Shown here: piece by piece, positions 1 to 64,000 of the stretch
How positions within the stretch are numbered: the first letter of the stretch is position 1
Layout of the letters: every line of letters starts with the position of its first letter
DNA from: a virus
Lineage: Duplodnaviria > Caudoviricetes
DNA length: 64,000 nt
Reading direction: 5' to 3' (one strand)
Virus record (IMG/VR): IMGVR_UViG_3300014205_000019
Span: 5,544 to 69,543 of that record
Translations under genes and position numbers: made by a program
The notes under the pieces: generated by a model
Seen by the model: only the letters and a program-made list of their open reading frames with translations
The model's database searches: none
Told to the model about the DNA's origin: nothing

Positions 1-463
1 TGAAGCCCTTGCCGACAAGCACCTTACGGATACGCCAGAAGGACAGTTTGGCAAGGTCAATGTCGGTGAAGGACATGGGTTCACCATTCCTATCGACCTC
101 ATCTTCCAATGCAAACTCGACCGATGGCTCCGACTCATCGACCATGAACATGTACTCTTGCCATGATTCAAGGTCAACGTACTTGCCATCCTTGCCACGC
201 CGCACCTTGATAGGCCCGCTGCCGAGCCGCTCATCCATGCGCTTACGGGCAATGCCAATCATCCTGCCGCAGTCACGACAGAAGGACGACATCTCATACT
301 CGTCGCCACCAATACAGAACGTGCGGTCAGTGCCATCGTGTCGAATGACGGCACTATTCCAGTCCGCATTGGTGTAAGAATCCGCCGCCTCATCATCGAG
401 ATCGCGGACAAAGGCCAGCAACGGGTAGGTATCCTGACACGCTGGACATTTGAAACTCTTCAC
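1..463 (-). CDS. Hypothetical protein with two CxxC motifs, runs off the left edge
   Basis: Hand-translated from GTG at 463 after SD AAGGTG: MKSFKCPACQD...FCRDCGRMIG...; open to base 1. Confidence 0.7.
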   Translation of the reverse strand, partial: MKSFKCPACQDTYPLLAFVRDLDDEAADSYTNADWNSAVIRHDGTDRTFCIGGDEYEMSSFCRDCGRMIGIARKRMDERLGSGPIKVRRGKDGKYVDLESWQEYMFMVDESEPSVEFALEDEVDRNGEPMSFTDIDLAKLSFWRIRKVLVGKGF

Positions 464-577
464 AGTTACACCTTACTTGATTAACTCTTGTTGCAGCCGA
501 GGCAGGGCGGCCAGCCCCTAGCCTACCACACGGGCCACGGCTTCGTCACCCCTTCGGGGTGGGCTACGCGGGCCTCC

Positions 578-811
578 TTAAAACAAATGCTTACAGGTGG
601 GACACGACGTATGACACCGCCACGTCATGTAGGTTCGGAATGATACGGGCCTGCCGGGGCCAGCATAATGGGCGCACTTAAACTGTACGTCTCTCACCTT
701 ATAGTGCTTGCCGTCCCACGTCCAGCCCTTCTCTACTGCCGCCACGCTATGGTAGTCCATATAACATGTTATTACATGGAGTTCCAATCGCGTGTTTACC
801 ATCACACTCAC
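578..811 (-). CDS. Small hypothetical Cys/His-rich protein
   Basis: ORF track, same strand as neighbours; true start may be the internal MDYHS. Confidence 0.5.
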   Translation of the reverse strand: MSVMVNTRLELHVITCYMDYHSVAAVEKGWTWDGKHYKVRDVQFKCAHYAGPGRPVSFRTYMTWRCHTSCPTCKHLF

Positions 812-889
812 GACTATGTGCCTCTAGAGGGGTGCGTCTACCATGTGGAGTATTACATCCATCTCCATCATAGTGAATAATGTGGGGCT

Positions 890-1282
890 TCACAAGTCAA
901 TGTCCGGGATATCCAGCGCCTCCAACTTAGCACGCACCATGCCCTTGTTGTAGCCGAACAGCATCCCCGTCATAAGTGCCGAACTCATCATGTGCGTGAG
1001 GATGGGGAATAACATTGGCATACCAGCCAGCAAGTTACCCCATCGCTCGTGACCCTGCATCTCTGAATAGATGAGGCCACTGGTGTATCGCTGCACCTGC
1101 TTGTCGGGGAATACATTCTCCATGATGAAGCCGTCACGCTCCACCGCTTCGCGGGCTGAGATGATACCGTCAACAACTTCCTTTGCGAGTTTAGCCAACT
1201 CTTCATGAATCTGCTCGGGCTTCATGTTGCGAACGTCCTCGGGGATATCATTCATGTCGTCGAGTCCTTCAAAGAGTCCCAT
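890..1282 (-). CDS. Hypothetical protein
   Basis: 130-aa ORF with stop/start overlap to the upstream gene. Confidence 0.7.
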   Translation of the reverse strand: MGLFEGLDDMNDIPEDVRNMKPEQIHEELAKLAKEVVDGIISAREAVERDGFIMENVFPDKQVQRYTSGLIYSEMQGHERWGNLLAGMPMLFPILTHMMSSALMTGMLFGYNKGMVRAKLEALDIPDIDL

Positions 1283-1437
1283 TAGTTCACCACCTTAATC
1301 ATGTCACCATCCCACACCCATGACACGCGCCGACCATTGCCGATGCGAGTACGGAAGGGCTTGACGGGCTGGAACACACGGCCCTCACGCATGATGCGCC
1401 GCGTTTCCTTCTTGTTAATGTTCTTCTGCATAGCCAT
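1282..1437 (-). CDS. Small basic hypothetical protein (51 aa)
   Basis: Hand-translated MAMQKNINKKETRR...KVVN*; fills the gap with tight coupling. Confidence 0.55.
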   Translation of the reverse strand: MAMQKNINKKETRRIMREGRVFQPVKPFRTRIGNGRRVSWVWDGDMIKVVN

Positions 1438-1439
1438 TG

Positions 1440-2060
1440 CTATTTCCAATTCTTAATTGCGTCGTCGTATTCGTTGGACAGGTCGAGCAGTTCTGTTTGT
1501 CTAAGCATCTCCTTTTTAATCTTGTTAATGACAAGGCCAATCTGTCGTGGGGTACGACGCGCAAACTTCATATGAGATTCAATCTCAGTAAGAAGGGCAG
1601 TACACGCCAAGGGATATTCGTACCCACCAGCATCATCATAGTCAATAAGAAACACACGGCCATCGGGAGCAACAAGCCAGTTGTTGCCATGATTATCGTT
1701 GCGTGCGATGTATGCCGTCGCTAATCCAGCCAGCGCCGCACTCTTATAGTCGATGCGCTGACCAGTAGCAATGAAGTCGGATAGGGTCTTAGCATCCTTC
1801 AATGCCAGCGAGTAGACATAGCCCTCCTCTTGAAGTAGCGGTGCCACACATGAGTGGAAGCCAGCCTTAACAAGTTTGTCATAGATGGGTGCCTTGACCA
1901 GCATAGGCTTGCGAGAGTAGGTCGTTTTCCTTACGGCTTCAATGGTGCTGAATCCTGCTGGCACACGCACCTTTCTGATTGGCTGCGAGGCACGAACAAA
2001 TAGGGCATCGCTGATTCCATGTCGGAATCCATTTGGACTAAGCGTCGGCTTCCACTCCAA
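1440..2060 (-). CDS. HipA-like / PI3-PI4-kinase-fold atypical kinase
   Basis: Catalytic-like NDNHGNNWLV followed by VFLIDYD; TTG start at 2060 after SD AGGAGG. Confidence 0.65.
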   Translation of the reverse strand: MEWKPTLSPNGFRHGISDALFVRASQPIRKVRVPAGFSTIEAVRKTTYSRKPMLVKAPIYDKLVKAGFHSCVAPLLQEEGYVYSLALKDAKTLSDFIATGQRIDYKSAALAGLATAYIARNDNHGNNWLVAPDGRVFLIDYDDAGGYEYPLACTALLTEIESHMKFARRTPRQIGLVINKIKKEMLRQTELLDLSNEYDDAIKNWK

Positions 2061-2244
2061 CGTGTTCCTCCTTGTCCTTCTCACGCTTCTCCAACTCCTT
2101 GTCAGAGAGGGCATGAGCATGAGTGCGGTCGGGACACATGGCTTCGGCTCCGCATTCAGTGCAGGTCAGCACACCGTAGCGCAAACCCGACTTAGTATCT
2201 AACTTACCTTCACACACCGTGTGTTGGTGAACCATACAAGACAC
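2038..2244 (-). CDS. Small Zn-finger-like protein
   Basis: HTVCEG...CTECG...C...H pattern. Confidence 0.5.
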   Translation of the reverse strand: MSCMVHQHTVCEGKLDTKSGLRYGVLTCTECGAEAMCPDRTHAHALSDKELEKREKDKEEHVGVEADA

Positions 2245-2299
2245 AACTATACTCCAATAAGAACAGCGAGGCGGGGTGGTCGCTAAGGTAGGGCGGCGG

Positions 2300-2761
2300 T
2301 TATCCCTCCCCTTCGGGGAGAGCGGCCAACTCCTGCCGTACCTGCATTAGAATTTTGCCAAGTTTATTTTGGCCGACGCCACGACATACACCCCAATAGG
2401 TGTCGCCCCATGTGTTGCCCTCCACTAGTTCCTCATCGCCAGTCGCAATGAGTTTGGCTGCGAGGTCAGGATTCTGTACGAACTTGGCCCTCACAAACCC
2501 AAGCATGTAGTGGTCTTTGATGTTGTCCCAATTAGCCACCATCTTAACCCGCCTACCCAAACGCTTGGCCTCGCCCGGTGTGCGTGCCCTGATAATGGTA
2601 TGCGCATCACCCAAGTAAAGACACTTAGAGGCTTGGTAGGCGTGCTCGACAGTGGGATACACAGGCGAGGCGAACGTGGACTCCGTTTCCACACTCATAA
2701 CAAAAGGAGAGGGCCAGAAGTTTGAGAGCCAACGGTACTGTCCTTGAAACTGGTTAATCAT
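2300..2761 (-). CDS. NADAR (YbiA-like) family protein
   Basis: WLSNFWPSP, YPTVEHAYQASK, PGEAKRLGR, RAKFVQNPDL, LVEGNTWGDTYWG, GQNKLGKILM motifs. Confidence 0.92.
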   Translation of the reverse strand: MINQFQGQYRWLSNFWPSPFVMSVETESTFASPVYPTVEHAYQASKCLYLGDAHTIIRARTPGEAKRLGRRVKMVANWDNIKDHYMLGFVRAKFVQNPDLAAKLIATGDEELVEGNTWGDTYWGVCRGVGQNKLGKILMQVRQELAALPEGEG

Positions 2762-2954
2762 AGCGCATCCCCATTGTCTGCTTCATTTCACTACTCAGTT
2801 TCTCTGCATCTTGAAGCCACCGCTTATGCGTCCACGCTTCCCATTCATCGGCGGCTTCGTAGTCCCAACTACATATATCAATGTGACTGGAACGACAGAA
2901 CATACGATGAAGAATGACTGCGAGTTTCTTATCACTTTCCGTTGGTTGCTCCAA
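2754..2954 (-). CDS. Hypothetical protein
   Basis: 66-aa ORF coupled to neighbours. Confidence 0.55.
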   Translation of the reverse strand: MEQPTESDKKLAVILHRMFCRSSHIDICSWDYEAADEWEAWTHKRWLQDAEKLSSEMKQTMGMRYD

Positions 2955-3249
2955 TCAGGTCGTCGATGGACACGCACCGCCACTCGGATTCACCATACAC
3001 AGGGCGATAATCCATCTGCCATGCGTACACTTCGTCCTCATTGCACTGAACATACGGCCCGGACGACCCCGCGATCACGGCCCATGCAAAGAAGAACATA
3101 ATCACTAGCCCTAAGATAAAGCCAATAGCACCAAAAGCAAAGACTTCCTCACTGTTGTTGTACGAGTTGTTACTTGTGTACTTATTCTCGCTGTTGTTAC
3201 TTGTGTACTTATTGTATGTCATACTACCTCCGTTTACTACCTTATTCAA
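2932..3249 (-). CDS. Membrane protein with short N-terminal tandem repeat
   Basis: Hydrophobic segment FAFGAIGFILGLVIMFFFAWAVIA; NKYTSNNS twice. Confidence 0.55.
   Translation of the reverse strand: MNKVVNGGSMTYNKYTSNNSENKYTSNNSYNNSEEVFAFGAIGFILGLVIMFFFAWAVIAGSSGPYVQCNEDEVYAWQMDYRPVYGESEWRCVSIDDLIGATNGK
3166..3213. repeat. 21-bp exact direct repeat, 27-bp period
   Basis: gttgttacttgtgtacttatt at 3166-3186 and 3193-3213. Confidence 0.9.
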
Positions 3250-3292
3250 GCGAGCCGATGGGTCTGCTGCTACAGGTAGGGCGGCGTTGCCT

Positions 3293-3565
3293 TCACCCCT
3301 TCGGGGTGGGGGAATCCTCCCCCGCTACCCATTTTGCATCTTCCTTCCAGTAATTGTAGCCCTCAGATAAATCAGTCTTAGTGAACCCATCCATTGACTC
3401 TTCGGGCATGGGTTCGCAGCGGTCACACTGATGGTGCAGTTCACGATAACCTCGTGATACTTCCTCGAAGTCTTTAACGGCTGCCCATAACCACGCAATA
3501 GAAGTAGTAAGGGCACCAACAGCCATCCCAAATAGGAAGGCCAAGCCAATCAACAGCCAGTCCAT
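3293..3565 (-). CDS. Membrane-anchored hypothetical protein
   Basis: N-terminal hydrophobic helix; start overlaps upstream stop. Confidence 0.65.
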   Translation of the reverse strand: MDWLLIGLAFLFGMAVGALTTSIAWLWAAVKDFEEVSRGYRELHHQCDRCEPMPEESMDGFTKTDLSEGYNYWKEDAKWVAGEDSPTPKG

Positions 3566-3942
3566 TACCTCGTCCTCTCATTCACGAATGTCAGTTCCTT
3601 CTCGGCGTCAGCCTCAATGACCTCCTTCAACTCATCGAGCGTGTTAACGAATGTGATTCGTGCTGCCGACACAGCCCCTTCGTGTTGGGTGAAGGCGGCA
3701 ATGTTTAGTGCTGTCTTAATCGGATTGCCTTTCTTGTTGGCGTATCGAATAAGACCAACACACTCAGTAATGTCTCTGTTGTTGATGCCAATAGGCAGGG
3801 CATCCACCCTACCAATCACGGCGTGCCACCCATCCTTAAGGTAAGTACCGAAGGCGTTGCCGCACATGCAGGTAATCACACTGTCTGTGTAGACCTGCAA
3901 CTTCACAATGTCTTGACACTGTAGACAGAGCAGGAGTTTCAT
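3565..3942 (-). CDS. Hypothetical protein with N-terminal Zn ribbon
   Basis: CLQCQD...CMCGN. Confidence 0.7.
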   Translation of the reverse strand: MKLLLCLQCQDIVKLQVYTDSVITCMCGNAFGTYLKDGWHAVIGRVDALPIGINNRDITECVGLIRYANKKGNPIKTALNIAAFTQHEGAVSAARITFVNTLDELKEVIEADAEKELTFVNERTR

Positions 3943-4115
3943 TAGAATTTTCTAACCGCGATAAGTGCGAAAATCATACTAATCGAAATCAAAGCCAACA
4001 TCCCGTTGATAAGGACTTTCACAAAATCCAGTCCTGCAATGGCAATAATAACAATAGTGGTATTGTAAACCACAGAGAAGATGTTAATAGCCATTGCCAA
4101 AATCCACAGAATCAT
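3942..4115 (-). CDS. Small two-helix membrane protein (57 aa)
   Basis: Hand-translated MILWILAMAINIFSVV...LIAVRKF*; TAATG coupling. Confidence 0.6.
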   Translation of the reverse strand: MILWILAMAINIFSVVYNTTIVIIAIAGLDFVKVLINGMLALISISMIFALIAVRKF

Positions 4116-4280
4116 CTAGTCCTCCATCATTTCCAGCATGAGCAACACCTTGAGCATACGACGGGCACGCCGACGCCCCTCGGCCTTACGCCTCTTCAAG
4201 CCAGTGTTCTCACCCTCAAAGGGAGGGCACACACTACAGGCGTGCTTGCACTTGTTGTGCTTCTTGAACACGTCACCCAT
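4116..4280 (-). CDS. Small basic CxxxCxxC protein (54 aa)
   Basis: Hand-translated MGDVFKKHNKCKHACSVC...; fills the gap exactly. Confidence 0.5.
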   Translation of the reverse strand: MGDVFKKHNKCKHACSVCPPFEGENTGLKRRKAEGRRRARRMLKVLLMLEMMED

Positions 4281-4466
4281 TTAACGCTCCTTCGGGTAAA
4301 CCTGAACCTCGTTAATGAAGATAGTTACGTCGTCGTCTAAGCACCATCCATTCACCAGACTAAGGGCTGCTATGAATCCTTCTTCGGCTGTTGCATCATC
4401 GGCAATGAACAATCCCCTTGTAATGGGGTCACCGTCATTGTCAAAGATAACTATGACATGCAACAC
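4281..4466 (-). CDS. Hypothetical protein
   Basis: 61-aa ORF in operon. Confidence 0.55.
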   Translation of the reverse strand: MLHVIVIFDNDGDPITRGLFIADDATAEEGFIAALSLVNGWCLDDDVTIFINEVQVYPKER

Positions 4467-4483
4467 CAGTCACCCCCGCTCAC

Positions 4484-4867
4484 TTATCCTCCTTGATAGG
4501 CGTGGACTTTATCAATCCACCTACTTGTCCGGTAATATAGTGGCTCGTTGATGAAGTTGTTATGCCACAATACGAAGGCAGCCTCGCCTTCTTTACCGTG
4601 TCTAACAACAAACCTATAGTTCTCTCGACCATCCTCGTCTGTGTTTACTAACTGATGGTCAACCATGATGTTGTGAGAACAGATTTTCTTTATCTGTTCA
4701 GCCATGTCATTACACTGGGGGTACTCACAAGATACACCCATGTGTTTGAGTTCTGCTATTGAAGGCAGAGGCGGGGTTCCATCAAGACTACCCATACTTC
4801 GGTATCTCCACTGAATGCGGGCTGGTGCAACTGGCACAGCGATACTTGCGATAGTATGCTGCATCAA
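4484..4867 (-). CDS. Hypothetical protein
   Basis: 127-aa ORF in operon. Confidence 0.55.
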   Translation of the reverse strand: MMQHTIASIAVPVAPARIQWRYRSMGSLDGTPPLPSIAELKHMGVSCEYPQCNDMAEQIKKICSHNIMVDHQLVNTDEDGRENYRFVVRHGKEGEAAFVLWHNNFINEPLYYRTSRWIDKVHAYQGG

Positions 4868-4901
4868 TCACAAGCATCCACTTACACTTCTTTGTTGTCA
4901 T

Positions 4902-5150
4902 TCAAGACAACCTACCCGGCGGCACCCATTCGCTGTCGTCCAGCACTCTCTCTTCAACGAACGTTGAGGTATTGGGGCCGCTCTTTACGAACTTACCCCC
5001 GGCCACCCTTAAGAATCGGATTTCGCTGATCCCATCCCCCTTCATTTCGTTCAGTACAACCCGTTCGAGGTCAACCAACTCCGCCGTTAGGTTCCTGTCT
5101 CCAAAGACATAGAGCCTGATATCGACTGCATACTCTTCAAACTTGGGCAT
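4902..5150 (-). CDS. Hypothetical protein
   Basis: 82-aa ORF preceded by SD GAGG. Confidence 0.6.
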   Translation of the reverse strand: MPKFEEYAVDIRLYVFGDRNLTAELVDLERVVLNEMKGDGISEIRFLRVAGGKFVKSGPNTSTFVEERVLDDSEWVPPGRLS

Positions 5151-5302
5151 TGTCCTCTTCCTTCTTAATCTTATCGAGTAGTGCTCTGACCGTTGCTTGC
5201 GTCATAGCCATCACTAAAGCCTTGGTCTTAGGCTTCCTATTTGTCTGTCAGCAATCAGTCCTCCTTGTTCTCCATCTCACTGAGGTCAAGAAAGAATACC
5301 GT

Positions 5303-5776
5303 CTAGACCTCGCGCTGCACCATGATTACATGGCCTTCGTTCGGCTCATAGTACAACTCGTGAGCGATGGGTTCCTCATTGCGAGCAATGATGAGGTACA
5401 TCGTCTCCTTCAACTCATCGAGGCTCATGCTGTAGGTGGCACGGTCGATGAACTTCTTCAAGTCACGAAGGATGGCAGCCCGCTCGCTCCACATATTGGG
5501 TTTGTGGTCAGCAAGGAACTCGTATGCCTCTTCAAAATAGAGTTGGGTCAACTTGCCCTTCTCGTCGGCCAGCACCACAGACAGTGCCATACCCTCGTGG
5601 TCGTGTTCCATTAGGAACTGATAGGCCAACCTCTTCTTGGCATCAAGGTCGCCGTCAAGGGCTGAGTAGGTCACCCCATCACCATTGACGCAATCAATCT
5701 CGACGCGAATCATCTCAATCATGTTTCGACCCTTTCCATAGGTCATCATCAGGAGCACGGAAATAGTGCCCGACAT
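5303..5776 (-). CDS. Hypothetical protein
   Basis: 157-aa ORF, first gene after the promoter at 5937-5966; start uncertain. Confidence 0.6.
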   Translation of the reverse strand: MSGTISVLLMMTYGKGRNMIEMIRVEIDCVNGDGVTYSALDGDLDAKKRLAYQFLMEHDHEGMALSVVLADEKGKLTQLYFEEAYEFLADHKPNMWSERAAILRDLKKFIDRATYSMSLDELKETMYLIIARNEEPIAHELYYEPNEGHVIMVQREV

Positions 5777-5936
5777 ATCGGCGTTGTTCCCTCATTTTGG
5801 GTTAGCCCGCTCCCCATATCACCAGTGCCGTGTCCCTCATTTTGGAAGTAGCACCTTGAATAAGGTTATTGCCCTTAGTGCGTCACTCTAAGGTGTTATC
5901 GACGGCTATCTGGTGGCCTCGTGACCAGCCACCACT

Positions 5937-5966
5937 AATGTACCACGCCGCCGCCGCCGCTGTCAA
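5937..5966 (-). promoter_or_regulatory. Sigma70-type promoter with GGC-repeat spacer
   Basis: TTGACA-gcggcggcggcggcgtgg (18)-TACATT with TG extension. Confidence 0.6.
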
Positions 5967-6355
5967 GCGCCCCGCCTGATGCCCACCCATGATGGTATTT
6001 GATAGTGCTAAGTGCTAACTATTAAATAGATATAACTATAAACTGCTATAAATAATCACACTCATAGCATAGTAGTATAGCCCTCAGTTAACTAGTCCAC
6101 ATTGGTATATAGATGCCACCCATGCCAGCCCCTTCGCCGCTTGGCCGCCTAGTATGGCCGCCCATTATAGTAACTATCTATCCAGCCGCCCACCATATAC
6201 GTTGTCTGGCCTCAAAGTCCGCGAACTCCAACGAATGGGGGCCAACACTACAACAAACACACTCTCTTAAGAATAGGCGGCAGCCTATTCTCTAGGCACT
6301 TACATATATTTACTTAATCTTAACTAAATATTTATATTGAATGGGTGCAAAACAC

Positions 6356-6384
6356 TTGACAAGTAGTCAAAAAGGTGTTATAAT
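6356..6384 (+). promoter_or_regulatory. Consensus sigma70 promoter
   Basis: TTGACA-N17-TATAAT with TG extension. Confidence 0.85.
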
Positions 6385-6435
6385 TTCTTTAACACCTAGA
6401 GGGGGCTTCTATATATAAGAGAGGGAGAGAAGAAG

Positions 6436-6591
6436 ATGAGTAAAGAAAGTGCTATTGAGGCTGCCGTCATTCATGCTCGCACACGCCGTCGCACTAGTGG
6501 CACTCAGTGGTTAGATGGGTCGGTCGACTTCGATATCTATTATGCTACGCAGTATGGCCTCGATGTATTAAAGAAGGATCGCTCTATATAG
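6436..6591 (+). CDS. Small hypothetical protein (51 aa)
   Basis: Hand-translated MSKESAIEAAVIHAR...; purine-rich SD; directly after the promoter. Confidence 0.45.
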   Translation: MSKESAIEAAVIHARTRRRTSGTQWLDGSVDFDIYYATQYGLDVLKKDRSI

Positions 6592-6894
6592 TTATAGTAT
6601 GTTAACAGTTCCTTAGCACGTCGGTTATATTAGAGGGCAGCGATGTCCTCTTTATTTGTGTGTGTTTGTGTATAGTTCGTACGCGCGATTAGTGTGGCGC
6701 CATACATCTCTTCTGATAATGAGTAGATATCTACCTATGGTAGACTAACGGGCGCGCACGGGCACGGGGGCGGGTACATGGCGGGCGTTATGTCAAGCAG
6801 ATTTAGGTAGGTTTTTGTTTATACTTCCTTAGCACTGGCGGCCTACATTGGTCGTGGTGAGTCGTGTTGGCTCACTGGTAGTTAGGAGTTCGTA

Positions 6895-7275
6895 GTGACT
6901 GATAGCGTTTTGTTCAAGGTTCCCGCCGCTGAGGGTTTCTCGGTTGTCGGGTTCATGAAGGCGGACGGGAGCGCGGATGTTGTCGCCACGTATGACAAGA
7001 GCGCAAGCGATACGGAGGCCAAGCGGTACGTTTACATCGTGAACGGCAAGGCCGTTACCATCGGTACGTATCACGGCTCCCGCTTCGGTAGCGGTCAGGC
7101 CGCTAAGGCGATTCTTACCGCCATCGGTAAGGCACCCGCGTCCACCGCTCGGCCGCCCGCACCGGCTCCCGTGTCCACCTCCGATGTTGTCGCTGAAGTG
7201 ATGAAGGCACTGACCGCCGCCGGTATCGTCCCGGCTCCGGCTCCCGTGACGCGCGGCCGTAACACTCGCAAGTAA
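6895..7275 (+). CDS. Isolated hypothetical protein with Ala/Pro-rich linker and basic tail
   Basis: GTG after AGGAG; followed by an intrinsic terminator. Confidence 0.7.
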   Translation: MTDSVLFKVPAAEGFSVVGFMKADGSADVVATYDKSASDTEAKRYVYIVNGKAVTIGTYHGSRFGSGQAAKAILTAIGKAPASTARPPAPAPVSTSDVVAEVMKALTAAGIVPAPAPVTRGRNTRK

Positions 7276-7295
7276 AGGCGACTAGTCACTAGTCG

Positions 7296-7328
7296 GGGGA
7301 GGGTCAGCAATGGCCCTCCCCTCTTTTT
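7296..7328 (+). terminator. Intrinsic terminator
   Basis: GGGGAGGGTCA-GCAA-TGGCCCTCCCC then TCTTTTT. Confidence 0.85.
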
Positions 7329-7492
7329 GTGTCCGCTCGCCCGCCCGTATGCCAGGTGGGAGGACCGACTCCGCCCCGACCAGTCACCAAGCCCGGCACC
7401 ACGCAAGCAAACACCCAGCCGAATACGCCACCTACCCACTCAAACAACCAACCAACCAACTATAGACCGTCTACTAACGATATGTAAAAATT

Positions 7493-7762
7493 TTACAGGG
7501 GTTGTGGTCTATCTGTGCCGTAATGAATGTCGTAGTCCTCTAGCGCCGCTACTGCCACAGCCGCCACCTGTACCAACTCGTCGCGGTAATTAGTGGCGCC
7601 CTTTGTCCAGTCGGACTCGAAGATGGCGCGGGCGACCTCGCCTACTTCCTCGCCTAGAATGACGAACCACCAAGCGGGCGTGTGGTGTTGGTCGCCCCAC
7701 TTAAGTAGTTGGCGCTGGCGCTCGGCCTCAATGTCGGCTAGGATTTTCTGTCTATTTGTCAT
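7493..7762 (-). CDS. MazG-like nucleotide pyrophosphohydrolase
   Basis: ILGEEVGEVARAI...RDELVQVAAVA (ExxE...ExxQ/D pattern). Confidence 0.8.
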   Translation of the reverse strand: MTNRQKILADIEAERQRQLLKWGDQHHTPAWWFVILGEEVGEVARAIFESDWTKGATNYRDELVQVAAVAVAALEDYDIHYGTDRPQPL

Positions 7763-8357
7763 GCTTCCTGCTTTCCTGCTCCATGTTGTGCGCCACAGCC
7801 GGGTCGAGCCACTTATAAAGTAGGGCCATGCGGCGATAGATGGACAATTGCTTATGCCAATACGAATTTGTTAGCGGCGCAATCCACGGTACCTCGAAGT
7901 CGGCCACGAACTTCATCCAGTGGGCCTCGGTGCCGTGCGCCTGCTGCTCTGCTGTCAGTGTGGATTTGTTTCCCTCGACCCGCACCATAAGGAAGCCGCG
8001 ATCTTTAAGCACCTGATACTCGTCGGGTAGGCGCACATCATCTACGAAAAAGATACGGGTGCCGAAGCCGTATTGCCGGTCGAAGTCGGCCAACAGTTTG
8101 TCAACCAAGAACGACGGGTTGGCAGCGCGAAGTTCGTCGCCGTATCTTTGTAGGTCTAGGCGGTATTTATTCTTGGTATTAGGATTACGAAGTAGATTGA
8201 TATTAATGTTCTTGTCTAGGGCGTATTGAATCTTAATTGGTGCGGCAAAGGACAGCACGGGTGCACTATAGAAGCGGGCTAGTCCGTCGGCCAGTGTTGT
8301 CTTGCCAGCACCTGCGGGGCCGAAGAAGGCTACTGAGCGTGTAATCTTATACTCCAT
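7752..8357 (-). CDS. Deoxynucleoside monophosphate kinase
   Basis: P-loop GPAGAGKTT, SFAAPIK, LQRYGDELR, DDVRLPDE; ATG at 8357 after AAGGAGG. Confidence 0.8.
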   Translation of the reverse strand: MEYKITRSVAFFGPAGAGKTTLADGLARFYSAPVLSFAAPIKIQYALDKNININLLRNPNTKNKYRLDLQRYGDELRAANPSFLVDKLLADFDRQYGFGTRIFFVDDVRLPDEYQVLKDRGFLMVRVEGNKSTLTAEQQAHGTEAHWMKFVADFEVPWIAPLTNSYWHKQLSIYRRMALLYKWLDPAVAHNMEQESRKHDK

Positions 8358-8667
8358 TAAATGCCTCCTTCTTCGCTTCATAAGCATCGACCGTTTCACA
8401 GGCCGTATCGTCCGAATCACAGTATATCGCATCTTCATTATCGGGCCGAAGGCAAATGAAGCGCGGGCGGCGGAACTTACCAGTTTTAGTCAGTTCCTGA
8501 CACTCAACCTCAATGACCGTGCCAATCGGCAAGAATACGAACTCGGCTCGCTGTTCGTCGGTAAGGCCCACACTGACGCGGCCCATAGACGTTATGAGTG
8601 CGCCAACCTTACCCAAGTACCTGCCTTTGCCCGCCACGAGGCCTGTTACCACAATATCATAGTGCAT
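8347..8667 (-). CDS. Stand-alone DNA-ligase C-terminal OB-fold-like protein
   Basis: GKGRYLGKVGAL...VGLTDEQR...IGTVIEV...LTKTGKFRRPRF matches the ATP-dependent ligase OB pattern; no adenylation domain attached. Confidence 0.65.
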   Translation of the reverse strand: MHYDIVVTGLVAGKGRYLGKVGALITSMGRVSVGLTDEQRAEFVFLPIGTVIEVECQELTKTGKFRRPRFICLRPDNEDAIYCDSDDTACETVDAYEAKKEAFNGV

Positions 8668-8804
8668 TAGCGGCCCACGCCCATTTCCAACCCGCAGCGC
8701 CGACACAGGGCGAACATTAGATGCGGCTGCGTGGAAAATACAAAGTAGTCGTGACCCTCTGTCTTGCACTTTACTTCATATACGTTCGAATCAAAAACAG
8801 CCAT
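8667..8804 (-). CDS. Small Cys/His protein (45 aa)
   Basis: Hand-translated MAVFDSNVYEVKCKTEGH...CRRCG...; SD AAAGGAG. Confidence 0.5.
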   Translation of the reverse strand: MAVFDSNVYEVKCKTEGHDYFVFSTQPHLMFALCRRCGLEMGVGR

Positions 8805-8826
8805 TTACTTTTCTCCTTTAGGCTAC

Positions 8827-8860
8827 AAAACAAAAGTCCCCCAACCCGGAGGTGGGGGAC
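8827..8860 (-). terminator. Intrinsic terminator closing the tRNA array
   Basis: GTCCCCCA-cctccgggt-TGGGGGAC then TTTTGTTTT on the minus strand. Confidence 0.85.
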
Positions 8861-8890
8861 TGTGGCGGTAATAGTCGGAGCGTCCTCCGA

Positions 8891-8966
8891 TGGTAGCGGC
8901 TGGTGGATTCGAACCACCGTTCTCTTGCTAATGACACAAGCGAGACGACCACTTCTCTAAGCCGCG
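8891..8966 (-). tRNA. tRNA-Met(CAT), initiator-like C1/U72 mismatch but without three G:C pairs in the anticodon stem
   Basis: Cloverleaf, loop GT-CAT-TA, TTCGAAT, ACCA. Confidence 0.8.
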
Positions 8967-8967
8967 A

Positions 8968-9076
8968 TGGTAAGAGGCCGGTACCGTCTACAAATGACGG
9001 CCCGATGCTCCTAAGACTGCTATCGCGGATTCGAACCGCCTCGTCCCCCAACGGGACGCGAACCACTTCCTAGCAG
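8968..9076 (-). ncRNA. Composite RNA 1: compact tRNA-like domain (9017-9076), TCTT, then a CCA-ended hairpin (8968-9013)
   Basis: CTGCTA/TAGCAG stem, GCGG-TTCGAAT-CCGC arm, CGTCC/GGACG arm; then GCCGTC-ATTTGTA-GACGGT hairpin ending ACCA. Confidence 0.65.
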
Positions 9077-9077
9077 A

Positions 9078-9201
9078 TGGTGGGGAGTATCTCTCATATT
9101 CTTATGGGTAAACGAGATACCGCCCAAGACTGTGTTCGAGGATTCGAACCTCACTGCCGTCTTTACAGAGGCCGGTGTGCTGCCAATTACACTACTCACA
9201 G
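9078..9201 (-). ncRNA. Composite RNA 2: degenerate Tyr-like tRNA domain (9130-9201), TCTT, then a CCA-ended hairpin
   Basis: CTGTG/CACAG stem, D arm, CT-GTA-AA-like loop, GAGG-TTCGAAT-CCTC; then GTATCTC/GAGATAC stem ending ACCA. Confidence 0.65.
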
Positions 9202-9202
9202 A

Positions 9203-9277
9203 TGGTTCCAGCGACACGGAATCGAACCTGCTCAGACGGTTTAAAAGACCGCTATGCAACCTTTACATCACGCTGGA
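9203..9277 (-). tRNA. tRNA-Lys(TTT)
   Basis: Cloverleaf, CT-TTT-AA, ACCA. Confidence 0.92.
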
Positions 9278-9278
9278 A

Positions 9279-9361
9279 TGTTCCTTCACGGAGGGATCGA
9301 ACCTACCACTTCTTACTTTGTTTACCTTAAGTAAGCGTACTACCGTTGTACTAGCGAAAGA
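9279..9361 (-). tRNA. Atypical tRNA-like gene with 14-nt anticodon loop and 3' ACA
   Basis: Acceptor TCTTTCG/TGAAGGA, stem CTTAC/GTAAG around TTAAGGTAAACAAA, T-loop TTCGATC. Confidence 0.6.
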
Positions 9362-9435
9362 TGGTTCGGGATTAAGGATTCGAACCCTAACTAAGTGGTT
9401 CAGAGCCACTCGACCTACCTTTAGTCTAATCCCGA
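9362..9435 (-). tRNA. tRNA-Gln(CTG)
   Basis: Cloverleaf, CT-CTG-AA, ACCA. Confidence 0.93.
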
Positions 9436-9436
9436 A

Positions 9437-9513
9437 TGGCGACCCTGACGGGAGTTGAACCCGCTGCCTCTTCCTTGACAGGGAAGTGTGCATAACCGTT
9501 ACACTTCAAGGCC
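9437..9513 (-). tRNA. tRNA-Asp(GTC)
   Basis: Cloverleaf, CT-GTC-AA, GCCA. Confidence 0.93.
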
Positions 9514-9515
9514 AT

Positions 9516-9591
9516 TGGTACCACACGACAGAATCGAACTGTCAACCTTTCGCGTATCAGGCGAATGCTCTAACCGTTGCGCTAGTGTGGC
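9516..9591 (-). tRNA. tRNA-Ile(GAT)
   Basis: Cloverleaf, CT-GAT-AC, ACCA. Confidence 0.93.
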
Positions 9592-9592
9592 A

Positions 9593-9666
9593 TGGTGGGT
9601 TATCAGAGAATCGAACTCTGGTGGGCGTGGTAAGAGCACGCTAGTCTACCACTGACTTAATAACCC
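9593..9666 (-). tRNA. tRNA-Lys(CTT)
   Basis: Cloverleaf, CT-CTT-AC, ACCA. Confidence 0.93.
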
Positions 9667-9667
9667 G

Positions 9668-9755
9668 TGGTGCAAGGTGTAGGATTCGAACCTACGAAGC
9701 CTGTTAGAGCCTCGGTTTTACAGACCGCTTACTTTGTCCGCTTGTATAACCTTGC
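9668..9755 (-). tRNA. tRNA-Tyr(GTA)
   Basis: Long variable arm, CT-GTA-AA, ACCA. Confidence 0.93.
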
Positions 9756-9756
9756 G

Positions 9757-9831
9757 TGGTAGCCCCAACGGGACTCAAACCCGTTTCCAGAACTTGAAAG
9801 GTTCTTATCCTAATCCATAGACGATGGGGCC
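9757..9831 (-). tRNA. tRNA-Glu(TTC)
   Basis: Cloverleaf, CT-TTC-AA, ACCA. Confidence 0.92.
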
Positions 9832-10121
9832 ATGCGATTGAAAGTACGAACAGCGTGGCAGTTAGCACATACTATTTCGCACTTCATTAACTCATCCACC
9901 AGTTTGTCAAGTCCGACTCTGTGATAATGAGCAATGTTAAATTTCTTTTCACCTTTTACATGGTCGAACTGCATAGCGGCTTCGTGATATTGTACACCAC
10001 AATCCTTACAAGGCTTGTCTTTCCATGCTAAAACAACTTGGCGCAGTAGATTGGCCCGTTCGTATATCTGAGCCTTTCTCTTGTCCCTATTGTTTTGGTA
10101 ATAGGTCTGATTGTAATTCAT
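9810..10121 (-). CDS. HNH endonuclease 1 (homing-type)
   Basis: CKDCG...QFDH...CEIVCANCHAVRT; stop lies inside tRNA-Glu. Confidence 0.85.
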   Translation of the reverse strand: MNYNQTYYQNNRDKRKAQIYERANLLRQVVLAWKDKPCKDCGVQYHEAAMQFDHVKGEKKFNIAHYHRVGLDKLVDELMKCEIVCANCHAVRTFNRMAPSSMD

Positions 10122-10125
10122 CAGA

Positions 10126-10199
10126 TGGTACCCCTTGACAGAATCGAACTGCCGCTGGATGTGTGTAAAACATCTACACTACCATTATGTTAAAGGGGC
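10126..10199 (-). tRNA. tRNA-Val(TAC)
   Basis: Cloverleaf, TT-TAC-AC, ACCA. Confidence 0.92.
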
Positions 10200-10200
10200 T

Positions 10201-10233
10201 TGGCAGGAGGGACGGTGTTGGGCCCGCCCTCCT
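10201..10233 (-). ncRNA. 33-nt CCA-ended minihelix
   Basis: 7-bp AGGAGGG/CCCTCCT plus CGG/CCG, G discriminator, CCA; 1-nt spacers. Confidence 0.7.
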
Positions 10234-10234
10234 A

Positions 10235-10308
10235 TGGCTCCACATCAAGGAATCGAACCCTGATAGCAACGTTAACAGCGTCGCGTCTTACCGTTAGACG
10301 AATGTGGA
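10235..10308 (-). tRNA. tRNA-Asn(GTT)
   Basis: Cloverleaf, CT-GTT-AA, GCCA. Confidence 0.93.
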
Positions 10309-10309
10309 A

Positions 10310-10395
10310 TGGTACACCTAGAGGGACTCGAACCCCCATGAACTTTCGTTCGCTGCGTTCTAAGCGCAGTATGTCTGCCGTTTCATCATAGGTGC
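10310..10395 (-). tRNA. tRNA-Leu(TAG)
   Basis: Long variable arm, CT-TAG-AA, ACCA. Confidence 0.93.
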
Positions 10396-10396
10396 A

Positions 10397-10433
10397 TGGT
10401 GACCTGTCTACATTCTATTTCAAATGGTGGGCC
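10397..10433 (-). ncRNA. CCA-ended spacer RNA (weak local hairpin, strong long-range complement)
   Basis: GGCC/GGTC plus CATTT/GAATG stems, ACCA end, internal ACCA at 10425-10428. Confidence 0.45.
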
Positions 10434-10434
10434 G

Positions 10435-10509
10435 TGGTGCCGCCTGTGGGTATCGCGCCCACTACCTCTGGTTTTTCAGACCAGCGCTCTACTATTGTGC
10501 TAAGGCGGC
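10435..10509 (-). tRNA. tRNA-Phe(GAA) with non-canonical T-loop
   Basis: CT-GAA-AA; T-loop CGCGATA; D-loop without GG; ACCA. Confidence 0.88.
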
Positions 10510-10557
10510 TTAGATAGGTCAGGCAAATTCCGTGGAGTTCGCCCGACCCACTAACTT

Positions 10558-10583
10558 TGGAGCCAGAGGATTCGGATTCTGGC
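10558..10583 (-). ncRNA. 26-nt CCA-ended microhelix
   Basis: GCCAGA-ATCCGAATCC-TCTGGC, U discriminator, CCA. Confidence 0.7.
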
Positions 10584-10584
10584 A

Positions 10585-10672
10585 TGGTGTCAATGAGGGG
10601 ACTCGAACCCCTACGCGCCGTGGGCGCACTACGTTCTCAGCGTAGCCTGTTTGCCAATTACAGCACATCGAC
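10585..10672 (-). tRNA. tRNA-Leu(GAG)
   Basis: Long variable arm, CT-GAG-AA, ACCA. Confidence 0.93.
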
Positions 10673-10746
10673 TGGTCAGGGTAGGGAGAATCGAACTCCC
10701 GTCTTACCGTTCCAAGCGGCATACGTTACCACTACACTATACCCTG
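10673..10746 (-). tRNA. tRNA-Pro(TGG)
   Basis: Cloverleaf, CT-TGG-AA, ACCA. Confidence 0.93.
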
Positions 10747-10747
10747 A

Positions 10748-10804
10748 TGGTGCCGCCCTTGGGGATTTGCTATTCGCACCCCTACAGCCTTGGAGACGGG
10801 CGAC
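10748..10804 (-). ncRNA. 57-nt mini-tRNA without anticodon arm
   Basis: 7-bp GTCGCCC/GGGCGGC, tiny hairpin, GGGG/CCCC arm, ACCA. Confidence 0.7.
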
Positions 10805-10805
10805 A

Positions 10806-10891
10806 TGGCGGACTCTGTGAGATTCGAACTCACGGGGCTTGCACCCACTAGTTTAGCAAACTAGGTCGTTAAACCACTCCGACAAGAATCC
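10806..10891 (-). tRNA. tRNA-Ser(GCT)
   Basis: Long variable arm, TT-GCT-AA, GCCA. Confidence 0.93.
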
Positions 10892-10892
10892 G

Positions 10893-10927
10893 TGGTGGGC
10901 CTGCCTCATGTTGATTGCTGCAAGCCC
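10893..10927 (-). ncRNA. 35-nt CCA-ended minihelix
   Basis: GGGCTTGC/GCAGGCCC stem, ACCA, 1-nt spacers. Confidence 0.7.
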
Positions 10928-10928
10928 G

Positions 10929-10961
10929 TGGTGGCCCCTCCCGTATAAAGCGCGAGAGGCC
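10929..10961 (-). ncRNA. 33-nt CCA-ended minihelix
   Basis: GGCCTCTC/GAGGGGCC plus CG/CG, 7-nt loop CTTTATA, ACCA. Confidence 0.7.
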
Positions 10962-10962
10962 G

Positions 10963-11038
10963 TGGTGACGCATAGGGGATTCGAACCCCTGACTTCTACC
11001 TTGAGAGGGTAGCGTCCTAACCGCTAGACGAATGCGCC
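10963..11038 (-). tRNA. tRNA-Glu(CTC)
   Basis: Cloverleaf, CT-CTC-AA, ACCA. Confidence 0.93.
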
Positions 11039-11040
11039 AT

Positions 11041-11139
11041 AGAAGGAAGGGAGAGTGTGGATATTGTTTGGCAATATCGCGGCCCACCCTCTGCCTCTTC
11101 CCTCCGTGGGGGTTCCGAGTCCGCATCTCTTGGCTCGGT
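11041..11139 (-). ncRNA. Putative structured leader RNA (long irregular hairpin)
   Basis: GATATTG/CAATATC apical stem, purine/pyrimidine outer stem, 5' CCGAG/CTCGG hairpin; starts right after the promoter. Confidence 0.4.
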
Positions 11140-11145
11140 CTTACA

Positions 11146-11174
11146 ATTATAGCACAATGACAACTAGTTGTCAA
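11146..11174 (-). promoter_or_regulatory. Internal consensus sigma70 promoter with overlapping 16-bp palindrome
   Basis: TTGACA-N17-TATAAT with TG; TGACAACTAGTTGTCA at 11158-11173. Confidence 0.88.
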
Positions 11175-11194
11175 GTACCCTTGTAAGTTTATTT

Positions 11195-11269
11195 TGGTAC
11201 CCATATCAGGACTCGAACCTGACTTCTATCTTTAGGAGAGATAGGTAATATCCACTATACTATATGGGC
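11195..11269 (-). tRNA. tRNA-Arg(CCT)
   Basis: Cloverleaf, CT-CCT-AA, ACCA. Confidence 0.9.
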
Positions 11270-11484
11270 GGGTGACAGGAACACATACAATCAAAGTTTC
11301 TACACTGTTGGTGGAACCACGAACGTGTGGCTCTGTAGTCTAGGGCACACAATACTGAAAGAGTTGTGTTGGGGCCTAATTTATTCAGCATACTCTTTTG
11401 TGTGAGACTAAGAGAGTTTTCTACTCTACAATCTTTTGTGTGGCCCGACCCAACAGGTAGGTGACACGAGATGCAGTTTTCCAT
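11260..11484 (-). CDS. Cys-rich small protein, CxNF[DE]CxCxCH family member 1
   Basis: C-terminal QCRNFDCMCSCH; stop inside tRNA-Arg(CCT). Confidence 0.7.
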   Translation of the reverse strand: MENCISCHLPVGSGHTKDCRVENSLSLTQKSMLNKLGPNTTLSVLCALDYRATRSWFHQQCRNFDCMCSCHPPI

Positions 11485-11501
11485 AGGTATCCTTTCGAAT
11501 A

Positions 11502-11587
11502 TGGCGGAAAGGGCGAGAGTCGAACTCGCAAGGCTTACGCTCGTCCGTTTTCAAGACGGGTTCCGTTGCCAATCGGATAACCTTTCC
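11502..11587 (-). tRNA. tRNA-Ser(TGA)
   Basis: Long variable arm, CT-TGA-AA, GCCA. Confidence 0.93.
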
Positions 11588-11588
11588 G

Positions 11589-11630
11589 TGGTGGGGTACC
11601 CGGCGTCACTCGGGAGACTTTCTTTACCCC
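11589..11630 (-). ncRNA. 42-nt three-way mini-tRNA
   Basis: GGGGTA/TACCCC, AGA-AAG-TCT mini-hairpin, CCCG-8nt-CGGG arm, ACCA. Confidence 0.7.
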
Positions 11631-11631
11631 G

Positions 11632-11706
11632 TGGTGCCCTCGTTGGGAATCGAACCCAAACCTCAACCTTCGCAGGGTTGCATCGTATCCGTTGGACTAC
11701 GAGGAC
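11632..11706 (-). tRNA. tRNA-Arg(GCG)
   Basis: CAACC-CT-GCG-AA-GGTTG, ACCA. Confidence 0.9.
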
Positions 11707-11951
11707 TGTTCGTGACAACTACATTCACAATCAAAATTCTTACAAAAGTAGTGAGCAGTCCTGTAGTTTTCTGAAACATAATCAAAAATGTTTCCGGGAT
11801 GTGTACAAGCCTTACTAACTAATTTGTTAAGCCAATTGAAATCTTCTCCACTTTCAGGACAGTTTACGAAATGATAAAAGTTATGTCCTTTGTGTACTCT
11901 CTGTTTACAAACGTCGCAAACTACATAACCGTCGCTGGTTTCTCGTGGCAT
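11697..11951 (-). CDS. Cys-rich small protein, family member 2
   Basis: FCKNFDCECSCH; ATG at 11951; stop inside tRNA-Arg(GCG). Confidence 0.72.
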   Translation of the reverse strand: MPRETSDGYVVCDVCKQRVHKGHNFYHFVNCPESGEDFNWLNKLVSKACTHPGNIFDYVSENYRTAHYFCKNFDCECSCHEQSS

Positions 11952-11966
11952 GGTGTGACCTTTCAC
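11951..11966 (-). ncRNA. 16-nt CCA-ended tetraloop hairpin carrying the SD of the next ORF
   Basis: GTGA-AAGG-TCAC-ACCA; the last A is the A of the ATG. Confidence 0.5.
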
Positions 11967-11967
11967 A

Positions 11968-12043
11968 TGGAGCAGGATATGGGAATCGAACCCATTACCT
12001 CTTCTTTACCAAAGAAGTGTTCGTCCGTATGAACTTAACCTGC
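11968..12043 (-). tRNA. tRNA-Thr(GGT)
   Basis: TT-GGT-AA, TCCA. Confidence 0.9.
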
Positions 12044-12184
12044 ATTCTTCTTATGACACCGACAGCCGCAATCAAAATTTGCACACTTACTGTGGAACTC
12101 CTGAATTCGCGGGTCGGCCGACATAGTTGCATGGAAGCAATATCCGCTTTTAAGAGTGTTTAATTCTTCTCTTATAGTCGTCAT
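12035..12184 (-). CDS. Cys-rich small protein, family member 3 (49 aa, not in ORF track)
   Basis: Hand-translated MTTIREELNTLKSGYCFH...KCANFDCGCRCHKKNAG*; stop inside tRNA-Thr. Confidence 0.72.
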   Translation of the reverse strand: MTTIREELNTLKSGYCFHATMSADPRIQEFHSKCANFDCGCRCHKKNAG

Positions 12185-12327
12185 TATGATGCGTGACATT
12201 TACACTGACACTCGAAGTTTGCACACTTTCTGTGTAAGTCGGCAGCCACGCGTAAATGTTGGGCCGACTCTGCTGCATAGCAGTAACGTGATAGAACCTC
12301 ATTATACATATTAAATATGTTTCCCAT
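12184..12327 (-). CDS. Cys-rich small protein, family member 4 (47 aa)
   Basis: MGNIFNMY...YCY...KCANFECQCKCHAS*; TAATG coupling to member 3. Confidence 0.72.
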   Translation of the reverse strand: MGNIFNMYNEVLSRYCYAAESAQHLRVAADLHRKCANFECQCKCHAS

Positions 12328-12330
12328 AGT

Positions 12331-12344
12331 TGGTACCTTTCGGT
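12331..12344 (-). ncRNA. 14-nt CCA-ended GAAA-tetraloop hairpin carrying an SD
   Basis: ACC-GAAA-GGT-ACCA then ACT ATG. Confidence 0.45.
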
Positions 12345-12345
12345 A

Positions 12346-12420
12346 TGGTAGCCCCTGTAGGAATCGAACCCACATCACAACGTTCGAAGCGTCGCGTCGT
12401 ATCCATTAGACTAAGGGGCC
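12346..12420 (-). tRNA. tRNA-Arg(TCG)
   Basis: CT-TCG-AA, ACCA. Confidence 0.92.
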
Positions 12421-12429
12421 AAGGTGCCC

Positions 12430-12774
12430 TTAACGGGCTAGTTGGGCTGTGCTTAGAATGGCTAGAACGGTTTGCCACTCGGTATTACCATAAAGTGTAT
12501 CATCAATTAAAACTGCTGTGGCTGTATGTAAACCATCGAGGGTTTGGTCGTCCTCAAAAAATGGAGCATGTGATATGCCAGAACCCGATAGGTGAAATAG
12601 TAGTTTAGACATTTGTTGAGTATTACCACCCTCTACAATCACGAGGGTCTTGTGTTCTTTGGCCCATTTACGCGCCTTCTTGTCTTTGAGTAAGATTTCG
12701 GCTACGGCGTGTGCCGCCTGAATACCCTTTTGCATCGTTGAAAGATGCGAGTGAACAACTACATAGAGTTTCAA
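12430..12774 (-). CDS. Peptidyl-tRNA hydrolase 2 (PTH2)-like protein
   Basis: KLYVVVHSHLSTMQKGIQAAHAVAE resembles the PTH2 N-terminal motif (K-x-A-Q-x-x-H-A); later TLVIV and HTATAV segments; 114 aa. Confidence 0.7.
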   Translation of the reverse strand: MKLYVVVHSHLSTMQKGIQAAHAVAEILLKDKKARKWAKEHKTLVIVEGGNTQQMSKLLFHLSGSGISHAPFFEDDQTLDGLHTATAVLIDDTLYGNTEWQTVLAILSTAQLAR

Positions 12775-12857
12775 CTTCTATTCCTTATCTCGCAGGCACA
12801 AAAATTACACTCTCTTGCGTGTAAAAGGTGACCACATTTACAAAGTCGAACTAGCAT
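12771..12857 (-). CDS. 28-aa Zn-finger-like peptide
   Basis: Hand-translated MLVRLCKCGHLLHARECNFCACEIRNRS*; SD GAAAGGAG. Confidence 0.55.
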   Translation of the reverse strand: MLVRLCKCGHLLHARECNFCACEIRNRS

Positions 12858-12861
12858 AGTT

Positions 12862-12879
12862 TGGTGCTCCTTTCTAAGC
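12862..12879 (-). ncRNA. 18-nt CCA-ended hairpin carrying an SD
   Basis: GCTT-AGAAAG-GAGC-ACCA then AACT ATG. Confidence 0.45.
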
Positions 12880-12880
12880 A

Positions 12881-12965
12881 TGGTACAGCCTACGGGATTC
12901 GAACCCGTACTCCGTTAGGAACCAATTTTTAAGATTGGCGTGTCTACCGATTTCACCACGGCTGC
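12881..12965 (-). tRNA. tRNA-Leu(TAA)
   Basis: Long variable arm, CT-TAA-AA, ACCA. Confidence 0.93.
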
Positions 12966-12966
12966 A

Positions 12967-13010
12967 TGGTGGGACGCTCCGGGCAAATTCGGAGAAGCAC
13001 TCTTCATCCC
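12967..13010 (-). ncRNA. 44-nt three-way mini-tRNA
   Basis: GGGATG/CGTCCC, AAG-AGTG-CTT mini-hairpin, CTCCG-8nt-CGGAG arm, ACCA. Confidence 0.7.
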
Positions 13011-13011
13011 G

Positions 13012-13097
13012 TGGCGGACAGGGGGAGATTCGAACTCCCGACCCTTTCGGGTACTACTTTTCCAGAGGAGCGCACTAGACCACTATGCGACCTGTCC
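13012..13097 (-). tRNA. tRNA-Ser(GGA)
   Basis: Long variable arm, CT-GGA-AA, GCCA. Confidence 0.9.
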
Positions 13098-13448
13098 TTG
13101 TCTACGATTAAATGTTCTTATAGCATGACAATTAGCACATACTATCTCACATTTACTAATTTCTAAGAGAATTCTTTTCCAACTTATATTGGTGGTAATC
13201 CCTCTACTTATGTTGAATACTTTATCTTCTCCAATGTGATCAAACTGCATGACCGCATAATGGTATTGTACTCCACAATCAGTACAAGGAACTTCCTTTA
13301 ATTTCCTAATAAAATTACTTCTTTGGTCGTATCGTTCGAAGAAGTAATTTTTTCTACAAGATTTGCACCAAGATTGTTTTGTTCCTGTTTTCTTTTTGAA
13401 AAAGTTTATTTCTGGTAAGTGTTGGTCACATTTAGAACAGTAAAACAT
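13083..13448 (-). CDS. HNH endonuclease 2 with N-terminal Zn finger
   Basis: CSKC...WCKSC, CTDCG...QFDH...CEIVCANCHAIRT; ATG 13448 after AAAGGAG; stop inside tRNA-Ser. Confidence 0.85.
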   Translation of the reverse strand: MFYCSKCDQHLPEINFFKKKTGTKQSWCKSCRKNYFFERYDQRSNFIRKLKEVPCTDCGVQYHYAVMQFDHIGEDKVFNISRGITTNISWKRILLEISKCEIVCANCHAIRTFNRRQGQVA

Positions 13449-13463
13449 TTTGCTCCTTTGTGA

Positions 13464-13540
13464 TGGTACGGGTAGGGGGATTCGAACCCGCCACTCTTTC
13501 GCATATAAGGCGATGGCATTAACCGTCATGCTATACCCGC
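13464..13540 (-). tRNA. tRNA-Ile(TAT)
   Basis: TCGC-CT-TAT-AT-GCGA, ACCA. Confidence 0.85.
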
Positions 13541-13541
13541 G

Positions 13542-13600
13542 TGGGGCCGGTAGCAGGGACTCGCACCCTTGTATCTAGAACACTACTACTTTGTACCGGC
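13542..13600 (-). ncRNA. 59-nt mini-tRNA with acceptor and T arm, no anticodon arm
   Basis: GCCGGTA/TACCGGC, AGGG-TGCGAGT-CCCT, C discriminator, CCA. Confidence 0.7.
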
Positions 13601-13601
13601 A

Positions 13602-13676
13602 TGGTGGAGACTACGGGAATCGAACCCGTGATTCTTCTTTGCAAGAGAAGTGTGTTACCTCTAGCACTAAGTCCCC
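13602..13676 (-). tRNA. tRNA-Ala(TGC)
   Basis: CT-TGC-AA, G3:U70, ACCA. Confidence 0.94.
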
Positions 13677-13801
13677 GAAGCCCTACCAACCCGGAGGTAG
13701 TAGGGAAGAGTTTGTTGCCAACCTAACAGCAGGCCATTACGCCGCCATTTAAAGGATTCTGGTTTGCTGGCTCTCCCAATCCTTTTTCGATTGTAATTAC
13801 T

Positions 13802-14172
13802 GCAATGATGCTTAATAGCCCGGATTCTGTCAGGCCCGGTATGTAACGACGTAATTACTCGTCTCCCTGCTGGCCTGTACTGACATCTCCCTCACAACGG
13901 AATACCATCCCCGTCGTGGCCTGCGTCTAAAGCATGGCTGCCCCCTACCATATTTGGGGTTACTCGCCCGCTCCTGTACCCCGTTTCACTCGGCAAGCAA
14001 TAAGCCGATATCGTCACTGTTGGCAGGAACTCTTGCCCTTGCTAGTGGGCAGGCCGACCTTATTAGAGTCGAGCGGTTTTACATGGGTACCACCCCATGT
14101 GCGAGGCCGGAACTTGTTCCTCTATAATGTTTACCTTGCGGAACATTACAGCGTCAGAGTCCACATCATTAC
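13802..14172 (-). ncRNA. rnpB: RNase P RNA (bacterial-type ribozyme), about 371 nt
   Basis: P1 GTAATGATGT/GCATCATTGC; P2 CTGAC/GTCAG; P3 GTAATGTT/AACATTAT; P4 5' GAGGAACAAGTTCCGG (14107-14122) and 3' ACAGAATCCGGGCTA (13816-13830); GTGAAACG and CAAATA landmarks in the expected order. Confidence 0.8.
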
Positions 14173-14181
14173 TATTTGGTA

Positions 14182-14197
14182 TGGTGTCCTTGCGGAC
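14182..14197 (-). ncRNA. 16-nt CCA-ended GNRA hairpin just before the RNase P RNA
   Basis: GTCC-GCAA-GGAC-ACCA, followed by a second TACCA. Confidence 0.55.
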
Positions 14198-14198
14198 G

Positions 14199-14275
14199 TG
14201 GTGCTTGTCGTGGGATTCGAACCCACACTGTTACGTTTTTGAGACGTATCCCTCTGCCAATTGGAGTACACAAGC
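14199..14275 (-). tRNA. tRNA-Leu(CAA) with short variable loop
   Basis: TACGT-CT-CAA-AA-ACGTA, 5-nt variable region, ACCA. Confidence 0.85.
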
Positions 14276-14276
14276 A

Positions 14277-14352
14277 TGGTAGTCGCTACTGGATTCGAAC
14301 CAGTTTATCACGCTTATGAGACGTGCATCTTAACCCTGTTGATTCAGCGACC
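14277..14352 (-). tRNA. tRNA-Met(CAT), elongator (Ile2 not excluded)
   Basis: CT-CAT-AA, paired 1:72, ACCA. Confidence 0.85.
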
Positions 14353-14353
14353 G

Positions 14354-14423
14354 TGGTGCGAGTTGCTAGTCCGATTCGAACGGACGTATGTGCGACATAC
14401 CTACCTTGATTATGTAGCAACTC
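14354..14423 (-). ncRNA. 70-nt tRNA-like RNA with 9-bp acceptor and collapsed anticodon loop
   Basis: GAGTTGCTA/TAGCAACTC, GTATGT-CGC-ACATAC, GTCCG-TTCGAAT-CGGAC, GCACCA. Confidence 0.7.
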
Positions 14424-14521
14424 ATTCAATCTCTGTACTTTACTTCACCCACTCGACCAGCAGGTACCCTTAAATACTGGTTGTCTTAGCAGAGGACTGT
14501 ATTTCTGACCAGAGACTGAAT
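14424..14521 (-). ncRNA. Putative ~100-nt multibranch RNA without CCA
   Basis: 12-bp closing stem ATTCAGTCTCTG/CAGAGATTGAAT with inner ACCAG/CTGGT stem. Confidence 0.4.
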
Positions 14522-14525
14522 AGAG

Positions 14526-14553
14526 TGGCGAGAGTGTGCCCTCGTCAACTCGC
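14526..14553 (-). ncRNA. 28-nt CCA-ended microhelix
   Basis: GCGAGT/ACTCTC stem with one mismatch, GCCA end. Confidence 0.5.
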
Positions 14554-14554
14554 A

Positions 14555-14644
14555 TGGAAGATAGGGTGGGATTCGAACCCACGGAGCAAATCAATGCTCT
14601 CTCGTTTTCGAGACGAGTGCCGTAAGCCGCTTGGCTACCTATCC
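14555..14644 (-). tRNA. tRNA-Ser(CGA)
   Basis: Long variable arm, CT-CGA-AA, TCCA. Confidence 0.92.
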
Positions 14645-14645
14645 G

Positions 14646-14726
14646 TGGTTGGTGTCCTTGAAGAAGCCCGTCAGTAGATTATTTCTTCATTAGTCTACTG
14701 TTCTCACGTCACGGGACAATAAGGAC
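14646..14726 (-). ncRNA. 81-nt rod-like RNA ending ACCAACCA
   Basis: GTCCTT/AAGGAC, CCGT/ACGG and CAGTAGA/TCTACTG stems. Confidence 0.6.
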
Positions 14727-14727
14727 A

Positions 14728-14802
14728 TGGTTGAGGAAGTAGGATTCGAACCCACACCGTTTCGGTTCAAAGCCGAAAGACCTACCGTTAGTCTATTCCT
14801 CA
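14728..14802 (-). tRNA. tRNA-Gln(TTG)
   Basis: CT-TTG-AA, ACCA. Confidence 0.93.
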
Positions 14803-14803
14803 A

Positions 14804-14879
14804 TGGGGCGGAGTACGGGAATCGAACCCGCATTTACCGGGTCACAGCCGGTCGCTTGTACCAATAAGTTAACTCCACC
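14804..14879 (-). tRNA. tRNA-His(GTG)
   Basis: CT-GTG-AC, G-1:C73, CCA. Confidence 0.93.
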
Positions 14880-14880
14880 G

Positions 14881-14955
14881 TGGAGAGCCTAGCCAGAGTC
14901 GAACTGGCCTAAAGTAGTTTTGCAGACTACTGCCTTGCCGCTTGGCTATAGGCTC
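14881..14955 (-). tRNA. tRNA-Cys(GCA)
   Basis: CT-GCA-AA, U73, CCA. Confidence 0.93.
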
Positions 14956-14956
14956 A

Positions 14957-15002
14957 TGGTGCCCGGCCTACCTACGGTTCAATTACCGAATTGAGACTAG
15001 GC
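14957..15002 (-). ncRNA. 46-nt CCA-ended mini-tRNA
   Basis: GCCTAG/CCGGGC stem, CAATT-CGGT-AATTG arm, ACCA. Confidence 0.6.
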
Positions 15003-15003
15003 A

Positions 15004-15077
15004 TGGTGCAGCATGGGAGAATCGGACTCCCGCGTCAACGTTGGCAACGTTGCATTGTACCATTCAATTAATGCTGC
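15004..15077 (-). tRNA. tRNA-Gly(GCC)
   Basis: TT-GCC-AA, T-loop TCCGATT, ACCA. Confidence 0.9.
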
Positions 15078-15151
15078 TGGCACGGTGTGTAGGAATCGAA
15101 CCCACGTCTAGAGTTTTGGAGACACTAGTATTACCATTATACGAACACCGC
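15078..15151 (-). tRNA. tRNA-Trp(CCA)
   Basis: CT-CCA-AA, GCCA. Confidence 0.92.
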
Positions 15152-15152
15152 A

Positions 15153-15226
15153 TGGAGCATCATGCCGGTGCTGCCCCGGCGACCTCTGCTTGGAAGGCAG
15201 ATACGTTTCTGTTACGCCAATGATGC
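15153..15226 (-). tRNA. tRNA-Gly(TCC) with remodelled elbow
   Basis: CT-TCC-AA; T-loop GGCAGCA; D-loop without GG; U73 CCA. Confidence 0.85.
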
Positions 15227-15553
15227 TTGATATCTGTCGTATGTTCGTTGTCTGTGACAGTTAGAACAGACAAGTTCACACTTCTTGATTTCGTTTAATA
15301 TTCTTTCTTCACTGTAGGTTTGTCGTACCATAACCGAAATTTCTTTGAATTTCTTTTCATTTCCAAGATGGTCAAATTCCATAACATATGGGGGATATTT
15401 TATACCACAATCGGTACAGGGCTTATTTTTAAGACTATTTACAAACTCAAGTCTTTTCGTCCTGAGTTCCTTGTTCTTAAGGATATATTGTTCCTTATTT
15501 CTTTGGTAGTGTGTTAGTCCATCGACTTCACATTGAGAGCCTTCTTTCTTCAT
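15212..15553 (-). CDS. HNH endonuclease 3
   Basis: CTDCG...MEFDH...CELVCSNCHRQRT; own promoter; stop inside tRNA-Gly. Confidence 0.85.
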   Translation of the reverse strand: MKKEGSQCEVDGLTHYQRNKEQYILKNKELRTKRLEFVNSLKNKPCTDCGIKYPPYVMEFDHLGNEKKFKEISVMVRQTYSEERILNEIKKCELVCSNCHRQRTYDRYQASLA

Positions 15554-15561
15554 TACTTCCA

Positions 15562-15590
15562 ATTATATCATATTTTGGAAGTTTTGTCAA
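15562..15590 (-). promoter_or_regulatory. Consensus sigma70 promoter
   Basis: TTGACA-N17-TATAAT with TG; ATG 8 nt after the -10 box. Confidence 0.88.
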
Positions 15591-15711
15591 GTATGGAAGG
15601 CAGATTTCATACCATTAGAACAACGTCCCGTAACCTTACTTCTTACGCCTACGTGGGCCTATCGCGGCCTCCATGAGCGCCTTACCTATAATGTCTGCTG
15701 TGATGGTCTTT

Positions 15712-16020
15712 CTATCGGTCGTCGGACTCGTATTCTTCTTGCGAGTCGTCTTGCCTGTAGTATTCTTGCTTGCCATGCGTGAACCTCCGTGCCCTGCGAA
15801 CCGCCTCGGGAGGGGCTAGGGCCAGCACCTCGACAGGGAGGGCTTCCGTTCTCCCCTTCGGGGAGGGTGTCGCCTCCTGCTCGGTCAAATAACGGTGTCG
15901 CCCACAACTTATGCAGACGATTTTGTCCTCCGAGTGGATGCGCCCCATGCCCTGCCCGTATACAATATACCCGGCTTGGTATTCAAGGAACCCACCACAA
16001 TGTTCTCGGGGACACTTCAT
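15712..16020 (-). CDS. Zn-ribbon protein with acidic tail
   Basis: CPREHCGG...CISCGR. Confidence 0.6.
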   Translation of the reverse strand: MKCPREHCGGFLEYQAGYIVYGQGMGRIHSEDKIVCISCGRHRYLTEQEATPSPKGRTEALPVEVLALAPPEAVRRARRFTHGKQEYYRQDDSQEEYESDDR

Positions 16021-16106
16021 TACTTCTTCTTTCCGCCCTTCTTCTTAGGTGCGTCGTCTTTCTTCATCCAAGGTGGTAACTTCTTAGCCTTCTTCTTTAC
16101 TGGCAT
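16020..16106 (-). CDS. 28-aa Lys-rich peptide
   Basis: Hand-translated MPVKKKAKKLPPWMKKDDAPKKKGGKKK*; SD GGGGGTG; TAATG coupling. Confidence 0.6.
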   Translation of the reverse strand: MPVKKKAKKLPPWMKKDDAPKKKGGKKK

Positions 16107-16129
16107 TCATTCACCCCCGTGTTATTTAT

Positions 16130-16203
16130 TGGAGCACGCACCCGGAATTGGGCCGAGAATTGGATTTTACGAGAATCCCGTCTTACCGTTAGACTATGCG
16201 TGC
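16130..16203 (-). tRNA. tRNA-Thr(CGT)
   Basis: CT-CGT-AA; T-loop CCCAATT; TCCA. Confidence 0.88.
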
Positions 16204-16204
16204 A

Positions 16205-16278
16205 TGGAGCCGAAGCGGGGAATCGAACCCCGGTAGCCGCTTTACAAGAGCGGTGCAGTACCACTGTGCTACTCCGAC
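16205..16278 (-). tRNA. tRNA-Thr(TGT)
   Basis: CT-TGT-AA, TCCA. Confidence 0.93.
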
Positions 16279-16279
16279 A

Positions 16280-16354
16280 TGGCGCCCCGCAGAGGAATCG
16301 AACCCCTATGATAACTTTAGAAGAGTTATGTCCTGTCCGTTGAACGAGCGAGGC
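16280..16354 (-). tRNA. tRNA-Arg(TCT)
   Basis: CT-TCT-AA, GCCA. Confidence 0.93.
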
Positions 16355-16461
16355 GTGCCCGTTTACCAATGGCCGGGAGAATTGTAGTAATCATCGAGCG
16401 CCCACGTACTTGCATACCATAGCGCTTCTTGAATCTCTTCTTCTCTCGGTCGGTACTTTTA

Positions 16462-16490
16462 ATTATACCACTTTCTTCATTCATTGTCAA
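16462..16490 (-). promoter_or_regulatory. Consensus sigma70 promoter at the head of the tRNA array
   Basis: TTGACA-N17-TATAAT with TG. Confidence 0.88.
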
Positions 16491-16493
16491 TAC

Positions 16494-16685
16494 CTATCCT
16501 ATGATTTCCTCAACATTTTTCAATGTAGGAAGTGTTATACCACCTACCCACTTCATCAATTCTAGGTTGTTTCGCTGGTTGATATAGGCCACGCCAAATA
16601 GAAGCGCCGCTTCAAGCGCATCCTGATATGAAGAACCTGTTAGACGGGCCAGCGTTTCCACCAGCAAATCCACAGTAATATCCAT
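16494..16685 (-). CDS. Hypothetical protein (63 aa)
   Basis: MDITVDLLVETLARL...; downstream of the leftward promoter. Confidence 0.5.
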   Translation of the reverse strand: MDITVDLLVETLARLTGSSYQDALEAALLFGVAYINQRNNLELMKWVGGITLPTLKNVEEIIG

Positions 16686-16718
16686 ATGAACTCTCTTGTG
16701 AATTGTTTTCTTATCCAC

Positions 16719-16747
16719 TTGACAAACACCGCCTTTCGTGGTATGAT
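16719..16747 (+). promoter_or_regulatory. Rightward sigma70 promoter (packaging/virion module)
   Basis: TTGACA-N17-TATGAT with TG. Confidence 0.8.
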
Positions 16748-16774
16748 TATACCATATCGTACTTTCTTTGTCAA
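16746..16774 (-). promoter_or_regulatory. Leftward sigma70 promoter overlapping the rightward one
   Basis: TTGACA-N17-TATAAT with TG. Confidence 0.85.
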
Positions 16775-16788
16775 GTGAAAGGAACAAA

Positions 16789-17082
16789 ATGACAGAAGTA
16801 TTGTTAGGACAGCCAGACGCCACCCGCCGCCAGATTATCCTCCCACCGGGTGAACAGTTAGAAAGACTGACGGCTGACGTAGACCAAATCTACCAGATTC
16901 TCGAAGGCATGAGTAAGGCACTCCTACATCATGACCAAGCACTAAAGGAGATAGTTGCATTTGTAACTATCAAATTCAAGGAGTTGAATGACAAGCAATC
17001 CACTACTCAACCTAATGGAGTTGAAGAGTCAGCAGTCGAAGGAGATAGAGAACGAGGAACTACAAGTCCTCTACCAGACTAA
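16789..17082 (+). CDS. Hypothetical coiled-coil protein
   Basis: ATG 16789 after GAAAGGA. Confidence 0.55.
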   Translation: MTEVLLGQPDATRRQIILPPGEQLERLTADVDQIYQILEGMSKALLHHDQALKEIVAFVTIKFKELNDKQSTTQPNGVEESAVEGDRERGTTSPLPD

Positions 17083-17545
17083 TCCTTTGATTGGTGCTGG
17101 TGGTCTTATTGAGAATCTCAGTGACGACCAGCAGCGTTTCCTTGTGGCTAAGATGTTTGGCTCCACAGATGTTGGAGCGGCTCGTGCGTGCAATATAAAC
17201 GAAAACACGATGCGAAGTTGGAAGCAGCAAGACCCTGAATTCAAAGAGGTCTATCGGCTTGTTACAACTCAGCCCATCGAAATGGCCGCTCAGGTATCTG
17301 CCTTTGGATTTGCTAAGGCTATTGACTCGATTGTACGTATGATGGATTCGAACGACATTAAGGTTGTTCAATGGGCCATCGAGCGTATGTTGTCAATTGC
17401 CTCAGTAGGCAAGCAGCGTATCGAGGTCACACACAAAGAAGATAAGGGGGTGAGTGATCAAGATGTCGATGTTATCCTCAACAGACTCGAACAACGAAAA
17501 CAACAACGAAATGAATCCGATGGAGAAGGCTCTAGAGTTCTTTAA
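16988..17545 (+). CDS. Probable terminase small subunit
   Basis: HTH-like AARACNINENTMRSWKQQDPEFK; directly before TerL. Confidence 0.65.
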   Translation: MTSNPLLNLMELKSQQSKEIENEELQVLYQTNPLIGAGGLIENLSDDQQRFLVAKMFGSTDVGAARACNINENTMRSWKQQDPEFKEVYRLVTTQPIEMAAQVSAFGFAKAIDSIVRMMDSNDIKVVQWAIERMLSIASVGKQRIEVTHKEDKGVSDQDVDVILNRLEQRKQQRNESDGEGSRVL

Positions 17546-19067
17546 GTGTAAAGACGATATAAAGTATTTCGCTGAAAACTATATATACATTAACGACCCG
17601 CAGACCTATAGTACCTTCAAGTTCGAGGCGTGGGATTTTCAGAACGAACTGTTCGATACCTTTGACAAGTACAATAAGACTATTGTTCTTAAGGGCCGAC
17701 AGTTGGGTGTCTCGTGGTGTGTGGACATCTTTGCCCTTCACCGTGTTATGTTTTTTAACAACTCCAACGTGCTAATTCTTTCGAAGAGAGAGGACGAGGC
17801 ACAGCAGATGGTTGCCAAAATTAAGTTTATGTTTAACCATATGCCAGAGTGGATGCGCGCCGAACGTCCGGTTCATGGACGCGATGGCGGTAACAAAAAG
17901 GAAATGATTCTTGAAAAGAAGAACTCATCCGGTCAACTAGTTCATAGGGGCCGGGTTCTTGCGTTGCCTGCTACTAAGGATGCTGGACGTTCTGAGACAG
18001 CCTCTATCGTAATCGCAGATGAGTGGGCCTTCCACAAGTACGCTGAGGAAAACTGGACGGCTATCTCGCCTACCATCGACTCGGGCGGTAAGTTCATCGG
18101 GGTGTCTACGGCCAACGGTCTAGGCAACTTCTACTACAAACAGTGGAAGTTCGCAGAGCGCGGAGGTAATGGCTTCGAGGCTGTGTTCCTCTCCTACGAT
18201 CTAAGACCGGGACGTGACGAAGTATGGTATGAAGAGACTAAGCGCGGCTACCGCGATGAGAAACTCTTCCACCAAGAATACCCGCGTTCTCCTATGGAAG
18301 CCTTTATTACTACAGGTGGTTGTATCTTTGACCTAGAAGGCTTGCAGTTCCTTGCCGACAATGTTTGCAAGGAGCCTATGAAGTTCGAGGCGCTATCCAA
18401 GAATACCGGAATCGCCGAACTTGTAAAGCAATGGCCCGAAGTAAAGGTCTGGCATTTGCCCCGTACAGGTGCTAAGTATGTGGTGGGTTCTGACCCGGCT
18501 GGTGGCGATGCAGGTTCTGACTTCTCAGCGGCCTACATTCTAGATATTCTATCTAACGAACAGGTGGCTTCTATTCACGGTCGCATCGACCCTAACAACT
18601 TTGCCGGTCTAGTGGCGCAACTTGCTGAACTCTACAACAATGCTCTAGTAATCGTTGAAAGAAACAACCACGGTTACGCCGTACATGATGCACTTAAGAA
18701 CCAGTACAACTATAACAATGTGTTCACATACAGGAAGGATAGACAGTTCTCAGATGGCGACAACAAAGTTGGTATGCCTTCCAACTCTAAGACTAAGCCT
18801 ATTATGGAAACACATCTTCAAGTAAAAATACGAGAACGTCAACTAACTGTTTACGATTTGGACTTTGTATTCGAGGCGCAGTCCTATGTTCGCAAGGGCA
18901 ACGGACGAACTGGCGCAGATTCGGATGATGAGTTCGACGACCGGGTATCGGCTATGATGCTGGCGGTCATGGCAATGGAACACGGTGGAGTCTCCAAGGC
19001 TCGTGCCGCAGGGTATCAAGTAAGAAGCAAGGTTGCTGGACACTTTAGGACGAGGCACAGAAAATAA
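17454..19067 (+). CDS. terL: Terminase large subunit
   Basis: LKGRQLGVSW, IADEWAF, STANG, GSDPAGG...SDFSAA, ERNNHG, DDRV; start may be 17511. Confidence 0.93.
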   Translation: MIKMSMLSSTDSNNENNNEMNPMEKALEFFKCKDDIKYFAENYIYINDPQTYSTFKFEAWDFQNELFDTFDKYNKTIVLKGRQLGVSWCVDIFALHRVMFFNNSNVLILSKREDEAQQMVAKIKFMFNHMPEWMRAERPVHGRDGGNKKEMILEKKNSSGQLVHRGRVLALPATKDAGRSETASIVIADEWAFHKYAEENWTAISPTIDSGGKFIGVSTANGLGNFYYKQWKFAERGGNGFEAVFLSYDLRPGRDEVWYEETKRGYRDEKLFHQEYPRSPMEAFITTGGCIFDLEGLQFLADNVCKEPMKFEALSKNTGIAELVKQWPEVKVWHLPRTGAKYVVGSDPAGGDAGSDFSAAYILDILSNEQVASIHGRIDPNNFAGLVAQLAELYNNALVIVERNNHGYAVHDALKNQYNYNNVFTYRKDRQFSDGDNKVGMPSNSKTKPIMETHLQVKIRERQLTVYDLDFVFEAQSYVRKGNGRTGADSDDEFDDRVSAMMLAVMAMEHGGVSKARAAGYQVRSKVAGHFRTRHRK

Positions 19068-20974
19068 TGAGAAAGATACTTTATGCTGAGGGAGTGTTCG
19101 CCGGTAAGGGCGAAGAGGAAATAAAGAAGAACGAAGAGCGCGATGAGAGAATTCTCAGTCGTGTTATTTCTGATTTCTCTTGGGCGCAAGGTGCTTACGC
19201 AGAGCGCAACGAAGAGTTTGAAAGGCAGGAAAAGTGGTTCTATCGTGACCACTACGACCGCCCGATTGCTCAGACTTCGGATATCGACTACTCGCCACGC
19301 GATGCTTCTAGTAACATCAGCGACGAGCATCTTGTCACTCTCAACATTCCATTCTCGTCTATTCAGCGTGCCCACACAATGCTTACTGGTGATGCGCCCA
19401 TCATTGAAGTTCTAAAGAATAGGGGCAAGAGCGAGGAAGTATCTAAACTTCTGCATGGTGTAATCCAAATTAACTCTCGTCGTTGGGGTGCCAACCCTAT
19501 GCACGATGCTATCTTTGACCAGTTGCTTTATGGTTGGGGCGTAGTTCGTACTACATGGAATCGTAATAGTTGGGAGGATGAGCAGAAGTTCGATGGCGAC
19601 CGTCCGCTCTATGAGTTCCCTGTATCTGTTAAGGCTATCCCGCCTAAGGAAGTTTACCCAATTCCCGGTGGCGTCCACGAAAGGTGGAAGGCCGTTGTTC
19701 ACGCTTCTCAGATGCACGTCTATGAAGTGGAAGAAGAGTGGGGCGTTGTGCTTCACATGACGGACGAGGATAACTATGAAGAGGACGAACTCTTTGATTA
19801 CACCGAACCACTTAATCCAGACAAGAAGGTGAACGTTCTCGATTACTGGTGTTGGGAAGGTCGCCAGATTGTTCACTGTGTAATTGCACACAATCAGTAT
19901 GTGATGCGTCCCGCTATCATGAAATACTACGACGCGCTACCGTACACCATTTTCTTCTGTGGTTCTACTACTTCAAAGAATCCAAAGAACTATGGGCTAT
20001 CGATTAACTACGGTCTACTAGATAGTGTGGCCGAGGCTGAGTATCTCACAACGCGCATGATGCGTATTGCTGACCTCTATGCAGACCCAACATTGGTGGT
20101 TGTTCGTGTGAACGATTCGCCAATAAAAACTGACCCTACAGATAAGATGATTGACCTTATTGAAGGAGAGTCGGCACACTATCTAACGCATAACGGCTCG
20201 CTGCCTGAAATGGACAAGTTGCTTGGATTCTTCCGTGGACAAATTGAAGAAGAAGGATTTGCTACAGTATCGGGCCAGAGTGGTATCGATACAATTGCAC
20301 AGCAGCAGAGTGCTATGATTAAAATCTTTAAGCCTGCCGAGAATGCTCAGTTGGCTTGGGAAGATATCAACCACAAGATTATTGGCCTAATCCAGCGCTA
20401 TAGTTGGGATGAGAAGATTGAGGTACGTGGTCGTCTTGAAGGAGATGAGTCGCAGGAAGCCTTCAACTTCTCGCTTAAGGGTAGTGATACAAAGGGATGC
20501 CGCGAGACAAAGGTTATCCTTCGTGCCCGATTCCCACTTGAAGAACTACGCAACATCACTGTGGCTGCTACGGCCAAGAACTCAGAGTTGATTCCAACTC
20601 CAATTATCCAGAAGCGTTTCCTCGGTGCTAGAGATGTAAAGGCATGGGAGCGTACCATCCTCGAACAGCGTGTTAAGAACTCGCCAGAGAGCATGGGCAT
20701 GATGATTCAGCAGCGTATGCAACTCATCAATGAGCAAAGCACAGTACAGGCGCTCATTAACGAGGAACTTGAAAAGATGAAGGGCGAGAACGAAGTAGCC
20801 CAAAGACAGGAACCGGGACGTGGTGGGGCCGCAGAGAATCCAGCACCTATGCAGGAAGCGGCTCTACCAGCCGACCAACTTCTAAGACAGACAATGGCTG
20901 ACGCGCAAACTGGTGTAGTGGACAATCCAGCACCTACAAGTCTGCCAGTAGAGGGGGCCAATGGCTACCAGTAG
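19067..20974 (+). CDS. Portal protein
   Basis: 635 aa directly after TerL, helical with Q/E-rich C-terminal tail; assigned mainly by position. Confidence 0.72.
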   Translation: MRKILYAEGVFAGKGEEEIKKNEERDERILSRVISDFSWAQGAYAERNEEFERQEKWFYRDHYDRPIAQTSDIDYSPRDASSNISDEHLVTLNIPFSSIQRAHTMLTGDAPIIEVLKNRGKSEEVSKLLHGVIQINSRRWGANPMHDAIFDQLLYGWGVVRTTWNRNSWEDEQKFDGDRPLYEFPVSVKAIPPKEVYPIPGGVHERWKAVVHASQMHVYEVEEEWGVVLHMTDEDNYEEDELFDYTEPLNPDKKVNVLDYWCWEGRQIVHCVIAHNQYVMRPAIMKYYDALPYTIFFCGSTTSKNPKNYGLSINYGLLDSVAEAEYLTTRMMRIADLYADPTLVVVRVNDSPIKTDPTDKMIDLIEGESAHYLTHNGSLPEMDKLLGFFRGQIEEEGFATVSGQSGIDTIAQQQSAMIKIFKPAENAQLAWEDINHKIIGLIQRYSWDEKIEVRGRLEGDESQEAFNFSLKGSDTKGCRETKVILRARFPLEELRNITVAATAKNSELIPTPIIQKRFLGARDVKAWERTILEQRVKNSPESMGMMIQQRMQLINEQSTVQALINEELEKMKGENEVAQRQEPGRGGAAENPAPMQEAALPADQLLRQTMADAQTGVVDNPAPTSLPVEGANGYQ

Positions 20975-21206
20975 TTTTCCAGAACTCTTAGATGAGATAG
21001 TAAGTGAGGCACTCTATGAAGTTTACTCTGTTGTGCAGGATGTCATGCCTGCCAACAGTGTAATCGAAACAACATTGATGTCATCTTATACTAGACTCTC
21101 GCCACAGGAGCAGTTACAAATAGTTGAAATGTTGGGTGCCGACTGGTTTTTAAAGTTGAGCACACGCATAGAAAAGCGACTCAGGCAGTTGACAAAGCCC
21201 GAGTAG
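20961..21206 (+). CDS. Hypothetical protein
   Basis: 81-aa ORF in operon. Confidence 0.6.
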   Translation: MATSSFPELLDEIVSEALYEVYSVVQDVMPANSVIETTLMSSYTRLSPQEQLQIVEMLGADWFLKLSTRIEKRLRQLTKPE

Positions 21207-21217
21207 TGTGTTACAAT
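21189..21217 (+). promoter_or_regulatory. Sigma70 promoter
   Basis: TTGACA-N17-TACAAT with TG. Confidence 0.75.
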
Positions 21218-21227
21218 AGGAGTTACA

Positions 21228-22952
21228 ATGCCACTAATTTCATACACTATTCAGCCCCTTGATACCCCTGCCTCGGTTGCAGCCAAGTTTGGCGTAACTC
21301 CTGACAAGGTTCGGTGGCCGGTTTCCTCTTCTCAGTCTTTCTTAGGACTAGAGGCAACGGGCATGGTAGCCATGATTGATTCACCGCTATCACCGGGTAA
21401 CCCTACTCCAACTAGTTCAACGACGAATACTGGAAGCGGCTCAACCAATACTGCGGCTGCTACAGATACTCGTGGAAACACTGGTGGATTTATTACATTC
21501 CACATTATGACAGAACAGGGAGTATCCACTGTTCCTATTCGTTTTGATAACGCAGTATGGACGGCCCTCATCAACTCTCCACTTTATAGTAAGTGGGGTT
21601 TGATGGATGAGGAACCTCAGGTTCAGATTGGTCGGTCGCAAGAGTTTATAAAGGACTTAACTACTCTTCCACCTGCTGTAAAGAGTAGCGTAGATAGTGC
21701 AGTTAGTTCTCTGACTTACTTTGAAGAAGTAGACCCAAGCGGTGGTGGAGACATTCCAGCCCTTTCACCAGAGATGATTCAGTCTGGTATCATGTGGGCG
21801 AAAGACCCCGCTACTGGCGAGTACGAACTTATCGATACGCAGCCACTAGTAGGCCCATCCCTAAGCGCCTTTCGCTTTACTCCAACCAACCCTAACGACC
21901 CCAATAGTGGTGGCTCGTGGGTTGTAGTTCCAGACCTCGCATCGGAAGAGCGCTCAATTTATGAGGGCGTACCTTCTAGCGTAGAGCCGTGGCTACAACT
22001 TGCGCTGGATAATGGAGGCAACTATAATGTAGTACCAGAGGGGCCAGCCCGTTCTTGGGTTAAGTACCTACTCGACCAAGTAGTGCGAAGTAGTTCTCGA
22101 CAGCCCGGCGAACAGCCATTTGGTGTGGGTTTGCCAAACTTTCCCGGTGGAAAGCCCGGCCAAACTACACCTGTTCTTAATCCCGGCGGCTCTATTAGTG
22201 CTGCACCGGCCCTACCTAATACGCCAAATGCTACTAATACTCCCGGTGGTGGAGGCTTTGCAGGTACTCCGATTGGTAAGTGGGTTGAGCAGTTCTTTAT
22301 TAATGAGGGTATTCCGTATTCGTGGGATGAACAAGAGGCTGCCAAGAATCAGATTGCTAATGTTAGTACCTTTGCTGACCAGATGCAACTGCTTTTTAGT
22401 CCTGAGTACCAAGTTGGGAACATAGGATTAAGTGGAGAGTTGTTTAATGGCGGTAGAATGGCTAACACCCCAATGGGTCGCTTCTACCAGTACATGGCGG
22501 ACAACAATATTCTTCGTCTAGTACCTAATGGTGCTGGCGGAATGTATATTGAGCCTGTTAACCGCGATATGACACCTTGGGTTTCAGACGCGCCTGCTAT
22601 GCCTACACCCGAGACGCCTGCTCCTACAACCTCAACTACTCCATACAAGGTACCTACCACGGGTTCCGCAAGTAAGCAGACGCCAGAGCAGTTTGCACAA
22701 CTTCCTGACTTTGTTCAGAGGTTTTACCAGCAGCCTACGTTCCAAGGAGCGACGCCGACCTCGGCACCGCCTCCACCAGCACAGGGCACGACGACCCCTC
22801 AGCCTTCGGCTGAACCGACGTATACTCCTGCTCCGCCTATAACTCCGACCACAGTTATCGAGCCAACTAAGCCTGTGAACTCAACTAGTAACATGACACC
22901 GGCAGACTTCAATGCACTTCCTTCTTGGGTGCAGAAGTTTTACAATAAGTAG
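21228..22952 (+). CDS. LysM-like N-terminus, Pro/Thr-rich virion-associated protein
   Basis: YTIQPLDTPASVAAKFGVTPDKV; repeated LPDFVQRFY/LPSWVQKFY. Confidence 0.65.
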   Translation: MPLISYTIQPLDTPASVAAKFGVTPDKVRWPVSSSQSFLGLEATGMVAMIDSPLSPGNPTPTSSTTNTGSGSTNTAAATDTRGNTGGFITFHIMTEQGVSTVPIRFDNAVWTALINSPLYSKWGLMDEEPQVQIGRSQEFIKDLTTLPPAVKSSVDSAVSSLTYFEEVDPSGGGDIPALSPEMIQSGIMWAKDPATGEYELIDTQPLVGPSLSAFRFTPTNPNDPNSGGSWVVVPDLASEERSIYEGVPSSVEPWLQLALDNGGNYNVVPEGPARSWVKYLLDQVVRSSSRQPGEQPFGVGLPNFPGGKPGQTTPVLNPGGSISAAPALPNTPNATNTPGGGGFAGTPIGKWVEQFFINEGIPYSWDEQEAAKNQIANVSTFADQMQLLFSPEYQVGNIGLSGELFNGGRMANTPMGRFYQYMADNNILRLVPNGAGGMYIEPVNRDMTPWVSDAPAMPTPETPAPTTSTTPYKVPTTGSASKQTPEQFAQLPDFVQRFYQQPTFQGATPTSAPPPPAQGTTTPQPSAEPTYTPAPPITPTTVIEPTKPVNSTSNMTPADFNALPSWVQKFYNK

Positions 22953-22974
22953 GTCAGCCTCGTAAGGAGAGCAT

Positions 22975-25900
22975 ATGACAAATTTCTTAAACCCACTGGA
23001 AAACGTAGAGCGTGCCGTAACACGGGCAGCGGATTCTGTTCGACAGTATACGGAACAGGAACCTTCTGACGTTCAGCCTTCTATGCCACCAGCGCCGCCC
23101 CCTTCTCTTCAAGAGTCTATGAATAGATTCCGTGAAGTAGATAGGGGTATTTCTATTGAGAAAAGTCAGGCTGTTGCTCGTGAATCTGTGGAGCGAGCGC
23201 CGGTTATTCCTAAGCCTGTCACTTCTACTTATGAGGGACTAGCGCAGCCAGAAATGGTTGACGCCGACTACGACCGTGCCGTGACTGGATTCCGTCGCAA
23301 TGTTGATTCATACTTTGGTTCGCGCTTTGCCGCTGGTGAAACGATGCGACAGGCCGTGGATGCTATTGTTGGTCGAGAGCCTACTACAATTCCTACTAGT
23401 GAGAAGATTGAAATTCGCGATGCGCTTGATAAGACTCCCGCTCGTACAGCCATGCGCCAGTTCTCTAACGAGATTTGGCAGCAGATTGGTATGCAGAATC
23501 AGAACCTGTTCCTTGGTATTGCGTTGCAGCAGGCCGAGCAGTTTGGTGATGTGTCTGTTACTCAGTATCAAAACAAGGTAGCCAGCGATGCGGGCCGCGC
23601 AGAAATCTTTGCTAACCTACTAGACTTTGTAATTACTACACCGGATAGCGCGTCGCCTTATCTCATTGAGTTCTATGAATCTCTTGGAGTTGTATCAAAG
23701 AGAGAAGTTACTGAACAAAGTCCAGCGCCTTCCTTTACTCCGAAGTATTCTAAGATTCCGGTATTTGGTAAGCACATCGACAAGGTACTTGAAACAATCA
23801 ACGCAGGTATACCCGTAGTTACCTTTGACCTAGCCGTGGCGGGCCTCCTTGATAGGGAGGAAATGTCCACCAGTCAGATTGTACGCGAACGAACACTCAT
23901 GCTCTTCTCTGTTAAGGATGCTATCAATCAATCCATTCGTGGACTTGAAACCGATGCTGAAAAGATTGAGGCGTTCAAGGGACAGTATGTTCACATTGAT
24001 GGACGCTACACTACTACTGAAAATCCAGTAATCCAGACTATGCAGACAGAGGAAATTACCACACTTCGTGGTCTTACTCCTGAACTCTCTAAGATGCCCA
24101 TTGATACGTTCCTTGCGGCTCTGACAGTACCGGCCAACTCTATTGAGAGACAGCGCCGCTCTGACATGAGCATTCAGGAACGCTACCGCTATGGCCTACT
24201 AACCGAAGCCGAGCGTACTTGGTTCGACTTGGGCATTACTGAGGCCACCATGAAGGTGCTCTCTGAGTATCTTGTTATCAGTCCTAAGAACCAAACTCTT
24301 GACCGTATTAAGTATGCGGGCGAAGTTAAGCAGCAGCAGATTGACGAAGCGCGAATCCGCGAGTATCTATTCAGCACCGCTGAGGGACGAGAGGCTCCCG
24401 GTGTGGGAGAGGGTAACTGGACTACAGTTCTACCTAAGGGTATGATTACTTCTAACATTTCTCCTGAGTTCCTTTATGAAATGGGATTCAGTGAGGAAGC
24501 CATTAAGGATATGGTAGGAGAGGGATTCAAGGTACCAGTTATTGGGGGTCTTATGAACTTTGCTGGTGACTTGTTCTCCGGCTTTGGTCTGTTAGATGCG
24601 TGGCACGACCACGATGCAGAGTCCTTCCTTAATGACCCAACAAAGCCTGTACGACTAACAACGGTTTGGGATAGTGTTCTTTCACTTGACAACAACGAAG
24701 AACATCTTGATGTTAATGGACAGTTGGCAGCCATTCAAAAGACCTTTAATGAAAAGACCAATCCTGACTTCTTGCCCGGTGGCAAGTATCGCACTCGCTT
24801 AACTGAAATCTATCAGTCACCTTATACTTCGCCGGAGCAGCGCAACCTCATTGAAGATATTGCAGCAGACTTTGAAAATGTCGAACTCAATCAGTGGACT
24901 AATCAGTACGAGAACCCCGGCATCAAGATGTTTGTTGACTTGATTGATGCTGGTAAGTCCGTAGAGGAAGCCATCGAAGAAGTCTCTAGTTGGCGCAGCC
25001 TTGTGACTCGAACAGCCCTCGGACTTGACATGCAGTTGATGCCGCTTGGTGGACTTGTGCGAAAGGGCGGTAACGCTGCCTTCCGTGCTATCCGTGGTAT
25101 CCCTCAGTTTGAAGTAGAGGGACGCGGCATCATCGAAGGACTGCGCGCTGGTCAGGTATTGACTAGAGCCGACGACGACTTTGCCGAAGTTCTTGGCGAG
25201 TTGTCTGTGCGTCGTATGCAGGTTGAGAGTATGCTTGGTAACGAGTACGAGATAGCCGAAGTTATTACTACTGGCTCTACTCGCGGACTAGGTGTGCAGA
25301 GAGTAGCGGGACTTGCGGAAGATACTGTTATTCCTCTTAATCGTACCAAGATTCGAATGCTCGAAGATGAGTTGGCCGAAATTGACCGCATCCTTGATTC
25401 AACCGAAGATACAATCCGAGTTCAGAAGGACATCTTTAATCCTCGCACAACGCCACGCGCTATCTACACCGGAGACTCTATCTCTGACGTGTTCCAGATT
25501 TATGCGCCGATTCGTCGTGTAATCAAGCAGCGCACCAGTGCATCGCTTCCTATTGGACGCGCGGCTATGAGTCAGGTGGACGAGGGTGCTACACTAACAG
25601 AAAGAATTCTTTCTGGTACGGCTCTAAGAAACAAAGAGTTCTCTCAGAGAGCCTCAGTAGTTTCCTATGCTTTCTCGGTAACAGATGAATTCTCACAGAT
25701 GCTTAGGAAGATTCCGCTTTCTCGATACAACATTGAGACAGGCGGAAAGGACTTAATCCTTGACCTTAAGCAGTTTATTACTGACCTTGCTACTGTAGGC
25801 AAAACTGATAACGCTCGACCCTTCTTGGCTAAGTACAACACTCATAAGTATGAGACAGAGCGCTTCTTCCAGACAGCCGAACTCGTTGGAAACGAGGTAG

Positions 25901-28900
25901 CGACTGGAGCCTTCAAGACTCTACGCGACGACGTAGTTATCATCACTGACCCTGAGCAGTTCAAGAAGGCGACCGATAAGATTCGTCTTGAAGCAACACG
26001 CCTTGCCACAAAGAATGGACGTGTAGATTACAAGAAGGCTCAGGAAATCTTCAAGGAGCGAATGAGTTTGCTCTATCGCTCCGAGGATGAGTTCTTCGCT
26101 CACTTCATTACGGAGTTTAACTCTTATGTAACAGAAGCCGTGTCTCAGCGTATTCTTGGTAAGTCTTGGAACAAACTGGACGAGACTGGAAAGGCCACAC
26201 AGAACATTGGCGTTGCTATGCAGGTTCAGAACAAGTTGGCTGGCGCACTCTCGCTAATGATGTTGGAGTCGCCGGGCTTCGTTATCCGTAACGTTATCAA
26301 CAACTTTACTGTATCTACACTGGATGGCATCATGCCGTGGCAGTTGTTCTCACCATTCGGACACCCTAAGTATTTTGATAAGTATGATGAACTCTTTGGC
26401 TCTATCAACCCCCTTACCTACGGCTTCTCGCCTAAGGGTTTGGGTCAGGCCGAGATTAACGAACTTCGAGAGACGTTGGCCTCTTCGCTCTTCACAAAGA
26501 ACCCTATGGGTGGAGGTATTCCATTCGTTGGTGGTTTGCCATACATGACCTTCCGTAAGGCATCGGCCCACTTCGAGGCTGTTACCCGTATGCGTATCAC
26601 ACAGAAGGAAGCCGTTCGAGTAATGGAGCAGTTGTGGACACCGGAGAACATGGTGACGGCGCTCAACAAACTAGACCCACAGGCAGCAGCCCTCTTTAAT
26701 AAGTTGGCAGCAAGTGGGCCAGACACCGCAGCCTTCCGTGAGAATCTATTCCGCGCGCTTACTGACCACACGCACAGTTCAACTGCAAGTCTCTTCTACT
26801 ACATTGACCAGTTGGAGGATGGTACTGCTATCTTCGTGGCCTCAAAGCACCCTGCTCGAATTGCAGAGGAACTAGGTTTCCACGTACCACATCTTAACAA
26901 GGATGCTCTTGGCGAGTTCCAAGATGTTCTTGATTCCTTTGACCCTAATCTTCTTGGTAAGGGAATTGCCAACTCCATTGAGAATAGTTACCTCAACTCC
27001 GTTAAGGTCTTGGGCGAGGCAGGACGACAGTTCGGTATTCCTAAGGAAGCCGTTAGCGACATACTAGAAGTTCACTCAACACTCTATGCCGCTGCACTTG
27101 GTTCTGGCCTTCCACCTAAGGAAGCCTCAGACCTTGCTTTGTCTATTGCGGCTAACTCAACCATGCGTATTCGTGGACTCTACGAGCGCAACGAGGTTCT
27201 TCTTAAGTACATCGACAACCCTGAGTTGTACCGCGACGCCTACTTCCCTTACGTAAAGGGACTGGGAATGACCAACAGGCAACTAGAAGAGATGGTAACT
27301 ATCCCATCTACACCACAGATTAACCGCAAGGAAATCTTGGATATGCTCACCGAAGAGGATGAAGCCCTCGGCTGGAAGGCTGCCAATGAAATCATTGATG
27401 AGGCTCGCAAACTTCCATCGTTTGGTGGACAGGATAGCGGTATCATTATTCGCCGTACCGTGGATAACCTAAGCACCCTTCGCCGTGCTGCTACACAATC
27501 GCAGCGCAAGACGTTGCGTGCCGACATTGATAAGGCTAAGGACGCCTTCATCGCTAAGCATCAGGCCGAGTTTGTGAACCACAATAGATGGACACCGGCT
27601 CAGGTAGACGCTTATCTTGACGATAAGATTCTTGCCTTCGCTGAAATTGGCGACACTTCCATTGCCCTCACTGGTAATCCAAACTCGGTATTCATGAAGG
27701 TGTACCTTAAGGGCGCACGTCCTGCCGATGTACGTCGTGCAATCGACCGTGCTATTGACAACGGCACATTACAGAACAAGGTGTTCCGTACCAACACCGG
27801 AAAGCGCAACACGCGAACCGTTGTTGTTCGACGACACAGTGGCTTCGGCGACCGTATGGAAGATGCGAAGTCCATCAAGGTTACAGACGATAAGTTGCGA
27901 CAGGCTGTATCCGCCGACAAGGATATCTTCCCATCTACACCGCGCAATGCGCTTGGTGAAGGATTGGGTACTCCTGCTCTACGTGCAACCTTCGAAGAGT
28001 TTGTTAAGGACATTACCGAACTTGCTAATAGAGTAAGCCAGCAGAAGGTTGCTGGTGCTGCTGGTGATATTCGCAAACTACATCAGACACTTAACCTTTC
28101 TCGCCAGCAGACAATGGCTGAACTGCGCCGTGCTATTGTGCGAGAAACAGAAGAGGGCAATCTAGATGTTGGTCGATTGATTGAGATTGCCAACGAGCGT
28201 CTCAACCGCTTTGCTCGTACATCTAAGGAGCGCATGAACGTTGTTACAGACTCGCTCGGCCTGCAGGCTGCACCGCTTGACGGCGACCGTGAGGCTAAGA
28301 TGCTTGCACGTACCATTGGTGAGAACACTACAGACTCCTTTACACAACTTGTAAGTGAGCAGGCACCAACGGTGGCCTTCTTCAAGAAGATGTACGAAAG
28401 AGCCAGCAGCCGGGAAGGTTCACAGTCTCTATCCGAGGCCGGACAGGAAGCCTATGACGCAATCCGCAATGCCGTTTTCGAATGGAACGCTGAGGGTGCG
28501 CGTGTTCTAGGACACCCATTCGTTCGTTCTATTTCCCGCGAGGTTGACCTTGATGAGTTGGCCGACATGACTAAGGTTCCTCCTGCGATTGTTCGTCGTT
28601 GGAAGAGCCAACTCGACTCCTCTAATGAAGCAGCAATTGAGTGGGCTAAGAGTGTTCAGCCTTATCCAACATTCCGTCCTAAGGGATGGAACAAGAGCGT
28701 TGAGGTTGTCTCCCACTTCAATGAGAACGCAGTAGTGGCAAACATTCCTGAGGGTGTTAATGTAGCACCTGCTAATATCGGCATGGCCCCTGAGCCTTCG
28801 CTTACTGGTAACCTACCAGCATCGGGTGTAATGGGTCACGTATTCTACCAGCGCCCACCTGAGGGTTTCTTTGCAGTTATCACAGAGGGCGACGAGTGGG

Positions 28901-31900
28901 CTTCAATTGTGCCTAGTGTTAAGAAGCAGTCTCGTTATGGTACACACTTTGCAATCTTCATTCGCAAGGGAACTCCCGAGAAGGAAGTTGAAGAGGCAGT
29001 ACGCGCTCTCGCCAAGGAACACTACGACGCCTTGCTTGACCCTAAGCAGACTGCAACTGCCAAGGCTACTGGCCGCATGGCTCTAGAGAAGAACCCTCGT
29101 GGTTTCTACGCCTCGTACCAGATTGAGTCGCCAGTTGAGGCTACTCGTAAGTTGGCGCCGTTCGTAGCAAAGGCGGAACAGGGAGACATGGTTGCTAAGG
29201 CTCTAGTACAGAATGCCCGCTACCAGTGGCTTCGCGGTTGGCCTATCTCTGGCGACCAGCGCCGCTCACTTGACGATGCCTACAATACCTTCAAGCGAAG
29301 TTTCTCTGAGGCTGCGCCGGTCGGCCCTTACCTAACTAAGTTGACTCCACAGGAAGCCGGTACACTACGTCGTGGTGTAGAGACGCTCATCCGTGAGAAG
29401 AATCAGGTTATGGATTTTGGTATGGCACTTGGTCAGGCTCGCGCCGACTTCATACTACACAACTATAACAATGTTAACGACATTGACTTCATTCTTCGAT
29501 GGCTCGGCCCGTGGCACATTTGGCCTACTCGTACTATGGGTAAGTTGTTTACTCGTGTAGTGGACAACCCTCACTGGTACGTGGGCTACAAGGCCTTCGA
29601 GACGGCCCTCGAACTTCTTAACGAGGAACTGCCCGACTATATGAAGAACACGCTCCCAATTGATTTCCTCTTGGGTGCGCTTGCGCTACCACTCAAGGCA
29701 GCAGGTATTGACACCAGCGGCTTCTCGGGCGGCTCACTTAACGTAGGCTCGGTACTCTTCTACAACGACCTCATCGGCCAGTACCAGAGTGCGGGCGAGG
29801 GTGCGACAGGATTGGGCGAGGGCTATGACGCCATTGACGACTTCATTCCTATGAACCCTATGTTCGGTTGGGGCTTGAACCTTACCGGACAGATGGGTCA
29901 GAAGGACTTGAGTTTGATTCCTGACCAGTTGATTCGACCGGCTGAAATGATTACACAACTTGGCGCCGAGTTGACGGCTTGGACTGGAAGCGGCCTGACC
30001 TCTCAGATTATTATGTCTGATAGAGACATCCGTGATGTTAACAATGAGTTTGCTGCTTCTATTATGGCAGCAGGTGAGAAGGGCGGTACTGACCCTAAGC
30101 AGAATCCTGAACTTGCGGCCCTTATCGAAGCCTTCGATGAGTGGGGACGTATGAGTAAGGACGGTATCTACATGCCGCTCTTGCAGCAATTGGGCGCACA
30201 ACTCGGTATTGACCAAGCCATGAACCCTATCCTCGTTTCTACTATGGTGCGCGCTTCTCGAAACCGTACCGTTGCCAACGCTACGTCCTATCTTGGTGGA
30301 CACCGACTCACACTTCGTGACGGCGACCAGCAGGCTGTATTCGCAGCAATGGAGGACATGCGCGATGTTCTTGGTGCAAACTACGAAACCGATGTAGAGC
30401 GTAGCAAGGCTATCTCTAACTGGTTCAAGGACAATCCTGCCGTGTCTGTATACCTTCGAAACGGTAAGGAAACAAACGACCTTAACGCACTTGCTCAGAC
30501 AGAGGCATTGTTCTTTGGTGGACTGGCCGAGGTCAGCGCTTGGTTCGACGAAGAGTATGCTAAGTTGCCAGCAGTTGGCTCTAACATTTCCGAGGAAGAT
30601 ACCGCTACTGCCTACACGCGATTGCAGTTGGAACGCGATGCACGCATTGCGGCTCTTGGTGCTGGCGTTTACGCCTACACAGGTATCGACCCACGCTCTG
30701 ACCGCAACTTCGATATCCAGTACCGCATTAGCCAGCCAGAAATGGTTGACCTACTAGAGCGATACAACATGGAAGAGGTTGTACCGATGGTATACGCCTT
30801 TGGCAGTTACCGTGGTGAAGAGACTCCTATCCTTCCGAACATCGACCTCATTGCTGCTGGCTCTGCAAAGGATGCCCTCATTGCTGAGGTTGAGAAGTTT
30901 GCCAAGGAAACCGGCGTAGGTGCTGAGTTCGTAACAGTTGGTCAGATTAACAGGGGCCGCGTGATGTCTCAGGTAACGTCCATTATTCTTGACACGCAGG
31001 CTGCAATTAATATGCCTCAGTTCTACAAGAAGAAGGACGGCGCTTTCACTAACGCAGTTGACGTTGACACCTTCTTCGACAATCAGGAAAAGGTATTGGC
31101 CGAGTTGCCAAAAACCTACCGTGATTTGTACAACGAGTTCATGGCACGTTCGCTCTCACCTGAGCAGGCCATTGACAAGGCCATCAATGAGTGGGCAGCA
31201 CGTACTGTGCGCGAACACGGTAACGCTACGAATGCGTGGAGCCAGAGCGATAGGTCAACTGACCTCGCCGCTACACTTGCGCGTATCGAGAAGGCTTACA
31301 AGCCACCTACTCCTAAGGACATTGCAACTCTCTTGGATGAAATGACAGGAGGCTTGTGGCGCAACAACACCGATATAACACAGAGCGAACTCGACGAACT
31401 TATTCAGGTACGTCTTGATAATGCGGCGCGCATTGGTGACCTCAACACAATCCTTACGGCTAAGTACGAGGACAACATTGGTGCCCTCAGTGCTGGACTA
31501 GGACGACTTGAATCCCTCCGCAGCGAGCCAGACTCACCAGAAGTGCGTGCTCAAATCCGCGACCTTACAGGTTACGAGGACGAGAACGGCGTATGGGTAC
31601 CGGGCGAACTACGACACTTCACTACTCCAAGTGGTGTAGTTATTACTACTGCCGAGGAACTCTCTGAATTCCGTGAGGCATATGAGTTTAATCAGGAACT
31701 GCAGAAGTTGCACGATGCCGACATTCACATTCGTCTAGACTCAGAGCAGTTCGAGACTTGGAGTAAATACTTCAACAAGGAGCACTCATACGACTCTAGC
31801 GTTTCTAAGTTCCTTAACTACTTGAAGGAGACGAAGCAATGGCAGTTGTTCGACGCCGCTGTTAACCACTTCTATCCTGACAAGGAAGCCGGTGCCTTTG

Positions 31901-32808
31901 ACGAGAATGTATACAACGCCGATGGTACAATTAAGCCACCTGTTCGTGGTGTACCTTCACATGGTATGGCAACCAACCGTATCAACTCTAACTACAGGTT
32001 GCCGGACTTGGGTTCTGGCGTGGCACTCTCGCGTACTGGTCAGTTAACAAAGGCCTACTTAGAGAAGCACTTCTCGGGTGCAAACTCTAAGAACATGCCG
32101 CCTGACTATCTATTCGAGTTGCTTGCAATTAACGGCATTACCGAAGAGGAAGAGATTCTAGACTTCTTCTGGTCAGTGTACGAAATCAACGCGCCGGTAT
32201 TCGCTGAGCAGTTTGATAAGAATAGCGATGTTGCCTTCACACTATTCTCGTACACTGATGGCGATAAGGACAGTGACGGACGACCTAAGGTTTCTTCATA
32301 CCAGTACCTCATTGGTCTACGAGGTATGTACGACACCATCTACGGCTACCAGACACAGCAGGTATTTAATACCAGTGGTAAGGGTAGCGGAGGCGGTGGC
32401 GGTACTGTGAAGCGCGATACCGGAACCAAGAGTCGAGTACCTAAGTTGCCATCAGGTTGGAAGCCTAAGAACGTACCGACTCCTACAAACACAGGAGCAG
32501 GTGGACTACCTCAGTGGAGCGAGGCTATGAGTTACTTCAACTCGGTATTCAGCGACCCAACACTAGTAGAGGATGTGATAACATACTTCCAGAAGAGTAA
32601 CCACCGTATGACTAACAACCATATGCGAATGCTTAGAGCAATGCACAAGACATTCCCTATTGCTTCGGCCAATACGTTCGAAGAATGGTTGAGTGGATTG
32701 AAGTTGATGTTCAAGACAGCCGACCTAGTAACGGCACGAACCAAGACCCTTACTAATCCTGCCAGCGGGGGCTACGATAGCCCACCAAGATTCGCAAAAT
32801 TTAGGTAG
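22975..32808 (+). CDS. Giant 3277-aa protein, likely internal virion/ejection protein
   Basis: Unbroken ORF between portal and scaffold with SD AAGGAG; no catalytic motif recognised with confidence. Confidence 0.85.
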   Translation: MTNFLNPLENVERAVTRAADSVRQYTEQEPSDVQPSMPPAPPPSLQESMNRFREVDRGISIEKSQAVARESVERAPVIPKPVTSTYEGLAQPEMVDADYDRAVTGFRRNVDSYFGSRFAAGETMRQAVDAIVGREPTTIPTSEKIEIRDALDKTPARTAMRQFSNEIWQQIGMQNQNLFLGIALQQAEQFGDVSVTQYQNKVASDAGRAEIFANLLDFVITTPDSASPYLIEFYESLGVVSKREVTEQSPAPSFTPKYSKIPVFGKHIDKVLETINAGIPVVTFDLAVAGLLDREEMSTSQIVRERTLMLFSVKDAINQSIRGLETDAEKIEAFKGQYVHIDGRYTTTENPVIQTMQTEEITTLRGLTPELSKMPIDTFLAALTVPANSIERQRRSDMSIQERYRYGLLTEAERTWFDLGITEATMKVLSEYLVISPKNQTLDRIKYAGEVKQQQIDEARIREYLFSTAEGREAPGVGEGNWTTVLPKGMITSNISPEFLYEMGFSEEAIKDMVGEGFKVPVIGGLMNFAGDLFSGFGLLDAWHDHDAESFLNDPTKPVRLTTVWDSVLSLDNNEEHLDVNGQLAAIQKTFNEKTNPDFLPGGKYRTRLTEIYQSPYTSPEQRNLIEDIAADFENVELNQWTNQYENPGIKMFVDLIDAGKSVEEAIEEVSSWRSLVTRTALGLDMQLMPLGGLVRKGGNAAFRAIRGIPQFEVEGRGIIEGLRAGQVLTRADDDFAEVLGELSVRRMQVESMLGNEYEIAEVITTGSTRGLGVQRVAGLAEDTVIPLNRTKIRMLEDELAEIDRILDSTEDTIRVQKDIFNPRTTPRAIYTGDSISDVFQIYAPIRRVIKQRTSASLPIGRAAMSQVDEGATLTERILSGTALRNKEFSQRASVVSYAFSVTDEFSQMLRKIPLSRYNIETGGKDLILDLKQFITDLATVGKTDNARPFLAKYNTHKYETERFFQTAELVGNEVATGAFKTLRDDVVIITDPEQFKKATDKIRLEATRLATKNGRVDYKKAQEIFKERMSLLYRSEDEFFAHFITEFNSYVTEAVSQRILGKSWNKLDETGKATQNIGVAMQVQNKLAGALSLMMLESPGFVIRNVINNFTVSTLDGIMPWQLFSPFGHPKYFDKYDELFGSINPLTYGFSPKGLGQAEINELRETLASSLFTKNPMGGGIPFVGGLPYMTFRKASAHFEAVTRMRITQKEAVRVMEQLWTPENMVTALNKLDPQAAALFNKLAASGPDTAAFRENLFRALTDHTHSSTASLFYYIDQLEDGTAIFVASKHPARIAEELGFHVPHLNKDALGEFQDVLDSFDPNLLGKGIANSIENSYLNSVKVLGEAGRQFGIPKEAVSDILEVHSTLYAAALGSGLPPKEASDLALSIAANSTMRIRGLYERNEVLLKYIDNPELYRDAYFPYVKGLGMTNRQLEEMVTIPSTPQINRKEILDMLTEEDEALGWKAANEIIDEARKLPSFGGQDSGIIIRRTVDNLSTLRRAATQSQRKTLRADIDKAKDAFIAKHQAEFVNHNRWTPAQVDAYLDDKILAFAEIGDTSIALTGNPNSVFMKVYLKGARPADVRRAIDRAIDNGTLQNKVFRTNTGKRNTRTVVVRRHSGFGDRMEDAKSIKVTDDKLRQAVSADKDIFPSTPRNALGEGLGTPALRATFEEFVKDITELANRVSQQKVAGAAGDIRKLHQTLNLSRQQTMAELRRAIVRETEEGNLDVGRLIEIANERLNRFARTSKERMNVVTDSLGLQAAPLDGDREAKMLARTIGENTTDSFTQLVSEQAPTVAFFKKMYERASSREGSQSLSEAGQEAYDAIRNAVFEWNAEGARVLGHPFVRSISREVDLDELADMTKVPPAIVRRWKSQLDSSNEAAIEWAKSVQPYPTFRPKGWNKSVEVVSHFNENAVVANIPEGVNVAPANIGMAPEPSLTGNLPASGVMGHVFYQRPPEGFFAVITEGDEWASIVPSVKKQSRYGTHFAIFIRKGTPEKEVEEAVRALAKEHYDALLDPKQTATAKATGRMALEKNPRGFYASYQIESPVEATRKLAPFVAKAEQGDMVAKALVQNARYQWLRGWPISGDQRRSLDDAYNTFKRSFSEAAPVGPYLTKLTPQEAGTLRRGVETLIREKNQVMDFGMALGQARADFILHNYNNVNDIDFILRWLGPWHIWPTRTMGKLFTRVVDNPHWYVGYKAFETALELLNEELPDYMKNTLPIDFLLGALALPLKAAGIDTSGFSGGSLNVGSVLFYNDLIGQYQSAGEGATGLGEGYDAIDDFIPMNPMFGWGLNLTGQMGQKDLSLIPDQLIRPAEMITQLGAELTAWTGSGLTSQIIMSDRDIRDVNNEFAASIMAAGEKGGTDPKQNPELAALIEAFDEWGRMSKDGIYMPLLQQLGAQLGIDQAMNPILVSTMVRASRNRTVANATSYLGGHRLTLRDGDQQAVFAAMEDMRDVLGANYETDVERSKAISNWFKDNPAVSVYLRNGKETNDLNALAQTEALFFGGLAEVSAWFDEEYAKLPAVGSNISEEDTATAYTRLQLERDARIAALGAGVYAYTGIDPRSDRNFDIQYRISQPEMVDLLERYNMEEVVPMVYAFGSYRGEETPILPNIDLIAAGSAKDALIAEVEKFAKETGVGAEFVTVGQINRGRVMSQVTSIILDTQAAINMPQFYKKKDGAFTNAVDVDTFFDNQEKVLAELPKTYRDLYNEFMARSLSPEQAIDKAINEWAARTVREHGNATNAWSQSDRSTDLAATLARIEKAYKPPTPKDIATLLDEMTGGLWRNNTDITQSELDELIQVRLDNAARIGDLNTILTAKYEDNIGALSAGLGRLESLRSEPDSPEVRAQIRDLTGYEDENGVWVPGELRHFTTPSGVVITTAEELSEFREAYEFNQELQKLHDADIHIRLDSEQFETWSKYFNKEHSYDSSVSKFLNYLKETKQWQLFDAAVNHFYPDKEAGAFDENVYNADGTIKPPVRGVPSHGMATNRINSNYRLPDLGSGVALSRTGQLTKAYLEKHFSGANSKNMPPDYLFELLAINGITEEEEILDFFWSVYEINAPVFAEQFDKNSDVAFTLFSYTDGDKDSDGRPKVSSYQYLIGLRGMYDTIYGYQTQQVFNTSGKGSGGGGGTVKRDTGTKSRVPKLPSGWKPKNVPTPTNTGAGGLPQWSEAMSYFNSVFSDPTLVEDVITYFQKSNHRMTNNHMRMLRAMHKTFPIASANTFEEWLSGLKLMFKTADLVTARTKTLTNPASGGYDSPPRFAKFR

Positions 32809-32816
32809 TAAGGGTA

Positions 32817-32845
32817 TTGACAAGTTAACAAATGTGTAGTATAAT
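32817..32845 (+). promoter_or_regulatory. Consensus sigma70 promoter for capsid genes
   Basis: TTGACA-N17-TATAAT. Confidence 0.85.
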
Positions 32846-32886
32846 TGTAAGTATGATAGGAATACTATCATAGAACGGAGGAACTT

Positions 32887-33681
32887 ATGACAGAAACTGA
32901 TATTCGGGAGGAACAGTCTACGGACTCATTCCAAGCGAGCAATGGTCAGTCCTCAGAGCAAGTTCAGATAGCAACTTTGCAGAGTGAGAACAAGGAACTT
33001 AAGTCCCGCATTGGTGACCTAGTTCGCAAGGCCGGTGAAGAGAAGCGTACCATCGAAGAGCAATATGCTCAGTGGGCCGCTAACTACAAGGCGTGGGCGG
33101 ACAACGAGATTTCCAAGAAGGATAAGACAATCGAAAGATTGGAAGAGAAGTTCCTTGAACATGGCGATGCAGAAGGTGCGAAGGTTGTTCTCGAAGAACG
33201 TAGGAGCCGTGAACAGGAAGAGCGTTCGGCAAATGCCGCACGACAAGAGGCTGCACGATTACTACACGATGAAATCAATTCCGCAATTGAACAGGCTGTG
33301 AAAACCTTGGACGAAGTTAACGAAGCAGAAATACGGGCTGAGAATCCTCAGAGTTCACAACAAGTGTGGGCTGCCGCTGCCAGAATTAGTAGAAACAAGG
33401 AAGCCGGGCGACGTGCCGCAGAGGTAGTAGTGCCGGTGGTTCCAGTAGTAGAAGATACTAGGGAACAGGAAGAAAACAGCCGCGTTCCGGGTGAATCTCG
33501 GGGCGATGGACGACCCGCCGCTACTCGGCGCATGGATGATACTCATGCACGTCTAAAAGAACTAGAAGAAGAACTAGAAAAGACGAAGCGGTCGCCACGC
33601 GGACACAATAACCTTGCTAGGGCTGCGGCTCTGCGCGGAGAAATCATCGCTATAAAGAAGAGAATGACCTCCGCTAGTTAA
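32887..33681 (+). CDS. Capsid scaffolding protein
   Basis: Charged coiled coil directly before the major capsid gene. Confidence 0.7.
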   Translation: MTETDIREEQSTDSFQASNGQSSEQVQIATLQSENKELKSRIGDLVRKAGEEKRTIEEQYAQWAANYKAWADNEISKKDKTIERLEEKFLEHGDAEGAKVVLEERRSREQEERSANAARQEAARLLHDEINSAIEQAVKTLDEVNEAEIRAENPQSSQQVWAAAARISRNKEAGRRAAEVVVPVVPVVEDTREQEENSRVPGESRGDGRPAATRRMDDTHARLKELEEELEKTKRSPRGHNNLARAAALRGEIIAIKKRMTSAS

Positions 33682-33699
33682 TATTTTAACGGAGGATAA

Positions 33700-34899
33700 A
33701 TGGCTGTTTCAGTAAATAGTGGTATGCGTACTATCTTCGATGGTTCGTATACTGAAAGGTTGAATGTATCAGAATTCATTGATGCTATCGACCCTCGTGA
33801 GATTCCCCTTCTGGCTATGCTAGGATGGAACATCGACGGCGGCGTTAGTGGCGGTGCAGATTCTCTAGCATTCCCATGCTTCAACACAACACATACATGG
33901 CAGAACGACCAGTTGATTCCACAGAATGGAACACTGTCCGGTGCCTACACCAGTGGTGGTCTTACACTTGACTTTACAACGGGACAAGGTTCCTATGTAA
34001 AGGTGGGAGATTATCTTAAGGTTAATGACGCTTACTACGTTGTTGCTTCTATCTCTACAGATGCTGTAACCGTAGTTCTTTTGGATGGCGAGTCTGATAG
34101 TAACCACGATGCGGGCGACCGATGGGACAACCTCGGTACTCTTCGCGTAGATGGTGCTGAGTTCTCTGACCGCTTCCTATCTACCGACCTCAGCAGCACT
34201 TCCAACTACACTCAGATTTTCCACGAGGAAATCAGCGTATCTGGAACCAGCGAGTCTGTAGAGAAGTTTGGAATCACCGACGAGTTCGACCGTGAGTTCG
34301 CTAAGAAGTTCCAAGAAATGCTTATCCGATTGGAGAAGGCTGCTATCTACGGCACCAAGAACTCCCTACCTGCTAACAACGCCACACTTGCTGACGTTCG
34401 CCGCATGGGTGGACTTGCCGAGTTTATTCGCTACAACTCTAGCGCAGTAAGATACGACGCCGCTGGTGCCAATCTTACAGAGGCAATGCTTGTTGACCGC
34501 CTAGAGTCCATTTGGGAACTTGGTGGAAAGCCTAACATGATTATGGTAGGCGCTCGACAGCAGCGACGTATCTCTTCTTGGGCTGCCCCTTACGTTCGCA
34601 CCACACGCGATGAGAATTCCGTGGGTGTTATCGTGAACCAGTACGAGAGTGACTTCGGTGCTATTGACATTGTTCTTAGCCGTAGCATGAATCCAGACGA
34701 CTTGGTAATTCTTACCACCGACTACATTGGTATCGGCCCTCTATCTGGTAACGGCAACTCTCGTGCATTCTTCGTAACTCCAATCCCTGTTGACGGCGAC
34801 CGTAAGAAGGCTGCTATCACTGGTGAGTACACGATGGAAGTACGTAACGCAACAACGGCCCACGGCTGGATTTACGGTCTAGGCACAAGTCTTTCATAA
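33700..34899 (+). CDS. Major capsid protein, SU10/DUF5309 type
   Basis: THTWQND, NYTQIF...VSGT, LEKAAIYG, RRMGGL, YESDFG, GEYTMEVRN motifs. Confidence 0.85.
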   Translation: MAVSVNSGMRTIFDGSYTERLNVSEFIDAIDPREIPLLAMLGWNIDGGVSGGADSLAFPCFNTTHTWQNDQLIPQNGTLSGAYTSGGLTLDFTTGQGSYVKVGDYLKVNDAYYVVASISTDAVTVVLLDGESDSNHDAGDRWDNLGTLRVDGAEFSDRFLSTDLSSTSNYTQIFHEEISVSGTSESVEKFGITDEFDREFAKKFQEMLIRLEKAAIYGTKNSLPANNATLADVRRMGGLAEFIRYNSSAVRYDAAGANLTEAMLVDRLESIWELGGKPNMIMVGARQQRRISSWAAPYVRTTRDENSVGVIVNQYESDFGAIDIVLSRSMNPDDLVILTTDYIGIGPLSGNGNSRAFFVTPIPVDGDRKKAAITGEYTMEVRNATTAHGWIYGLGTSLS

Positions 34900-34917
34900 T
34901 TTGGGGGAGGATGAATA

Positions 34918-35802
34918 ATGGGTAACGCTATCGAATCCGTACAGCGTTTCTTTGGCAACCACTTCCCTAAGATTGATGATTATCGACGTGAAGTGCTGCC
35001 TGTGTTCCTCAGCGGCGACGTTGATGCACGCGAAGGTGAGTCCGCCGATGGTGTTGTTTTCGGTAAGTTGACATTGGCTGCCGTAACTTATGCGGCTTCG
35101 GATGATGGTGGCGTGTTCGCCGCAGAAACCACTGACATCAATGATGTTGGTGCTGCGGACGTAACACTCTTGCCTGCTACCGAGGCGGTGAACGATGCGT
35201 TCTACTTCGGTGGAGCATCCAAGTTTGCTGGTATTAAGATTACACTTTCGACAGCCGGTGTTGGTGATACAGTTGTATTTGAATATTACAACGGCCGCAC
35301 TTGGGTTAACCTAGCGACCGCACATAATCTTCAAGACGACTCTACGGGATTCACGGCAGGAACTTCTACATACTTCATTACGTGGGATGTTCCTACAGAT
35401 TGGGCAACGGTGGCAGTTAACTCTCAGACGAATTACTATGTTCGTGCTAGAGTTACAGCGGCTTCCTACACCACAATCCCCGTAGCAACACAGGCATGGC
35501 TGCTTTCTATAGTAGCCGGTGAGGGTGTTTACTGGCCTACAACGGGCATCGTAACAGGAGTATCATGGGCCATTGATGTGGCGAGTGGTTCTACCGACGA
35601 CACAGTATTACAACTTATCAATCTAACTAAGGGAACCAGTACAACAGTAACAATAACAAAGGCAACTAAGGCGGGACATGCGGCTGTGGCGGCTGTGAAC
35701 GGCTTGGCTTTCGATATGGGAGACGAGTTCGTAATACAGTGTACAGTTGGCGATGCTTCCGAAGCGGCTGATGTAAATCTACTGGTAGAGTACAAGGCTT
35801 AA
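34918..35802 (+). CDS. Virion structural/decoration protein
   Basis: Beta-rich, Ala/Thr/Val-rich, directly after MCP. Confidence 0.6.
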   Translation: MGNAIESVQRFFGNHFPKIDDYRREVLPVFLSGDVDAREGESADGVVFGKLTLAAVTYAASDDGGVFAAETTDINDVGAADVTLLPATEAVNDAFYFGGASKFAGIKITLSTAGVGDTVVFEYYNGRTWVNLATAHNLQDDSTGFTAGTSTYFITWDVPTDWATVAVNSQTNYYVRARVTAASYTTIPVATQAWLLSIVAGEGVYWPTTGIVTGVSWAIDVASGSTDDTVLQLINLTKGTSTTVTITKATKAGHAAVAAVNGLAFDMGDEFVIQCTVGDASEAADVNLLVEYKA

Positions 35803-35805
35803 TTG

Positions 35806-35840
35806 AAGAGGGGGTGGGGGCAACTCCACCCCCTTCTTAT
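35806..35840 (+). terminator. Intrinsic terminator after capsid genes
   Basis: GGGGGTGGGG-GCAA-CTCCACCCCC then TTCTTAT. Confidence 0.7.
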
Positions 35841-35855
35841 ATGATGGAGGTATAA

Positions 35856-36695
35856 ATGGGCGGAGCACCCGACTCTCATAACTTAAATGCCGTACCCTAC
35901 CGTAATAGCGTAGAGGTTCTTGCATCGGCTGCAAGGACAGCAAGCGGCGAAACAGCGGCCAATGTCGGTTGGTATTGGGCTAAGCACTTCACCTTTGTTC
36001 TAGATGTAACCGCTCTAGATACTGACGTGACAGACACACTTAATGTCTACATACAGCGTAAATTGGCTAATGGCGATTGGGACGATGTAGTAGCATTCAC
36101 ACAACAGACTGGTACCGGCTCGGCTGCTACACTTGTCGCCGATGTTTATGCCGACCCCGTGGCTTCCGACGAACGTGCCGTAACAGATGGAACACTTTCT
36201 GCTGGCACAGTACGCAAAGTTCTTATTGGAGACGCATTCAGAATTAAGTGGGTAGTTGTCAGTGAGGCGCTTACGGCGGCTACTGGCACACTTGAACTTA
36301 CACAGAATGCGGCAAACACTAACACGGTTACAATTGGTGAAACAGTCTACACTTTCAAGACGGCACTTTCGACCGGCCCGACCGTTCCGTTCGAGGTACT
36401 TATTGGTGACCTCGCCACGGATTCTATAGACAACTTGATTGCGGCTATCAATGGCGATGCTGGCGAAGGAACCCTCTATTCTACTGGCACAACGGCTCAC
36501 CCCGATGTTACGGCAGCAGTTGGCGATGGTGACACTTTGGACGCAACGGCTTCTGTTGCTGGCGAGGCGGGTAACGCGATAGCCACCACAGATACTCTTG
36601 CAGGCGCATCGGCATGGAGCGGTGTAACGCTAACAGGCGGAGAAAATGCAGACCAGACCTTTACATTTGCGGTATACGCTTATGCAAGAGGATAA
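35856..36695 (+). CDS. Virion structural protein
   Basis: Ala/Thr/Gly-rich, LTGG repeat-like C-terminus. Confidence 0.6.
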   Translation: MGGAPDSHNLNAVPYRNSVEVLASAARTASGETAANVGWYWAKHFTFVLDVTALDTDVTDTLNVYIQRKLANGDWDDVVAFTQQTGTGSAATLVADVYADPVASDERAVTDGTLSAGTVRKVLIGDAFRIKWVVVSEALTAATGTLELTQNAANTNTVTIGETVYTFKTALSTGPTVPFEVLIGDLATDSIDNLIAAINGDAGEGTLYSTGTTAHPDVTAAVGDGDTLDATASVAGEAGNAIATTDTLAGASAWSGVTLTGGENADQTFTFAVYAYARG

Positions 36696-36696
36696 A

Positions 36697-36963
36697 ATGG
36701 TTGAACAATTTGAGAAGGACTTTTATCAATTTGTCGGCAGGATGGACGCCTTCATGACTCAATCCAGCGCGGAGCGTACCGAAGTTTTAAAAGAACTTGG
36801 GGCGTTTCGCCATGAGATATATGGCGCAGGCGACGATGGCGGTCTGCGCGGGCGACTAAAGACCATCGAAGTTAAACTCTACATTGTAGGTGGCGTGGCA
36901 ATGATGGCCCTTAGTGCGGCAATCGGCACGGCTATAAGTCTTGTAGGAGGTGCAATCTTTTAA
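36697..36963 (+). CDS. Small coiled-coil protein with C-terminal membrane helix
   Basis: LYIVGGVAMMALSAAIGTAISLVGGAIF. Confidence 0.55.
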   Translation: MVEQFEKDFYQFVGRMDAFMTQSSAERTEVLKELGAFRHEIYGAGDDGGLRGRLKTIEVKLYIVGGVAMMALSAAIGTAISLVGGAIF

Positions 36964-37802
36964 TGGCTGGTACAACCAACTATCCTACCGCGATAGACGA
37001 CAATACAACACTGGATGAAACATTAGAGGATGGGCCTACTGGCGACGATGTGCTGGCCGAGCATCAGAATAATCAGAATGCGGCTATCAAGGCACTTGAA
37101 ACTAAGGTTGGTATTACTGATTCGGCTGTTGCAACTAGTCACGACTATCGCATTAACGCCCTAGAAGATAGTACCGCGCTCTCTGACCACATTGCCGACA
37201 CGTCCACACACGGCACGACCGGCGCTGTAGTTGGAACCACAGATATTCAGACACTAACTAATAAGACAATTGATGGAGACGATAACACCGTTCAAGATTT
37301 GGCATTGTCGTCTTTGAAAACTGTCCTAGGCGATGCAAATGAAATACTTCACCGCGATGGAAGTGGTGTTGTAACATCTTCGGGGGCCATGCCAGCCGGT
37401 ACAGTTGTTGGAACGTCTGATACACAAACTCTTAGTAACAAGACATTGACCGCTCCGAAGTTAACAGGTTTCTCTGAGGCTCTTGTTGAGAACGCCACAT
37501 CGGGCGCTACTGAAACTCTAGACCTATCTACAGGTACAGTATTCGATATTACATTGTCTGAAAACTGTACCTTCACATTCAGTAATCCGCCAGCAGACGG
37601 TAACGGTGGTTCGTTCACATTGATTCTTCGACAGGATGGTACAGGTTCACACCTTGCCACTTGGCCCGCATCGGTGGACTGGCCTGCCGCTACAGCGCCT
37701 ACGCTTACTACAATGGCTAATGCTGTGGACATACTAACCTTTGTTACAGTAGATGGCGGCACCGTATGGTACGGATTTGTAGCAGGACAGGCGATGGGAT
37801 AA
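36963..37802 (+). CDS. Tail fibre-like protein
   Basis: QTLTNKT/QTLSNKT repeats, C-terminal LILRQDGTGS...WPASVDW domain. Confidence 0.65.
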   Translation: MAGTTNYPTAIDDNTTLDETLEDGPTGDDVLAEHQNNQNAAIKALETKVGITDSAVATSHDYRINALEDSTALSDHIADTSTHGTTGAVVGTTDIQTLTNKTIDGDDNTVQDLALSSLKTVLGDANEILHRDGSGVVTSSGAMPAGTVVGTSDTQTLSNKTLTAPKLTGFSEALVENATSGATETLDLSTGTVFDITLSENCTFTFSNPPADGNGGSFTLILRQDGTGSHLATWPASVDWPAATAPTLTTMANAVDILTFVTVDGGTVWYGFVAGQAMG

Positions 37803-38366
37803 ATGACATTTGGTATGTCGTTCCGTGCATTATTAGGAGCCTCAGGTTCAGCACTCGCTGGCCCTGCCGCTGCTTGGGAAGTAATTGATAGTACGACGCT
37901 TGCTTCGGCTGCTGCCAGTGTGTCTTTTACATCTATACCGACGACGTACAAGATGTTCCGGGTGACGGCGTACCTGATCAAGGATGGGTCTGACGGCCTT
38001 GTCCAACTCCAAATCAACGGTGACTCGGGCGCGAACTACGACCGACAGTACCTGCGTGGTGACTCGACGACCGTCGATGGCGCACGCACTACCGGGCAGA
38101 CATCCATCAATGGGAACCGGAATGGTGAGTCCGGCCTTGCTACCACGCTAGAGATCGTCATCGCAAAGCAGGTGGCAGGCTCGCCAGCAATGGTGCTGTG
38201 GGATCAGGTAATGCTCGACAACGCGGGCACGCCAGCCATGAACAAGTTCAACATCGCTGGCATCTGGAACAACACCGCCGACCTCATCAGCCGCATCGAC
38301 CTCGTGGCCTCGGCTGGCAACTTCGCCGCCGGTACTGTGGTTGTATTAGAAGGAGTACCAGACTAA
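37803..38366 (+). CDS. Fibre-associated paralogue A
   Basis: YKMFRVT, NGDSGANY, WNNTAD, GNFAAGT...LEG. Confidence 0.75.
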   Translation: MTFGMSFRALLGASGSALAGPAAAWEVIDSTTLASAAASVSFTSIPTTYKMFRVTAYLIKDGSDGLVQLQINGDSGANYDRQYLRGDSTTVDGARTTGQTSINGNRNGESGLATTLEIVIAKQVAGSPAMVLWDQVMLDNAGTPAMNKFNIAGIWNNTADLISRIDLVASAGNFAAGTVVVLEGVPD

Positions 38367-38881
38367 TGACATGGACTGAAATTGGTTCAACAACTCTTGG
38401 TAGTGCGGCAGCCTCTATATCTATTAACGTGCCCACGCCCTATGACTTCTACCGAGTGACAATGTTCGGTATCCGGACGCTGTCGGGGATAAATACCATC
38501 ATCGGCATCCGGCTCAACGGCGACTCGGGGGCGAACTACGCCTTCCAGCAGGTCGCCGCGAACAGCACGACCATTACGGGCGCTCGTTCCACGTCGCAGA
38601 CCTCCGTGGGCCTGACGGACAGCAACGGCTGGGACGCCTCGCAGGGTCTGACTGCCATGTTCACGGCCCTCATCGCTAAGCCCGCCGCTGGCGTCAAGGC
38701 TCAGACCATCGGGCAGTCCAACTACCCGGCAGGAAACCCCGCCAACACCACCGGAGAACTGAACCTCATTGGCGGAGAGTGGAACAACACCGCCGATGAG
38801 GTCACGTCGGTCGCCGTCGTCTCGTCCTCGGGCAACTTCGCCGCTGGAACGACTGTCTTACTCGAAGGGATGAACGCTTAA
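38366..38881 (+). CDS. Fibre-associated paralogue B
   Basis: YDFYRVT, NGDSGANY, WNNTAD, GNFAAGT...LEG; ATG at 38366. Confidence 0.75.
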   Translation: MTWTEIGSTTLGSAAASISINVPTPYDFYRVTMFGIRTLSGINTIIGIRLNGDSGANYAFQQVAANSTTITGARSTSQTSVGLTDSNGWDASQGLTAMFTALIAKPAAGVKAQTIGQSNYPAGNPANTTGELNLIGGEWNNTADEVTSVAVVSSSGNFAAGTTVLLEGMNA

Positions 38882-39387
38882 TGGGTTTTGTACTTTTAGC
38901 CGATGAAGTCCTCGCGGCTCCTGCCGCCAGTATGTCAGTAAGTGTGGACACGGCCTACCGGATGTTCCGCGTGACGGTATACGGGATCAACACCACGCGC
39001 CAGAACATGCAACTCCGTTTGAACGGGGATACCGGCGCTAACTACGCGAAGCAGACCGTCTCGGCATCTTCCACGTCCGTGCAGGGGGAGAGAACTACCG
39101 GCGCAACAGGCATCTTCCCGTATCCCGAAGCGAGTTATGCAATCGGACTAGATGAGCCGTTCCTATTCACGTTCGAGATATCTAAGCCTTTGACTTCGAC
39201 GCCAGCAAGGATCGTGTCGTCAGGTTCATGGATGGACGAACCGGGCGGAACACCGCCAGCGGTAGTCCACTACGCGTCTACGGTCGCTGAGTGGAACAAC
39301 ACCGCCGACCTAATCTCATCCATTTCACTCACCATCGGGATCAACTTCGCCATCGGTACACGAATAGTTATAGAAGGAGCAGAATAA
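38881..39387 (+). CDS. Fibre-associated paralogue C
   Basis: YRMFRVT, NGDTGANY, WNNTAD, NFAIGT...IEG. Confidence 0.75.
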   Translation: MGFVLLADEVLAAPAASMSVSVDTAYRMFRVTVYGINTTRQNMQLRLNGDTGANYAKQTVSASSTSVQGERTTGATGIFPYPEASYAIGLDEPFLFTFEISKPLTSTPARIVSSGSWMDEPGGTPPAVVHYASTVAEWNNTADLISSISLTIGINFAIGTRIVIEGAE

Positions 39388-39689
39388 TGCCTGAATACGA
39401 AGTTAACGATGATGGCCGTTGGGAGATAACTGCTAACACTCGTCTCTTAATAGAACCATCGGCAGCATGGCTTGCTGCAAGAGAGGCCGAACGATTGGCC
39501 TCCGAAAAACAAAAAGCACTAGACAATGCAGCAGAAGTAACGCGCTTCACGTCTTTTGCAGCACCACTAGTACAAGTGGTTAACGCTATACTAGTGGCTC
39601 GCTCTCTTGCTACACTTACAACAGAGGAACGCACCGCCTTACGCAAGGCTGCAATGTATCTAGTCTCTCAGGGAAAGCACGGTAATTAA
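39387..39689 (+). CDS. Hypothetical protein, possible fibre chaperone
   Basis: ATG 39387 after GAAGGAG; 100 aa. Confidence 0.6.
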   Translation: MPEYEVNDDGRWEITANTRLLIEPSAAWLAAREAERLASEKQKALDNAAEVTRFTSFAAPLVQVVNAILVARSLATLTTEERTALRKAAMYLVSQGKHGN

Positions 39690-39690
39690 C

Positions 39691-39996
39691 ATGACAGAGC
39701 AGGTTAGTAAGCCGAAGGGCTGGTACGGTCAGGAGGTTGCACGTCTCAGCGGAGAGTTCACCCGCATATTGGCCGAGGTAGAGGCTCTCCGCAAGGAACT
39801 GGCAGCCAATCACGAGTTAACTAAACTTGGCGAGCATCCGATGCTTATCAATTACTCGGCCTTCTATGATAGGTTTCGCCTACAGGAAACAACTATGCAG
39901 AATCTTATCGCCAAGATAAGTCACTTTGAAAGTCGCATTGCTGGTGTGGAGCAAGCCGTTAAACGTCTTACCGCACCTGAGCGCCGAGGAGCCTAA
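39691..39996 (+). CDS. Hypothetical coiled-coil protein
   Basis: 101-aa ORF in operon. Confidence 0.6.
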   Translation: MTEQVSKPKGWYGQEVARLSGEFTRILAEVEALRKELAANHELTKLGEHPMLINYSAFYDRFRLQETTMQNLIAKISHFESRIAGVEQAVKRLTAPERRGA

Positions 39997-40835
39997 TGAG
40001 TAGACACCATTCACTCAAAGATTTGCGAACCGAGATTTCCATTGAACTTCGTAATGAGTCAGGCTCCAACGAGCGGTACACCGACTCTGAGTTGAATGTT
40101 GCCATTCGTCGTGCCACGGCCATACTAAGCGAATACTTTTGGTTTACTGAAACAGATTCGTCCAAGACCTTTACAATTAATACCTTCGATTATGTTTATG
40201 ACTATCCAGTTAAGGACATTGAGAAGGTAGGCATTATCTCAGCGTCAGCCCCCGTCAAGTTCTGTGAGAAGTGGTACGAATCCGTAGAGGGTACGTTAAC
40301 TTTTCTTGGTAACGAGGACAGCGGGGCTACCATTCGTGTGTGGTACAAGCGACACCCGGTACCGTTCCCTAACGACCTCGCAACGTCCGGCTCACACACA
40401 GCCGACACAACCTCTATCTTAGTAGCATCTTCCACCAGTCTAGTTGATTGGCCGGACACGGGCTATTGTAAGATTGGTAACGAGGTGCTGCGCTACACGG
40501 CGCTTAATCGTTCGACCAACACATTTACAGTAGTAAGGGCACAACTCAGTTCAGCGGCGGACACTATTACCACGGGCACGGCTGTCTCCTTTGTTAACAG
40601 AGTGGACAAGGACGTGTTCTTTGAGGGCGTGAAAGACCTAGCCATCGCTTACCTAAGCCGTATGAGAATCGTTGATGCACCATCGGCTGACGTTGACGGT
40701 CACGTTACAATCATGCGTGAGATTCTAGAAGCACAGGGGCGATGGGTTCGCCAACACAGGATGCGCTCACAGCGACAGGTATTCTCTGCGCCAAACGTTT
40801 CACAGGGACTTCGCTCTAGGAGCCGAGGTAGATAA
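39996..40835 (+). CDS. Probable head-tail adaptor (tail tubular A-like)
   Basis: Helical N- and C-termini typical of adaptors; directly before a large beta-rich gene. Confidence 0.55.
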   Translation: MSRHHSLKDLRTEISIELRNESGSNERYTDSELNVAIRRATAILSEYFWFTETDSSKTFTINTFDYVYDYPVKDIEKVGIISASAPVKFCEKWYESVEGTLTFLGNEDSGATIRVWYKRHPVPFPNDLATSGSHTADTTSILVASSTSLVDWPDTGYCKIGNEVLRYTALNRSTNTFTVVRAQLSSAADTITTGTAVSFVNRVDKDVFFEGVKDLAIAYLSRMRIVDAPSADVDGHVTIMREILEAQGRWVRQHRMRSQRQVFSAPNVSQGLRSRSRGR

Positions 40836-43402
40836 TGGCTAAGTATGGTGGCTTTAAGTATGGTGCAAAGAAGTACGGCCCCGACACGTTAGTAGCGGCA
40901 GGCATAACTCACCATGTCGTTCTAGATAACTATGGCCTCATGCTTGCTTCGATTATTACCAAGAGCGATATCACACAGTCTACACCACGAGTATCTATTG
41001 GCACCAACGAGCGCCGACATACAGACTTCTCCGAACGTGACACATGGGGCCAGCAGTCTTATCACCACGGCTACGGTGCTGATGTAGTAACCGACCCCTA
41101 CACCTTCAAGGACAGTAGCGGCGTTGTTACTTGGATTCCTAATCAGTTAACGCTCATGCCAGACAACATTAACTGCGCTAAGACCACTGGCGGCTCCACC
41201 GACTTAGATGGTCACGCCGTTTCTATACTGGCCTTCGAAGGCAATCTATACATTCTAGTGTATGGTACAGCAGCAGCGGCAAACGCGCTTTACTTGTACG
41301 ACAATACAACAGACACTCTAACACTTGTTACCAGTGGTATCAGCACGACTACTGGTTCGCCCGCACAACTATTCCCATATGATGGAAGTATGTTTGTAGC
41401 ACAGGGCGAGGCCGATAATGGACGCCGCTTCACTGGTTCTGTATGGAGCGACAACGGCGTACCGGCTAAGTTCTATGAGGCCTACGACGGTGCCCTATGG
41501 CGCGCTGATAACATCTTTGAACTCTACTATTCAGTAGACCCTACCAACGACAGCACGGCTACTTGGCAAGGCCCACTTGAAGTGGGTGACTCGTCATATC
41601 CAATTCGCGGCATGGTGGGTGGCTTCGACGGTGCCCTATGGGTTGGTAAGGACGACGGCATCTACTCGGTGCGAAAGGTTAACGATGTCAACTATCAGGT
41701 TACTAAAGTTATTGACCTCATTAACGTAGTCTCAGATAAGAACGGCGAGGCCATGATTGTTTATGGCGCCAACCTTTACTTCTCTGCGGGCTACACCATT
41801 GGACGCTACGACGGCTCGACCATTCAGTTCATGGGGCCAGACCGTGGTAATCACGAGTGGCAGATGGCCGACTTCAACGTAGCCAACCTACCTGCAACTT
41901 TCCAGAGTGGCGTTGCTGGTAATGTTACATCGTTTGCCCACGACAACACCTTCCTCTACTGTACAGTAGATAATGAGGGCGTTGCCTCGTCGCGCGTAAT
42001 GCTTTGGACTGGTACTGGTTGGCACACTGTATATCGCACAACCTCCACGTCACGGGTTAAGAAAGTGTTCTTCACTAAGCAGTTCGCGGCTTCGGGTACG
42101 CTATCCTATCCTCACCTATGGTGGACAGATTCTAGTGGCGAAGTTCTTAAGCGCCAGAAGAAGTCACGCTTCTCTCACAACCCGCTCGATGAAACGCTCA
42201 ACTACGTGTCCAGCGGTTGGATTATCACACCGTGGTTCGACGCCAACCTCATTGATATTGACAAGACCTTCTTTGATTTCATTATGAATGTGACACAACT
42301 CAGTGTCGGCGGCAACAGTCTGACCGTCGAGTTCCAAGTTAACGACTACGATGTCTGGTACACGCTTGGCACTGTATACAAGAGTCCTGAGTCTGTACTA
42401 TTCTTCCCCGATAATGGACAACTTGACCCGGCTATCTTCGCACGCAAGATACGTTACCGCATTACCCTGACGCGCTCTAGTGGAACAACAACGACAACAC
42501 CGATACTAAAGAGTTACGGCCACCGCTTTGTTGTACGCCCTGAATCGCGCTATGGTTGGAACCTTATCGTTAAGTGCTATGATGAGTTCGACGACTTGCG
42601 CCGCTATCGTCACGATGGTGAGTCACAGGAGATTCGTCGCTTCCTCTATGGTCTACGCGACAAGCGCACACCTATTCAACTCTTTGATGGAACTGAGTTG
42701 CCATCCTTGACGAATCTTGTAACCAATCCATCTGTTGAAATAGATACCAACAGTGACGGGGCTGCCGACGGTATAACTGCCGTTGGTACTGCCACCTTCG
42801 CAATGACAGCGCAACACAAGACCTCGGGCACACTGAGCCAGAAGGTTACAGTGGGGGCGGGTACTGGTACATGGGGAGCAAAGGTAGGCACGACCTATCG
42901 CGCACTAGCAGGCCACGGTGTCTACGCCGCTGCTGATGTATTCGTTGAGAGTGGAAACTACGTAGACATTGAGGTTCTCAACTCTGCTGGAACGGTTGTA
43001 GCAAGCCACACTATTCGTGTATCAGGAATTGAAAGCACCGAATCTATTAGATTCACGAGACACTCTGTTTACTTTGTAGCCGATGCCACCGATGATTACA
43101 CCTTTAGATTCGTGAGAAGAGAAAGTTCGGGTGTTCTTGCTACCGTGTTCTACCTCGACGCACTAGAGTTTATAACAGCAAGTGTGACAGATATGGGCGG
43201 CCAGCCTAACGGTGACTATATCGACGGCGACCAGTTGCGCTGTCGTTGGAATGGTACACCGCACGCCTCAACGTCCGTTCGACAGAAGGGTTACTTCGTT
43301 TACATTACTACGTTCACAGAGTCATTCAGGTTCCGTGAGAGTAAGAGCGAAACCACCGCCATTGAATCACAGTTTGCACTAAGTCTGAGAGAGGCACAGT
43401 AA
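40835..43402 (+). CDS. Probable tail nozzle (tail tubular B-like) with C-terminal carbohydrate-binding-like module
   Basis: 855 aa with propeller-like repeats (GALWRA/GALWVG); NLVTNPSVE module. Confidence 0.55.
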   Translation: MAKYGGFKYGAKKYGPDTLVAAGITHHVVLDNYGLMLASIITKSDITQSTPRVSIGTNERRHTDFSERDTWGQQSYHHGYGADVVTDPYTFKDSSGVVTWIPNQLTLMPDNINCAKTTGGSTDLDGHAVSILAFEGNLYILVYGTAAAANALYLYDNTTDTLTLVTSGISTTTGSPAQLFPYDGSMFVAQGEADNGRRFTGSVWSDNGVPAKFYEAYDGALWRADNIFELYYSVDPTNDSTATWQGPLEVGDSSYPIRGMVGGFDGALWVGKDDGIYSVRKVNDVNYQVTKVIDLINVVSDKNGEAMIVYGANLYFSAGYTIGRYDGSTIQFMGPDRGNHEWQMADFNVANLPATFQSGVAGNVTSFAHDNTFLYCTVDNEGVASSRVMLWTGTGWHTVYRTTSTSRVKKVFFTKQFAASGTLSYPHLWWTDSSGEVLKRQKKSRFSHNPLDETLNYVSSGWIITPWFDANLIDIDKTFFDFIMNVTQLSVGGNSLTVEFQVNDYDVWYTLGTVYKSPESVLFFPDNGQLDPAIFARKIRYRITLTRSSGTTTTTPILKSYGHRFVVRPESRYGWNLIVKCYDEFDDLRRYRHDGESQEIRRFLYGLRDKRTPIQLFDGTELPSLTNLVTNPSVEIDTNSDGAADGITAVGTATFAMTAQHKTSGTLSQKVTVGAGTGTWGAKVGTTYRALAGHGVYAAADVFVESGNYVDIEVLNSAGTVVASHTIRVSGIESTESIRFTRHSVYFVADATDDYTFRFVRRESSGVLATVFYLDALEFITASVTDMGGQPNGDYIDGDQLRCRWNGTPHASTSVRQKGYFVYITTFTESFRFRESKSETTAIESQFALSLREAQ

Positions 43403-43908
43403 TGAAGAACATTAGGAAGATGCGCCGTATAGCCCGCCTTCCTAAGCGTCCTCGTAAGATGATACGGCGAGAAGATGCCCCTATTTCCCGTAATAGAAAG
43501 AAGGAAAGCATAGCGTGGGGCGACGACGAACTAGAACAGCGGGCTATACCTAAAAGCCGATACCCCGGCGCAACGCTGCCAGAGCGTATCGTATATAAGA
43601 AACTCACTGAACTTATAGGTGAGGACAAGTTTATATTTCAGAGAGCCGAGGGTGGAGGTCGCGCAGTAATTGGAGGATTCGTGCTGGACTTTGTTATCCT
43701 TGTACGTGACCCGCCAATCCTTCTCGAAGTTGCAGGTACCTATTGGCATCAGGCCAAAGACCAGTATCGAGACTTGGAGCGCGCTCTTGTTATGCAGGGA
43801 CTGGGATATGAGTATTACGAACTGGGCGAACAGGACATATACATTTCTGATATGCACCTAGAGACAATTCTCCGGTCGATATTGGACAGGTACATGATAG
43901 GAGTATAA
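43402..43908 (+). CDS. DUF559/Vsr-like PD-(D/E)XK endonuclease
   Basis: ERIVYKKL...GFVLDFVI...LLEVAGTYWH...RD. Confidence 0.7.
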   Translation: MKNIRKMRRIARLPKRPRKMIRREDAPISRNRKKESIAWGDDELEQRAIPKSRYPGATLPERIVYKKLTELIGEDKFIFQRAEGGGRAVIGGFVLDFVILVRDPPILLEVAGTYWHQAKDQYRDLERALVMQGLGYEYYELGEQDIYISDMHLETILRSILDRYMIGV

Positions 43909-44559
43909 ATGGAACTATGGTATCCGGGCGCACGTAAGTGGCTAGGCCCATCAAACAAGAAACGATACGGCACCAACGGTGTTAAGGGAATCGTTAATCA
44001 TTCTGCTGTCGGCTACTCGGCTGGCCTCCACCACGAACTAGTAAGAGCCGATAGAGGGGCCGCTTGGCACTTCTCCGTAATGCAGGATGGTACTGTAGAA
44101 CAGCACTATCCTCTCAACTCTGTATTGTGGCACGCCGCTGACGCCTTTGGTAATATGAATTACATTGGCATCGAGCACGAGGGCGGCTTTAATCCAGCCA
44201 ACGAGCCACTAACAGTTAAGCAGCGCGAAGCCTCAGTCAAGTTGTGTCAGTGGATAGCAAAGCAGGCTGGCTTCTCGCTCTCTAGAGTCGATAAGAAAAC
44301 CCTATGGGAGCATAACGAGATAGCAGATAAGGCCACTCAGTGTCCATCTGGCCGCATCCCGTGGCAGTATTACGTCGATGAAGTAACTACTAAGGTGCCG
44401 CGACTACCCACTATAGAAGAGTTTGGGGATGTGGTAGCCTCCATATACTACTATTCACACTTGAATACGCCTATGAAGGCTACCCTCATACCAATTTCAA
44501 TAGAGGGTAGGGTAACTCGGTATGAACTTGTCATTACTGGTGGTGATTTCTCTACGTAG
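43909..44559 (+). CDS. Endolysin, N-acetylmuramoyl-L-alanine amidase (Amidase_2)
   Basis: IVNHSA, WHFSV..DG.VEQ, WHA, IGIEHEG, HNE...TQCP. Confidence 0.88.
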   Translation: MELWYPGARKWLGPSNKKRYGTNGVKGIVNHSAVGYSAGLHHELVRADRGAAWHFSVMQDGTVEQHYPLNSVLWHAADAFGNMNYIGIEHEGGFNPANEPLTVKQREASVKLCQWIAKQAGFSLSRVDKKTLWEHNEIADKATQCPSGRIPWQYYVDEVTTKVPRLPTIEEFGDVVASIYYYSHLNTPMKATLIPISIEGRVTRYELVITGGDFST

Positions 44560-44562
44560 GTC

Positions 44563-44591
44563 TTGACATTATTCGCCGCTTGTGGTATACT
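44563..44591 (+). promoter_or_regulatory. Sigma70 promoter, probably giving a leaderless mRNA
   Basis: TTGACA-N17-TATACT with TG; ATG at 44598. Confidence 0.78.
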
Positions 44592-44597
44592 TGTATC

Positions 44598-45563
44598 ATG
44601 ATGTACCGAAAGTGGACGAGGGAAGAAGATATCCAGTTGATGAAAACGTCAACGGATTCTGAGATGTTGTCGCTGTTCCCCGGCGTTAAGATAGCAACAC
44701 TCCATCGACGTAAGCGAATGTTGAAGGCCGCACCCACTATGAGTGAGGGCATTTCGCTCGGGCTTAGTGGACTAGAGCGTGTCTCCTTTGACACGAGGAA
44801 CTTCCGGGCTGTGGTAGTAGGCGACTTTCAATCACCGTTCCACAACAAGGAAGCACTTAAGGCGTTCAACTTCTTCTTGAAGGATGAGGCCGAGAACCTT
44901 GAAGCAATCATCAACATTGGTGACCACTTCGACAACTACTCGATTTCTCGATACAGTAAGGACAAGCGGCGCGGTTCACTGGAAGAATGGAAGAAGGAAA
45001 AGGCTATTGGTCTTTCAATCTTTGAGGACTGGCGCAAGTTTTACTCGAAGGACATTTTGTTGCTTTATGGTAATCACGAGGACAGGTGGAACCAGTACGT
45101 AGATAACATGGGCGACCCGATGATTCGGGAGGCCGCAGGTGAGTCACTAGTATTCGAGAAAGTATACGGTCTAGACAAATTAGATATCATTACATTTCCT
45201 TACATGGTGCCAGTAACATTGGGCGACGTAACTATTACACACGGTACACGCAGTAACAGCACTTCGCCCGGCGCTACGGCCCTAAAGGAAATTCGTACTA
45301 GGTTTGGTACAAGCGTAATCGTCGGTCACTGTCACAGTGGCGCCCTAGTTACTCAGCGTTATATACACGGTACTGCCGTTGGTGTAGAGAACTTCACGAT
45401 GGCCGACCTCGACGGACTAGGTTATGCGATGTTCCCTAACTGGATGAATGGCTTCTCCTACCTACGTGTGGAGAATGGCCGCAGTTATATCACACCCGTA
45501 CCTATGACAAACAACACGTTCATGTTCAATGGTAAGATATACACCCCGAAGGGCGTTATCTAG
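44598..45563 (+). CDS. Calcineurin-like metallophosphoesterase with N-terminal HTH-like segment
   Basis: GDFQSPFH, GDHFD, GNHEDR, ITHG, GHCH. Confidence 0.85.
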   Translation: MMYRKWTREEDIQLMKTSTDSEMLSLFPGVKIATLHRRKRMLKAAPTMSEGISLGLSGLERVSFDTRNFRAVVVGDFQSPFHNKEALKAFNFFLKDEAENLEAIINIGDHFDNYSISRYSKDKRRGSLEEWKKEKAIGLSIFEDWRKFYSKDILLLYGNHEDRWNQYVDNMGDPMIREAAGESLVFEKVYGLDKLDIITFPYMVPVTLGDVTITHGTRSNSTSPGATALKEIRTRFGTSVIVGHCHSGALVTQRYIHGTAVGVENFTMADLDGLGYAMFPNWMNGFSYLRVENGRSYITPVPMTNNTFMFNGKIYTPKGVI

Positions 45564-45571
45564 GAGGGAGA

Positions 45572-45799
45572 ATGCACATGATTGATTGGTTCTTTGACCG
45601 TCTAATAGGCACCGACTGGCCGGACGTGTTTGTGAGAGCATCTAAGACGTTCCTACAAACAGCGATACCGCTAGTGATTGCCGCACTTGGTGGCTATATA
45701 CCATTCGGCTTGGCAATCATAGCCAGCGCCGCAGCCGCAGGACTGTCTGTAATACAGAATGCCCTGAGCCGCGACCCGGCCACACACATCATCGTCTAG
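45572..45799 (+). CDS. Probable holin
   Basis: RASKTFLQTA plus two hydrophobic helices; near the amidase. Confidence 0.65.
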   Translation: MHMIDWFFDRLIGTDWPDVFVRASKTFLQTAIPLVIAALGGYIPFGLAIIASAAAAGLSVIQNALSRDPATHIIV

Positions 45800-46153
45800 T
45801 TAAAGAGAGGGGGCTTCGGCTCCCTCTTCTTTTTGTACCGAGAGGTAATACTCAATCAGGGCGTGGGCCGTAATAAAGATGCTAAGGGTCTTACCGAAAT
45901 CAAGACCATGGAAGATAGGCTTCGCCTCGGGATTATCCGCAACAATAATACGAATGGCCTCTGCGCTCGCCATCATTGCTTGTACCTTATCCATAGTGGT
46001 AATGGCACGAGCAATGCTTGGAACATTCTTAGCGATGAGAAGAGACAACTGTGCCGTATAGTCCTTCTTGTCGGCGTCTTTGGTCATGTCAGTAATGAGG
46101 TCACTGATCGTATCAATGCCATTAATCAACTTCTCACTGTACTCGCTAGTCAT
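45800..46153 (-). CDS. Hypothetical protein
   Basis: 117-aa ORF in operon. Confidence 0.6.
   Translation of the reverse strand: MTSEYSEKLINGIDTISDLITDMTKDADKKDYTAQLSLLIAKNVPSIARAITTMDKVQAMMASAEAIRIIVADNPEAKPIFHGLDFGKTLSIFITAHALIEYYLSVQKEEGAEAPSL
45804..45835. terminator. Terminator at the convergence of the virion and replication arms
   Basis: AGAGAGGGGGC-TTCG-GCTCCCTCTT then CTTTTT. Confidence 0.75.
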
Positions 46154-46730
46154 AAATTAACTCCTTAAACTTATTCAGGTGGCCCTGAGTGATTGGCTTC
46201 TCTGCCCCGTTGCGAAGTAGATAGGCTGGATGATATAGGGGCATGATGAACACCGGGTCTGTTTCGTTCCAGTAGGCTTTACGTACTGCACCCTGAATTC
46301 GTCCCATAGTCATGCCATCCATAGGAATAAACTTAGATGTACTAAACTTGCCTAAGGTAATAATACCCTTAGGCTTAATTAGGTTTAACTGGACGTTGAG
46401 CCACTCATCACAGGCATCAAGCGCAAACTGTGGCGGGTTGGGATTACCCTCACCCGGCCAACACTTAATCATATTAGTTACGTAGGTGTCGGCCCGTGAA
46501 ATGCCAGCAGTAGATAGCATCTCATTAAGCAGGGTGCCCGACCGTCCATAGAAAGGCCGACCACTTGAGTTCTCTTGAGCGCCCGGTGCCTCGCCAATAA
46601 TCATAATGTCTGCGTTAACTGGCCCCTCACCCGGTACGGCAAAGGCCCGATTCATGTACAGACTACAATCGGTGCAGAGGCCGATACGCTGATGAAGGAC
46701 AGTTAAGTCGAAGGCGGGGTCATTCGCCAT
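46146..46730 (-). CDS. Uracil-DNA glycosylase, family 4
   Basis: CTDCSL, GEGPVNADIMIIGEAPG, GRPFYG, TNMIKC, YHPAYLLR. Confidence 0.93.
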   Translation of the reverse strand: MANDPAFDLTVLHQRIGLCTDCSLYMNRAFAVPGEGPVNADIMIIGEAPGAQENSSGRPFYGRSGTLLNEMLSTAGISRADTYVTNMIKCWPGEGNPNPPQFALDACDEWLNVQLNLIKPKGIITLGKFSTSKFIPMDGMTMGRIQGAVRKAYWNETDPVFIMPLYHPAYLLRNGAEKPITQGHLNKFKELIYD

Positions 46731-47314
46731 TTGTTAATCCTCTCGTAACAACTCTGTACCTGCTTGGCCTGCTTAAAGGCGTCGAAGAGAGCATTGTGGT
46801 TCAGTCCGCTATAAGTCTCGGGCAGCGCCTCATCGGGATAGGCAATCGAGAACAGGGTGCGGGTGTCGCGGATAGCCTTATAGCGCCACGGGGTGCGGTC
46901 ATACACCGCAATAAATCCACGGGCTAGGATAGGGAAGTCAAAGGTAGTGCCGTGTGCCCAGATGCCGTTGTAATCTTCCATGTCAATCCACTTCCACAGG
47001 TCACCAAGTGCCTCTCTAATCGGCACCCTTGCCTCCAACAGTTCCAGCCGCACATCATCGGCCTGCTGTAGCCAGAAGTCCACGCTGCCCTGAGTAACTT
47101 CAGTAAGACCGGCGGCCATGTTGGATTTAAGAGTGACCCGCCTATAAAAAGCATCGGGGTCTAGTTTCTTAGCGACCTTGATGTCCGGCTTAAATAGCGG
47201 TGGGACATCAGTAAGGCTAAATCGTACGGCCCCAATAGAAAGAATGGGAGCGCCGACTTCCGTGCCTAGAGTCTCAATGTCCAGCATGATTTGGTTCTTC
47301 GTCGGCGCTTCCAA
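46703..47314 (-). CDS. DEDDh 3'-5' exoribonuclease-like protein (RNase AS/DUF5051 type)
   Basis: MLDIETLG...ILSIGAV, WAHGTTFDFPIL, RDTRTL, HNALFDA; TTG start 47314 inferred. Confidence 0.82.
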   Translation of the reverse strand: MEAPTKNQIMLDIETLGTEVGAPILSIGAVRFSLTDVPPLFKPDIKVAKKLDPDAFYRRVTLKSNMAAGLTEVTQGSVDFWLQQADDVRLELLEARVPIREALGDLWKWIDMEDYNGIWAHGTTFDFPILARGFIAVYDRTPWRYKAIRDTRTLFSIAYPDEALPETYSGLNHNALFDAFKQAKQVQSCYERINKWRMTPPST

Positions 47315-47315
47315 T

Positions 47316-47555
47316 CTAGTCCAGCCACTCGAAGGTGGACGAACCCGACGTAGTAACCTTGCCCTCGCCCATAATCTCGGGAGCGACTTCACGGGCTTCG
47401 TCCATCGTCTCCCTAAGAACGGTTTCAATCTCGGTGGCCAGCACCTGCATGTTCGAGCGCAGGTTTTCTTCGACCTCTTCACGGGACAACTCGCCAATGT
47501 CCAGCAGTTCGTGCTCAGTCTCAAACAGGAACGCACTCTTCACAATAACCTTCAT
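47316..47555 (-). CDS. Acidic small protein, paralogue 1
   Basis: KVIV...IGE...EEVE...EGKVTTSGS. Confidence 0.6.
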   Translation of the reverse strand: MKVIVKSAFLFETEHELLDIGELSREEVEENLRSNMQVLATEIETVLRETMDEAREVAPEIMGEGKVTTSGSSTFEWLD

Positions 47556-47796
47556 TAATAGATACCCTTCTCTAATCTACTTGTTAATTAATCCAACTTA
47601 GACCCGCTCGACGACCACCGAACCAGAAATAGTTACACCCTCTTCATTGCCGTAGTTCATTGACAGAGAACGCATAAACCCTTCAAGGGCTTCCTGCTCA
47701 ACCTCTTCGATAGACTTATCTGTCTCACCAATCTCTTCGGCTTCAATGAGTCCGGCCACCATAACCTTAAGCATCATTAATAGATACCCTTCTCTA
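47552..47796. repeat. 23-bp exact direct repeat pair
   Basis: tcattaatagatacccttctcta at 47552-47574 and 47774-47796. Confidence 0.9.
47598..47777 (-). CDS. Acidic small protein, paralogue 2 (59 aa)
   Basis: Hand-translated MMLKVMV...IGE...EEVE...EGVTISGS. Confidence 0.6.
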   Translation of the reverse strand: MMLKVMVAGLIEAEEIGETDKSIEEVEQEALEGFMRSLSMNYGNEEGVTISGSVVVERV

Positions 47797-48214
47797 GCGC
47801 CAGCCCATGTGTATCATCGGCTCTGGCTCGCATGTAAATCTTGTTCCGCTGCTCGTATGAGTTTACCATTTCGATAAACTGTTCGGGCGTAACGAGCCTG
47901 CCCTGAACCTTAAGTTCCTGATCGTCGATGCAAATATCACCGCTAGAGGGAACATGAATGTCCTTAGCCATGACAGCATCGGCTGGCAGTTCAAACTTCT
48001 CAGCCCATCGGCGGGCATAGGTCATGCCGCCGCCACTCCATACGGTTAGGCCAGTGGTGGGATACATTTCAAGAAACTTGGTGATGGCCTTCATCAGTTC
48101 AGTATTCGGCTTATAATGTTCAGCCCCTTCCCACGGATGGGTAAGTAGCGTACCATCCTCGGCCACGTCTGTCCATAGTACAAGGGTCATATCACAATCT
48201 ACGTACAGCCGCAT
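47777..48214 (-). CDS. HAD-superfamily phosphatase-like protein
   Basis: YVDCDMTL, VWSGGG, CIDDQ. Confidence 0.75.
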   Translation of the reverse strand: MRLYVDCDMTLVLWTDVAEDGTLLTHPWEGAEHYKPNTELMKAITKFLEMYPTTGLTVWSGGGMTYARRWAEKFELPADAVMAKDIHVPSSGDICIDDQELKVQGRLVTPEQFIEMVNSYEQRNKIYMRARADDTHGLALEKGIY

Positions 48215-48507
48215 AGGTGTCCATCCTTATCGAAGTAACCAACAAACTCCGAACCATCTGGTTCTTCGTACGTTACCCTATAGTGTGAGTGGCCTCCTGA
48301 CCACCTCTTACTTCGTCCGTAGTGTACTATAACAGAATAGTCAGGAAGTGTTTTATTATATTTATCCCTTATCTTATATTCAGGTACACAGTTAGCGCAA
48401 TCTGAAAGGGCCGGGTCGTCCACAAGTACCGTACTGTAGTAAACTACCGTACCGCACTTTGGTACTCGCATATCATTCTTAGTTTTTGCTACATGGACTG
48501 ATGCCAT
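48199..48507 (-). CDS. Hypothetical protein
   Basis: 102-aa ORF with CxxC. Confidence 0.55.
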   Translation of the reverse strand: MASVHVAKTKNDMRVPKCGTVVYYSTVLVDDPALSDCANCVPEYKIRDKYNKTLPDYSVIVHYGRSKRWSGGHSHYRVTYEEPDGSEFVGYFDKDGHLCGCT

Positions 48508-48740
48508 TAGATGGGCGTCTCCACTCGCTGATAAGTCACGAGAACCTTAGTGCCCTGTTTGTCATAACCAATAGAAAACATCCTATCTACTGGTCGGTAG
48601 CGCCGTTGAAGTGCGGGCCGACACAGGTGACAGGTCACATAAGAAATGTCCGAAGTCAAGATAACTCCGGGGCGGTTCAAACTGCTATTACAGTTGGCGC
48701 CGGTTCTTCGGTAGTTAAGCAAATGAATCTTGTCACTCAT
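48507..48740 (-). CDS. Hypothetical protein
   Basis: 77-aa ORF with VTCHLC. Confidence 0.5.
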   Translation of the reverse strand: MSDKIHLLNYRRTGANCNSSLNRPGVILTSDISYVTCHLCRPALQRRYRPVDRMFSIGYDKQGTKVLVTYQRVETPI

Positions 48741-48842
48741 AGCACTTCCTCTTCATAATCACACTGGGTACAAACCAGCATGGGCCTAATTAAATTAAGG
48801 TCTACATTCTTATAAACTACTTTACGCAGTTCGTGATGGTGG

Positions 48843-49031
48843 TCAAGAATTCTTTTTGTTTGAAGGTTCACTAATGGCTTCCTCAAAATCTTCAAGTAAA
48901 TCCTCTAGGTCGTGAAACCATGCAGCATCAGTAATGTAGATGGCATGGTTGGTATCACACGTAATTGAATTGTTTGGACTCACAAGGTACTTAAGTTCGC
49001 CAACAAGTTCTTTGACTCTCTTCTTATTCAT
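48843..49031 (-). CDS. Hypothetical protein
   Basis: SD AAGGAG; 62 aa. Confidence 0.55.
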   Translation of the reverse strand: MNKKRVKELVGELKYLVSPNNSITCDTNHAIYITDAAWFHDLEDLLEDFEEAISEPSNKKNS

Positions 49032-49049
49032 TATAACTCCTTAGTCTGT

Positions 49050-49229
49050 TTACCAATCTACGTGAGATGCCAGCATCCGACTTGCTACAATCATAAAAAG
49101 ACCAACAACACCTATAACTTGTAATGGGTAGGCCATCAATAACATACCGCCAATAATTCCAAAGGCAGTTCCAATGAATAAGATGCCGATAATTATCAAG
49201 GTTACGGTAATTGGTTCGGAAGTGTCCAT
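49050..49229 (-). CDS. Small two-helix membrane protein (59 aa)
   Basis: Hand-translated MDTSEPITVTLIIIGILF...; SD GGAG. Confidence 0.6.
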   Translation of the reverse strand: MDTSEPITVTLIIIGILFIGTAFGIIGGMLLMAYPLQVIGVVGLFMIVASRMLASHVDW

Positions 49230-49439
49230 TTATAACTCCAATAACACATACTTCTGACCACACAAACGACAGCGGCCAAATGGTAATCCATCGGGGCCAT
49301 CTATCCATTCGACAGTGCCGAGGTATTCGTCTAGTTCGGTTGGACAATAAAGACAATACCAACCCTCAGGTGGCAAGACGATAATGCCAGCAGCATCACG
49401 TTCCTTGTTCAACTCTTTAGGGTCAGGTAACTCTCTCAT
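49230..49439 (-). CDS. Zn-finger protein
   Basis: WYCLYC...GRCRLCG; SD GGAGG. Confidence 0.65.
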   Translation of the reverse strand: MRELPDPKELNKERDAAGIIVLPPEGWYCLYCPTELDEYLGTVEWIDGPDGLPFGRCRLCGQKYVLLEL

Positions 49440-49494
49440 TGTCCTCCAAATGAAGAAGAGGAAGAGGAAGGTTACCCCTCCCCTCCCTCCCCTA

Positions 49495-49662
49495 TTAGAA
49501 TCCCTCGCTAATACGTACGGCCCAGTCCTTAAGAGACTCGCGTGGCCTGCGTGGATGCGTCTCGGCCTTCATAAGCAGCGCCGTGTGGTCGTGCTTTACT
49601 GTGGCGGCGCGCAGGATAAAACCGCCGATGCCGCCAACAATGGTACCAATCATAAATTCCAT
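49495..49662 (-). CDS. Small membrane-anchored protein (55 aa)
   Basis: Hand-translated MEFMIGTIVGGIGGFILRAA... Confidence 0.5.
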   Translation of the reverse strand: MEFMIGTIVGGIGGFILRAATVKHDHTALLMKAETHPRRPRESLKDWAVRISEGF

Positions 49663-49664
49663 CC

Positions 49665-51665
49665 TTATTCCTCTATTCCGGGGATTTCACAGGCTTCCCC
49701 ATCGCAGTATTTATCTTCCATCTCGTGTAGGTCTTGTGCTGTATCAATGGTGAGTCGCGTTATCCTCGAACTCATTTCATGGAAGGTGGCCTCGGTTATA
49801 GACTCATACGGCTTCTGTTCGTAGCCGCTCTCGCCACCTAGTGGAAGGAAGGACACGCCCTTTAGACGCGACTCGCTCCACTCTAGCCAACCCTCAATGT
49901 CCTTTGGAGTGTGCTTCTCTTTATCAAACTTAACAGTAATACTGATGGCGTTATCAATGCCCACCCTTGCCGTATCAGCCGCCAGTTGTAGTTGCTGCTC
50001 GGGCGTTACGTCCCGCTCACTTACTACACCCTCACCGGCATCAACAGGGAAGGCTACAACCACCGAGGAAGGGTCAGTGACACTTGGCTCAACGTGGTAA
50101 CCACTGGCTGCGAGACTCTCAACAAGAGGGTGTTCGTTCGCCAGAGTAACTCGTCGTATATGAAAGCGACTCTCGACATTGTAGTGTATGCCGGGGGTGA
50201 CGCCCGCCACAAGTGAAACAGTTCCCGAAGGCTTAACACTAGTCCTGCGAATAGAACGAGGGATGCCAAACCACCTAGAATAAATCTCATCATATTCCCC
50301 TGACCATAGGTAGGCGCTCTCAATCCAATCTAGGTAGGTTGAGTAGTCGTGCTTCCCTATAAACTGTGTGATACCTGTAAAGGAGAGGCCGATACGCCTA
50401 TTCTTCTGCATCACACTACGGCTTTTTGCGTCGGGAACTAGGTCATTAACTAGGGCCACGGTCTTACCATACATATAAGCGTACTTAACTGCGCGTCGCA
50501 ATTCTTCTTTACTGTTTATATGCGGTAGATAGATTTCCACTAGTGTACAAAGTTCACGATGTTCGAGAGGCTGCTCGCCACAGGGATTAAACCCAACGGC
50601 GGCATCGTTTTCAACAGCCACCACGCCATTCATGCGGCCATAGTTGTGGACGTTTTCCATCCACGCATAGCCCGGCTCACCGGCTTCCCAAGTGCGCTCG
50701 GCGTAGTAGGAATAGTTCATTCCTCGATAGGCATAGATACTGTTATTAGATACCCATCCCCAGTCTTTACGTGAGACATTAGATGGTCTGCTGTAGTCTT
50801 TGAGGTTGACGAACTCCTCATCTGTAGGATAGCCGAATGCAATCTCCGCGCTTCGTCTAACATTGCCTGCGATGACACAGGTTCCAATGAGGTTGCATAT
50901 ATCCGTGATGAATCTCGATGATACTTTAATCCCTGTCCGTGCATGTATATCACAGATGCTTCGGATTTGTTCATGGAGTTTTTGGAGCGGCCCCGGCCCA
51001 CTTGCGACACCACCAAAGCCACGAATTCTCTCACCCTTGGGTCTAATTTGCGAGTAGTCAAATTCAATTCTCCCTGTGTTGGGGTAGAAATAGGAGTTGA
51101 TGAGGCTTTCAACGGAAGCGGCCCACTCTTCTCGACTGTCCCCGATAACAATTGTTCGCTTTCGGGATTCCACTGGGTTGTGTAGGCTGATTGAAAGATT
51201 CGCTCCCTTAGTGTCAAAGCCAATTCCTACTCCTTCCATTAAGCGTTCCATTACCCAGCGGAAGAAGTCGCCCTTCTCCTCATCTAGATAGGCTGAGGAA
51301 ATGAAGCCACAATTTTGCAGGGCTGTAACTACATTTCTTTCTAGGATGAAGGGAGTACCCATCTGCATGAGGCCGCGACCGGGTGGACTCCACTTCATAT
51401 TCCACATCATGTCGTAGGCTTCTCGCGCACTCTCCTGAGCCTTGTCCGCATCCCACTGGCGCTCTGGTATGTGTCGCTGTTGGATAAAGAACATGCCATT
51501 AATTACGCGCTCGCAAACATCAGTCCATGTTTCCATGCCCTCGACATTCGGGTTGTCGTCCCGACTATAGGTGCGATAGAATACTACCTCGCCTAGACCG
51601 TTCCACCCAAACTGGACAGGACGCTCTCGGTAACTATTGACAAACCCTTCGTCTAACTTGAACAC
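49665..51665 (-). CDS. nrdJ: Class II (adenosylcobalamin) ribonucleotide reductase
   Basis: PPGRG, LQNC, RRSA, FNPCGEQ, CTLVE, VKPSGTVS, C-terminal YCDGEAC. Confidence 0.93.
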   Translation of the reverse strand: MFKLDEGFVNSYRERPVQFGWNGLGEVVFYRTYSRDDNPNVEGMETWTDVCERVINGMFFIQQRHIPERQWDADKAQESAREAYDMMWNMKWSPPGRGLMQMGTPFILERNVVTALQNCGFISSAYLDEEKGDFFRWVMERLMEGVGIGFDTKGANLSISLHNPVESRKRTIVIGDSREEWAASVESLINSYFYPNTGRIEFDYSQIRPKGERIRGFGGVASGPGPLQKLHEQIRSICDIHARTGIKVSSRFITDICNLIGTCVIAGNVRRSAEIAFGYPTDEEFVNLKDYSRPSNVSRKDWGWVSNNSIYAYRGMNYSYYAERTWEAGEPGYAWMENVHNYGRMNGVVAVENDAAVGFNPCGEQPLEHRELCTLVEIYLPHINSKEELRRAVKYAYMYGKTVALVNDLVPDAKSRSVMQKNRRIGLSFTGITQFIGKHDYSTYLDWIESAYLWSGEYDEIYSRWFGIPRSIRRTSVKPSGTVSLVAGVTPGIHYNVESRFHIRRVTLANEHPLVESLAASGYHVEPSVTDPSSVVVAFPVDAGEGVVSERDVTPEQQLQLAADTARVGIDNAISITVKFDKEKHTPKDIEGWLEWSESRLKGVSFLPLGGESGYEQKPYESITEATFHEMSSRITRLTIDTAQDLHEMEDKYCDGEACEIPGIEE

Positions 51666-51775
51666 AAACCATACACCTCCACCAATCTTCCCCGAAAGGA
51701 GATAAAGAAAGACCCCACCCTCGGAGGGACGGGGCCGTTCTCAACTACATTTAATTGAACCTTCTTATTATACTA

Positions 51776-52156
51776 CTATTTCAGCCACTTGTCAATAGTT
51801 TCGTGGTGTGCATCAAGGAAAATTGAGGCAACAATATTGCCGAGGATACTTACGTCTGTCTCATAGCCGTCCATGCCTATCTCTAGTAGGTGCTTGGGCG
51901 ACGATACCTCCACTAGATAGTCCTTTGTGGTGGCCGTTAGCATATGTACAATCTCGTGGATAAGTGTGTTAACCCACTCAGTTCTATTCAATACGTGGTG
52001 TGGTAGTGTAGTAATCATTGCATCGCGGTAGTGTGGGGGCCACGTGATTGTGGCCTCGGCACCCTGTACCGGCATATCTCTATCGTCGCAAACAACCAGA
52101 CGCACGCGCCAGCCCGGTTCAAGACCAAACTCGCCGATAACATAGTCAGTCAGCAA
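51776..52156 (-). CDS. Zincin-like metallopeptidase domain protein
   Basis: TLIHEIVHML (HExxH). Confidence 0.6.
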   Translation of the reverse strand: MLTDYVIGEFGLEPGWRVRLVVCDDRDMPVQGAEATITWPPHYRDAMITTLPHHVLNRTEWVNTLIHEIVHMLTATTKDYLVEVSSPKHLLEIGMDGYETDVSILGNIVASIFLDAHHETIDKWLK

Positions 52157-52179
52157 CTCAAACTTCTTAAGTTCCCGTA

Positions 52180-52734
52180 CTAGTTTGGCGTTATTTGGGT
52201 CGTACCCGCTGAACTTGTATGTGAAGTCAGTAATTTAATCCCCTCTTCTAGTCCCAAGATTGGCTCATAGCCGTCGAACGGTACCAATACTGATAGGTCG
52301 CCGCGCTTGATGCCATCTGAAACCCGCTTGTATTCATCGAGCGCCTCTTCTTCCATTTCGTGGAAGGAGAGAATCTTAGTCTCGATGAAGCCATTCATTC
52401 CATGACCGAAGATAATAACAAAAGGTGAGCGTGTTTCAATAATCTTTTCTTTAAAGTAGGGAAGGAACCTGCGTAGTCCCTGTTGCTCCATCGGTTCAAC
52501 GTCGAGGGCCACTTCACGGATGCCGCCGTATACCTCGAAGGTATCGGCCAAGTACACTGTAAAGGCTACGGCCCCGACAGAAAAGTAAATAAAGTTCTTG
52601 ACGCCAATTAGGTTTACTTTAATCTCGTCGTTGTTTTCAAAGTATTCAAGCGTCGGAATGTCTTTCGACCCCGGCCTCTTGTACAGGAAAGACTGTTCCA
52701 GCACTAGGAGGTTTGAGGGAATTATAGAAGTCAT
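52180..52734 (-). CDS. Hypothetical protein
   Basis: 184-aa ORF, SD AAAAGG. Confidence 0.6.
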   Translation of the reverse strand: MTSIIPSNLLVLEQSFLYKRPGSKDIPTLEYFENNDEIKVNLIGVKNFIYFSVGAVAFTVYLADTFEVYGGIREVALDVEPMEQQGLRRFLPYFKEKIIETRSPFVIIFGHGMNGFIETKILSFHEMEEEALDEYKRVSDGIKRGDLSVLVPFDGYEPILGLEEGIKLLTSHTSSAGTTQITPN

Positions 52735-52778
52735 TTACCTTTTCTCCTAGCAGCCGATACAATTCCTCTTGGATAAGT

Positions 52779-53231
52779 TCAGTTAGTTTGTCGTCCTGCA
52801 TTGCTATTGTCGATAAAGGCGGAAAGAAGTAGGCGGGCCTGTTGCTCATCGAGGGCGCAAACTTGGCGTCCTTCAAGAAATAGATACGGGGTACCACTAA
52901 GGGTACGGATGGTAACTTTTGTTTCATTAGGAATTGATGTAGCGGGTCGGTTGGTATCAGCAACCACCGCTGGCTCGTCTCGTCTGAGACTATTAGTGTT
53001 TCCATGTGAAGCAACAATCCTATCATAGTTATCCACTATTACAAACATTACGCCTTTACTTTTCTCGCTTCGTTCCAGCATACAGTTAAAGGCTTCTTCT
53101 CTCGTATTAAATCTATCTTCTGTAAATTCTGATACGATAAGACAATAGTTGATTCCATGAACTTTTTTCATATACATAGAAGGAATCGTATACGACTGAT
53201 AAACCATGTGAACGTTATAGAGGGATTTCAC
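52779..53231 (-). CDS. Hypothetical protein
   Basis: GTG at 53231 after AAGGAG. Confidence 0.55.
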   Translation of the reverse strand: MKSLYNVHMVYQSYTIPSMYMKKVHGINYCLIVSEFTEDRFNTREEAFNCMLERSEKSKGVMFVIVDNYDRIVASHGNTNSLRRDEPAVVADTNRPATSIPNETKVTIRTLSGTPYLFLEGRQVCALDEQQARLLLSAFIDNSNAGRQTN

Positions 53232-53244
53232 TTCGTTCTCCTTT

Positions 53245-53955
53245 TTATTGGAGGTACCAGAGGATTTGTTCCGCAGTTTTAAGACCAACGCCCTTCACCC
53301 TTTCGCTTAGTTCCTTAGCATTTGCATTCGCTATGGCCTGCACGCTACCAAACTCATTCATAAGTTCACGCGCCATGATGGGGCCAACGCCCTTGATGCC
53401 CATTAGCACCGTCCACTTTGCTTCCTCCTTAGAAGGGAGCGAGAAGGACTTGGCACTAAGTGACAGGGTGGCGTGTTCCAATTTCGTCTCGTACTTATAG
53501 AGGGCCAGCAAGTAATTAGCGAGGTACCACTCAGCGGGATTGAACTCAATACGAATGCCGTGCCCCTGAATAGTTCGCAGTTTACCGGCGAAGCCATCCA
53601 CGGAAGCACGCAAGGTCATTTTGCCAGTCTTGATGCGCCCACCCCGTAGTGGATACCACGGCCCGTCAATGAGTAGGAGAACCTCGTCGGCCCCCGTCTC
53701 ATTCACACAGCCGTTCAACTGGCGGGCCATCTTAGTAGCCGGTTCCTTGATGGTGGCATTCGTAGAGTTAATGAAGTCACCGGGCGTCTTGCGCTCAATG
53801 ACTACGACACGCTTGCTGCCATCCTCCATGATGAGGTCAAATCGGAAGTCGCCATACTCCATCTTTTTAATTTGGACGGGGATACCGGCTTCCTCAAACA
53901 ACTTCTTAACGGGGTTGGCAACACGAGAATCCTCGCGCGTGTCGATGGTTAGCAT
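53245..53955 (-). CDS. ERCC4/XPF-family nuclease with HhH motifs
   Basis: IDTRE, GDF, IERKTPGDF..S, IKGVGP and VKGVGL HhH. Confidence 0.88.
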   Translation of the reverse strand: MLTIDTREDSRVANPVKKLFEEAGIPVQIKKMEYGDFRFDLIMEDGSKRVVVIERKTPGDFINSTNATIKEPATKMARQLNGCVNETGADEVLLLIDGPWYPLRGGRIKTGKMTLRASVDGFAGKLRTIQGHGIRIEFNPAEWYLANYLLALYKYETKLEHATLSLSAKSFSLPSKEEAKWTVLMGIKGVGPIMARELMNEFGSVQAIANANAKELSERVKGVGLKTAEQILWYLQ

Positions 53956-54714
53956 TTATTCTCCCGAGGTTTCTATTGGCTTAATGGGGGCCACTCGCTC
54001 GCCTCGTTCGGCGGCAGCGGTTACGGTATCAACATAGATTTTCCACAGCGGGAATTGGAACTCCATCCACAGGGAAGCCTTGCCACCATTCAGGTAAGGT
54101 CGGCCCTTGTCCTTGAAGGTGGTAACGAGGTTCTTACGCGGCATCAACTGTGCCTTAAGCGCCAACACCGTGTCAAAGCGGCTGATGTTGCGCTTCTCGC
54201 CACCGGGCCTGAACCCGATTTGCTTCCACATCATCAACTCTTCTTTAACGGCAGCGTCCGACTCACGTTGAATGTTGAAGTCGGCGTTGGGCTGTGCATA
54301 GGCAGTAGCGGCCACGTTGAATGGCGCTCTAGTGCAGGCTACGTCAAGGAAGTCCTTATTGTGCTTGCCCTTAATCCAGCCCCACTCATTCTGGCCGTGC
54401 TTAGTGGCGTCATAGGTGGACTGAATGATGTCCCACGCCTTATCAAGACCGTCAATAAGGAGCCAGTCGCCCGCCCCTAGTTCTTTCTTTGCCTTTGTAA
54501 AGGCTGCTTCAACTTCGTCCCAATTAAGTACAGAGATTACTTCAACATTATTTACATGAGGGAAGTAAAGGTTTCTAACTTTGTTCCACTTATTCTCGAA
54601 GTCGATTAGTATGAACTTTGCACTAGGGTAGGCCTCTGCAATCTCGAAGAGAACCGTGGTTTTGCCAACGCTGTCCCCTCCTACAAACAATACTGTCTCC
54701 TTATATTCTGTCAT
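53956..54714 (-). CDS. AAA/RecA-like ATPase (Sak4-like)
   Basis: GGDSVGKTT, LIDFE, LLIDG. Confidence 0.7.
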   Translation of the reverse strand: MTEYKETVLFVGGDSVGKTTVLFEIAEAYPSAKFILIDFENKWNKVRNLYFPHVNNVEVISVLNWDEVEAAFTKAKKELGAGDWLLIDGLDKAWDIIQSTYDATKHGQNEWGWIKGKHNKDFLDVACTRAPFNVAATAYAQPNADFNIQRESDAAVKEELMMWKQIGFRPGGEKRNISRFDTVLALKAQLMPRKNLVTTFKDKGRPYLNGGKASLWMEFQFPLWKIYVDTVTAAAERGERVAPIKPIETSGE

Positions 54715-54725
54715 TCATTCCTTTC

Positions 54726-55292
54726 TTACAAACGAGCGGGCAACTTCTGGAAGTATGGCTCAATGTTAGCGAATCGAGTGAGGTCAACCAACACGTTCTT
54801 GCCCGTGAGTTTATTCAACTCGGCACACTGGTAGGTGGCGGAGTGGTCAACGGCAGCATACTCAAAGCGCCATCCGATCGCCACCTTATCCTTGATAATC
54901 TCAGCCGCTTCCTTCCAAGTATGACGATATTCAGAACCTGCGCCATCGCTAATGAGTACGCACGTTGCCGTAGCACCCAAACCCACGGGGTCAGCCACGG
55001 TGTTCAGCGTTTCATAGATACCATCAAACAGTGGCGTACCACCAGAACCAAATACAAGAGGCATCCTGCCACGACCAAGAATTTCTGTTGGAGTACCACT
55101 AAACATGGTCAACTCGTATGGCCTACCATAGCCCAACTGCGTCACTTCAATCCAGTAATCGTTGGCCTTATCCTTTTGCATTTCGCGCAGCATATCTTTA
55201 ATTGCCGCGTCAATCGTGGGAGCAATGCCGCCCATAGAACCAGAGCAATCAATAATAAGGGTCAAGAACTTCTTAGCCACGGTACTCTCCAA
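54726..55292 (-). CDS. von Willebrand factor A domain protein
   Basis: MIDAS-type IDCSGSM, GGTPLFD, LISDG. Confidence 0.85.
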   Translation of the reverse strand: MESTVAKKFLTLIIDCSGSMGGIAPTIDAAIKDMLREMQKDKANDYWIEVTQLGYGRPYELTMFSGTPTEILGRGRMPLVFGSGGTPLFDGIYETLNTVADPVGLGATATCVLISDGAGSEYRHTWKEAAEIIKDKVAIGWRFEYAAVDHSATYQCAELNKLTGKNVLVDLTRFANIEPYFQKLPARL

Positions 55293-56064
55293 TGTTAGGA
55301 TTCACCCCACACTGTACACCACAGTTAGCACAGTGCCAACCCGGTGATGGTGGGAGGAAGCCGCTGTCAATTTGTTTTACTACTAGGGGTAGGTACTTTT
55401 CCATAAGCCATCGTGTGTGTCGGTAATCTCTCTTTGTCGTCTGCCACTCAATGCGCGGAGCCATAGTCTTAAGAAAGATGAACTGTACAAAGTGTACGTT
55501 CGAACGAATCATGCCAGAGATAGCATGATAGACTGTAGCCTGTAGGTCATACTCATTCATGTCCGCTCGGCGTACAGAGGTAGAGGTTTTCCAGTCGATG
55601 ATTGAATTTGATTCGCAGATAACGTCGATGTAGCCATGAAGGTGAGTATACTCAGCGCCCGGTACCAAGAGCGGTATGGTGCGGTAGGCCTCAACTTCGA
55701 TAGGCTTTATGTATGGAAGAATCTCTTCATAGATTTGTGGTACAAGTAGGACTGAATCCTTAATGCTCTTCTCTAGGAAGTCCGTGTTCCAGTTGATAAC
55801 TTCAAGGATGTTTTCCTTGCCGTTGTCGGTGTCGAACCCTTCATTCCAGAGAACATTCATTAAGTCCATAGCGTCGGTGACGCCCATCCACTTGCCCTGT
55901 AGGAAGGAATCATTAATGAGTTCTTCCATGAACTTGTGGATGATTGTGCCCCTGACTGACTTATCTGAATACATTGACTCGCGCTCAGCAAGTTTGCGTT
56001 CAACGTCAAATCTAAGGGCACAATCACCCATCTTGGATAACGAGGAATATGATAGTGCTTTCAT
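55273..56064 (-). CDS. PD-(D/E)XK RecB/Cas4-like exonuclease
   Basis: LSYSSL..MGDC, RGTIIH, GYIDVI, IIDWKT, QATVY, C-terminal CANC; ATG 56064. Confidence 0.85.
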   Translation of the reverse strand: MKALSYSSLSKMGDCALRFDVERKLAERESMYSDKSVRGTIIHKFMEELINDSFLQGKWMGVTDAMDLMNVLWNEGFDTDNGKENILEVINWNTDFLEKSIKDSVLLVPQIYEEILPYIKPIEVEAYRTIPLLVPGAEYTHLHGYIDVICESNSIIDWKTSTSVRRADMNEYDLQATVYHAISGMIRSNVHFVQFIFLKTMAPRIEWQTTKRDYRHTRWLMEKYLPLVVKQIDSGFLPPSPGWHCANCGVQCGVNPNIGEYRG

Positions 56065-56071
56065 TGCTTCC

Positions 56072-56100
56072 AGTATACCACATCCCCCGGTTAATGTCAA
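56072..56100 (-). promoter_or_regulatory. Sigma70 promoter, probably giving a leaderless mRNA
   Basis: TTGACA-N17-TATACT with TG; ATG 7 nt downstream. Confidence 0.8.
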
Positions 56101-56310
56101 GTCCTGCCCGTGCGAACGTTGGGGGGCAAGCACGTCTACAATGGAGTCCCCAAGACGGCGACCCATTGTGCCCTCACGTTTCAGCCTCAGCCGAGTGACA
56201 GAACCAGCAACGATGAGAAGCGGCTCGGATTTTAGAGTCCAGCCGTTCAGTCTACTTTTACTAGTAAAGTAAGACTTACTAGGGGGTCGTCTACTGCCGC
56301 TGCGCTTCTC
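56101..56310 (-). ncRNA. Putative structured intergenic RNA
   Basis: GAGAAGCG/CGCTTCTC (56303-56310/56215-56222) and ACAATGG/CCATTGT stems. Confidence 0.35.
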
Positions 56311-56883
56311 TTAGTATGCAGCCCTAGCGGACGCAACCTGCTTGGAGTTAGCAGCCGCATCCTGTGCAATCTCAATACCCTTCTCCAAGTCGAAGGCGAG
56401 GCGGTCACCAATGTGGGCCACCACGTCATAGCGACGCTGCGAGCGGCCATTGAACTCCTGCGTGTACTCAGCCACGACGATAACCTCACCGGCCACGTCA
56501 GCCGAGTCCGGCCCACCAGTGATACCAGCCGTTGCGAACTGCTTGGTCAAGCGGCCCACTGGCGTACCAATGTGAAGGGCAGGAGTACGACCTTCCTTAA
56601 CGGCGTCGGCCTGCTCGCGGGAGAGGTCGAATTCAAGTTCACGCTGTTCACCGGCACCACGGTCGGGCCAAATCTGAACAACAGGAAGGCTAAAGCGCAC
56701 AATCTCGAACGTACCATCACCCCCCTTCGCTGCGTCCTCAGCAATCTTCTCGGGGTTCTTGTAGTCGAACTTGTTGGCGCGGAAAACGCCAGCCGACTCA
56801 ATCTGATAAATCTTGTACGTTCGGTCGGTTACATTCTTCGCATCGAGGATGCCTGCACCAACCTGAATCTCACGAGTTTCCAT
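56311..56883 (-). CDS. Hypothetical replication-module protein
   Basis: 190 aa, SD GAAAGGA; sits between exonuclease and helicase. Confidence 0.7.
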   Translation of the reverse strand: METREIQVGAGILDAKNVTDRTYKIYQIESAGVFRANKFDYKNPEKIAEDAAKGGDGTFEIVRFSLPVVQIWPDRGAGEQRELEFDLSREQADAVKEGRTPALHIGTPVGRLTKQFATAGITGGPDSADVAGEVIVVAEYTQEFNGRSQRRYDVVAHIGDRLAFDLEKGIEIAQDAAANSKQVASARAAY

Positions 56884-56885
56884 TA

Positions 56886-58466
56886 CTATCCTTTCAAATC
56901 AAGATATTTAATTGCGTCCTTGAACCACTGTGGAATTTCATCCCAATGTTCTCGGGCTATCCGTTCAAACATACTATCAAGAATGTATATAGAGCAAAAG
57001 TCAGACTCGTTTCTCATCCCCCTCCCGGCTCCCTGTATTACATCTTGAATAGCCTTCCAACTATACCACTCAGGCTCAATCTTAATCCTTTCACGGACTA
57101 CCTCATCGCCTAGTGATAAGTATGGCACCTTAGGAATGATTACATAGCGACATTCATCATTCGGAAAGTCCTCACCCTCCAAGATGGAGGGCGAGAGTAA
57201 GACCACGGGCTTGTCGCTCTCTTTGAACTTACGGATTATATCATCCTTATCGTCCTTTGTATGGATTAGCATGTTGGCCTTGTGCTCACTACCTGCGTAG
57301 ATGCGCTTGGCCCTATCATAACTAACCGTATGAATGATGCCCTTGTGACCGTAGGCTTTATGTCCGTCGATGATGGAATCAATCTCATCCATCAAATCGT
57401 TGAACACCTTTGGTTCGTTGGCCGCACTCATTGGTGCCACGGGTCTATAGTAGATTGGCCTGCGCTCTGCCTCATAATTACTGCCGACCTCAATGAAGTC
57501 GTAGTCGGTAATGCCGAGTCTATCAACATCTTCCTTACTTATGGTGGCGCTCATCAGGACAATCTTGGGTATCTTGCCAAAGAGGTAGTCGGTGTGCTTG
57601 TCTACGAACACGGGCCGCACCTGATAGATGTAGCCAGTATTCGAGGACACCCACGTCTTACCCTCTTCGGTGTCAAGCCCTGCCTGATAGAACAGATTAA
57701 GTGTGCGGGCCAGCCGTTGTTGACGCGAGTAGCGCCTCATGGCATTCTTGTATTCTCGGCCACTACCCTTGATGCTATCACCGGCAGGGCCACCTGTTAC
57801 GCCGAACACTTTTGCCCTAGTTATCTTAAGGGTCTGCTCTACTTCTGGCAGGTGTGTTAGTGCCCAATCCGCCAGCCCCTCCACTGTTACGTCGAACGGT
57901 CTGCGCCAGTTCTCAGTAGCAATATCGCGGCCAGTTATCTCGGCACTAATGTACTTTTCTATTTCAGTGTGGACAAGGTGGGCTTCGTCGCACACCAGTA
58001 TGTCCGGTAGTTCAAAGGCATTGTTGAATTCAAGTTGGTGCATGTATAACGAGTAGTTGAATACTGCATAGTCTGAGGTAAAGGCCGAATCCCTGTCAAT
58101 GAAGTAGTCGCACTCGAACTTGCGAGTACATTGGAAGCCTACCTGACATGGCGCCATATCTACAGTGACATCGGTAATGAGACACTTGTAGTGCGAGCGG
58201 CCCTTTAATACTGGTGCATACTTATATGAAGTTTTCATTTGGTCTTGCAGTCGAATGGTACTAACGAGTGTATGTACTTTCTTCTTCAAGATTCGTTGAG
58301 CGGCTATTGACACCAGTGATTTACCTGTACCCGTTGGTGCAGAGATTATTAAGAAGCGCTTCTTGTTTCCGTACCAGTCCACTACCGCTTGGATAATGTC
58401 CTGTTGGTTTGGATACCACGCCTTATTAGGTAATCCATATGCCTGCGGGCTTTCTCCTACCTGAAT
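56886..58466 (-). CDS. DinG/XPD-family helicase, probable ATT start
   Basis: WYPNQQ, APTGTGKS, four-Cys cluster, DEAH, MSAT, EGEDF, QGAGRGMR; frame is open from ATT at 58466 after SD GGTGAGG. Confidence 0.9.
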   Translation of the reverse strand: MQVGESPQAYGLPNKAWYPNQQDIIQAVVDWYGNKKRFLIISAPTGTGKSLVSIAAQRILKKKVHTLVSTIRLQDQMKTSYKYAPVLKGRSHYKCLITDVTVDMAPCQVGFQCTRKFECDYFIDRDSAFTSDYAVFNYSLYMHQLEFNNAFELPDILVCDEAHLVHTEIEKYISAEITGRDIATENWRRPFDVTVEGLADWALTHLPEVEQTLKITRAKVFGVTGGPAGDSIKGSGREYKNAMRRYSRQQRLARTLNLFYQAGLDTEEGKTWVSSNTGYIYQVRPVFVDKHTDYLFGKIPKIVLMSATISKEDVDRLGITDYDFIEVGSNYEAERRPIYYRPVAPMSAANEPKVFNDLMDEIDSIIDGHKAYGHKGIIHTVSYDRAKRIYAGSEHKANMLIHTKDDKDDIIRKFKESDKPVVLLSPSILEGEDFPNDECRYVIIPKVPYLSLGDEVVRERIKIEPEWYSWKAIQDVIQGAGRGMRNESDFCSIYILDSMFERIAREHWDEIPQWFKDAIKYLDLKG

Positions 58467-58478
58467 TCGTCCTCACCT

Positions 58479-58721
58479 TTAATCCTCTACCCATTCATCG
58501 GCGAGCCAATCATCTACATCGGCCTGCTCATAATCAACATGATGCTTGTTAGTCAGCACCACGTCGGTCGTAAACTCTACATCCGCATCCTCGGCCACGT
58601 CGAAGGCATCGCCAAAGGCTACGAGTTTCTCGGCCATCGCCTTAGCCTGCTCTTCATCGCGCGCCTCAATAACCTGTGTGGCCGTACGGGTCTGACCTAG
58701 CGTAAGGAGAAACTTAGGCAT
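58479..58721 (-). CDS. Acidic hypothetical protein
   Basis: 80-aa ORF in operon. Confidence 0.65.
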   Translation of the reverse strand: MPKFLLTLGQTRTATQVIEARDEEQAKAMAEKLVAFGDAFDVAEDADVEFTTDVVLTNKHHVDYEQADVDDWLADEWVED

Positions 58722-59004
58722 CGGCCTTAGCCACCTTAGCCGCCTTAGCCTCTACCCTCTTATCATACGAAGCCTGCCTCTTGGCTGCCCGTACCCGCGC
58801 CTCTTCCATCGCCTTAGTCAGAGTGCTAACAAGAGTAAGAGTTTCCTTTTCATTTAGCGAAGCGGACTTACCTTCAATAGCAATGGAAACCTCTGGTGTA
58901 AAGGTGTCGCGGTTCGTAGAGTAATCACTATCGTAGGTCGCACGAACTACAATAACCTCTTCGTCACGCCAATTACTAGCCTTAAAAATCTTAGCCATTA
59001 TCAT
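58714..59004 (-). CDS. Hypothetical protein
   Basis: 96-aa ORF, SD GAAAGGA. Confidence 0.65.
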   Translation of the reverse strand: MIMAKIFKASNWRDEEVIVVRATYDSDYSTNRDTFTPEVSIAIEGKSASLNEKETLTLVSTLTKAMEEARVRAAKRQASYDKRVEAKAAKVAKADA

Positions 59005-59100
59005 ATCCTTTCAAATACGAACCGTGGAGCGTCGCCCTGCCAACAGGAAGGGACGGCCAGCCCCCTCCCCTTCGGGGAGAAGGGATAACCGCGAGCCGCC

Positions 59101-61446
59101 TTAGTGGATGTCGCCCCACCGCTTGCCTATACCAAACTTACTTACAATCGGTACGTGCAATTGTACCGTCTCTTCAAAGATGCGTACAACCTCGGGGCCG
59201 ATTTGCTCTAGTAATTCTTGTGGCCCCTCTAATAGTAACTCATCGTGAATCTGCTGAACCAAGAACACTTCGGGCTCTAGTTCGTCGAAGCCCATATCGT
59301 CGAGCAACTGCTGTACGCGAATGGTGGCCAGCGCCGTAATGTCGCCACTACCTGTACCCTGAAAGAGCGCGTCGAAGGCAGCACGTTCGGCTGACTCACG
59401 CTCGCCGCTGTTCCTAGAATACAGACCATAGATGTATGAGCGGTGCCCAAGATAGGATTCCACGTATCCATCACGCCGTGCCTTCTCTAGTACCATCTTA
59501 CGTAGCGCATCAATCTCAGGAATGTTTTCCTTGATTTTGTTAAGCACTACCTGCGCCTCACTTACCCTAATGTTAAGGGTTCGTCCAATACGCATGGCCG
59601 AGGCACCATAGAGAATGGCATAGAAGGCGGTCTTTGCAATGTCTCGTTCGTCTCGTGTAATCTCACTCTCCGGCTTGGAGAAGATGATGGATGCTGTAGT
59701 AGTATGAATGTCCCGGTTGGGGTCATTGAAGGTGGCGATGAGTGCGGGGTTGCCCGTATAGTGGGCCAGCACACGATACTCCAACTGGCTTGCATCACAC
59801 GACAACAACATTCTGTTACCCTGTGCTGTAAACAATTGGCGAACAAGCCGACCCTTCTCGCCACGAACTGGAATGTTCATGAGGTTGGGGTTGGTCGAAC
59901 TTAGTCGCCCTGTAATAACCTTGAACGGGTTGAGCGACGAATGAATGCGCCCGTCACCCTTGATGTGCTCTTGATAGCCTTCAAGGTAGGTGCCAATTAA
60001 CTTCATCAGTCCCTTGTATGTAATGATTTCTTCAATGATTGGGTGAAGGTGCGAGATTCTTTCAAGATGCTCGGCCCCGGTTGAGGGCTTGCCGCTTGCA
60101 GTTAATGGTGTAGGTGGTAGTTTAAGTTCGTTGAACAGGACATGCTGCACCTGAGCGGGCGCATTGATGTTGAACTTGTGCCCTGCATAGGCATAGATGT
60201 GCGACTCAGATAGGTCGGCCTCGAATTGCAGGGTGTTAAGGAGGGGTTGTAATTGTGTAAGGTCTAGGTACATGCCGTTGTAACTCATACGAATACAAGT
60301 ATACAATAGGTTCATATAGATGGCCTCATAGCGCTTTAATTGGGTGGGCGCCAACTTAGCACCCATCACGTCGATAAGCCTATAAGATTTAACAGCATCA
60401 TCGGCGGCGTATGGGGCACCCCTATCAATGGGTACCATGTCAAACGTGTCAGCACCCGCCGTCACCGTCTTGAATTCTTCCATCACGTCGCTCAACTGAC
60501 TGCGGCTCAGCGCCTTAAGTCCCAGTTCCTTTGGGTTGGGAACATGGAGGCCAAGCATATAGCCGTAGCCCTGAACATCATACAGCCTGCGTGGGAAACC
60601 TAAGCCGTGCTTAGCCGCCATCAATACGTCGAAGCCTAAGTTGGCACCACGAAGGGCGCGCATCTTAAGTAGTGGATGGATGATGTCCTCCACCTGCTTG
60701 GCATTAACGTTATGATAAACGCTGCCCTCTATGATATGGCGCATCGGCATATAGAAGCCGTGCTTCCCATCAAACGAGAAGGACTCACCTACAATGTGGT
60801 GTGTTTCCCAATTGAGGCCATTGGTTTCGGTGTCCCACCCGAGGTCGTCCACCTGTTCAATCATGCGGGCCAGCGTAGGCACGTCCTGAATGACTGTGAA
60901 GTTCTTGAAGCCGGGTCGACCCACCTTGACGTGAATGTTCTCACTCATGAACACATAATTAGGATTCTCTTTATTAAGAGCCGCCTCTACTATTGCCCAT
61001 CTAGCACCACGTCCCCGTCCTACAGCAGCCTTCTCTTTCTTATCCATGTCGGCAGTAAGAAAGCCGCTGTCTCGTGGGTCATAGCCTAGCCGCTTCTTAA
61101 GGCGACCGTGTGTAATCTCAGCAGGTTCAAGCCAGTCAGCCGACGGTTCATAACACTTAATGTCATAGGCCGTAAGCCCCAAGACTAGGTTGTCCGCCGA
61201 TAGTATGACTGTATCTGGCTGCAATCCGTACATCGCAAGGATGCCCAAAGTGGGCGCATTATCGGTTCGATGTACGCCGTTGATTGGTAGTTCCCTTGCG
61301 CCGTCCATTATAACTACGGTTTTATCGGGGTTGTGAAGCATCTTTGTTTTATAGATAAGTCGTAGAATTATTGCGTCAACTAATGGACGGGGTAAGGCCG
61401 AACTAAAGAGTCCAACCAACGACGTGGCATCGACAATAAGTAGCAT
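59101..61446 (-). CDS. DNA polymerase, family A, with 3'-5' exonuclease
   Basis: DTETNG, DASQLEYRVLAH, AKTAFYAILYG, QIHDEL. Confidence 0.95.
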   Translation of the reverse strand: MLLIVDATSLVGLFSSALPRPLVDAIILRLIYKTKMLHNPDKTVVIMDGARELPINGVHRTDNAPTLGILAMYGLQPDTVILSADNLVLGLTAYDIKCYEPSADWLEPAEITHGRLKKRLGYDPRDSGFLTADMDKKEKAAVGRGRGARWAIVEAALNKENPNYVFMSENIHVKVGRPGFKNFTVIQDVPTLARMIEQVDDLGWDTETNGLNWETHHIVGESFSFDGKHGFYMPMRHIIEGSVYHNVNAKQVEDIIHPLLKMRALRGANLGFDVLMAAKHGLGFPRRLYDVQGYGYMLGLHVPNPKELGLKALSRSQLSDVMEEFKTVTAGADTFDMVPIDRGAPYAADDAVKSYRLIDVMGAKLAPTQLKRYEAIYMNLLYTCIRMSYNGMYLDLTQLQPLLNTLQFEADLSESHIYAYAGHKFNINAPAQVQHVLFNELKLPPTPLTASGKPSTGAEHLERISHLHPIIEEIITYKGLMKLIGTYLEGYQEHIKGDGRIHSSLNPFKVITGRLSSTNPNLMNIPVRGEKGRLVRQLFTAQGNRMLLSCDASQLEYRVLAHYTGNPALIATFNDPNRDIHTTTASIIFSKPESEITRDERDIAKTAFYAILYGASAMRIGRTLNIRVSEAQVVLNKIKENIPEIDALRKMVLEKARRDGYVESYLGHRSYIYGLYSRNSGERESAERAAFDALFQGTGSGDITALATIRVQQLLDDMGFDELEPEVFLVQQIHDELLLEGPQELLEQIGPEVVRIFEETVQLHVPIVSKFGIGKRWGDIH

Positions 61447-61454
61447 TGCCCTCC

Positions 61455-61838
61455 TTAAAATACCCTAATGGTTGTTGTATTTATAAAGATGTGGTGATTG
61501 TTTGTAGAACATCTCGAACCGCCTGCATGGATTTCTTCGCTACAAACAGGACAAAGGAAGTGTTCTTTAGTATCACAGTATCTACAGTAGTCTTGAAGTT
61601 CTCTCAAGCCAGCCTCCCAACCCATCCTGTAATGCTTATCAAGTTCCCGTTCGTGTTCGTACTCAAGAGGCTGGTCAACAAACTCTTCAAGCCGCTCTAG
61701 ATAAGAAAGAAAACTCTTCTTTCGCTGTACCTGTTGGTATGCAATATCAGTACCGCTAATGTAGTTTTCCTCACCGAGTCGTTTGAAAGAGAGAACTACG
61801 TCCCTCGCCGCCAACCAAAGTTCAGCAGTCTTAGCCAT
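61455..61838 (-). CDS. Zn-finger protein
   Basis: CRYC...CPVC...C. Confidence 0.6.
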   Translation of the reverse strand: MAKTAELWLAARDVVLSFKRLGEENYISGTDIAYQQVQRKKSFLSYLERLEEFVDQPLEYEHERELDKHYRMGWEAGLRELQDYCRYCDTKEHFLCPVCSEEIHAGGSRCSTNNHHIFINTTTIRVF

Positions 61839-61839
61839 C

Positions 61840-62151
61840 TTACCAAGCCTTTACTGTGTGCTGCTTTCCCATTGCGCGTCCGGCCCCACTACCGGCCTTC
61901 TCCTTCGACTTACCCGAAACCACGGGGGTGCCGGGCTTCTTAGAGATAAGGATGATGGGGCCACCATTAGGCGACAGGTACTCGCGCCGACTCAACTGCT
62001 TGTAGCCTTGCGCCTTCATGTAGCGGGCAAAGCATCGGTGAATTTCGATGGGCGTCTTGTGATACTTAGAGCGGCCCTTGCCTACCCCGGCCACCACAAA
62101 CGCACCGCCACAGGAATCCACTGGCGTAATACAACTACTGCCATACTGCAT
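61840..62151 (-). CDS. Basic hypothetical protein
   Basis: 103-aa ORF in operon. Confidence 0.55.
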   Translation of the reverse strand: MQYGSSCITPVDSCGGAFVVAGVGKGRSKYHKTPIEIHRCFARYMKAQGYKQLSRREYLSPNGGPIILISKKPGTPVVSGKSKEKAGSGAGRAMGKQHTVKAW

Positions 62152-62152
62152 C

Positions 62153-62242
62153 TTACTTGCCCTTCTTTGGGGGAACCGGGGTCATGCCCTGCTCCTTCAT
62201 GTCGCGCAACTGGTCACGTTCGCGCTTACTTGGCTTAGCCAT
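62153..62242 (-). CDS. 29-aa basic peptide
   Basis: Hand-translated MAKPSKRERDQLRDMKEQGMTPVPPKKGK*; first ORF after the promoter. Confidence 0.5.
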   Translation of the reverse strand: MAKPSKRERDQLRDMKEQGMTPVPPKKGK

Positions 62243-62257
62243 CCTGTCCTACTTCCT

Positions 62258-62286
62258 AGTATACCACACACGGAGGCAGATTTCAA
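62258..62286 (-). promoter_or_regulatory. Sigma70 promoter for the replication operon
   Basis: TTGAAA-N17-TATACT with TG. Confidence 0.7.
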
Positions 62287-62310
62287 GTACCCCTAGAAAA
62301 CATTTCTACC

Positions 62311-62553
62311 CTAGTGCTCATACCATTTACTTACTCGCTTGTCTTCGGTCTTATAACCATGCCAAAGAACAATAAGGGCAATAACTGGAATACCAATAAA
62401 GAACCACATTCCCAGAAACTCAAACACTAAGACTAACAATAAAATAAGCGCGGATAATACAGAGAAAAGGATAAACACAAAGAACAGGGTAATCACTAAA
62501 CCATATCCTGAATCTGCATCCTTCTCATCTCTCATCCATTTAAAGAATCCCAT
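62311..62553 (-). CDS. Two-helix membrane protein
   Basis: Long hydrophobic segments. Confidence 0.65.
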   Translation of the reverse strand: MGFFKWMRDEKDADSGYGLVITLFFVFILFSVLSALILLLVLVFEFLGMWFFIGIPVIALIVLWHGYKTEDKRVSKWYEH

Positions 62554-62712
62554 TACACCGTCCTTAATGTTACTTCGTTAACAACTACATGGGTGCCCTT
62601 TGTCCACGACACGCCACTCATGAAGTCTTTGAGTTGTTCATTGGTATCAAAGACGTAAACAATGTTGTTCATTGTTACACTAATAGCGGGCTGCATCCTC
62701 AGTTTCGAGGCT

Positions 62713-63129
62713 TCAATCGCTCCCAATTCCATTTTCGTTTCTCGTTTCTTTTACCACCCATACAGGAATAGGAGGCCAACCAGAGTTTACCAAAACCATT
62801 TCTTGGTATCCACGAACCGGGCTGTCGGCACAGGTGGGGCACGGCGGGCGATCTCCAAGAGGGAAGCCAGTGATGAGGTCAATGTCCTGCCCGCGAATCT
62901 TCTTCCCGCTGCCATCGCACGTCGGGCACTTCCTACCGGGGGTGAAGGGGTGTTGCGCGCCCGCGATGTCATCGTCAACGCATGAGGCGCAGAACGGGAA
63001 CACCCCGTACATCAATGGTCGCCCGTCGAGATCGACCTCCTGATCCTCGCTGTGATCCCATTCGTCGTGCCCGCATACCGTCCCGTCCTCGCCTTGATGG
63101 ATGCAGATGATGTGCTCATCAGCGGGCAT
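62713..63129 (-). CDS. Cys-rich Zn-finger protein
   Basis: CASC, CPTCDGSG, CPTC; ATG 63129. Confidence 0.6.
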   Translation of the reverse strand: MPADEHIICIHQGEDGTVCGHDEWDHSEDQEVDLDGRPLMYGVFPFCASCVDDDIAGAQHPFTPGRKCPTCDGSGKKIRGQDIDLITGFPLGDRPPCPTCADSPVRGYQEMVLVNSGWPPIPVWVVKETRNENGIGSD

Positions 63130-63394
63130 CAGTAGCCTCCAGCAGTTCGGCGAGAACATCCCCGTGGCACGGGAGCGGCGCGCACCAACATACAAGTACG
63201 TCTGGCCTGAGTGCGCGCAACTCTTCTACAAGCCCTGGGCGTTCCGCAATCCACGCCCGATACTTCTCGATCACCTCCGTGCGGGTGCCGTCACGCCCGA
63301 TAGCGAACGGGTTTCCCCACTTCCCCGGCCTGCCGATATAGGTGCGCCGCCCACTTACCCACAACGGGCGACGAGAGTGCTCAACTAGTGGCAT
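63119..63394 (-). CDS. DUF4326 family protein
   Basis: YIGRPGKWGNPF...VIEKYRAW...LVCWCAPLPCHGDVL. Confidence 0.85.
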   Translation of the reverse strand: MPLVEHSRRPLWVSGRRTYIGRPGKWGNPFAIGRDGTRTEVIEKYRAWIAERPGLVEELRALRPDVLVCWCAPLPCHGDVLAELLEATDAR

Positions 63395-63485
63395 CGTCCA
63401 CCTCAGTCACCGCCAGGAACGCCCGGCAGTAGTCCTCGGGGGTGCAGACGGCCTCGTTGAGCGCGGTTCGTTCATCGGGGGTCAT

Positions 63486-64000
63486 TCAGTCGTCTCCCTT
63501 GAGGGCGTTCGTGTCCGCGAGAATCCGGTCGAGGGCTGCGTAGATGGACGCAGACGTATCCCCGGCGTGCTTCGCCAAGTCCTCAGTCGTGACGAGGGAC
63601 AGGCGGCGGTCTCTCACTGACTCCAGAATCTCGCATCGTACGGCCAGCCCTTCCGCGAGCGGATGAATCTGATTGACCAGCCCTCGCAGCCGGGCGTTCT
63701 CGGCTACCAGGGACTCGATGGCGGGGATGAGGAGAGCAGCCCAATCGGCGGCTTCGTCCACAGCCCACTCGAAATCACCTTCGGCTACCGCCCGCAGCGC
63801 CTCCACGATGGAGTCAGGGTTAGTCGCCATCGTCCTAGCCCTCCTTCTCGGCTGGTGCGCACGTGGAAGGGCGGCGTCGGCACGCCCGATAGCGCGGGCC
63901 AGACGAATCGGCGGCGCGTCCTCAATCACCCACTCCTCGCTGGCTTCGATGATCTCTCGCAGCAGCCCCTCGTAGCGGGAGCGTTCCTGCTCGCGGATGA
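63486..64000 (-). CDS. Hypothetical protein(s), frame open to the right edge
   Basis: In-frame ATG at 63830 (MATNPD) may start a separate gene. Confidence 0.5.
   Translation of the reverse strand, partial: IREQERSRYEGLLREIIEASEEWVIEDAPPIRLARAIGRADAALPRAHQPRRRARTMATNPDSIVEALRAVAEGDFEWAVDEAADWAALLIPAIESLVAENARLRGLVNQIHPLAEGLAVRCEILESVRDRRLSLVTTEDLAKHAGDTSASIYAALDRILADTNALKGDD

Follow-up and report, generated by a model that had tools for sequence, protein, structure and literature searches.

The window analysed here, a 64,000-nt stretch, is part of the 69.5-kb record of an uncultured phage (IMG/VR record IMGVR_UViG_3300014205_000019, positions 5,544 to 69,543), and it contains 39 tRNA genes with about 18 CCA-ended hairpin units tiled between them. 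All tRNA genes lie on the minus strand (36 detected by ARAGORN and three more by Rfam) and cover 20 of 20 amino acids. The CCA end is encoded in 38 of the 39 genes; the exception is tRNA-Leu(taa), an 82-nt call at 9280-9361 with the 3' end ...GGAAC. The layout is polycistronic, with three transcription units and one terminator in 8838..16490 (minus strand), and all hairpin units fall inside this region. Predicted sigma-70 promoters are located at 16490, 15590 and 11174 (minus strand, each with a 12/12 consensus match), and a minus-strand terminator at 8852-8838 closes the promoter-driven region. Judged from these signals, the three consensus promoters and single terminator imply that the array would be transcribed as long polycistronic precursors. 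A conserved gene for a PTH2-type peptidyl-tRNA hydrolase lies within the array. Neither an RnpA gene nor a CCA-adding enzyme gene was found in the phage, so the 3' ends of tRNAs and units must be encoded.

A phage-encoded RNase P RNA was identified inside the array, at 13811..14166 (minus strand). It matches the Rfam class B model over its full length (model positions 1-365) with a score below the gathering threshold (48.9 bits, E = 2e-12), and the aligned parts include both P4 strands, J11/12 and a GGU-containing loop segment. In the relative L005, the RNase P RNA belongs to class A (207 bits). Furthermore, a conserved structured RNA of 200 nt was detected at 14354..14553 (minus strand), which ends in ACCA. 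Its 5' hairpin is followed by a long central domain, and the tRNA-like 3' domain combines an acceptor-like stem of 9 bp with a canonical T-arm. The RNA has five homologues, with compensatory changes in 21 of 65 predicted pairs, and matched no Rfam family. Two separate CCA units had been annotated here; the one at 14526 is no conserved CCA unit but the 5' hairpin, and the one at 14354-14423 the tRNA-like 3' domain, of this single RNA, which is more than a simple minihelix.

About 18 non-cloverleaf units, and not about 20 as counted at first pass, occupy 8968-15002 on the minus strand. The array was confirmed as real, and a tiling scan regained almost every coordinate listed at first pass. Each unit begins 1 nt past the preceding CCA and ends with N-CCA 0-2 nt (usually 1) before the next tRNA. 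Of the 12 short inter-tRNA spacers in the window, 11 end with N-CCA plus 1 nt directly before the next tRNA, and the spacers fold into hairpins whose closing helix is flush against N-CCA. Analysis of 43 spacers of 12-260 nt from six related arrays revealed a terminal CCA 0-2 nt before the next tRNA in 31 spacers (shuffled spacers: mean 2.3, maximum 7 in 2000 trials). In 18 spacers, a terminal helix in exact register runs for at least 5 bp without interruption (interior-shuffled control: 0.79, maximum 4). In-register terminal helices are about 20 times commoner than in shuffles. The base at -1 is U or C in all 18 window units (47% predicted by composition), the base at +1 is G in 15/18, and position 73 is A in 15/18; RNase P makes its contacts with hairpin substrates at these positions. 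About eight units show minihelix geometry (10-12 stacked bp with a 7-8-nt loop, as in the acceptor/T-arm). The loops of most units are not T-loop-like, and the longest stems exceed the RNase P requirement by far (14 bp in L003 1908-1966).

The units between tRNAs are diverse in form and in their presence among related phages. Between tRNA-Gly(gcc) and tRNA-Cys lies a 46-nt unit (14957..15002) with A73-CCA, inner helices and a closing helix that is weak (4 bp); it forms a family with L003 6128-6175 and L002 2855-2906 (z 3.4-12) and is missing in L174, where Gly and Cys adjoin. The 77-nt unit at 14645..14726 has a 6-bp closing helix and A73-CCA, followed by a second ACCA, one C and tRNA-Ser(cga); it is missing in L002, L003, L089 and L174, where the Gln(ttg)-Ser(cga) gap is 1 nt. 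In the 59-nt unit at 13542..13600, missing in L002, L003, L174 and L176, an acceptor-like stem of 7 bp and a linker go with a hairpin that resembles a T-arm (7-nt loop); the unit ends in C73-CCA and has 11 bp stacked on the 3' strand. Strain X2 has three changes in its linker, one at the discriminator and none in the stems. The 44-nt unit at 12967..13010 (6-bp stem, 10-nt 5' linker, 5-bp inner stem stacked on the 3' strand, A73-CCA) is missing in L174 and L176, and is probably a paralogue of the 42-nt unit at 11589..11630, with base pairs 4 and 6 altered on both sides. The latter (6-bp stem, linker, inner stem giving 12 bp stacked on the 3' strand, A73-CCA) is missing in L174 despite the identity of the flanking Arg(gcg) (96%) and Ser(tga) (100%).

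Two neighbouring hairpins both end in ACCA and have a 7-nt loop: the 33-nt one at 10929..10961 (8 bp, one mismatch, 2 bp) is missing in L174, and the 35-nt one at 10893..10927 (8 bp, 2x2 internal loop, 2 bp) has a homologue at L174 4735-4769, with a different 66-nt CCA unit after it. In the 57-nt unit at 10748..10804 (7-bp closing stem, two inner hairpins, A73-CCA), the interior 30 nt are identical to L174 while the closing stem is replaced on both strands with pairing intact; the L003 unit at this site has a true T-arm. Downstream of the 26-nt hairpin at 10558..10583 (6 bp, U73-CCA) come AAG and then a conserved 45-nt hairpin (10510-10554), which lacks CCA and adjoins tRNA-Phe; L174 shares the downstream hairpin and has an unrelated 17-nt CCA hairpin in place of the unit. 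A G:U pair in the 37-nt unit at 10397..10433 (weak 4-bp closing stem, A73-CCA) is G:C in L174 and in runs X2, X4 and X5. The 33-nt hairpin at 10201..10233 (7 bp, bulge, 3 bp, 8-nt loop, G73-CCA) varies only in its loop in strain X2, is missing in L174 despite 100% identical flanking Asn and Val, and has an unrelated G73-CCA hairpin at its site in L003. At the end of the array, hairpins of 48 nt (9078..9125, with an L174 homologue) and 45 nt (8968..9012), each with ACCA, are linked by TCTT to CCA-less tRNA-like domains at 9129-9201 and 9017-9076, respectively; the second domain is 60 nt long and contains a T-arm (z=5).

The smallest units are micro-hairpins. One of 16 nt at 14182..14197 (4 bp, GCAA tetraloop, ACCA) separates tRNA-Leu(caa) from the RNase P RNA, and its form is not preserved in L174. 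The first-pass units at 11951, 12331 and 12862 were confirmed as units, but they are micro-hairpins of 14-18 nt at tRNA-to-ORF junctions, which end in ACCA and enclose a Shine-Dalgarno sequence with the start codon immediately downstream. Among the 25 other genes, none has a CCA within 15 nt of its start. The 18-nt hairpin at 12862..12879 precedes a short ORF (28 aa) continuing into the PTH2-like ORF, the 14-nt hairpin at 12331..12344 (3 bp, GAAA tetraloop) lies between tRNA-Arg(tcg) and an ORF, and the 16-nt hairpin at 11951..11966 (4 bp) overlaps the ATG. Junction hairpins are kept with compensatory changes in L002, L003, L174 and L176. At the junction orthologous to 12862..12879, L002 and L003 retain a 4-bp hairpin in which three of four pairs differ, two of them changed on both strands, and the hairpin is also retained in L174 and L176; the 12331..12344 copy is identical in L174 and retained in L176; and in the 11951..11966 copies of L174 and L176, a stem U:A is C:G and CCA is CCT or CCG. 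Two of the seven tRNA-to-ORF junctions are without any such hairpin. The enclosed Shine-Dalgarno sequences and the compensatory conservation are what would be expected if the micro-hairpins, and perhaps other units, acted in cis, with a 5'-flush hairpin left after cutting that shields the monophosphorylated mRNA against 5'-end-dependent RNases and gates the Shine-Dalgarno sequence. Such a role would cover only 3-5 of the roughly 18 units, as the inter-tRNA units precede no ORF, and as the main explanation we regard it as distinctly improbable.

Base pairing in homologous units survives changes on both strands, and strain-level variants are located in loops or convert G:U to G:C. The compensatory changes sought in related phages are present, and this comparison supports the earlier proposal that the helix pairing is kept by selection. 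The units themselves turn over: there are about 18 in the window and roughly 5-9 per relative, and the closest relative lacks seven window units between tRNAs that are 96-100% identical. Gains and losses are exact at CCA microhomologies, and tRNA alleles are either 100% or 60-80% identical to L174, which makes the array a mosaic of swapped cassettes. On this evidence, the units might be unselected debris or recombination scars of tRNA genes, that is, truncated tRNAs and junction leftovers with CCA by chance. Truncated tRNAs are indeed evident, since the L002 unit 4500-4535 is the 3' half of tRNA-Arg(tcg) (z=25) and a T-arm is retained in L003 2871-2927 and window 9017-9076. Several further units beside L002 4500-4535 also keep a T-arm. 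However, the tRNA similarity of most units does not exceed that of shuffles. The denial of tRNA decay at first pass is only partly right, as a minority of units is plainly tRNA-derived. Debris would also leave the excess of in-register helices, the surviving pairing and the invariant -1 pyrimidine unaccounted for, and unselected inserts between CCA repeats should be lost easily. We consider this origin unlikely as a general account.

Another reading is that released CCA minihelices accumulate as trans-acting mimics of the acceptor end, either as decoys or sponges (for toxins modifying the tRNA CCA end or the aminoacyl ester, the CCA enzyme, EF-Tu or synthetases) or as aminoacylated molecules. 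The many copies under three consensus promoters, the larger number than in relatives and the selection on helices are consistent with it; so are the roughly eight units whose 12-bp minihelix geometry is acceptable to many tRNA enzymes, and the conserved PTH2-type gene, which shows investment of the phage in acceptor-end chemistry. However, close relatives can do without individual units, a micro-hairpin of 3-4 bp falls short of the size that most tRNA enzymes need, and no defence or counter-defence gene was found linked to the tRNA array. The G3:U70 alanine mark is absent from every unit, and none copies the acceptor identity of a particular tRNA beyond generic G-C stems. A natural analogue, the t-element, is uncharged (PMC11658184). 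The mimic reading appears rather doubtful to us.

Among the four functions suggested at first pass (decoys, acceptors for ribosome rescue, amino-acid donors and dedicated processing signals), the last fits best, given the -1 pyrimidine, G+1, A73-CCA, the polycistronic setting, the phage RNase P RNA and the placement at tRNA-to-ORF junctions; none of the results speaks in favour of the other three. Specifically, the units may be RNase P "punctuation" cassettes of three long tRNA/ORF transcripts, like the t-elements of plant mitochondria, an explanation to which we give about an even chance. Each unit would present the minimum for RNase P: a helix from +1, a -1 pyrimidine, usually G at +1, and a single-stranded A/N-CCA. 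A cut at its 5' side would release the upstream tRNA with the encoded CCA plus one base, and would make the unit, or an mRNA headed by a micro-hairpin, a separate molecule, with the mRNA 5' end defined; the 3' side of the unit would be trimmed by the next downstream cut. Cutting would fall to the host holoenzyme, to the phage RNA (13811-14166) in combination with host RnpA, or to both. We infer that RNase P does cut at the unit sites and that this cutting is the reason for unit retention. The ribozyme of bacterial RNase P pairs with C74 and C75, and the constancy of ACC at unit ends, where only the last A varies (CCA, CCT, CCG), fits this pairing. Whole cassettes would be swapped or lost at CCA junctions, and stems would be conserved while sequences turn over because only inserts obeying the cassette grammar persist, some of them truncated tRNAs and many of no traceable origin. 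Against punctuation, inter-tRNA units are unneeded for processing, as tRNAs adjoin at 1 nt elsewhere in the same arrays. The over-long stems, the few T-loop-like loops, the two hairpin-less junctions and the excess of units over relatives also run counter to it; gain or retention in such numbers, with seven units missing in the closest relative, is not predicted by a purely passive role.

No paper describing arrays of CCA-ended hairpins like these was found in the literature. The 4.5S RNA precursor, tmRNA and the C4 RNA of P1/P7 are natural non-tRNA substrates of RNase P, hairpin-like with a CCA-like 3' end, and each is single with its own known function; to our knowledge, none is arrayed in a tRNA operon. 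By analogy, the 200-nt RNA at 14354-14553 is most like T4 RNAs C and D (species 1 and 2), non-tRNA stable RNAs that lie head-to-tail with tRNAs and whose roles are unknown (PMC3014915). T4 rnaC combines a T-arm with an acceptor-like closing stem, and rnaD is followed by a genomic ACCA. No sequence similarity was seen by eye, and T4 has two RNAs of 119-139 nt, whereas the window phage has an array of 14-77-nt hairpins. Model substrates of RNase P (acceptor/T-stem minihelices, pATSer and pMini3bp) resemble the units in the helix from +1, U or C at -1 and single-stranded RCCA (PMC3874170), and both are without D or anticodon arm. Cleavage of the pMini3bp hairpin depends on N-1/A248 and RCCA contacts and is faster with U or C than with A or G at -1, and the unit at 12331-12344 has the pMini3bp design itself (3 bp, GAAA loop, ACCA; PMC3874170). 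Unlike the synthetic substrates, the units are encoded in a natural genome, where about 18 of them are tiled with tRNAs and under selection, and their cleavage is predicted. In plant mitochondria, t-elements signal processing by RNase P and Z through their tRNA-like form (PMC1920247), and are CCA-tailed, base-modified and not aminoacylated (PMC11658184). As in mitochondrial tRNA punctuation, these RNase P/Z cut sites lie in polycistronic transcripts and define the ends of neighbouring RNAs, and the phage units would be alike in this. However, t-elements are recognisable, cloverleaf-like tRNA homologues without encoded CCA, whereas the units are mostly plain hairpins with encoded CCA, mostly without tRNA homology and mostly placed between tRNAs, in a phage genome.

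The array combines 39 tRNA genes with about 18 further minus-strand elements (hereafter units), which form no cloverleaf, end in N-CCA and are packed head-to-tail with the tRNAs. The first-pass annotation had described about 20 CCA-ended tRNA mimics at 8891-15002, and these elements were confirmed: in 11 of the 12 short spacers of the window, the minus strand carries N-CCA plus one base directly before the next tRNA. When these spacers were folded, the closing helix opened one base past the preceding CCA and stopped right before the discriminator. An iterative tiling scan recovered the coordinates of the units, with two corrections to that earlier list: the entries 14526 and 14354-14423 are parts of a single conserved 200-nt RNA, and those at 11951, 12331 and 12862 are present but are hairpins of 14-18 nt enclosing a Shine-Dalgarno sequence.

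The 69,543-bp virus record, of which the window covers 64 kb, has direct terminal repeats. The window encodes terminase, major head protein, a family A DNA polymerase, ribonucleotide reductase and a 3,277-aa protein, a gene content that suggests an N4-like layout. Every tRNA gene lies on the minus strand within 8891-16354; ARAGORN called 36 of them, and Rfam added Gly(tcc) at 15153-15226, Lys(ttt) at 9204-9277 and a marginal tRNA-like domain at 9129-9201. The set spans all 20 amino acids, adjacent tRNAs are typically separated by 1 nt, and CCA is encoded in all tRNAs but one (an 82-nt Leu(taa) call at 9280-9361, ending in ...GGAAC). Three sigma-70-type promoters on the minus strand (16490, 15590 and 11174; 12/12, with extended -10) and a single intrinsic terminator (8852-8838, minus strand) enclose the units, which should therefore be internal to long precursors. 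A conserved promoter and a leader of about 95 nt with a long hairpin precede tRNA-Glu(ctc) (11039-11194, minus strand), with counterparts in three related loci (L002 4125-4259, L003 3096-3225 and L174 4499-4657); in L002, but not in the window, this leader terminates with ACCA plus 1 nt. Several small Cys-rich ORFs with C-termini of the type C-x-N-F-D/E-C-x-C-x-C-H lie between the Arg and Thr tRNAs (11260-12326, minus strand) and had no Pfam match.

No close DNA relative was found by megablast and blastn against cultured-phage records. The comparison set consisted of six arrays from metagenome assemblies: L002, L003/L089, L172 and L005 (TerL 67, 65, 50 and 48% identical to that of the window), L174 (whole array; PTH2 81% identical) and L176 (a fragment; PTH2 88% identical). 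TerL-based scans of IMG/VR and a metagenome collection gave no further array-bearing relatives; one DNA-pattern scan yielded L089, which carries a fourth copy of the 200-nt RNA, and a second returned no match. Relatives with TerL identities of 57 and 40% have 0-2 tRNAs only. The six arrays occupy the same genomic place as that of the window and have largely the same gene order, and all contain CCA-ended non-tRNA units, about 2-9 each versus about 18 in the window.

Spacers of 12-260 nt were counted in the six related arrays (43 spacers). CCA lay within 0-2 nt of the following tRNA in 31 of the 43, against a mean of 2.3 and a maximum of 7 in shuffled spacers (2000 trials), and 18 spacers had an uninterrupted terminal helix, 5 bp or longer and in exact register, against 0.79 (maximum 4) with interior-only shuffling; on both counts real spacers are far above shuffled ones. 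A register-free scan of the genome (stem of at least 6 bp, at most 70 nt upstream of N-CCA) was unspecific, with about 2.5 matches per kb everywhere (43 in the array, 14 expected); the signal is the fixed-register tiling and not the hairpins themselves. At -1 and +1, the bases flanking the predicted RNase P cut, a pyrimidine (U/C) occupies -1 in 18/18 units, while 47% is predicted by base composition, and G occupies +1 in 15/18. Residue 73, the discriminator, is A in 15 units and G in one, the remaining two having C or U. A CCA within 15 nt of the gene start was found in none of the 25 other genes of the genome, so the ACCA at tRNA-to-ORF junctions is not ordinary ribosome-binding context. A terminator or attenuator reading of the units was ruled out, as they have no U tracts. 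Hairpins of this register with a terminal N-CCT in place of N-CCA were seen at 11485-11500 and 10103-10124 (minus strand) and at L003 3389-3462; one precedes an ORF start and one covers the first codons of an HNH ORF.

The units fall into four anatomical groups, all on the minus strand. The folds of the first (13542-13600, 12967-13010, 11589-11630, 10929-10961, 10893-10927, 10748-10804, 10201-10233 and 9078-9125) resemble minihelices, with 10-12 bp stacked on an unbroken 3' strand and an apical loop of 7-8 nt; in some of them a 10-nt linker bulges from the 5' strand at the site of the D and anticodon arms. The second comprises irregular units with weak closing stems of 4-6 bp (14957-15002, 14650-14726, 10397-10433 and 10558-10583), and the third micro-hairpins of 3-4 bp (14182-14197, 12862-12879, 12331-12344 and 11951-11966), which may additionally act in cis on the stability or translation of mRNAs. 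The fourth consists of composite RNAs, namely the 200-nt RNA (14354-14553) and two tandem pairs of the form tRNA-like domain, TCTT, hairpin-ACCA at 8968-9201, whose tRNA-like domains have no CCA; L174 has a homologous arrangement, in which ARAGORN called one domain tRNA-Leu(taa). A strong 45-nt hairpin without CCA adjoins the 5' end of tRNA-Phe in the window (10510-10554, minus strand) and in L174 (5079-5123), and is kept with substitutions that preserve pairing.

Selection on structure, which the first-pass annotation had proposed, was supported by compensatory stem changes in homologous arrays, the numbers per unit being small because few relatives exist. Compared with L174, the unit between tRNA-Ser(gct) and tRNA-Pro (10748-10804) has 30 identical interior bases and a closing stem in which both strands have changed at most positions with pairing intact. 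The micro-hairpin after tRNA-Leu(taa) keeps its 4 bp in L002 and L003 with three of the four pairs different, two of these through substitutions on both strands; the one after tRNA-Thr(ggt) shows U:A to C:G in L174 and L176, and the Tyr-to-Lys unit of L002/L003 shows G:C to A:U. Two double changes in the acceptor-like stem separate 12967-13010 from its probable paralogue 11589-11630. Strain-level variants, read from DNA contigs of a wastewater run, fell in loops, linkers or the discriminator, with one recurrent change of G:U to G:C. That the units are plain debris is quite unlikely, since both the register statistics and these compensatory changes speak against it. The related argument against tRNA decay held for most units, which matched the tRNAs of the arrays no better than shuffles did, and failed for a minority with visible tRNA ancestry, such as an L002 unit that is a perfect tRNA-Arg(tcg) 3' half, T-arm-bearing units at L003 2871-2927 and window 9017-9076, and near-complete degenerate tRNAs among the units of L005 and L172. 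As the annotation had also anticipated, tRNA scanners miss the units: none was called as a canonical tRNA by ARAGORN or matched RF00005 at E<=1, and the sole marginal match was the adjoining tRNA-like domain at 9129-9201 (22.6 bits, E 0.44). A tRNA with a four-base anticodon (ttaa) was called by ARAGORN in one related array (L172 835-909, minus strand).

The 200-nt RNA (14354-14553, minus strand) has an invariant central segment and a tRNA-like 3' domain made of a T-arm, a 9-bp acceptor-like stem and ACCA, and among five homologues compensatory changes were found in 21 of its 65 pairs. It matched no Rfam family, including RF00023, and a tmRNA identity was ruled out by the lack of an ARAGORN or Rfam match and by candidate frames that, judged by eye, are not conserved. 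The RNA recalls T4 species 1 RNA, and its nearest described phage relatives are T4 RNAs C and D, whose roles are unknown (PMC3014915).

Comparison of window 8891-16354 with 400-6713 of L174, the closest relative, revealed a mosaic. The tRNA alleles for Ala, Asn, Val, Ser(tga) and Ile(gat) are 99-100% identical, while their direct neighbours Ile(tat), Leu(taa), Tyr, Lys(ctt) and Gly(tcc) are just 60-80% identical, an alternation indicating that exchange proceeds cassette by cassette, and it looks as if single tRNA genes were swapped at CCA junctions. The presence or absence of HNH-type ORFs (9810-10121, 13083-13448 and 15212-15562) goes with the tRNA cassettes. Seven window units are missing from L174, where the flanking tRNAs abut with one base between them; for two of the seven, these tRNAs are 96-100% identical. 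Where different phages have a unit at the same junction (for example Asn-to-Val and the junctions preceding Leu(tag) and Phe), the units are often unrelated in sequence and keep the hairpin-N-CCA form. Each cassette closes with CCA and a pyrimidine-rich base, which places short direct repeats on both sides of every unit, and these would permit its precise loss or gain.

An RNase P RNA match lies within the array at 13811-14166 (minus strand), between tRNA-Leu(caa) and tRNA-Ala; it covers the full length of the bacterial model RF00011, scoring 48.9 bits (E 2e-12) and so falling short of the gathering score, and aligns at both P4 strands, J11/12 and a GGU-containing loop segment. The motif of the P4 3' strand likewise closes the syntenic gaps in L002, L003 and L174, and L005 has a class A RNase P RNA that is unambiguous (L005 1640-1999, 207 bits). 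Neither RnpA nor a CCA-adding enzyme was found in the phage. The array also encloses an ORF for a PTH2-type peptidyl-tRNA hydrolase (12430-12774, minus strand; Pfam 27.4 bits, cut-off 23), conserved at L003 3698-4057, L174 3314-3685 and L176 582-926. A homologue of 44% identity was seen on an unrelated T4-like contig.

The reading we favour, at about an even chance, is that the units are RNase P cut sites. They share the tRNA 3' order of acceptor stem, discriminator and CCA and, like RNase P hairpin and minihelix substrates, have a helix starting from the predicted cut site, single-stranded RCCA on its 3' side, and favourable bases at -1 (U/C) and +1 (G). In the junction hairpins, ACC is preserved and the final A is variable, as pairing of C74/C75 with the ribozyme predicts. 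A cut on the 5' side of a unit would free the CCA end of the upstream tRNA without another 3' nuclease, and at a tRNA-to-ORF junction would also yield an mRNA with the hairpin as its 5' end. Cut sites would leave unexplained why tRNA-tRNA units, which are unnecessary for processing, exist, why the window has about twice the units of any relative, and why the length of some stems far exceeds what is needed; these three features keep debris and a trans-acting role in consideration. The latter, which we regard as unlikely, takes the hairpins as phage-made, anticodon-less mimics of the acceptor end that RNase P would release in amounts comparable to tRNAs, soaking up or diverting host factors that read the stem-N-CCA end alone, such as defence toxins modifying the CCA end or the aminoacyl ester. 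Alternatively, the units would be charged and used outside decoding, and in either case the conserved PTH2-type hydrolase would belong to the same acceptor-end toolkit. G3:U70, the element of a chargeable minihelix-Ala, was found in no unit and is present in the array's own tRNA-Ala; when units were matched to the array's tRNAs, a comparison that carried little information, none copied the acceptor identity of any particular tRNA beyond generic G-C stems.

For decades, RCCA-ended minihelices have served in the laboratory as substrates of RNase P, the CCA-adding enzyme, EF-Tu and synthetases. An array of them that is natural and under selection would demonstrate the use of this minimal grammar by phages in vivo, notably beside a virus-encoded RNase P RNA, and would provide a compact system of about 7.5 kb for the resolution of head-to-tail tRNA precursors. 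It would also serve to study the evolution of tRNA arrays through the exchange of cassettes at CCA junctions, and to ask if tRNA tops lacking an anticodon have a function in their own right. Annotation pipelines overlook the units entirely, and in the full-text literature, of which coverage was incomplete, we found no description of natural CCA-ended hairpin arrays in phage tRNA clusters or of phage RNase P RNA genes. A trans-acting role, if shown, would be categorically new.

As it stands, we place the finding within a known kind, the tRNA-like or hairpin processing signals of RNase P. In nature, the nearest parallel is found in plant mitochondria, whose t-elements are tRNA-like signals for processing by RNase P and Z (PMC1920247); they carry a CCA tail and base modifications and are not aminoacylated (PMC11658184). 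Homology to a tRNA gene, which characterizes t-elements, is limited to the minority of units that exceed shuffles against the arrays' tRNAs. Three micro-hairpins at tRNA-to-ORF junctions share the t-element position at an RNA end in a polycistronic transcript and one further micro-hairpin precedes the RNase P RNA, all inside promoter-to-terminator units; the majority of units, unlike t-elements, sit between tRNAs. Among synthetic substrates, the 3-bp hairpin pMini3bp showed that cleavage of minimal substrates relies on the -1 residue and the RCCA contact, with U or C at -1 cut faster than A or G (PMC3874170). The natural units carry the favoured -1 residue without exception, and one of them has the very design of pMini3bp, with 3 bp, a GAAA loop and ACCA.

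Follow-up and report, generated by a model that had tools for sequence, protein, structure and literature searches.

The 234 bases that stand just before the last gene of a phage tRNA array seem better read as four adjacent operon slots (TL2, HP2, TL1 and HP1, that is, two tRNA-like domains each followed by a hairpin) than as two bipartite RNAs. We give about an even chance to a reading in which RNase P cuts four separate RNAs out of this stretch, two of them being non-decoding mimics of a tRNA 'top half' that carry no CCA. Phage tRNA arrays are usually read as codon supply, and the present one also holds many non-decoding RNAs shaped like the end of a tRNA. TL1 and TL2 are the only places in this array where a tRNA shape is found with its CCA stripped and with the top half that matters for processing intact.

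The array belongs to virus record IMGVR_UViG_3300014205_000019 (69,543 bases, direct terminal repeats, rated complete), of which bases 5544-69543 were analysed; this stretch of 64,000 nucleotides is referred to as the window, and positions given without a contig name are positions in it. On the minus strand, from 16354 down to 8891, the array contains 38 tRNA genes that cover all amino acids and that all (38/38) encode their CCA. Neighbours are separated by 0-2 nt, most commonly by a single U. The two tRNA-like domains with their hairpins, here called units 2 and 1 in the order in which they occur on this strand, sit just before tRNA-Met, the last tRNA of the array. Starting from homologues of the terminase, three contigs were reached that share the gene order and bear an array of similar kind, namely L004 (67% identity), L005 (65%) and L007 (48%).

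Near-consensus promoters of the sigma-70 type (TTGACA, about 17 nt, TATAAT) are found at about 11150-11190 (minus strand) and 16440-16490 (minus strand), the former inside the array and the latter upstream of it, and small ORFs (HNH-like, Cys-rich) are embedded between the tRNA genes. Downstream of terminase/portal-like genes, a single ORF of 3277 aa (22975-32808, plus strand) has a counterpart of 3240-3350 aa in L005 and L007. Between tRNA-Ser(CGA) and tRNA-Met lies a structured RNA of ~200 nt (14354-14553, minus strand) with a canonical T arm, a closing helix of at least 8 bp and an ACCA end. This RNA is also present in L004 (about 6340-6540) and L005 (about 5615-5810), its T arm and ..CGC-ACCA end being kept in the three phages; it is not called as a tmRNA, and its match to sX4 is only weak. 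The tRNA-Lys(UUU) is atypical across the phage group, with an 8-nt T loop in the window and, in L007 (about 3907-3983, minus strand), a T arm that does not have the usual T-loop sequence and was missed by ARAGORN. The terminal tRNA-Met(CAU) has a U at position 37 and is well conserved in L004 and L005.

The anatomy of the two units and their slot context are established (Table 1). Unit 2 (9201..9078, minus strand, 124 nt) starts with CUG and carries a T arm, 7 nt ending in CAG, the tetranucleotide UCUU and a hairpin ending in ACCA. Unit 1 (9076..8968, minus strand, 109 nt) likewise starts with CUG and has an identical T loop, with CAG and UCUU following at the same 7-nt spacing. The UCUU consists of U at 9129 and CUU at 9128..9126 in unit 2, and lies at 9016..9013 in unit 1. 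In all of this the original prediction was accurate: it had both units starting with CTG, closing their tRNA-like domains with CAG, carrying TCTT exactly where NCCA should be, and continuing into unrelated hairpins that end in ACCA, for total lengths of 109 and 124 nt.

Table 1. Features of the 3' end of the tRNA array and the RNase P RNA-like gene (positions in the window)
Feature	Position	Strand	Basis or remarks
Degenerate 'tRNA-Leu(UAA)'	9278-9360	-	ARAGORN only; weak T stem; A-ACA-U instead of NCCA; abuts tRNA-Lys(UUU)
tRNA-Lys(UUU), upstream neighbour of TL2	9203..9277	-	Rfam 33.3 bits; 8-nt T loop; encoded ACCA
U spacer (1 nt) between tRNA-Lys(UUU) and TL2	9202	-	
TL2, tRNA-like domain of unit 2, positions 1-73	9129..9201	-	Rfam alignment, arm conservation
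CUU in the CCA place (positions 74-76) of TL2, also 5' leader (-3 to -1) of HP2	9126..9128	-	Sequence and T-arm census
HP2, 48-nt hairpin	9078..9125	-	Folding; U at -1, G at +1
U spacer (1 nt) between HP2 and TL1, as between most array slots	9077	-	
TL1, reduced tRNA-like domain of unit 1	9016..9076	-	Discriminator U at 9016
CUU in the CCA place of TL1, also 5' leader of HP1	9013..9015	-	Sequence and T-arm census
HP1, 45-nt hairpin	8968..9012	-	Folding; U at -1, A at +1
tRNA-Met(CAU), downstream neighbour, last gene of the array	8891..8966	-	1:72 mismatch (initiator-like)
Terminator-like hairpin after the terminal tRNA-Met	about 8863..8832	-	
RNase P RNA-like gene inside the array	13811..14166	-	Rfam RNaseP_bact_b, 48.9 bits, E 3e-11, full-length; below gathering score 97

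The pattern formed by the T loop, seven nucleotides ending in CAG, and UCUU (T loop-N7-CAG-UCUU) has two matches in the window and two in the whole 69.5-kb genome, compared with 0.00 in 100 shuffles. TL1 and TL2 have in common the initial CUG, AG at positions 6-7, the T loop, GA after the T stem, CAG and UCUU, with different bases in between. As far as sequence comparison goes, the sharing of this pattern argues for constraint, or for common descent combined with selection, and against the junction being noise. Because the two domains agree at set positions and differ between them, they fit selected paralogues better than the products of neutral decay.

How exceptional the missing CCA is can be seen from a census of all T-arm motifs in this array and in those of L004, L005 and L007, for each of which bases 73-76 were listed. 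The census sets aside two CCA-ended elements in shifted register (the 200-nt RNA mentioned above and a 59-nt unit at 13600..13542) as well as some motif matches that arose by chance within ORFs or tRNA arms. In the four arrays no regular tRNA is without CCA at 74-76; TL1 and TL2 have CUU there, after a U at 73. The only T-arm units of the four arrays that do not have CCA there are TL1, TL2, the degenerate unit at 9360..9278 (A-ACA) and a tRNA-like gene, here called X, in each of L004 and L005, in which the CCA arrives 3 nt late.

TL2 has a D arm, an anticodon-like arm and a canonical T arm, and is closed by an acceptor helix of 5 bp (CUGUG/CACAG) with two mismatches at its inner end and a discriminator U. 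The T stem comprises 5 bp including a U-G pair, and the T loop is canonical. The original prediction described a broken Tyr-like anticodon stem, and this is indeed what is found: instead of a 7-nt loop on a 5-bp stem, the arm has a G-A mismatch and a 9-nt loop holding GUA. The alignment of TL2 to the Rfam tRNA model RF00005 is full-length and scores 22.6 bits (E 0.034), below the gathering score of 29, and TL2 is not called by ARAGORN. Nearest-neighbour energies put its cloverleaf at -13.8 kcal/mol, 7.4 kcal/mol above the minimum free energy structure (-21.2 kcal/mol).

We consider it very improbable that TL2 takes part in decoding with its expanded loop, whether by reading codons of four or five bases or as a Tyr isoacceptor, after maturation through RNase Z and host CCA addition. 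The 9-nt loop does contain U-GUA-A in the canonical arrangement, which speaks for such a role. Yet the domain lies below the tRNA threshold, with its two acceptor mismatches and the G-A mismatch in the anticodon stem, and the anticodon is not kept among the units that occupy the same slot in related phages. TL1, moreover, has no anticodon loop and carries the same junction all the same. Bacterial tRNA-Tyr normally has a long variable arm; the array's own tRNA-Tyr is 88 nt long, and TL2 has no such arm.

In TL1 the acceptor helix comprises 6 bp, the D-region is a single strand of 12 nt that contains GG, the middle hairpin has 6 bp and a loop of 5 nt, and the T arm has 4 bp and a canonical T loop. 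The reduction of the D arm that had been noted from the sequence goes as far as the absence of the D stem. At the place of the anticodon loop there is a 5-nt loop on a 6-bp stem, again not the 7-nt loop on a 5-bp stem. TL1 did not match the Rfam tRNA model even at E values up to 10 and is not called by ARAGORN; its tRNA-like fold (-22.6 kcal/mol) competes with a rod-like minimum free energy structure (-26.0 kcal/mol), the rod being preferred by 3.4 kcal/mol. Among the 140 array tRNAs its best match is the adjoining tRNA-Met, by way of the D-loop region, and no counterpart of TL1 was found in the arrays of the related phages. TL1 seems to be a cut-down paralogue of TL2. With no usable anticodon arm, neither of the two is a normal decoder.

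The hairpins that follow are of a more familiar kind. HP2 is a helix of 12 stacked positions (with one C-C mismatch and one G-U pair) with a 20-nt loop and a 3' ACCA overhang, and its stability exceeds that of shuffled sequences (z = -3.4; 0/200 fold as well). In HP1 an internal loop separates 5-6 bp next to the ends from a further 10 bp, interrupted by one bulge, that carry a 7-nt loop; it has about 16 bp in all and a 3' ACCA overhang (z = -2.7; 1/200 as stable). When every non-tRNA unit of the array ending in CCA was folded, at least 17 further slots (within 8968-15002, minus strand) were found to hold hairpins or small branched RNAs of 14 to 200 nt ending in NCCA, many of them between 14 and 81 nt long. 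Members of this class have an NCCA overhang of 4 nt, their first base is paired to the one that precedes this overhang, and U or C stands at position -1, each of the 17 units beginning one base (U or C) after the preceding CCA. HP1 and HP2 have the same pairing of the 5' base and the same NCCA overhang, lie 0-1 nt from their neighbours, and have no sequence or shape in common beyond these class features. They are ordinary slot fillers, and the unusual part is what stands in front of them.

GAAAGG occurs in four tiny hairpins of the array, each placed just ahead of a small ORF's start codon; one of these hairpins, at about 11500, has ACC rather than ACCA at its end and is outside the list of 17 units. 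Derivations of HP2 from tRNA-Ala and of HP1 from tRNA-Lys(CUU) were considered and set aside, the alignments being gappy and inconsistent between phages, and an Ala-type identity of the two hairpins was rejected, as neither has G3-U70.

Two readings of the units had been offered at the outset, one RNA with a displaced CCA or a CCA-less tRNA-like RNA with an armless, CCA-bearing partner, and it is the second that fits the context best. The first, in which each unit is a single stable RNA (124 or 109 nt) made of a tRNA-like 5' handle and a hairpin with the sole, 'displaced' CCA, is unlikely in our estimation. In such a molecule the hairpin would join its own ends and so bring ACCA out within a few nucleotides of where the tRNA-like acceptor helix finishes; there it may serve RNase P, enzymes acting on CCA ends or a synthetase. 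This arrangement would agree with a junction that is identical in two otherwise different units and leaves 4 nt between acceptor helix and hairpin base, and with the last U of UCUU, which can pair with A73 of the hairpin and might suppress the RNase P cut. The X genes of L004 and L005 also have a displaced CCA, by 3 nt and with a 5-nt bulge, and the TL domains are, aside from the aberrant exceptions of the census, the only T-arm units that have no CCA of their own. However, similar NCCA hairpins stand alone after normal, CCA-ended tRNAs in at least 17 other places, which argues that HP1 and HP2 are self-standing slot units and not 3' domains peculiar to two RNAs. Many of these hairpins also combine U at -1 with A73, and nothing marks HP1 and HP2 as uncleavable. 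Their likeness to one another in class features alone and the failure of relatives to keep the junction speak against a single RNA as well.

The related arrays place TL2 in a wider context. In L004 and L005 the array ends with Gln(CUG), Lys(UUU), X, Y and Met. X scores 53.7 bits as a tRNA-like gene in L005 and 52.1 in L004, and has an odd acceptor, in which an A-rich bulge of 5 nt on the 3' side separates the inner from the outer helix. Y (L004 1983-2110 and L005 1193-1294, both minus strand) is a multi-hairpin RNA of 108-128 nt between X and the last tRNA-Met that ends in AUGCUU, not CCA, in both phages and that is strongly structured in L004 (z = -3.65). Close to the 3' end of the array, a spacer of 1 nt separates tRNA-Lys(UUU) from TL2 just as it does from X, the tRNA arms are kept, and TL2 aligns with X. 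Their stems were compared by hand-set segments, the MAFFT alignment being structurally unusable; compensatory changes preserve the pairing of the D, anticodon and T stems, and the anticodon loops of the same-slot units all differ (UAA and GUU in the X units, the 9-nt loop with GUA in TL2). That the arms appear to be under selection and the anticodon does not suggests that X and TL2 are non-decoding tRNA mimics.

This homology in position and the conservation of structure are established; the relation between the genes themselves is a matter of more modest confidence. TL2 does not have the X-type acceptor, a 7-nt 3' strand being followed directly by UCUU with neither A-rich bulge nor displaced CCA, and in a ranking of 140 tRNAs by similarity to TL2 the X genes of L004 and L005 come only 4th-5th, behind tRNA-Leu(CAA). 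We take TL2 to be the orthologue of X mainly on account of its position, with modest support from sequence. The UCUU junction was looked for in the arrays of L004, L005 and L007 and is absent from all three, being seen in one genome only, an outcome that the original prediction had itself named beforehand among its refuting results. The 'defined architecture' that it proposed is weakened by this.

It is possible, if on the doubtful side, that the units represent tRNA genes in decay, and scars left by deletions, at a fast-evolving 3' end of the array, that their junction was inherited from a duplication, and that they at most keep the precursor cleavable. The low score of TL2 (22.6 bits) beside those of the same-slot units of L005 and L004 (53.7 and 52.1), its anticodon loop enlarged by 2 nt, its stem mismatch and its shortened 3' acceptor strand would all be expected of such a gene. 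The same can be said of TL1, with its missing D stem and its resemblance to the adjoining tRNA-Met in the D-loop region, and the degenerate, CCA-less 'tRNA-Leu(UAA)' and the odd tRNA-Lys lie nearby. Gene order and content between tRNA-Lys and tRNA-Met, furthermore, differ in all four phages. Decay does not sit well, on the other hand, with the retention of 234 bases by a compact phage of 69.5 kb, nor with T loops that are perfect and terminal acceptor pairs and junctions that are identical while the intervening bases differ, which is not expected of neutral decay following a duplication. The compensatory changes in the stems of X and TL2, and the full pairing that both hairpins keep up to NCCA, also weigh against it.

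Searches beyond these three contigs added little. By megablast, 8000-17000 matched none of 50,697 phage records, and single-protein locus searches of IMG/VR with the terminase and with the kinase-like protein returned no relatives. A pattern for the terminal tRNA-Met found nothing in IMG/VR, and its sole match in JGI metagenomes was a further contig of the L005 phage. L008, L014 and L015, whose terminases are 40-58% identical, have no tRNA array at the site, contigs L009 and L010 do not include the upstream region, and the contigs of the kinase relatives are too short to reach the array. The closest relative, with 97% terminase identity (run SRR33270618), is represented by a 2.7-kb contig only.

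The junction pattern had one match in IMG/VR, on an unrelated contig and with a different structure. On that contig (L001, IMGVR_UViG_3300028833_003300, from an unrelated phage), at about 1960-2050 on the minus strand, a 3' tRNA half lies ~20 nt upstream of the matching 5' half. The acceptor strands of the two halves are complementary, so that this could be a permuted or split tRNA gene, or the scar of an att site. For units 1 and 2 themselves, a split or permuted tRNA was considered and dropped, as the ends do not pair across parts.

The reading as four slots implies a processing route that can be outlined from the features at hand. The operon would be transcribed as a long precursor, from the promoter near 11,150-11,190 to the terminator-like hairpin after the last tRNA, and RNase P would cut it at every slot boundary, the enzyme being either the phage RNase P RNA-like molecule with a host protein or the host's own enzyme. 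The candidate RNA gene in the array scores below gathering; in L007, the RNA at 1640-1999 on the minus strand is clearly an RNase P RNA of class A, its 207 bits exceeding the gathering score. The genome of the window phage gave no match to the families of the CCA-adding enzyme, RnpA and RNase Z, so that any trimming and CCA addition would be the host's. Uridines downstream favour RNase Z, a point that is given no weight here. Routes of trimming and CCA addition have been described for CCA-less bacterial tRNAs (PMC8549757, PMC10424219).

RNase P pairs with the 3' RCC of its substrates and acts efficiently on minihelices (PMC11221534); one report describes a pyrimidine (U or C) at -1 as favouring cleavage (PMC3874170). 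With 12 stacked positions, HP2 is as long as the stack of acceptor and T stem by which RNase P gauges its substrates. As HP1 and HP2 bear these marks of RNase P substrates, we infer cuts between UCUU and each hairpin, placed between the last U and the first hairpin base. Such cuts would free TL1 and TL2 with a 3' U-CUU tail instead of NCCA, while leaving them what processing enzymes are expected to read, namely the acceptor helix, the T arm and the elbow. The U at -1 is able to pair with A73 and could shift or weaken RNase P cleavage at the hairpins, which counts against the reading as four RNAs. The same holds for the competing folds of TL1 and TL2, which are lower in energy than the tRNA-like ones, for the sub-threshold score of the RNase P RNA-like gene, for the modest sequence support for TL2 as orthologue of X, and for the occurrence of the junction in a single genome.

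Under the four-slot reading, TL2 would be the local version of the aberrant same-slot tRNA of related phages and TL1 a further reduced paralogue, and both RNAs would stay uncharged or depend on trimming and CCA addition by the host. Their role might then be that of tRNA-shaped punctuation, or of competitors for host tRNA-end enzymes or for nucleases directed against tRNAs, rather than one in translation, a suggestion that we make weakly. A more elaborate proposal, drawn by analogy and in our view quite improbable, is that the pairing of domain and hairpin is a designed module, the phage equivalent of the tRNA-linked hairpin RNAs of a herpesvirus, in which the CCA-less handle recruits tRNA-end enzymes (RNase P, RNase Z, the CCA-adding enzyme) and presents or releases the hairpin CCA, the products acting as decoys against host defences that hit acceptor ends or anticodon loops.

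Should these RNAs prove to be produced and stable, phages would be seen to keep tRNA mimics for uses beyond decoding, such as control of processing or decoys against tRNA-directed defences, and the locus would be a simple natural example in which to study how a dense precursor is shared out among RNase P, RNase Z and the CCA-adding enzyme. If the genes are instead decaying, the locus would show how tRNA genes of an array shrink into minihelices.

Stable RNAs other than tRNAs are familiar from phage tRNA clusters, such as species 1 and 2 of T4 (rnaC/rnaD) and the stable RNAs of T5. The resemblance lies in small structured RNAs that are co-transcribed and co-processed with phage tRNAs, as is predicted here; an Rfam search of the region returned no family of this kind. 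Phage T4 also has CCA-less tRNA genes, whose Pro, Ser and Ile precursors need host RNase BN/Z and CCA addition. In Bacillus and Streptococcus, CCA-less tRNAs are cut by RNase Z (PMC8549757, PMC10424219). Like all of these, TL1 and TL2 are tRNA-shaped units of a multi-gene precursor with other bases at the place of CCA, and their maturation would need a cut or trimming at the discriminator and then CCA addition. They differ in that they cannot decode, in that they are exceptions in an array that otherwise encodes CCA throughout, and in that the trailer is a structured RNA and not a plain spacer.

The hairpins, for their part, resemble the synthetic acceptor/T-stem minihelices that serve as substrates of RNase P, the CCA-adding enzyme and synthetases (PMC11221534), having 12 stacked positions in HP2 and about 16 in HP1; both end in an ACCA overhang of 4 nt, follow a pyrimidine at -1 and occupy a tRNA slot. 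Unlike the synthetic molecules they are natural genes, and putative substrates only; the loop of HP2 measures 20 nt, HP1 contains an internal loop and a tip resembling an anticodon arm, and neither has the G3-U70 mark of alanine.

A tRNA-like module joined to a long stem is also known from YrlA and other bacterial Y RNAs, some of them phage-encoded (PMC4201824). Both there and here a mimic of the T arm and acceptor is joined to a helical domain, but the YrlA module is inserted in a stem formed by the ends of the RNA, whereas the TL domains are self-closed and the hairpin is separate. An assignment to YrlA or tmRNA was dropped, there being no match to RF02553 in 8800-9400 at E up to 10 and no tmRNA called by ARAGORN, and the topology being wrong.

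The closest architectural analogue, with no homology implied, is provided by the TMERs of murine gammaherpesvirus 68, in which a tRNA-like element is followed by one or two stem-loops that are separated from it by tRNase Z (PMC4045068). In both cases a viral tRNA-like 5' module that is not charged stands directly before a hairpin, and enzymes of tRNA processing are the likely separators; the order of parts is the same here by sequence. The TMERs differ from units 1 and 2 in belonging to a eukaryotic virus, in being driven by RNA polymerase III promoters, and in that their hairpins are pre-miRNAs without CCA.

Follow-up and report, generated by a model that had tools for sequence, protein, structure and literature searches.

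The closest described systems come from the tRNA regions of phages T4 and T5. For T4, Brok-Volchanskaya et al. (2008) proposed that maturation of tRNA-Arg cuts the transcript between the last codon of segB and its stop codon, impairing the mRNA, and that tRNA maturation damps the expression of the homing nuclease; they state that the same proposal was made for the T5 HNH enzymes F-TflI, II and IV (PMC2330249). SegB is known to cut within tRNA genes (PMC13096335). In the curated T5 record NC_005859, the F-Tfl genes hegC and hegD are free-standing HNH genes lying between same-strand tRNAs, and their stops fall 14 nt inside tRNA-Ser2 and 23 nt inside tRNA-Gln2, respectively; two more small ORFs of the region read into tRNAs, T5.069 into tRNA-Asn (24 nt) and T5.057 into tRNA-Met (6 nt). 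HNH genes are also the most widespread coding sequence in the tRNA arrays of mycobacteria and mycobacteriophages (PMC5966550, PMC6582537), and PTH2-like genes are common residents of phage tRNA arrays, where the ribosome-rescue genes PTH2-like, RF-1 domain and tmRNA recur (PMC5966550). By searching both of these papers for the word "overlap", no description of stops inside tRNAs was found; the word is absent from PMC5966550 and appears once in PMC6582537, on read depth.

The window analyzed here is a stretch of 64,000 nt from a complete phage genome of 69.5 kb, which carries a tRNA operon of roughly 38 tRNAs separated by spacers of 0–2 nt. tRNAs were called with ARAGORN plus Rfam cmscan. Taking these calls together with the ORF list and the sequence, six minus-strand ORFs were found whose stop codon lies 9–22 nt inside the next tRNA, which is the T5-type layout (same-strand ORF, stop within the first ~25 nt of the following tRNA). 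Three of them are HNH nuclease genes and three are tiny Cys-rich genes, and the stops are supplied by the conserved tRNA triplets U8-A9-G10, N13-A14-R15 and U20-A21-G22. The six overlaps of 22, 10, 10, 9, 15 and 15 nt stated by the original prediction were confirmed. All the features described below are on the minus strand.

HNH1 (9810..10121) is a 103-aa HNH endonuclease gene (phrog_2255, E 1e-22) whose ATG lies 4 nt past the CCA of tRNA-Val. Its stop, ending at 9810, is located 22 nt inside tRNA-Glu(UUC) (9757..9831; cmscan 49.5 bits, ARAGORN), at U20-A21-G22. HNH2 (13083..13448) has 121 aa from the ATG at 13448, with an AGGAG Shine-Dalgarno site (phrog_2255, E 3e-31), and overlaps tRNA-Ser(GGA) (13012..13097; 49.3 bits, ARAGORN) by 15 nt, ending at T13-A14-G15. 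HNH3 (15212..15553; 113 aa; phrog_3106, E 5e-24) enters tRNA-Gly(UCC) (15153..15226), also by 15 nt, and its stop is T13-A14-A15. This last tRNA was missed by ARAGORN and scored 44.7 bits in cmscan (gathering score 29); its cloverleaf fold has the anticodon loop CUUCCAA, an odd T-loop and a D-loop without GG. The PHROG HNH families matched all three proteins (E from 1e-22 to 3e-31), and the Pfam profile PF01844 matched weakly (15.8 bits for HNH3). The three paralogs are 36–42% identical and keep both CxxC zinc pairs, the D-H, the Asn and the final C-x-x-C-H; the invariant alignment columns are C38, C41, D53, H54, C85, N87, C88, and H89. The predicted proteins thus carry the catalytic D-H ... 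N ... H motif and the two CxxC pairs by which HNH (His-Me finger) endonucleases are recognized.

The Cys-rich genes show the same layout. Cys1 (11260..11484), encoding a 74-aa micro-protein with the C-terminal motif C-x-N-F-D-C-x-C-x-C-H, overlaps tRNA-Arg(CCU) (11195..11269; 55 bits, ARAGORN) by 10 nt, and its 84-aa paralog Cys2 (11697..11951), read from the ATG at 11951 behind a GAAAGG Shine-Dalgarno-like site, overlaps tRNA-Arg(GCG) (11632..11706; 56.9 bits, ARAGORN), again by 10 nt; both end at U8-A9-G10. Cys3 (12035..12184; 49-aa paralog) enters tRNA-Thr(GGU) (11968..12043; 53.5 bits, ARAGORN) by 9 nt; this tRNA has an unusual A at position 8, and the TAA stop corresponds to positions 7–9. 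A fourth paralog of 46 aa, Cys4 (12184..12324), ends at a stop of its own, overlapping with the start of Cys3 (TAATG); with no tRNA directly after it, it is the control copy. A 9-residue motif is invariant across the four paralogs despite synonymous codon changes (AAC/AAT, TTT/TTC, TGT/TGC, CAC/CAT). Searches found no homologs of the Cys genes anywhere, and the basis for considering them mobile is their absence from the three relatives described below.

A perfect promoter (TTGACA-17-TATAAT with a TG extension, 12/12 matches; 15562..15590) would drive HNH3 and the downstream tRNAs; since the HNH3 ATG is only 8 nt past the consensus -10 box, this mRNA is probably leaderless. Twin promoters, also perfect and of the sigma-70 type, lie at 16462-16490 and 11146-11174, and the array strand has a single terminator-like hairpin, at 8838..8852, just past the last tRNA. 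Because ORFs and tRNAs share the strand, the consensus promoters and this single terminator-like site, their co-transcription is likely; we infer it, as well as the order of processing and the translation, from the sequence. With this arrangement, the expectation that RNase P cutting at tRNA position +1 would detach all six stops holds in its geometry. None of the RNAs left by such a cut terminates in U or UA, and a true non-stop end would result. There is a likeness to mitochondrial tRNA punctuation, where the excision of flanking tRNAs from a polycistronic precursor makes the mRNA ends and some ORFs have an incomplete stop; it is an analogy only, as mitochondrial stops are completed by the addition of a poly(A) tail.

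Two other elements were noted in the operon. An RNase P RNA-like element (13811..14166) gave a full-length RF00011 alignment with P4-type landmarks at 48.9 bits, short of the gathering score (97), and is kept at the syntenic place with 78% identity in the relative L088 and 70% in L090; it provides context for the processing argument and is separate from the overlaps. The PTH2-like peptidyl-tRNA hydrolase gene (12430..12774; 114 aa), whose predicted identity comes from profiles (PF01981, 27.4 bits versus a cut-off of 23; phrog_3668, E 6e-23), has its own stop 9 nt ahead of tRNA-Arg(UCG) and has orthologs in L088 and L090. It is a separate, conserved gene of the tRNA array.

By comparison with T5, both regions have free-standing HNH genes and additional small ORFs reading into tRNAs, and the T5 region likewise has stable tRNA-like RNAs and several strong promoters; for hegC and hegD, the processing of transcripts has been proposed to damp expression (PMC2330249). 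These two genes differ in belonging to another HNH subfamily, of about 190 aa, in a 122-kb siphovirus that has no PTH2 and no RNase P-like RNA annotated in the tRNA region looked at, whereas the array described here is denser and adds a non-nuclease micro-protein family with the same layout. T4 segB is similar as a selfish nuclease gene co-transcribed with tRNAs, for which stop removal was proposed to lower expression (PMC2330249), but SegB has the GIY-YIG fold and the RefSeq segB end is 5 nt ahead of tRNA-Arg, not inside it. The mycobacterial and mycobacteriophage arrays share the HNH and PTH2-like residents (PMC5966550, PMC6582537). Elsewhere, an unannotated HNH ORF of Myxococcus phage Mx1 runs into tRNA-Lys, and among 80 IMG/VR loci with HNH homologs most copies that are closely followed by a tRNA end inside it; a mechanical survey counted 51 read-in ORFs versus 37 with their own stop. 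Stops placed inside tRNAs are a known type of layout, already annotated in T5 and frequent among the tRNA clusters of phages.

The origin of the overlaps was approached by comparing the syntenic relatives L088, L090 and L091. Neither L088 nor L090 has an insertion at the HNH1 site, and in both the Val and Glu tRNAs are separated by a 1-nt spacer. The HNH2 site is empty in L090 and filled in L088, with an ortholog that is 69% identical, uses a different in-tRNA stop and keeps the start context unchanged. None of the three relatives has the Cys genes, and L088 has 1-nt junctions at those places, for example Ser(UGA)|Arg(CCU). L090 in turn carries four HNH copies at about three or four other junctions, and three of these copies read into a tRNA. 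Since the tRNAs are 1 nt apart where the genes are absent, HNH1, HNH2 and the Cys genes appear to be insertions without room for a stop, and for the HNH genes the presence/absence polymorphism at identical sites is that expected of a free-standing homing endonuclease gene.

We consider it probable that cassette insertion at tRNA junctions forces the stops into the tRNAs, and that low and transient expression of the nucleases is tolerated or mildly useful. The three paralogous, free-standing HNH genes and the Cys family would be mobile or accessory cassettes inserted exactly between adjoining tRNAs; where the junction offers no place for a stop codon or a trailer, the ORF would run into the downstream tRNA until it meets one of the structure-conserved triplets U8-A9-G10, N13-A14-R15 or U20-A21-G22. 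The full protein would then be made from the unprocessed precursor RNA only, as a ribosome on the first 10–22 bases of the tRNA and the RNase P cut would be mutually exclusive on each molecule. After the cut, the stop-less upstream mRNA would enter ordinary host rescue and decay. The net result would be selfish nucleases expressed at low level and for a short time, probably tolerated or of some use, and not a purpose-built switch; the layout seems to be a by-product of the insertion of mobile genes next to tRNAs.

It had originally been proposed that the overlap is a selected off-switch, in which RNase P makes non-stop mRNAs, the products are tagged and degraded, and the resulting stalled ribosomes and peptidyl-tRNA would explain the PTH2-like gene. 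We find this doubtful, even though the stop/tRNA geometry is correct and the same regulation was proposed for SegB and the F-Tfl enzymes (PMC2330249). The 1-nt spacers at empty sites indicate that the overlap is forced by the geometry of insertion; this comes close to simple insertion next to stop-rich tRNA 5' ends, the outcome that the prediction itself had named as speaking against it. The length of the read-in tails is informative as well. Considering the 38 tRNAs of the window in three frames, a stop is met by position 22 in 44% of frames, so that six early stops out of six have p about 0.007 under random phase; among HNH read-ins in general, 19 of 21 end by tRNA position 24 versus a random-frame expectation of 42% (p=5e-6). 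Such enrichment, which points to selection for short tails, is not expected if translation normally ended at the cut. It suggests that the in-tRNA stops are actually used, and as ribosomes apparently reach them, any switch would be at most partial. The idea that tRNA maturation lowers expression is also not new, having been put forward in PMC2330249. Moreover, one Sebata HNH gene extends for 39 nt into an oppositely oriented tRNA, a case to which the RNase P argument cannot be applied. A point on the other side is that six of the seven plausible array genes directly 5' of a tRNA lack their own stop, yet PTH2, the probably beneficial one, has it and is the sole exception, with its 9-nt spacer; selection for coupling could be an alternative cause of this bias.

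The proposed connection with PTH2 proved weak, and PTH2 and read-in genes do not co-occur consistently. The rescue of non-stop complexes takes place mainly on the ribosome, through tmRNA, ArfA or ArfB, and not through a free peptidyl-tRNA hydrolase, which counts against a role for PTH2 here. The gene has its own stop and is kept by L088, with just one read-in gene, and by L090, while neither T5, with four read-in ORFs, nor T4 has a PF01981 match. In favor of the off-switch as a whole, PTH2-like, RF-1 domain and tmRNA genes recur in phage tRNA arrays (PMC5966550) and an RNase P RNA-like gene is maintained in the same operon among relatives. A more general version is that coupling of tRNA 5' maturation to translation has been selected, with the RNase P RNA and PTH2 of the array forming a self-contained module for processing, attenuation and rescue. 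We regard it as unlikely. If true, RNase P would remove the stops of selfish or dose-sensitive genes, leaving a brief pulse of expression from the nascent precursor, the array-encoded RNA may supplement RNase P, and rescue factors of the PTH2 type would clear the consequences.

It is quite improbable that each HNH gene and its downstream tRNA are one mobile cassette that replaced resident tRNA alleles, the overlap being a fused boundary. The tRNA-Ser(GGA) copies next to HNH2 in the window and in L088 share 86% identity with each other but 78% and 72% with the allele of L090, where the site is empty; the TAG-bearing D-arm is common to both filled-site alleles. Similarly, tRNA-Glu(UUC) after HNH1 shares only 63–68% identity with the alleles at empty sites, themselves 85% alike, and L090 keeps a 3' remnant of the window-type tRNA-Arg(UCG) directly after the Arg tRNA that follows an HNH gene. 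Mosaic tRNA alleles are found among the relatives (58–97% identity). However, cassette-adjacent tRNAs do not differ significantly in divergence from the others (Mann-Whitney p 0.13–0.63), HNH genes do not group in the tree according to their tRNA partner (15 changes versus a shuffled mean of 16.2), and the Cys genes overlap likewise without any nuclease. With tRNA divergence suggestive but short of significance, and the HNH tree not following the tRNA partner, the evidence for site-specific homing is the presence/absence pattern. Finally, that the ORFs are decaying or untranslated remnants with overlaps of no consequence seems very improbable: a ribosome-binding site for HNH1 would have to lie within tRNA-Val, the PHROG profiles run 25–36 positions past the HNH C-termini and the Cys genes are orphans, but the HNH residues retained by such divergent paralogs, the start context shared with the L088 ortholog of HNH2, the invariant Cys motif, good Shine-Dalgarno sites on most ORFs and the early-stop enrichment all argue against it.

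The phenomenon itself is neither new nor a proven regulatory switch. The locus is an unusually clean natural example, with six genes of one operon borrowing their stops from tRNAs, a layout that is usually hidden by gene callers because tRNAs are masked, and the filled and empty sites of its relatives reveal how it arises. What it adds to the T5 and T4 precedents is the presence of non-nuclease micro-protein genes with the same layout and the read-in tails shorter than chance, which suggest real use of the in-tRNA stops. With consensus E. coli-type promoters, six junctions and possibly a phage RNase P RNA, it offers a compact system to test the 2008 hypothesis that tRNA maturation throttles the expression of homing nucleases.

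The source record is a 69.5-kb IMG/VR virus with direct terminal repeats, rated complete, of which the window covers 64 kb. No near relatives were found among GenBank phages at the DNA level, TerL shared at most 30% identity with its counterparts in those phages, and neither an IMG/VR scan with the TerL protein nor a metagenome scan with TerL peptides gave a match. The tRNA operon occupies positions 8891-16354 on the minus strand according to ARAGORN and the Rfam tRNA model. ARAGORN called 36 tRNAs in it, and the Rfam model added two more, one at 9207-9277 and tRNA-Gly(UCC) at 15156-15226. The latter, missed by ARAGORN, has a score of 44.7 bits (gathering score 29) and a cloverleaf fold in which the T-loop and D-loop are atypical. 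Many of the operon tRNAs are separated by spacers of 0-2 nt. Four perfect promoters (TTGACA-17-TATAAT with the TG extension) start at 16774, 16490, 15590, and 11174 on the minus strand, in the direction of the operon, and the sole terminator-like hairpin on the array strand lies 3′ of the last tRNA (8852-8838, minus). Considering the orientation of the promoters and this single hairpin, the ORFs and tRNAs very probably share one transcript.

Six ORFs of the array, all on the minus strand, have their stop codon inside the next tRNA; the tRNA calls, the ORF calls, and the sequence reproduce exactly the overlaps of the original prediction. Among the HNH endonuclease genes, HNH1 (stop ending at 9810) runs 22 nt into tRNA-Glu(UUC), whose 5′ end is at 9831, with the stop at U20-A21-G22; HNH2 (13083) runs 15 nt into tRNA-Ser(GGA) (5′ end 13097, stop T13-A14-G15), and HNH3 (15212) 15 nt into tRNA-Gly(UCC) (5′ end 15226, stop T13-A14-A15). 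Among the Cys-rich micro-protein paralogs, Cys1 (11260) and Cys2 (11697) run 10 nt into tRNA-Arg(CCU) (5′ end 11269) and tRNA-Arg(GCG) (5′ end 11706), respectively, both with the stop at U8-A9-G10, and Cys3 (12035) runs 9 nt into tRNA-Thr(GGU) (5′ end 12043), with TAA at positions 7-9. An own stop is missing in six of the seven plausible array genes that directly precede a tRNA; the exception is the PTH2-like peptidyl-tRNA hydrolase gene (PTH2), which stops 9 nt upstream of tRNA-Arg(UCG). Since the conserved protein end lies just 2-15 nt from tRNA position +1 in these read-in genes, a read-in is what would be expected by default.

HNH1, HNH2, and HNH3 match PHROG HNH families (E 1e-22 to 3e-31), are 36-42% identical to one another, and retain in the alignment both CxxC pairs, D-H, Asn, and C-x-x-C-H. 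The four Cys ORFs (46-84 aa; 11260-12324, minus) share the invariant C-terminal motif C-x-N-F-[DE]-C-x-C-x-C-H and, judging from its maintenance despite synonymous codon differences, are protein-coding. They matched no Pfam or PHROG family above thresholds (one sub-threshold Pfam match was seen for Cys2), no homologs were found in a collection of 5.8 billion proteins, their alignment had no match in an IMG/VR scan, and all matches in a protein-atlas search were below 0.9. A relationship with the HNH C-terminus was rejected (profile comparison probability 0.3%). There is also a 28-aa micro-ORF with a CxC...CxxC pattern and a strong AGGAG site (12771-12857, minus), whose TGA and the PTH2 start codon TTG overlap (GTTGA); it was not found in the syntenic relatives.

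These relatives, L088, L090, and L091, were found through TerL homologs in a protein database and subsequent contig look-ups. Their TerL is 65%, 67%, and 48% identical to that of the window, respectively, and they have the same minus-strand array adjoining the terminase gene. The HNH1 site is empty in L088 and L090, where a 1-nt spacer separates tRNA-Val(UAC) from tRNA-Glu(UUC). The tRNA-Ile(UAU)/tRNA-Ser(GGA) junction is filled in L088 by an HNH2 ortholog, 69% identical, with unchanged start context and a stop 23 nt inside the tRNA, instead of 15, after a junction indel; in L090 there is no HNH2 and these two tRNAs are 1 nt apart. Cys genes are absent from all three relatives, and in L088 Arg(UCG)/Thr(GGU)/Arg(GCG) and Ser(UGA)/Arg(CCU) are all 1-nt junctions. 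Four HNH copies are present in L090, at junctions other than these: three have their stop inside tRNA-His, Asp, and Arg (overlaps of 23, 15, and 23 nt, respectively), and the fourth has its own stop 54 nt before a tRNA. In L091, a gene of 174 aa, for which an AAA_28 (PF13521) match had been precomputed, runs 15 nt into tRNA-Glu(CUC). Filled and empty sites with 1-nt spacers indicate that the read-in genes are accessory insertions at junctions without spare bases. This comparison is decisive for the origin of the layout, and free-standing homing endonuclease genes would be expected to show just such a pattern of presence and absence.

There are hints, but no more, that the nuclease may take the neighbouring tRNA allele with it: for both Ser(GGA) and Glu(UUC), the allele at filled sites is not that of empty ones. 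The extra divergence of cassette-adjacent tRNAs relative to other tRNAs was not significant, and the tRNA partner changed along the HNH tree no fewer times than with shuffled labels. In L090, a 3′ tRNA remnant of ~38 nt (4499-4536, minus) directly follows that phage's own Arg(UCG) and is identical over ~28 nt to the 3′ end of the window tRNA-Arg(UCG). In the window, a short hairpin after Arg(UCG) (12325-12345, minus) terminates in GGTACCA, as does the L088/L090-type allele at its 3′ end. Both look like scars of tRNA allele replacement, and such scars may explain the CCA-ended micro-hairpins bearing Shine-Dalgarno sequences. Same-anticodon tRNAs are mosaic among the window and the three relatives, with 58-97% identity (97% to L088 and 76% to L090 for tRNA-Asn, 88% and 97% for tRNA-Cys), which suggests frequent gene conversion or allele exchange inside the arrays.

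The operon also contains an RNase P RNA-like element (13811-14166, minus), which is 78% and 70% identical to those at the syntenic place in L088 (4772-5135) and L090 (5760-6158). Its RF00011 match, 48.9 bits, is below the gathering score of 97; the alignment spans the full model length and includes the P4-type landmarks GAGGAA-AG-UCC and ACAGAA...GG..UA. A literature search yielded no published case of an RNase P RNA encoded by a phage. An ORF of 3277 aa (22975-32808, plus), with counterparts of 3240 and 3350 aa in L088 and L091, follows the terminase and a gene of 635 aa; its size recalls the virion RNA polymerases of N4-like phages.

The same layout was found in other phages. Like the window phage, T5 has HNH genes that end inside the next tRNA: in its curated record hegD runs 23 nt into tRNA-Gln2 and hegC 14 nt into tRNA-Ser2, while T5.069 runs 24 nt into tRNA-Asn and T5.057 6 nt into tRNA-Met. 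In Myxococcus phage Mx1 (OR576727.2; L084, 1501-1926), an HNH ORF of 140-170 aa between tRNA-Gln and tRNA-Lys reads into the latter and is missing from the GenBank annotation, possibly on account of this overlap. Homologs of the window HNH proteins were examined at 80 IMG/VR loci, of which 28 have tRNAs. Most of the closely tRNA-adjacent HNH copies in these loci end inside the tRNA, with 15 nt as the commonest overlap and Gln, Trp, Glu, Pro, Arg, and Met among the partners; one locus (L065) has a 1-nt spacer before the tRNA and another (L013) a 9-nt overlap. An IMG/VR scan with HNH1 alone returned one locus, without tRNAs. A mechanical survey, in which read-in ORFs had at least 60 aa, gave 51 of them against 37 ORFs with their own stop, the long read-ins being probably spurious; it included two more Mx1 ORFs, ending 22 nt inside tRNA-Glu and 10 nt inside tRNA-Val. 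In mycobacteriophage Sebata an HNH gene extends into an opposite-strand tRNA by 39 nt, so RNase P cannot matter there.

The 5′ halves of tRNAs are rich in stops because the structure conserves those triplets, and the read-in genes occupy the matching phases. A stop is met by position 22 in just 44% of frames across the 38 window tRNAs, and an early stop in all six window read-ins has p ~0.007. A set of 424 distinct phage tRNAs gives a probability of 0.42 for meeting a stop by position 24, with peaks at positions 10, 15, and 21-23; the tail ends by position 24 in 19 of the 21 collected HNH read-ins (binomial p 5e-6). This excess of early in-frame stops suggests that ribosomes do reach the stops inside the tRNAs.

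Termination at tRNA positions 7-22 places the ribosome over the acceptor 5′ strand, so that translation to the stop and folding or cleavage of the tRNA would be mutually exclusive on each molecule. Cleavage by RNase P at +1 would deprive the upstream mRNA of its stop. HNH1 starts 4 nt past the CCA of tRNA-Val, and the ATG of HNH3 lies 8 nt past a perfect extended -10 box (15553-15590, minus), its mRNA being probably leaderless and forming the 5′ leader of the tRNA transcript; initiation of both would likewise depend on the precursor or on leaderless translation. Expression would be low and limited to a short interval before processing, which would suit selfish nucleases. We consider it fairly probable that the layout is a by-product of docking with a damping effect that is tolerated. 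The geometry of the in-tRNA stops holds as originally predicted, but its reading as a purpose-built off-switch, in which RNase P strips the stops, is unlikely, since ribosomes seem to reach these stops and any switch would be at best partial.

Stalled ribosomes and peptidyl-tRNA had also been proposed as a possible explanation of PTH2, which the comparison does not support. PTH2 is a real gene with its own stop codon, above the Pfam threshold for PF01981, with no match in an IMG/VR scan. L088, where there is only one read-in gene, keeps it in the syntenic position with a 4-nt spacer, and it is also present in L090, whereas T5, with its four read-ins, has no PF01981 match; neither has T4 (segB). 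Matches are present in Mx1 and Sebata. Homologs were also found in Aeromonas, Klebsiella, and Vibrio phages rich in tRNAs, and in Raoultella phage Ro1 the homolog adjoins tRNA nucleotidyltransferase genes. PTH2-like genes are regular residents of phage tRNA arrays (PMC5966550). Taking into account its own stop, its patchy co-occurrence with read-in genes, and this known residence, a specific link to the six ORFs is not supported, and we infer that a general role in the tRNA pool or in counter-defence is at least as likely.

For T4 segB, maturation of tRNA-Arg has been proposed to cut between the last codon and the stop, impairing expression, and a similar lowering is stated as proposed for the T5 enzymes F-TflI, II, and IV (Brok-Volchanskaya et al. 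2008, PMC2330249). The T4 RefSeq annotation places the segB end 5 nt upstream of the tRNA, whereas the window genes end inside theirs. The interpretation is supported in part, and its regulatory idea, already in print, has clear precedent in the T5 and T4 work; a modest addition comes from sites seen both filled and empty, from read-in genes that are not nucleases, and from the statistic on early stops.
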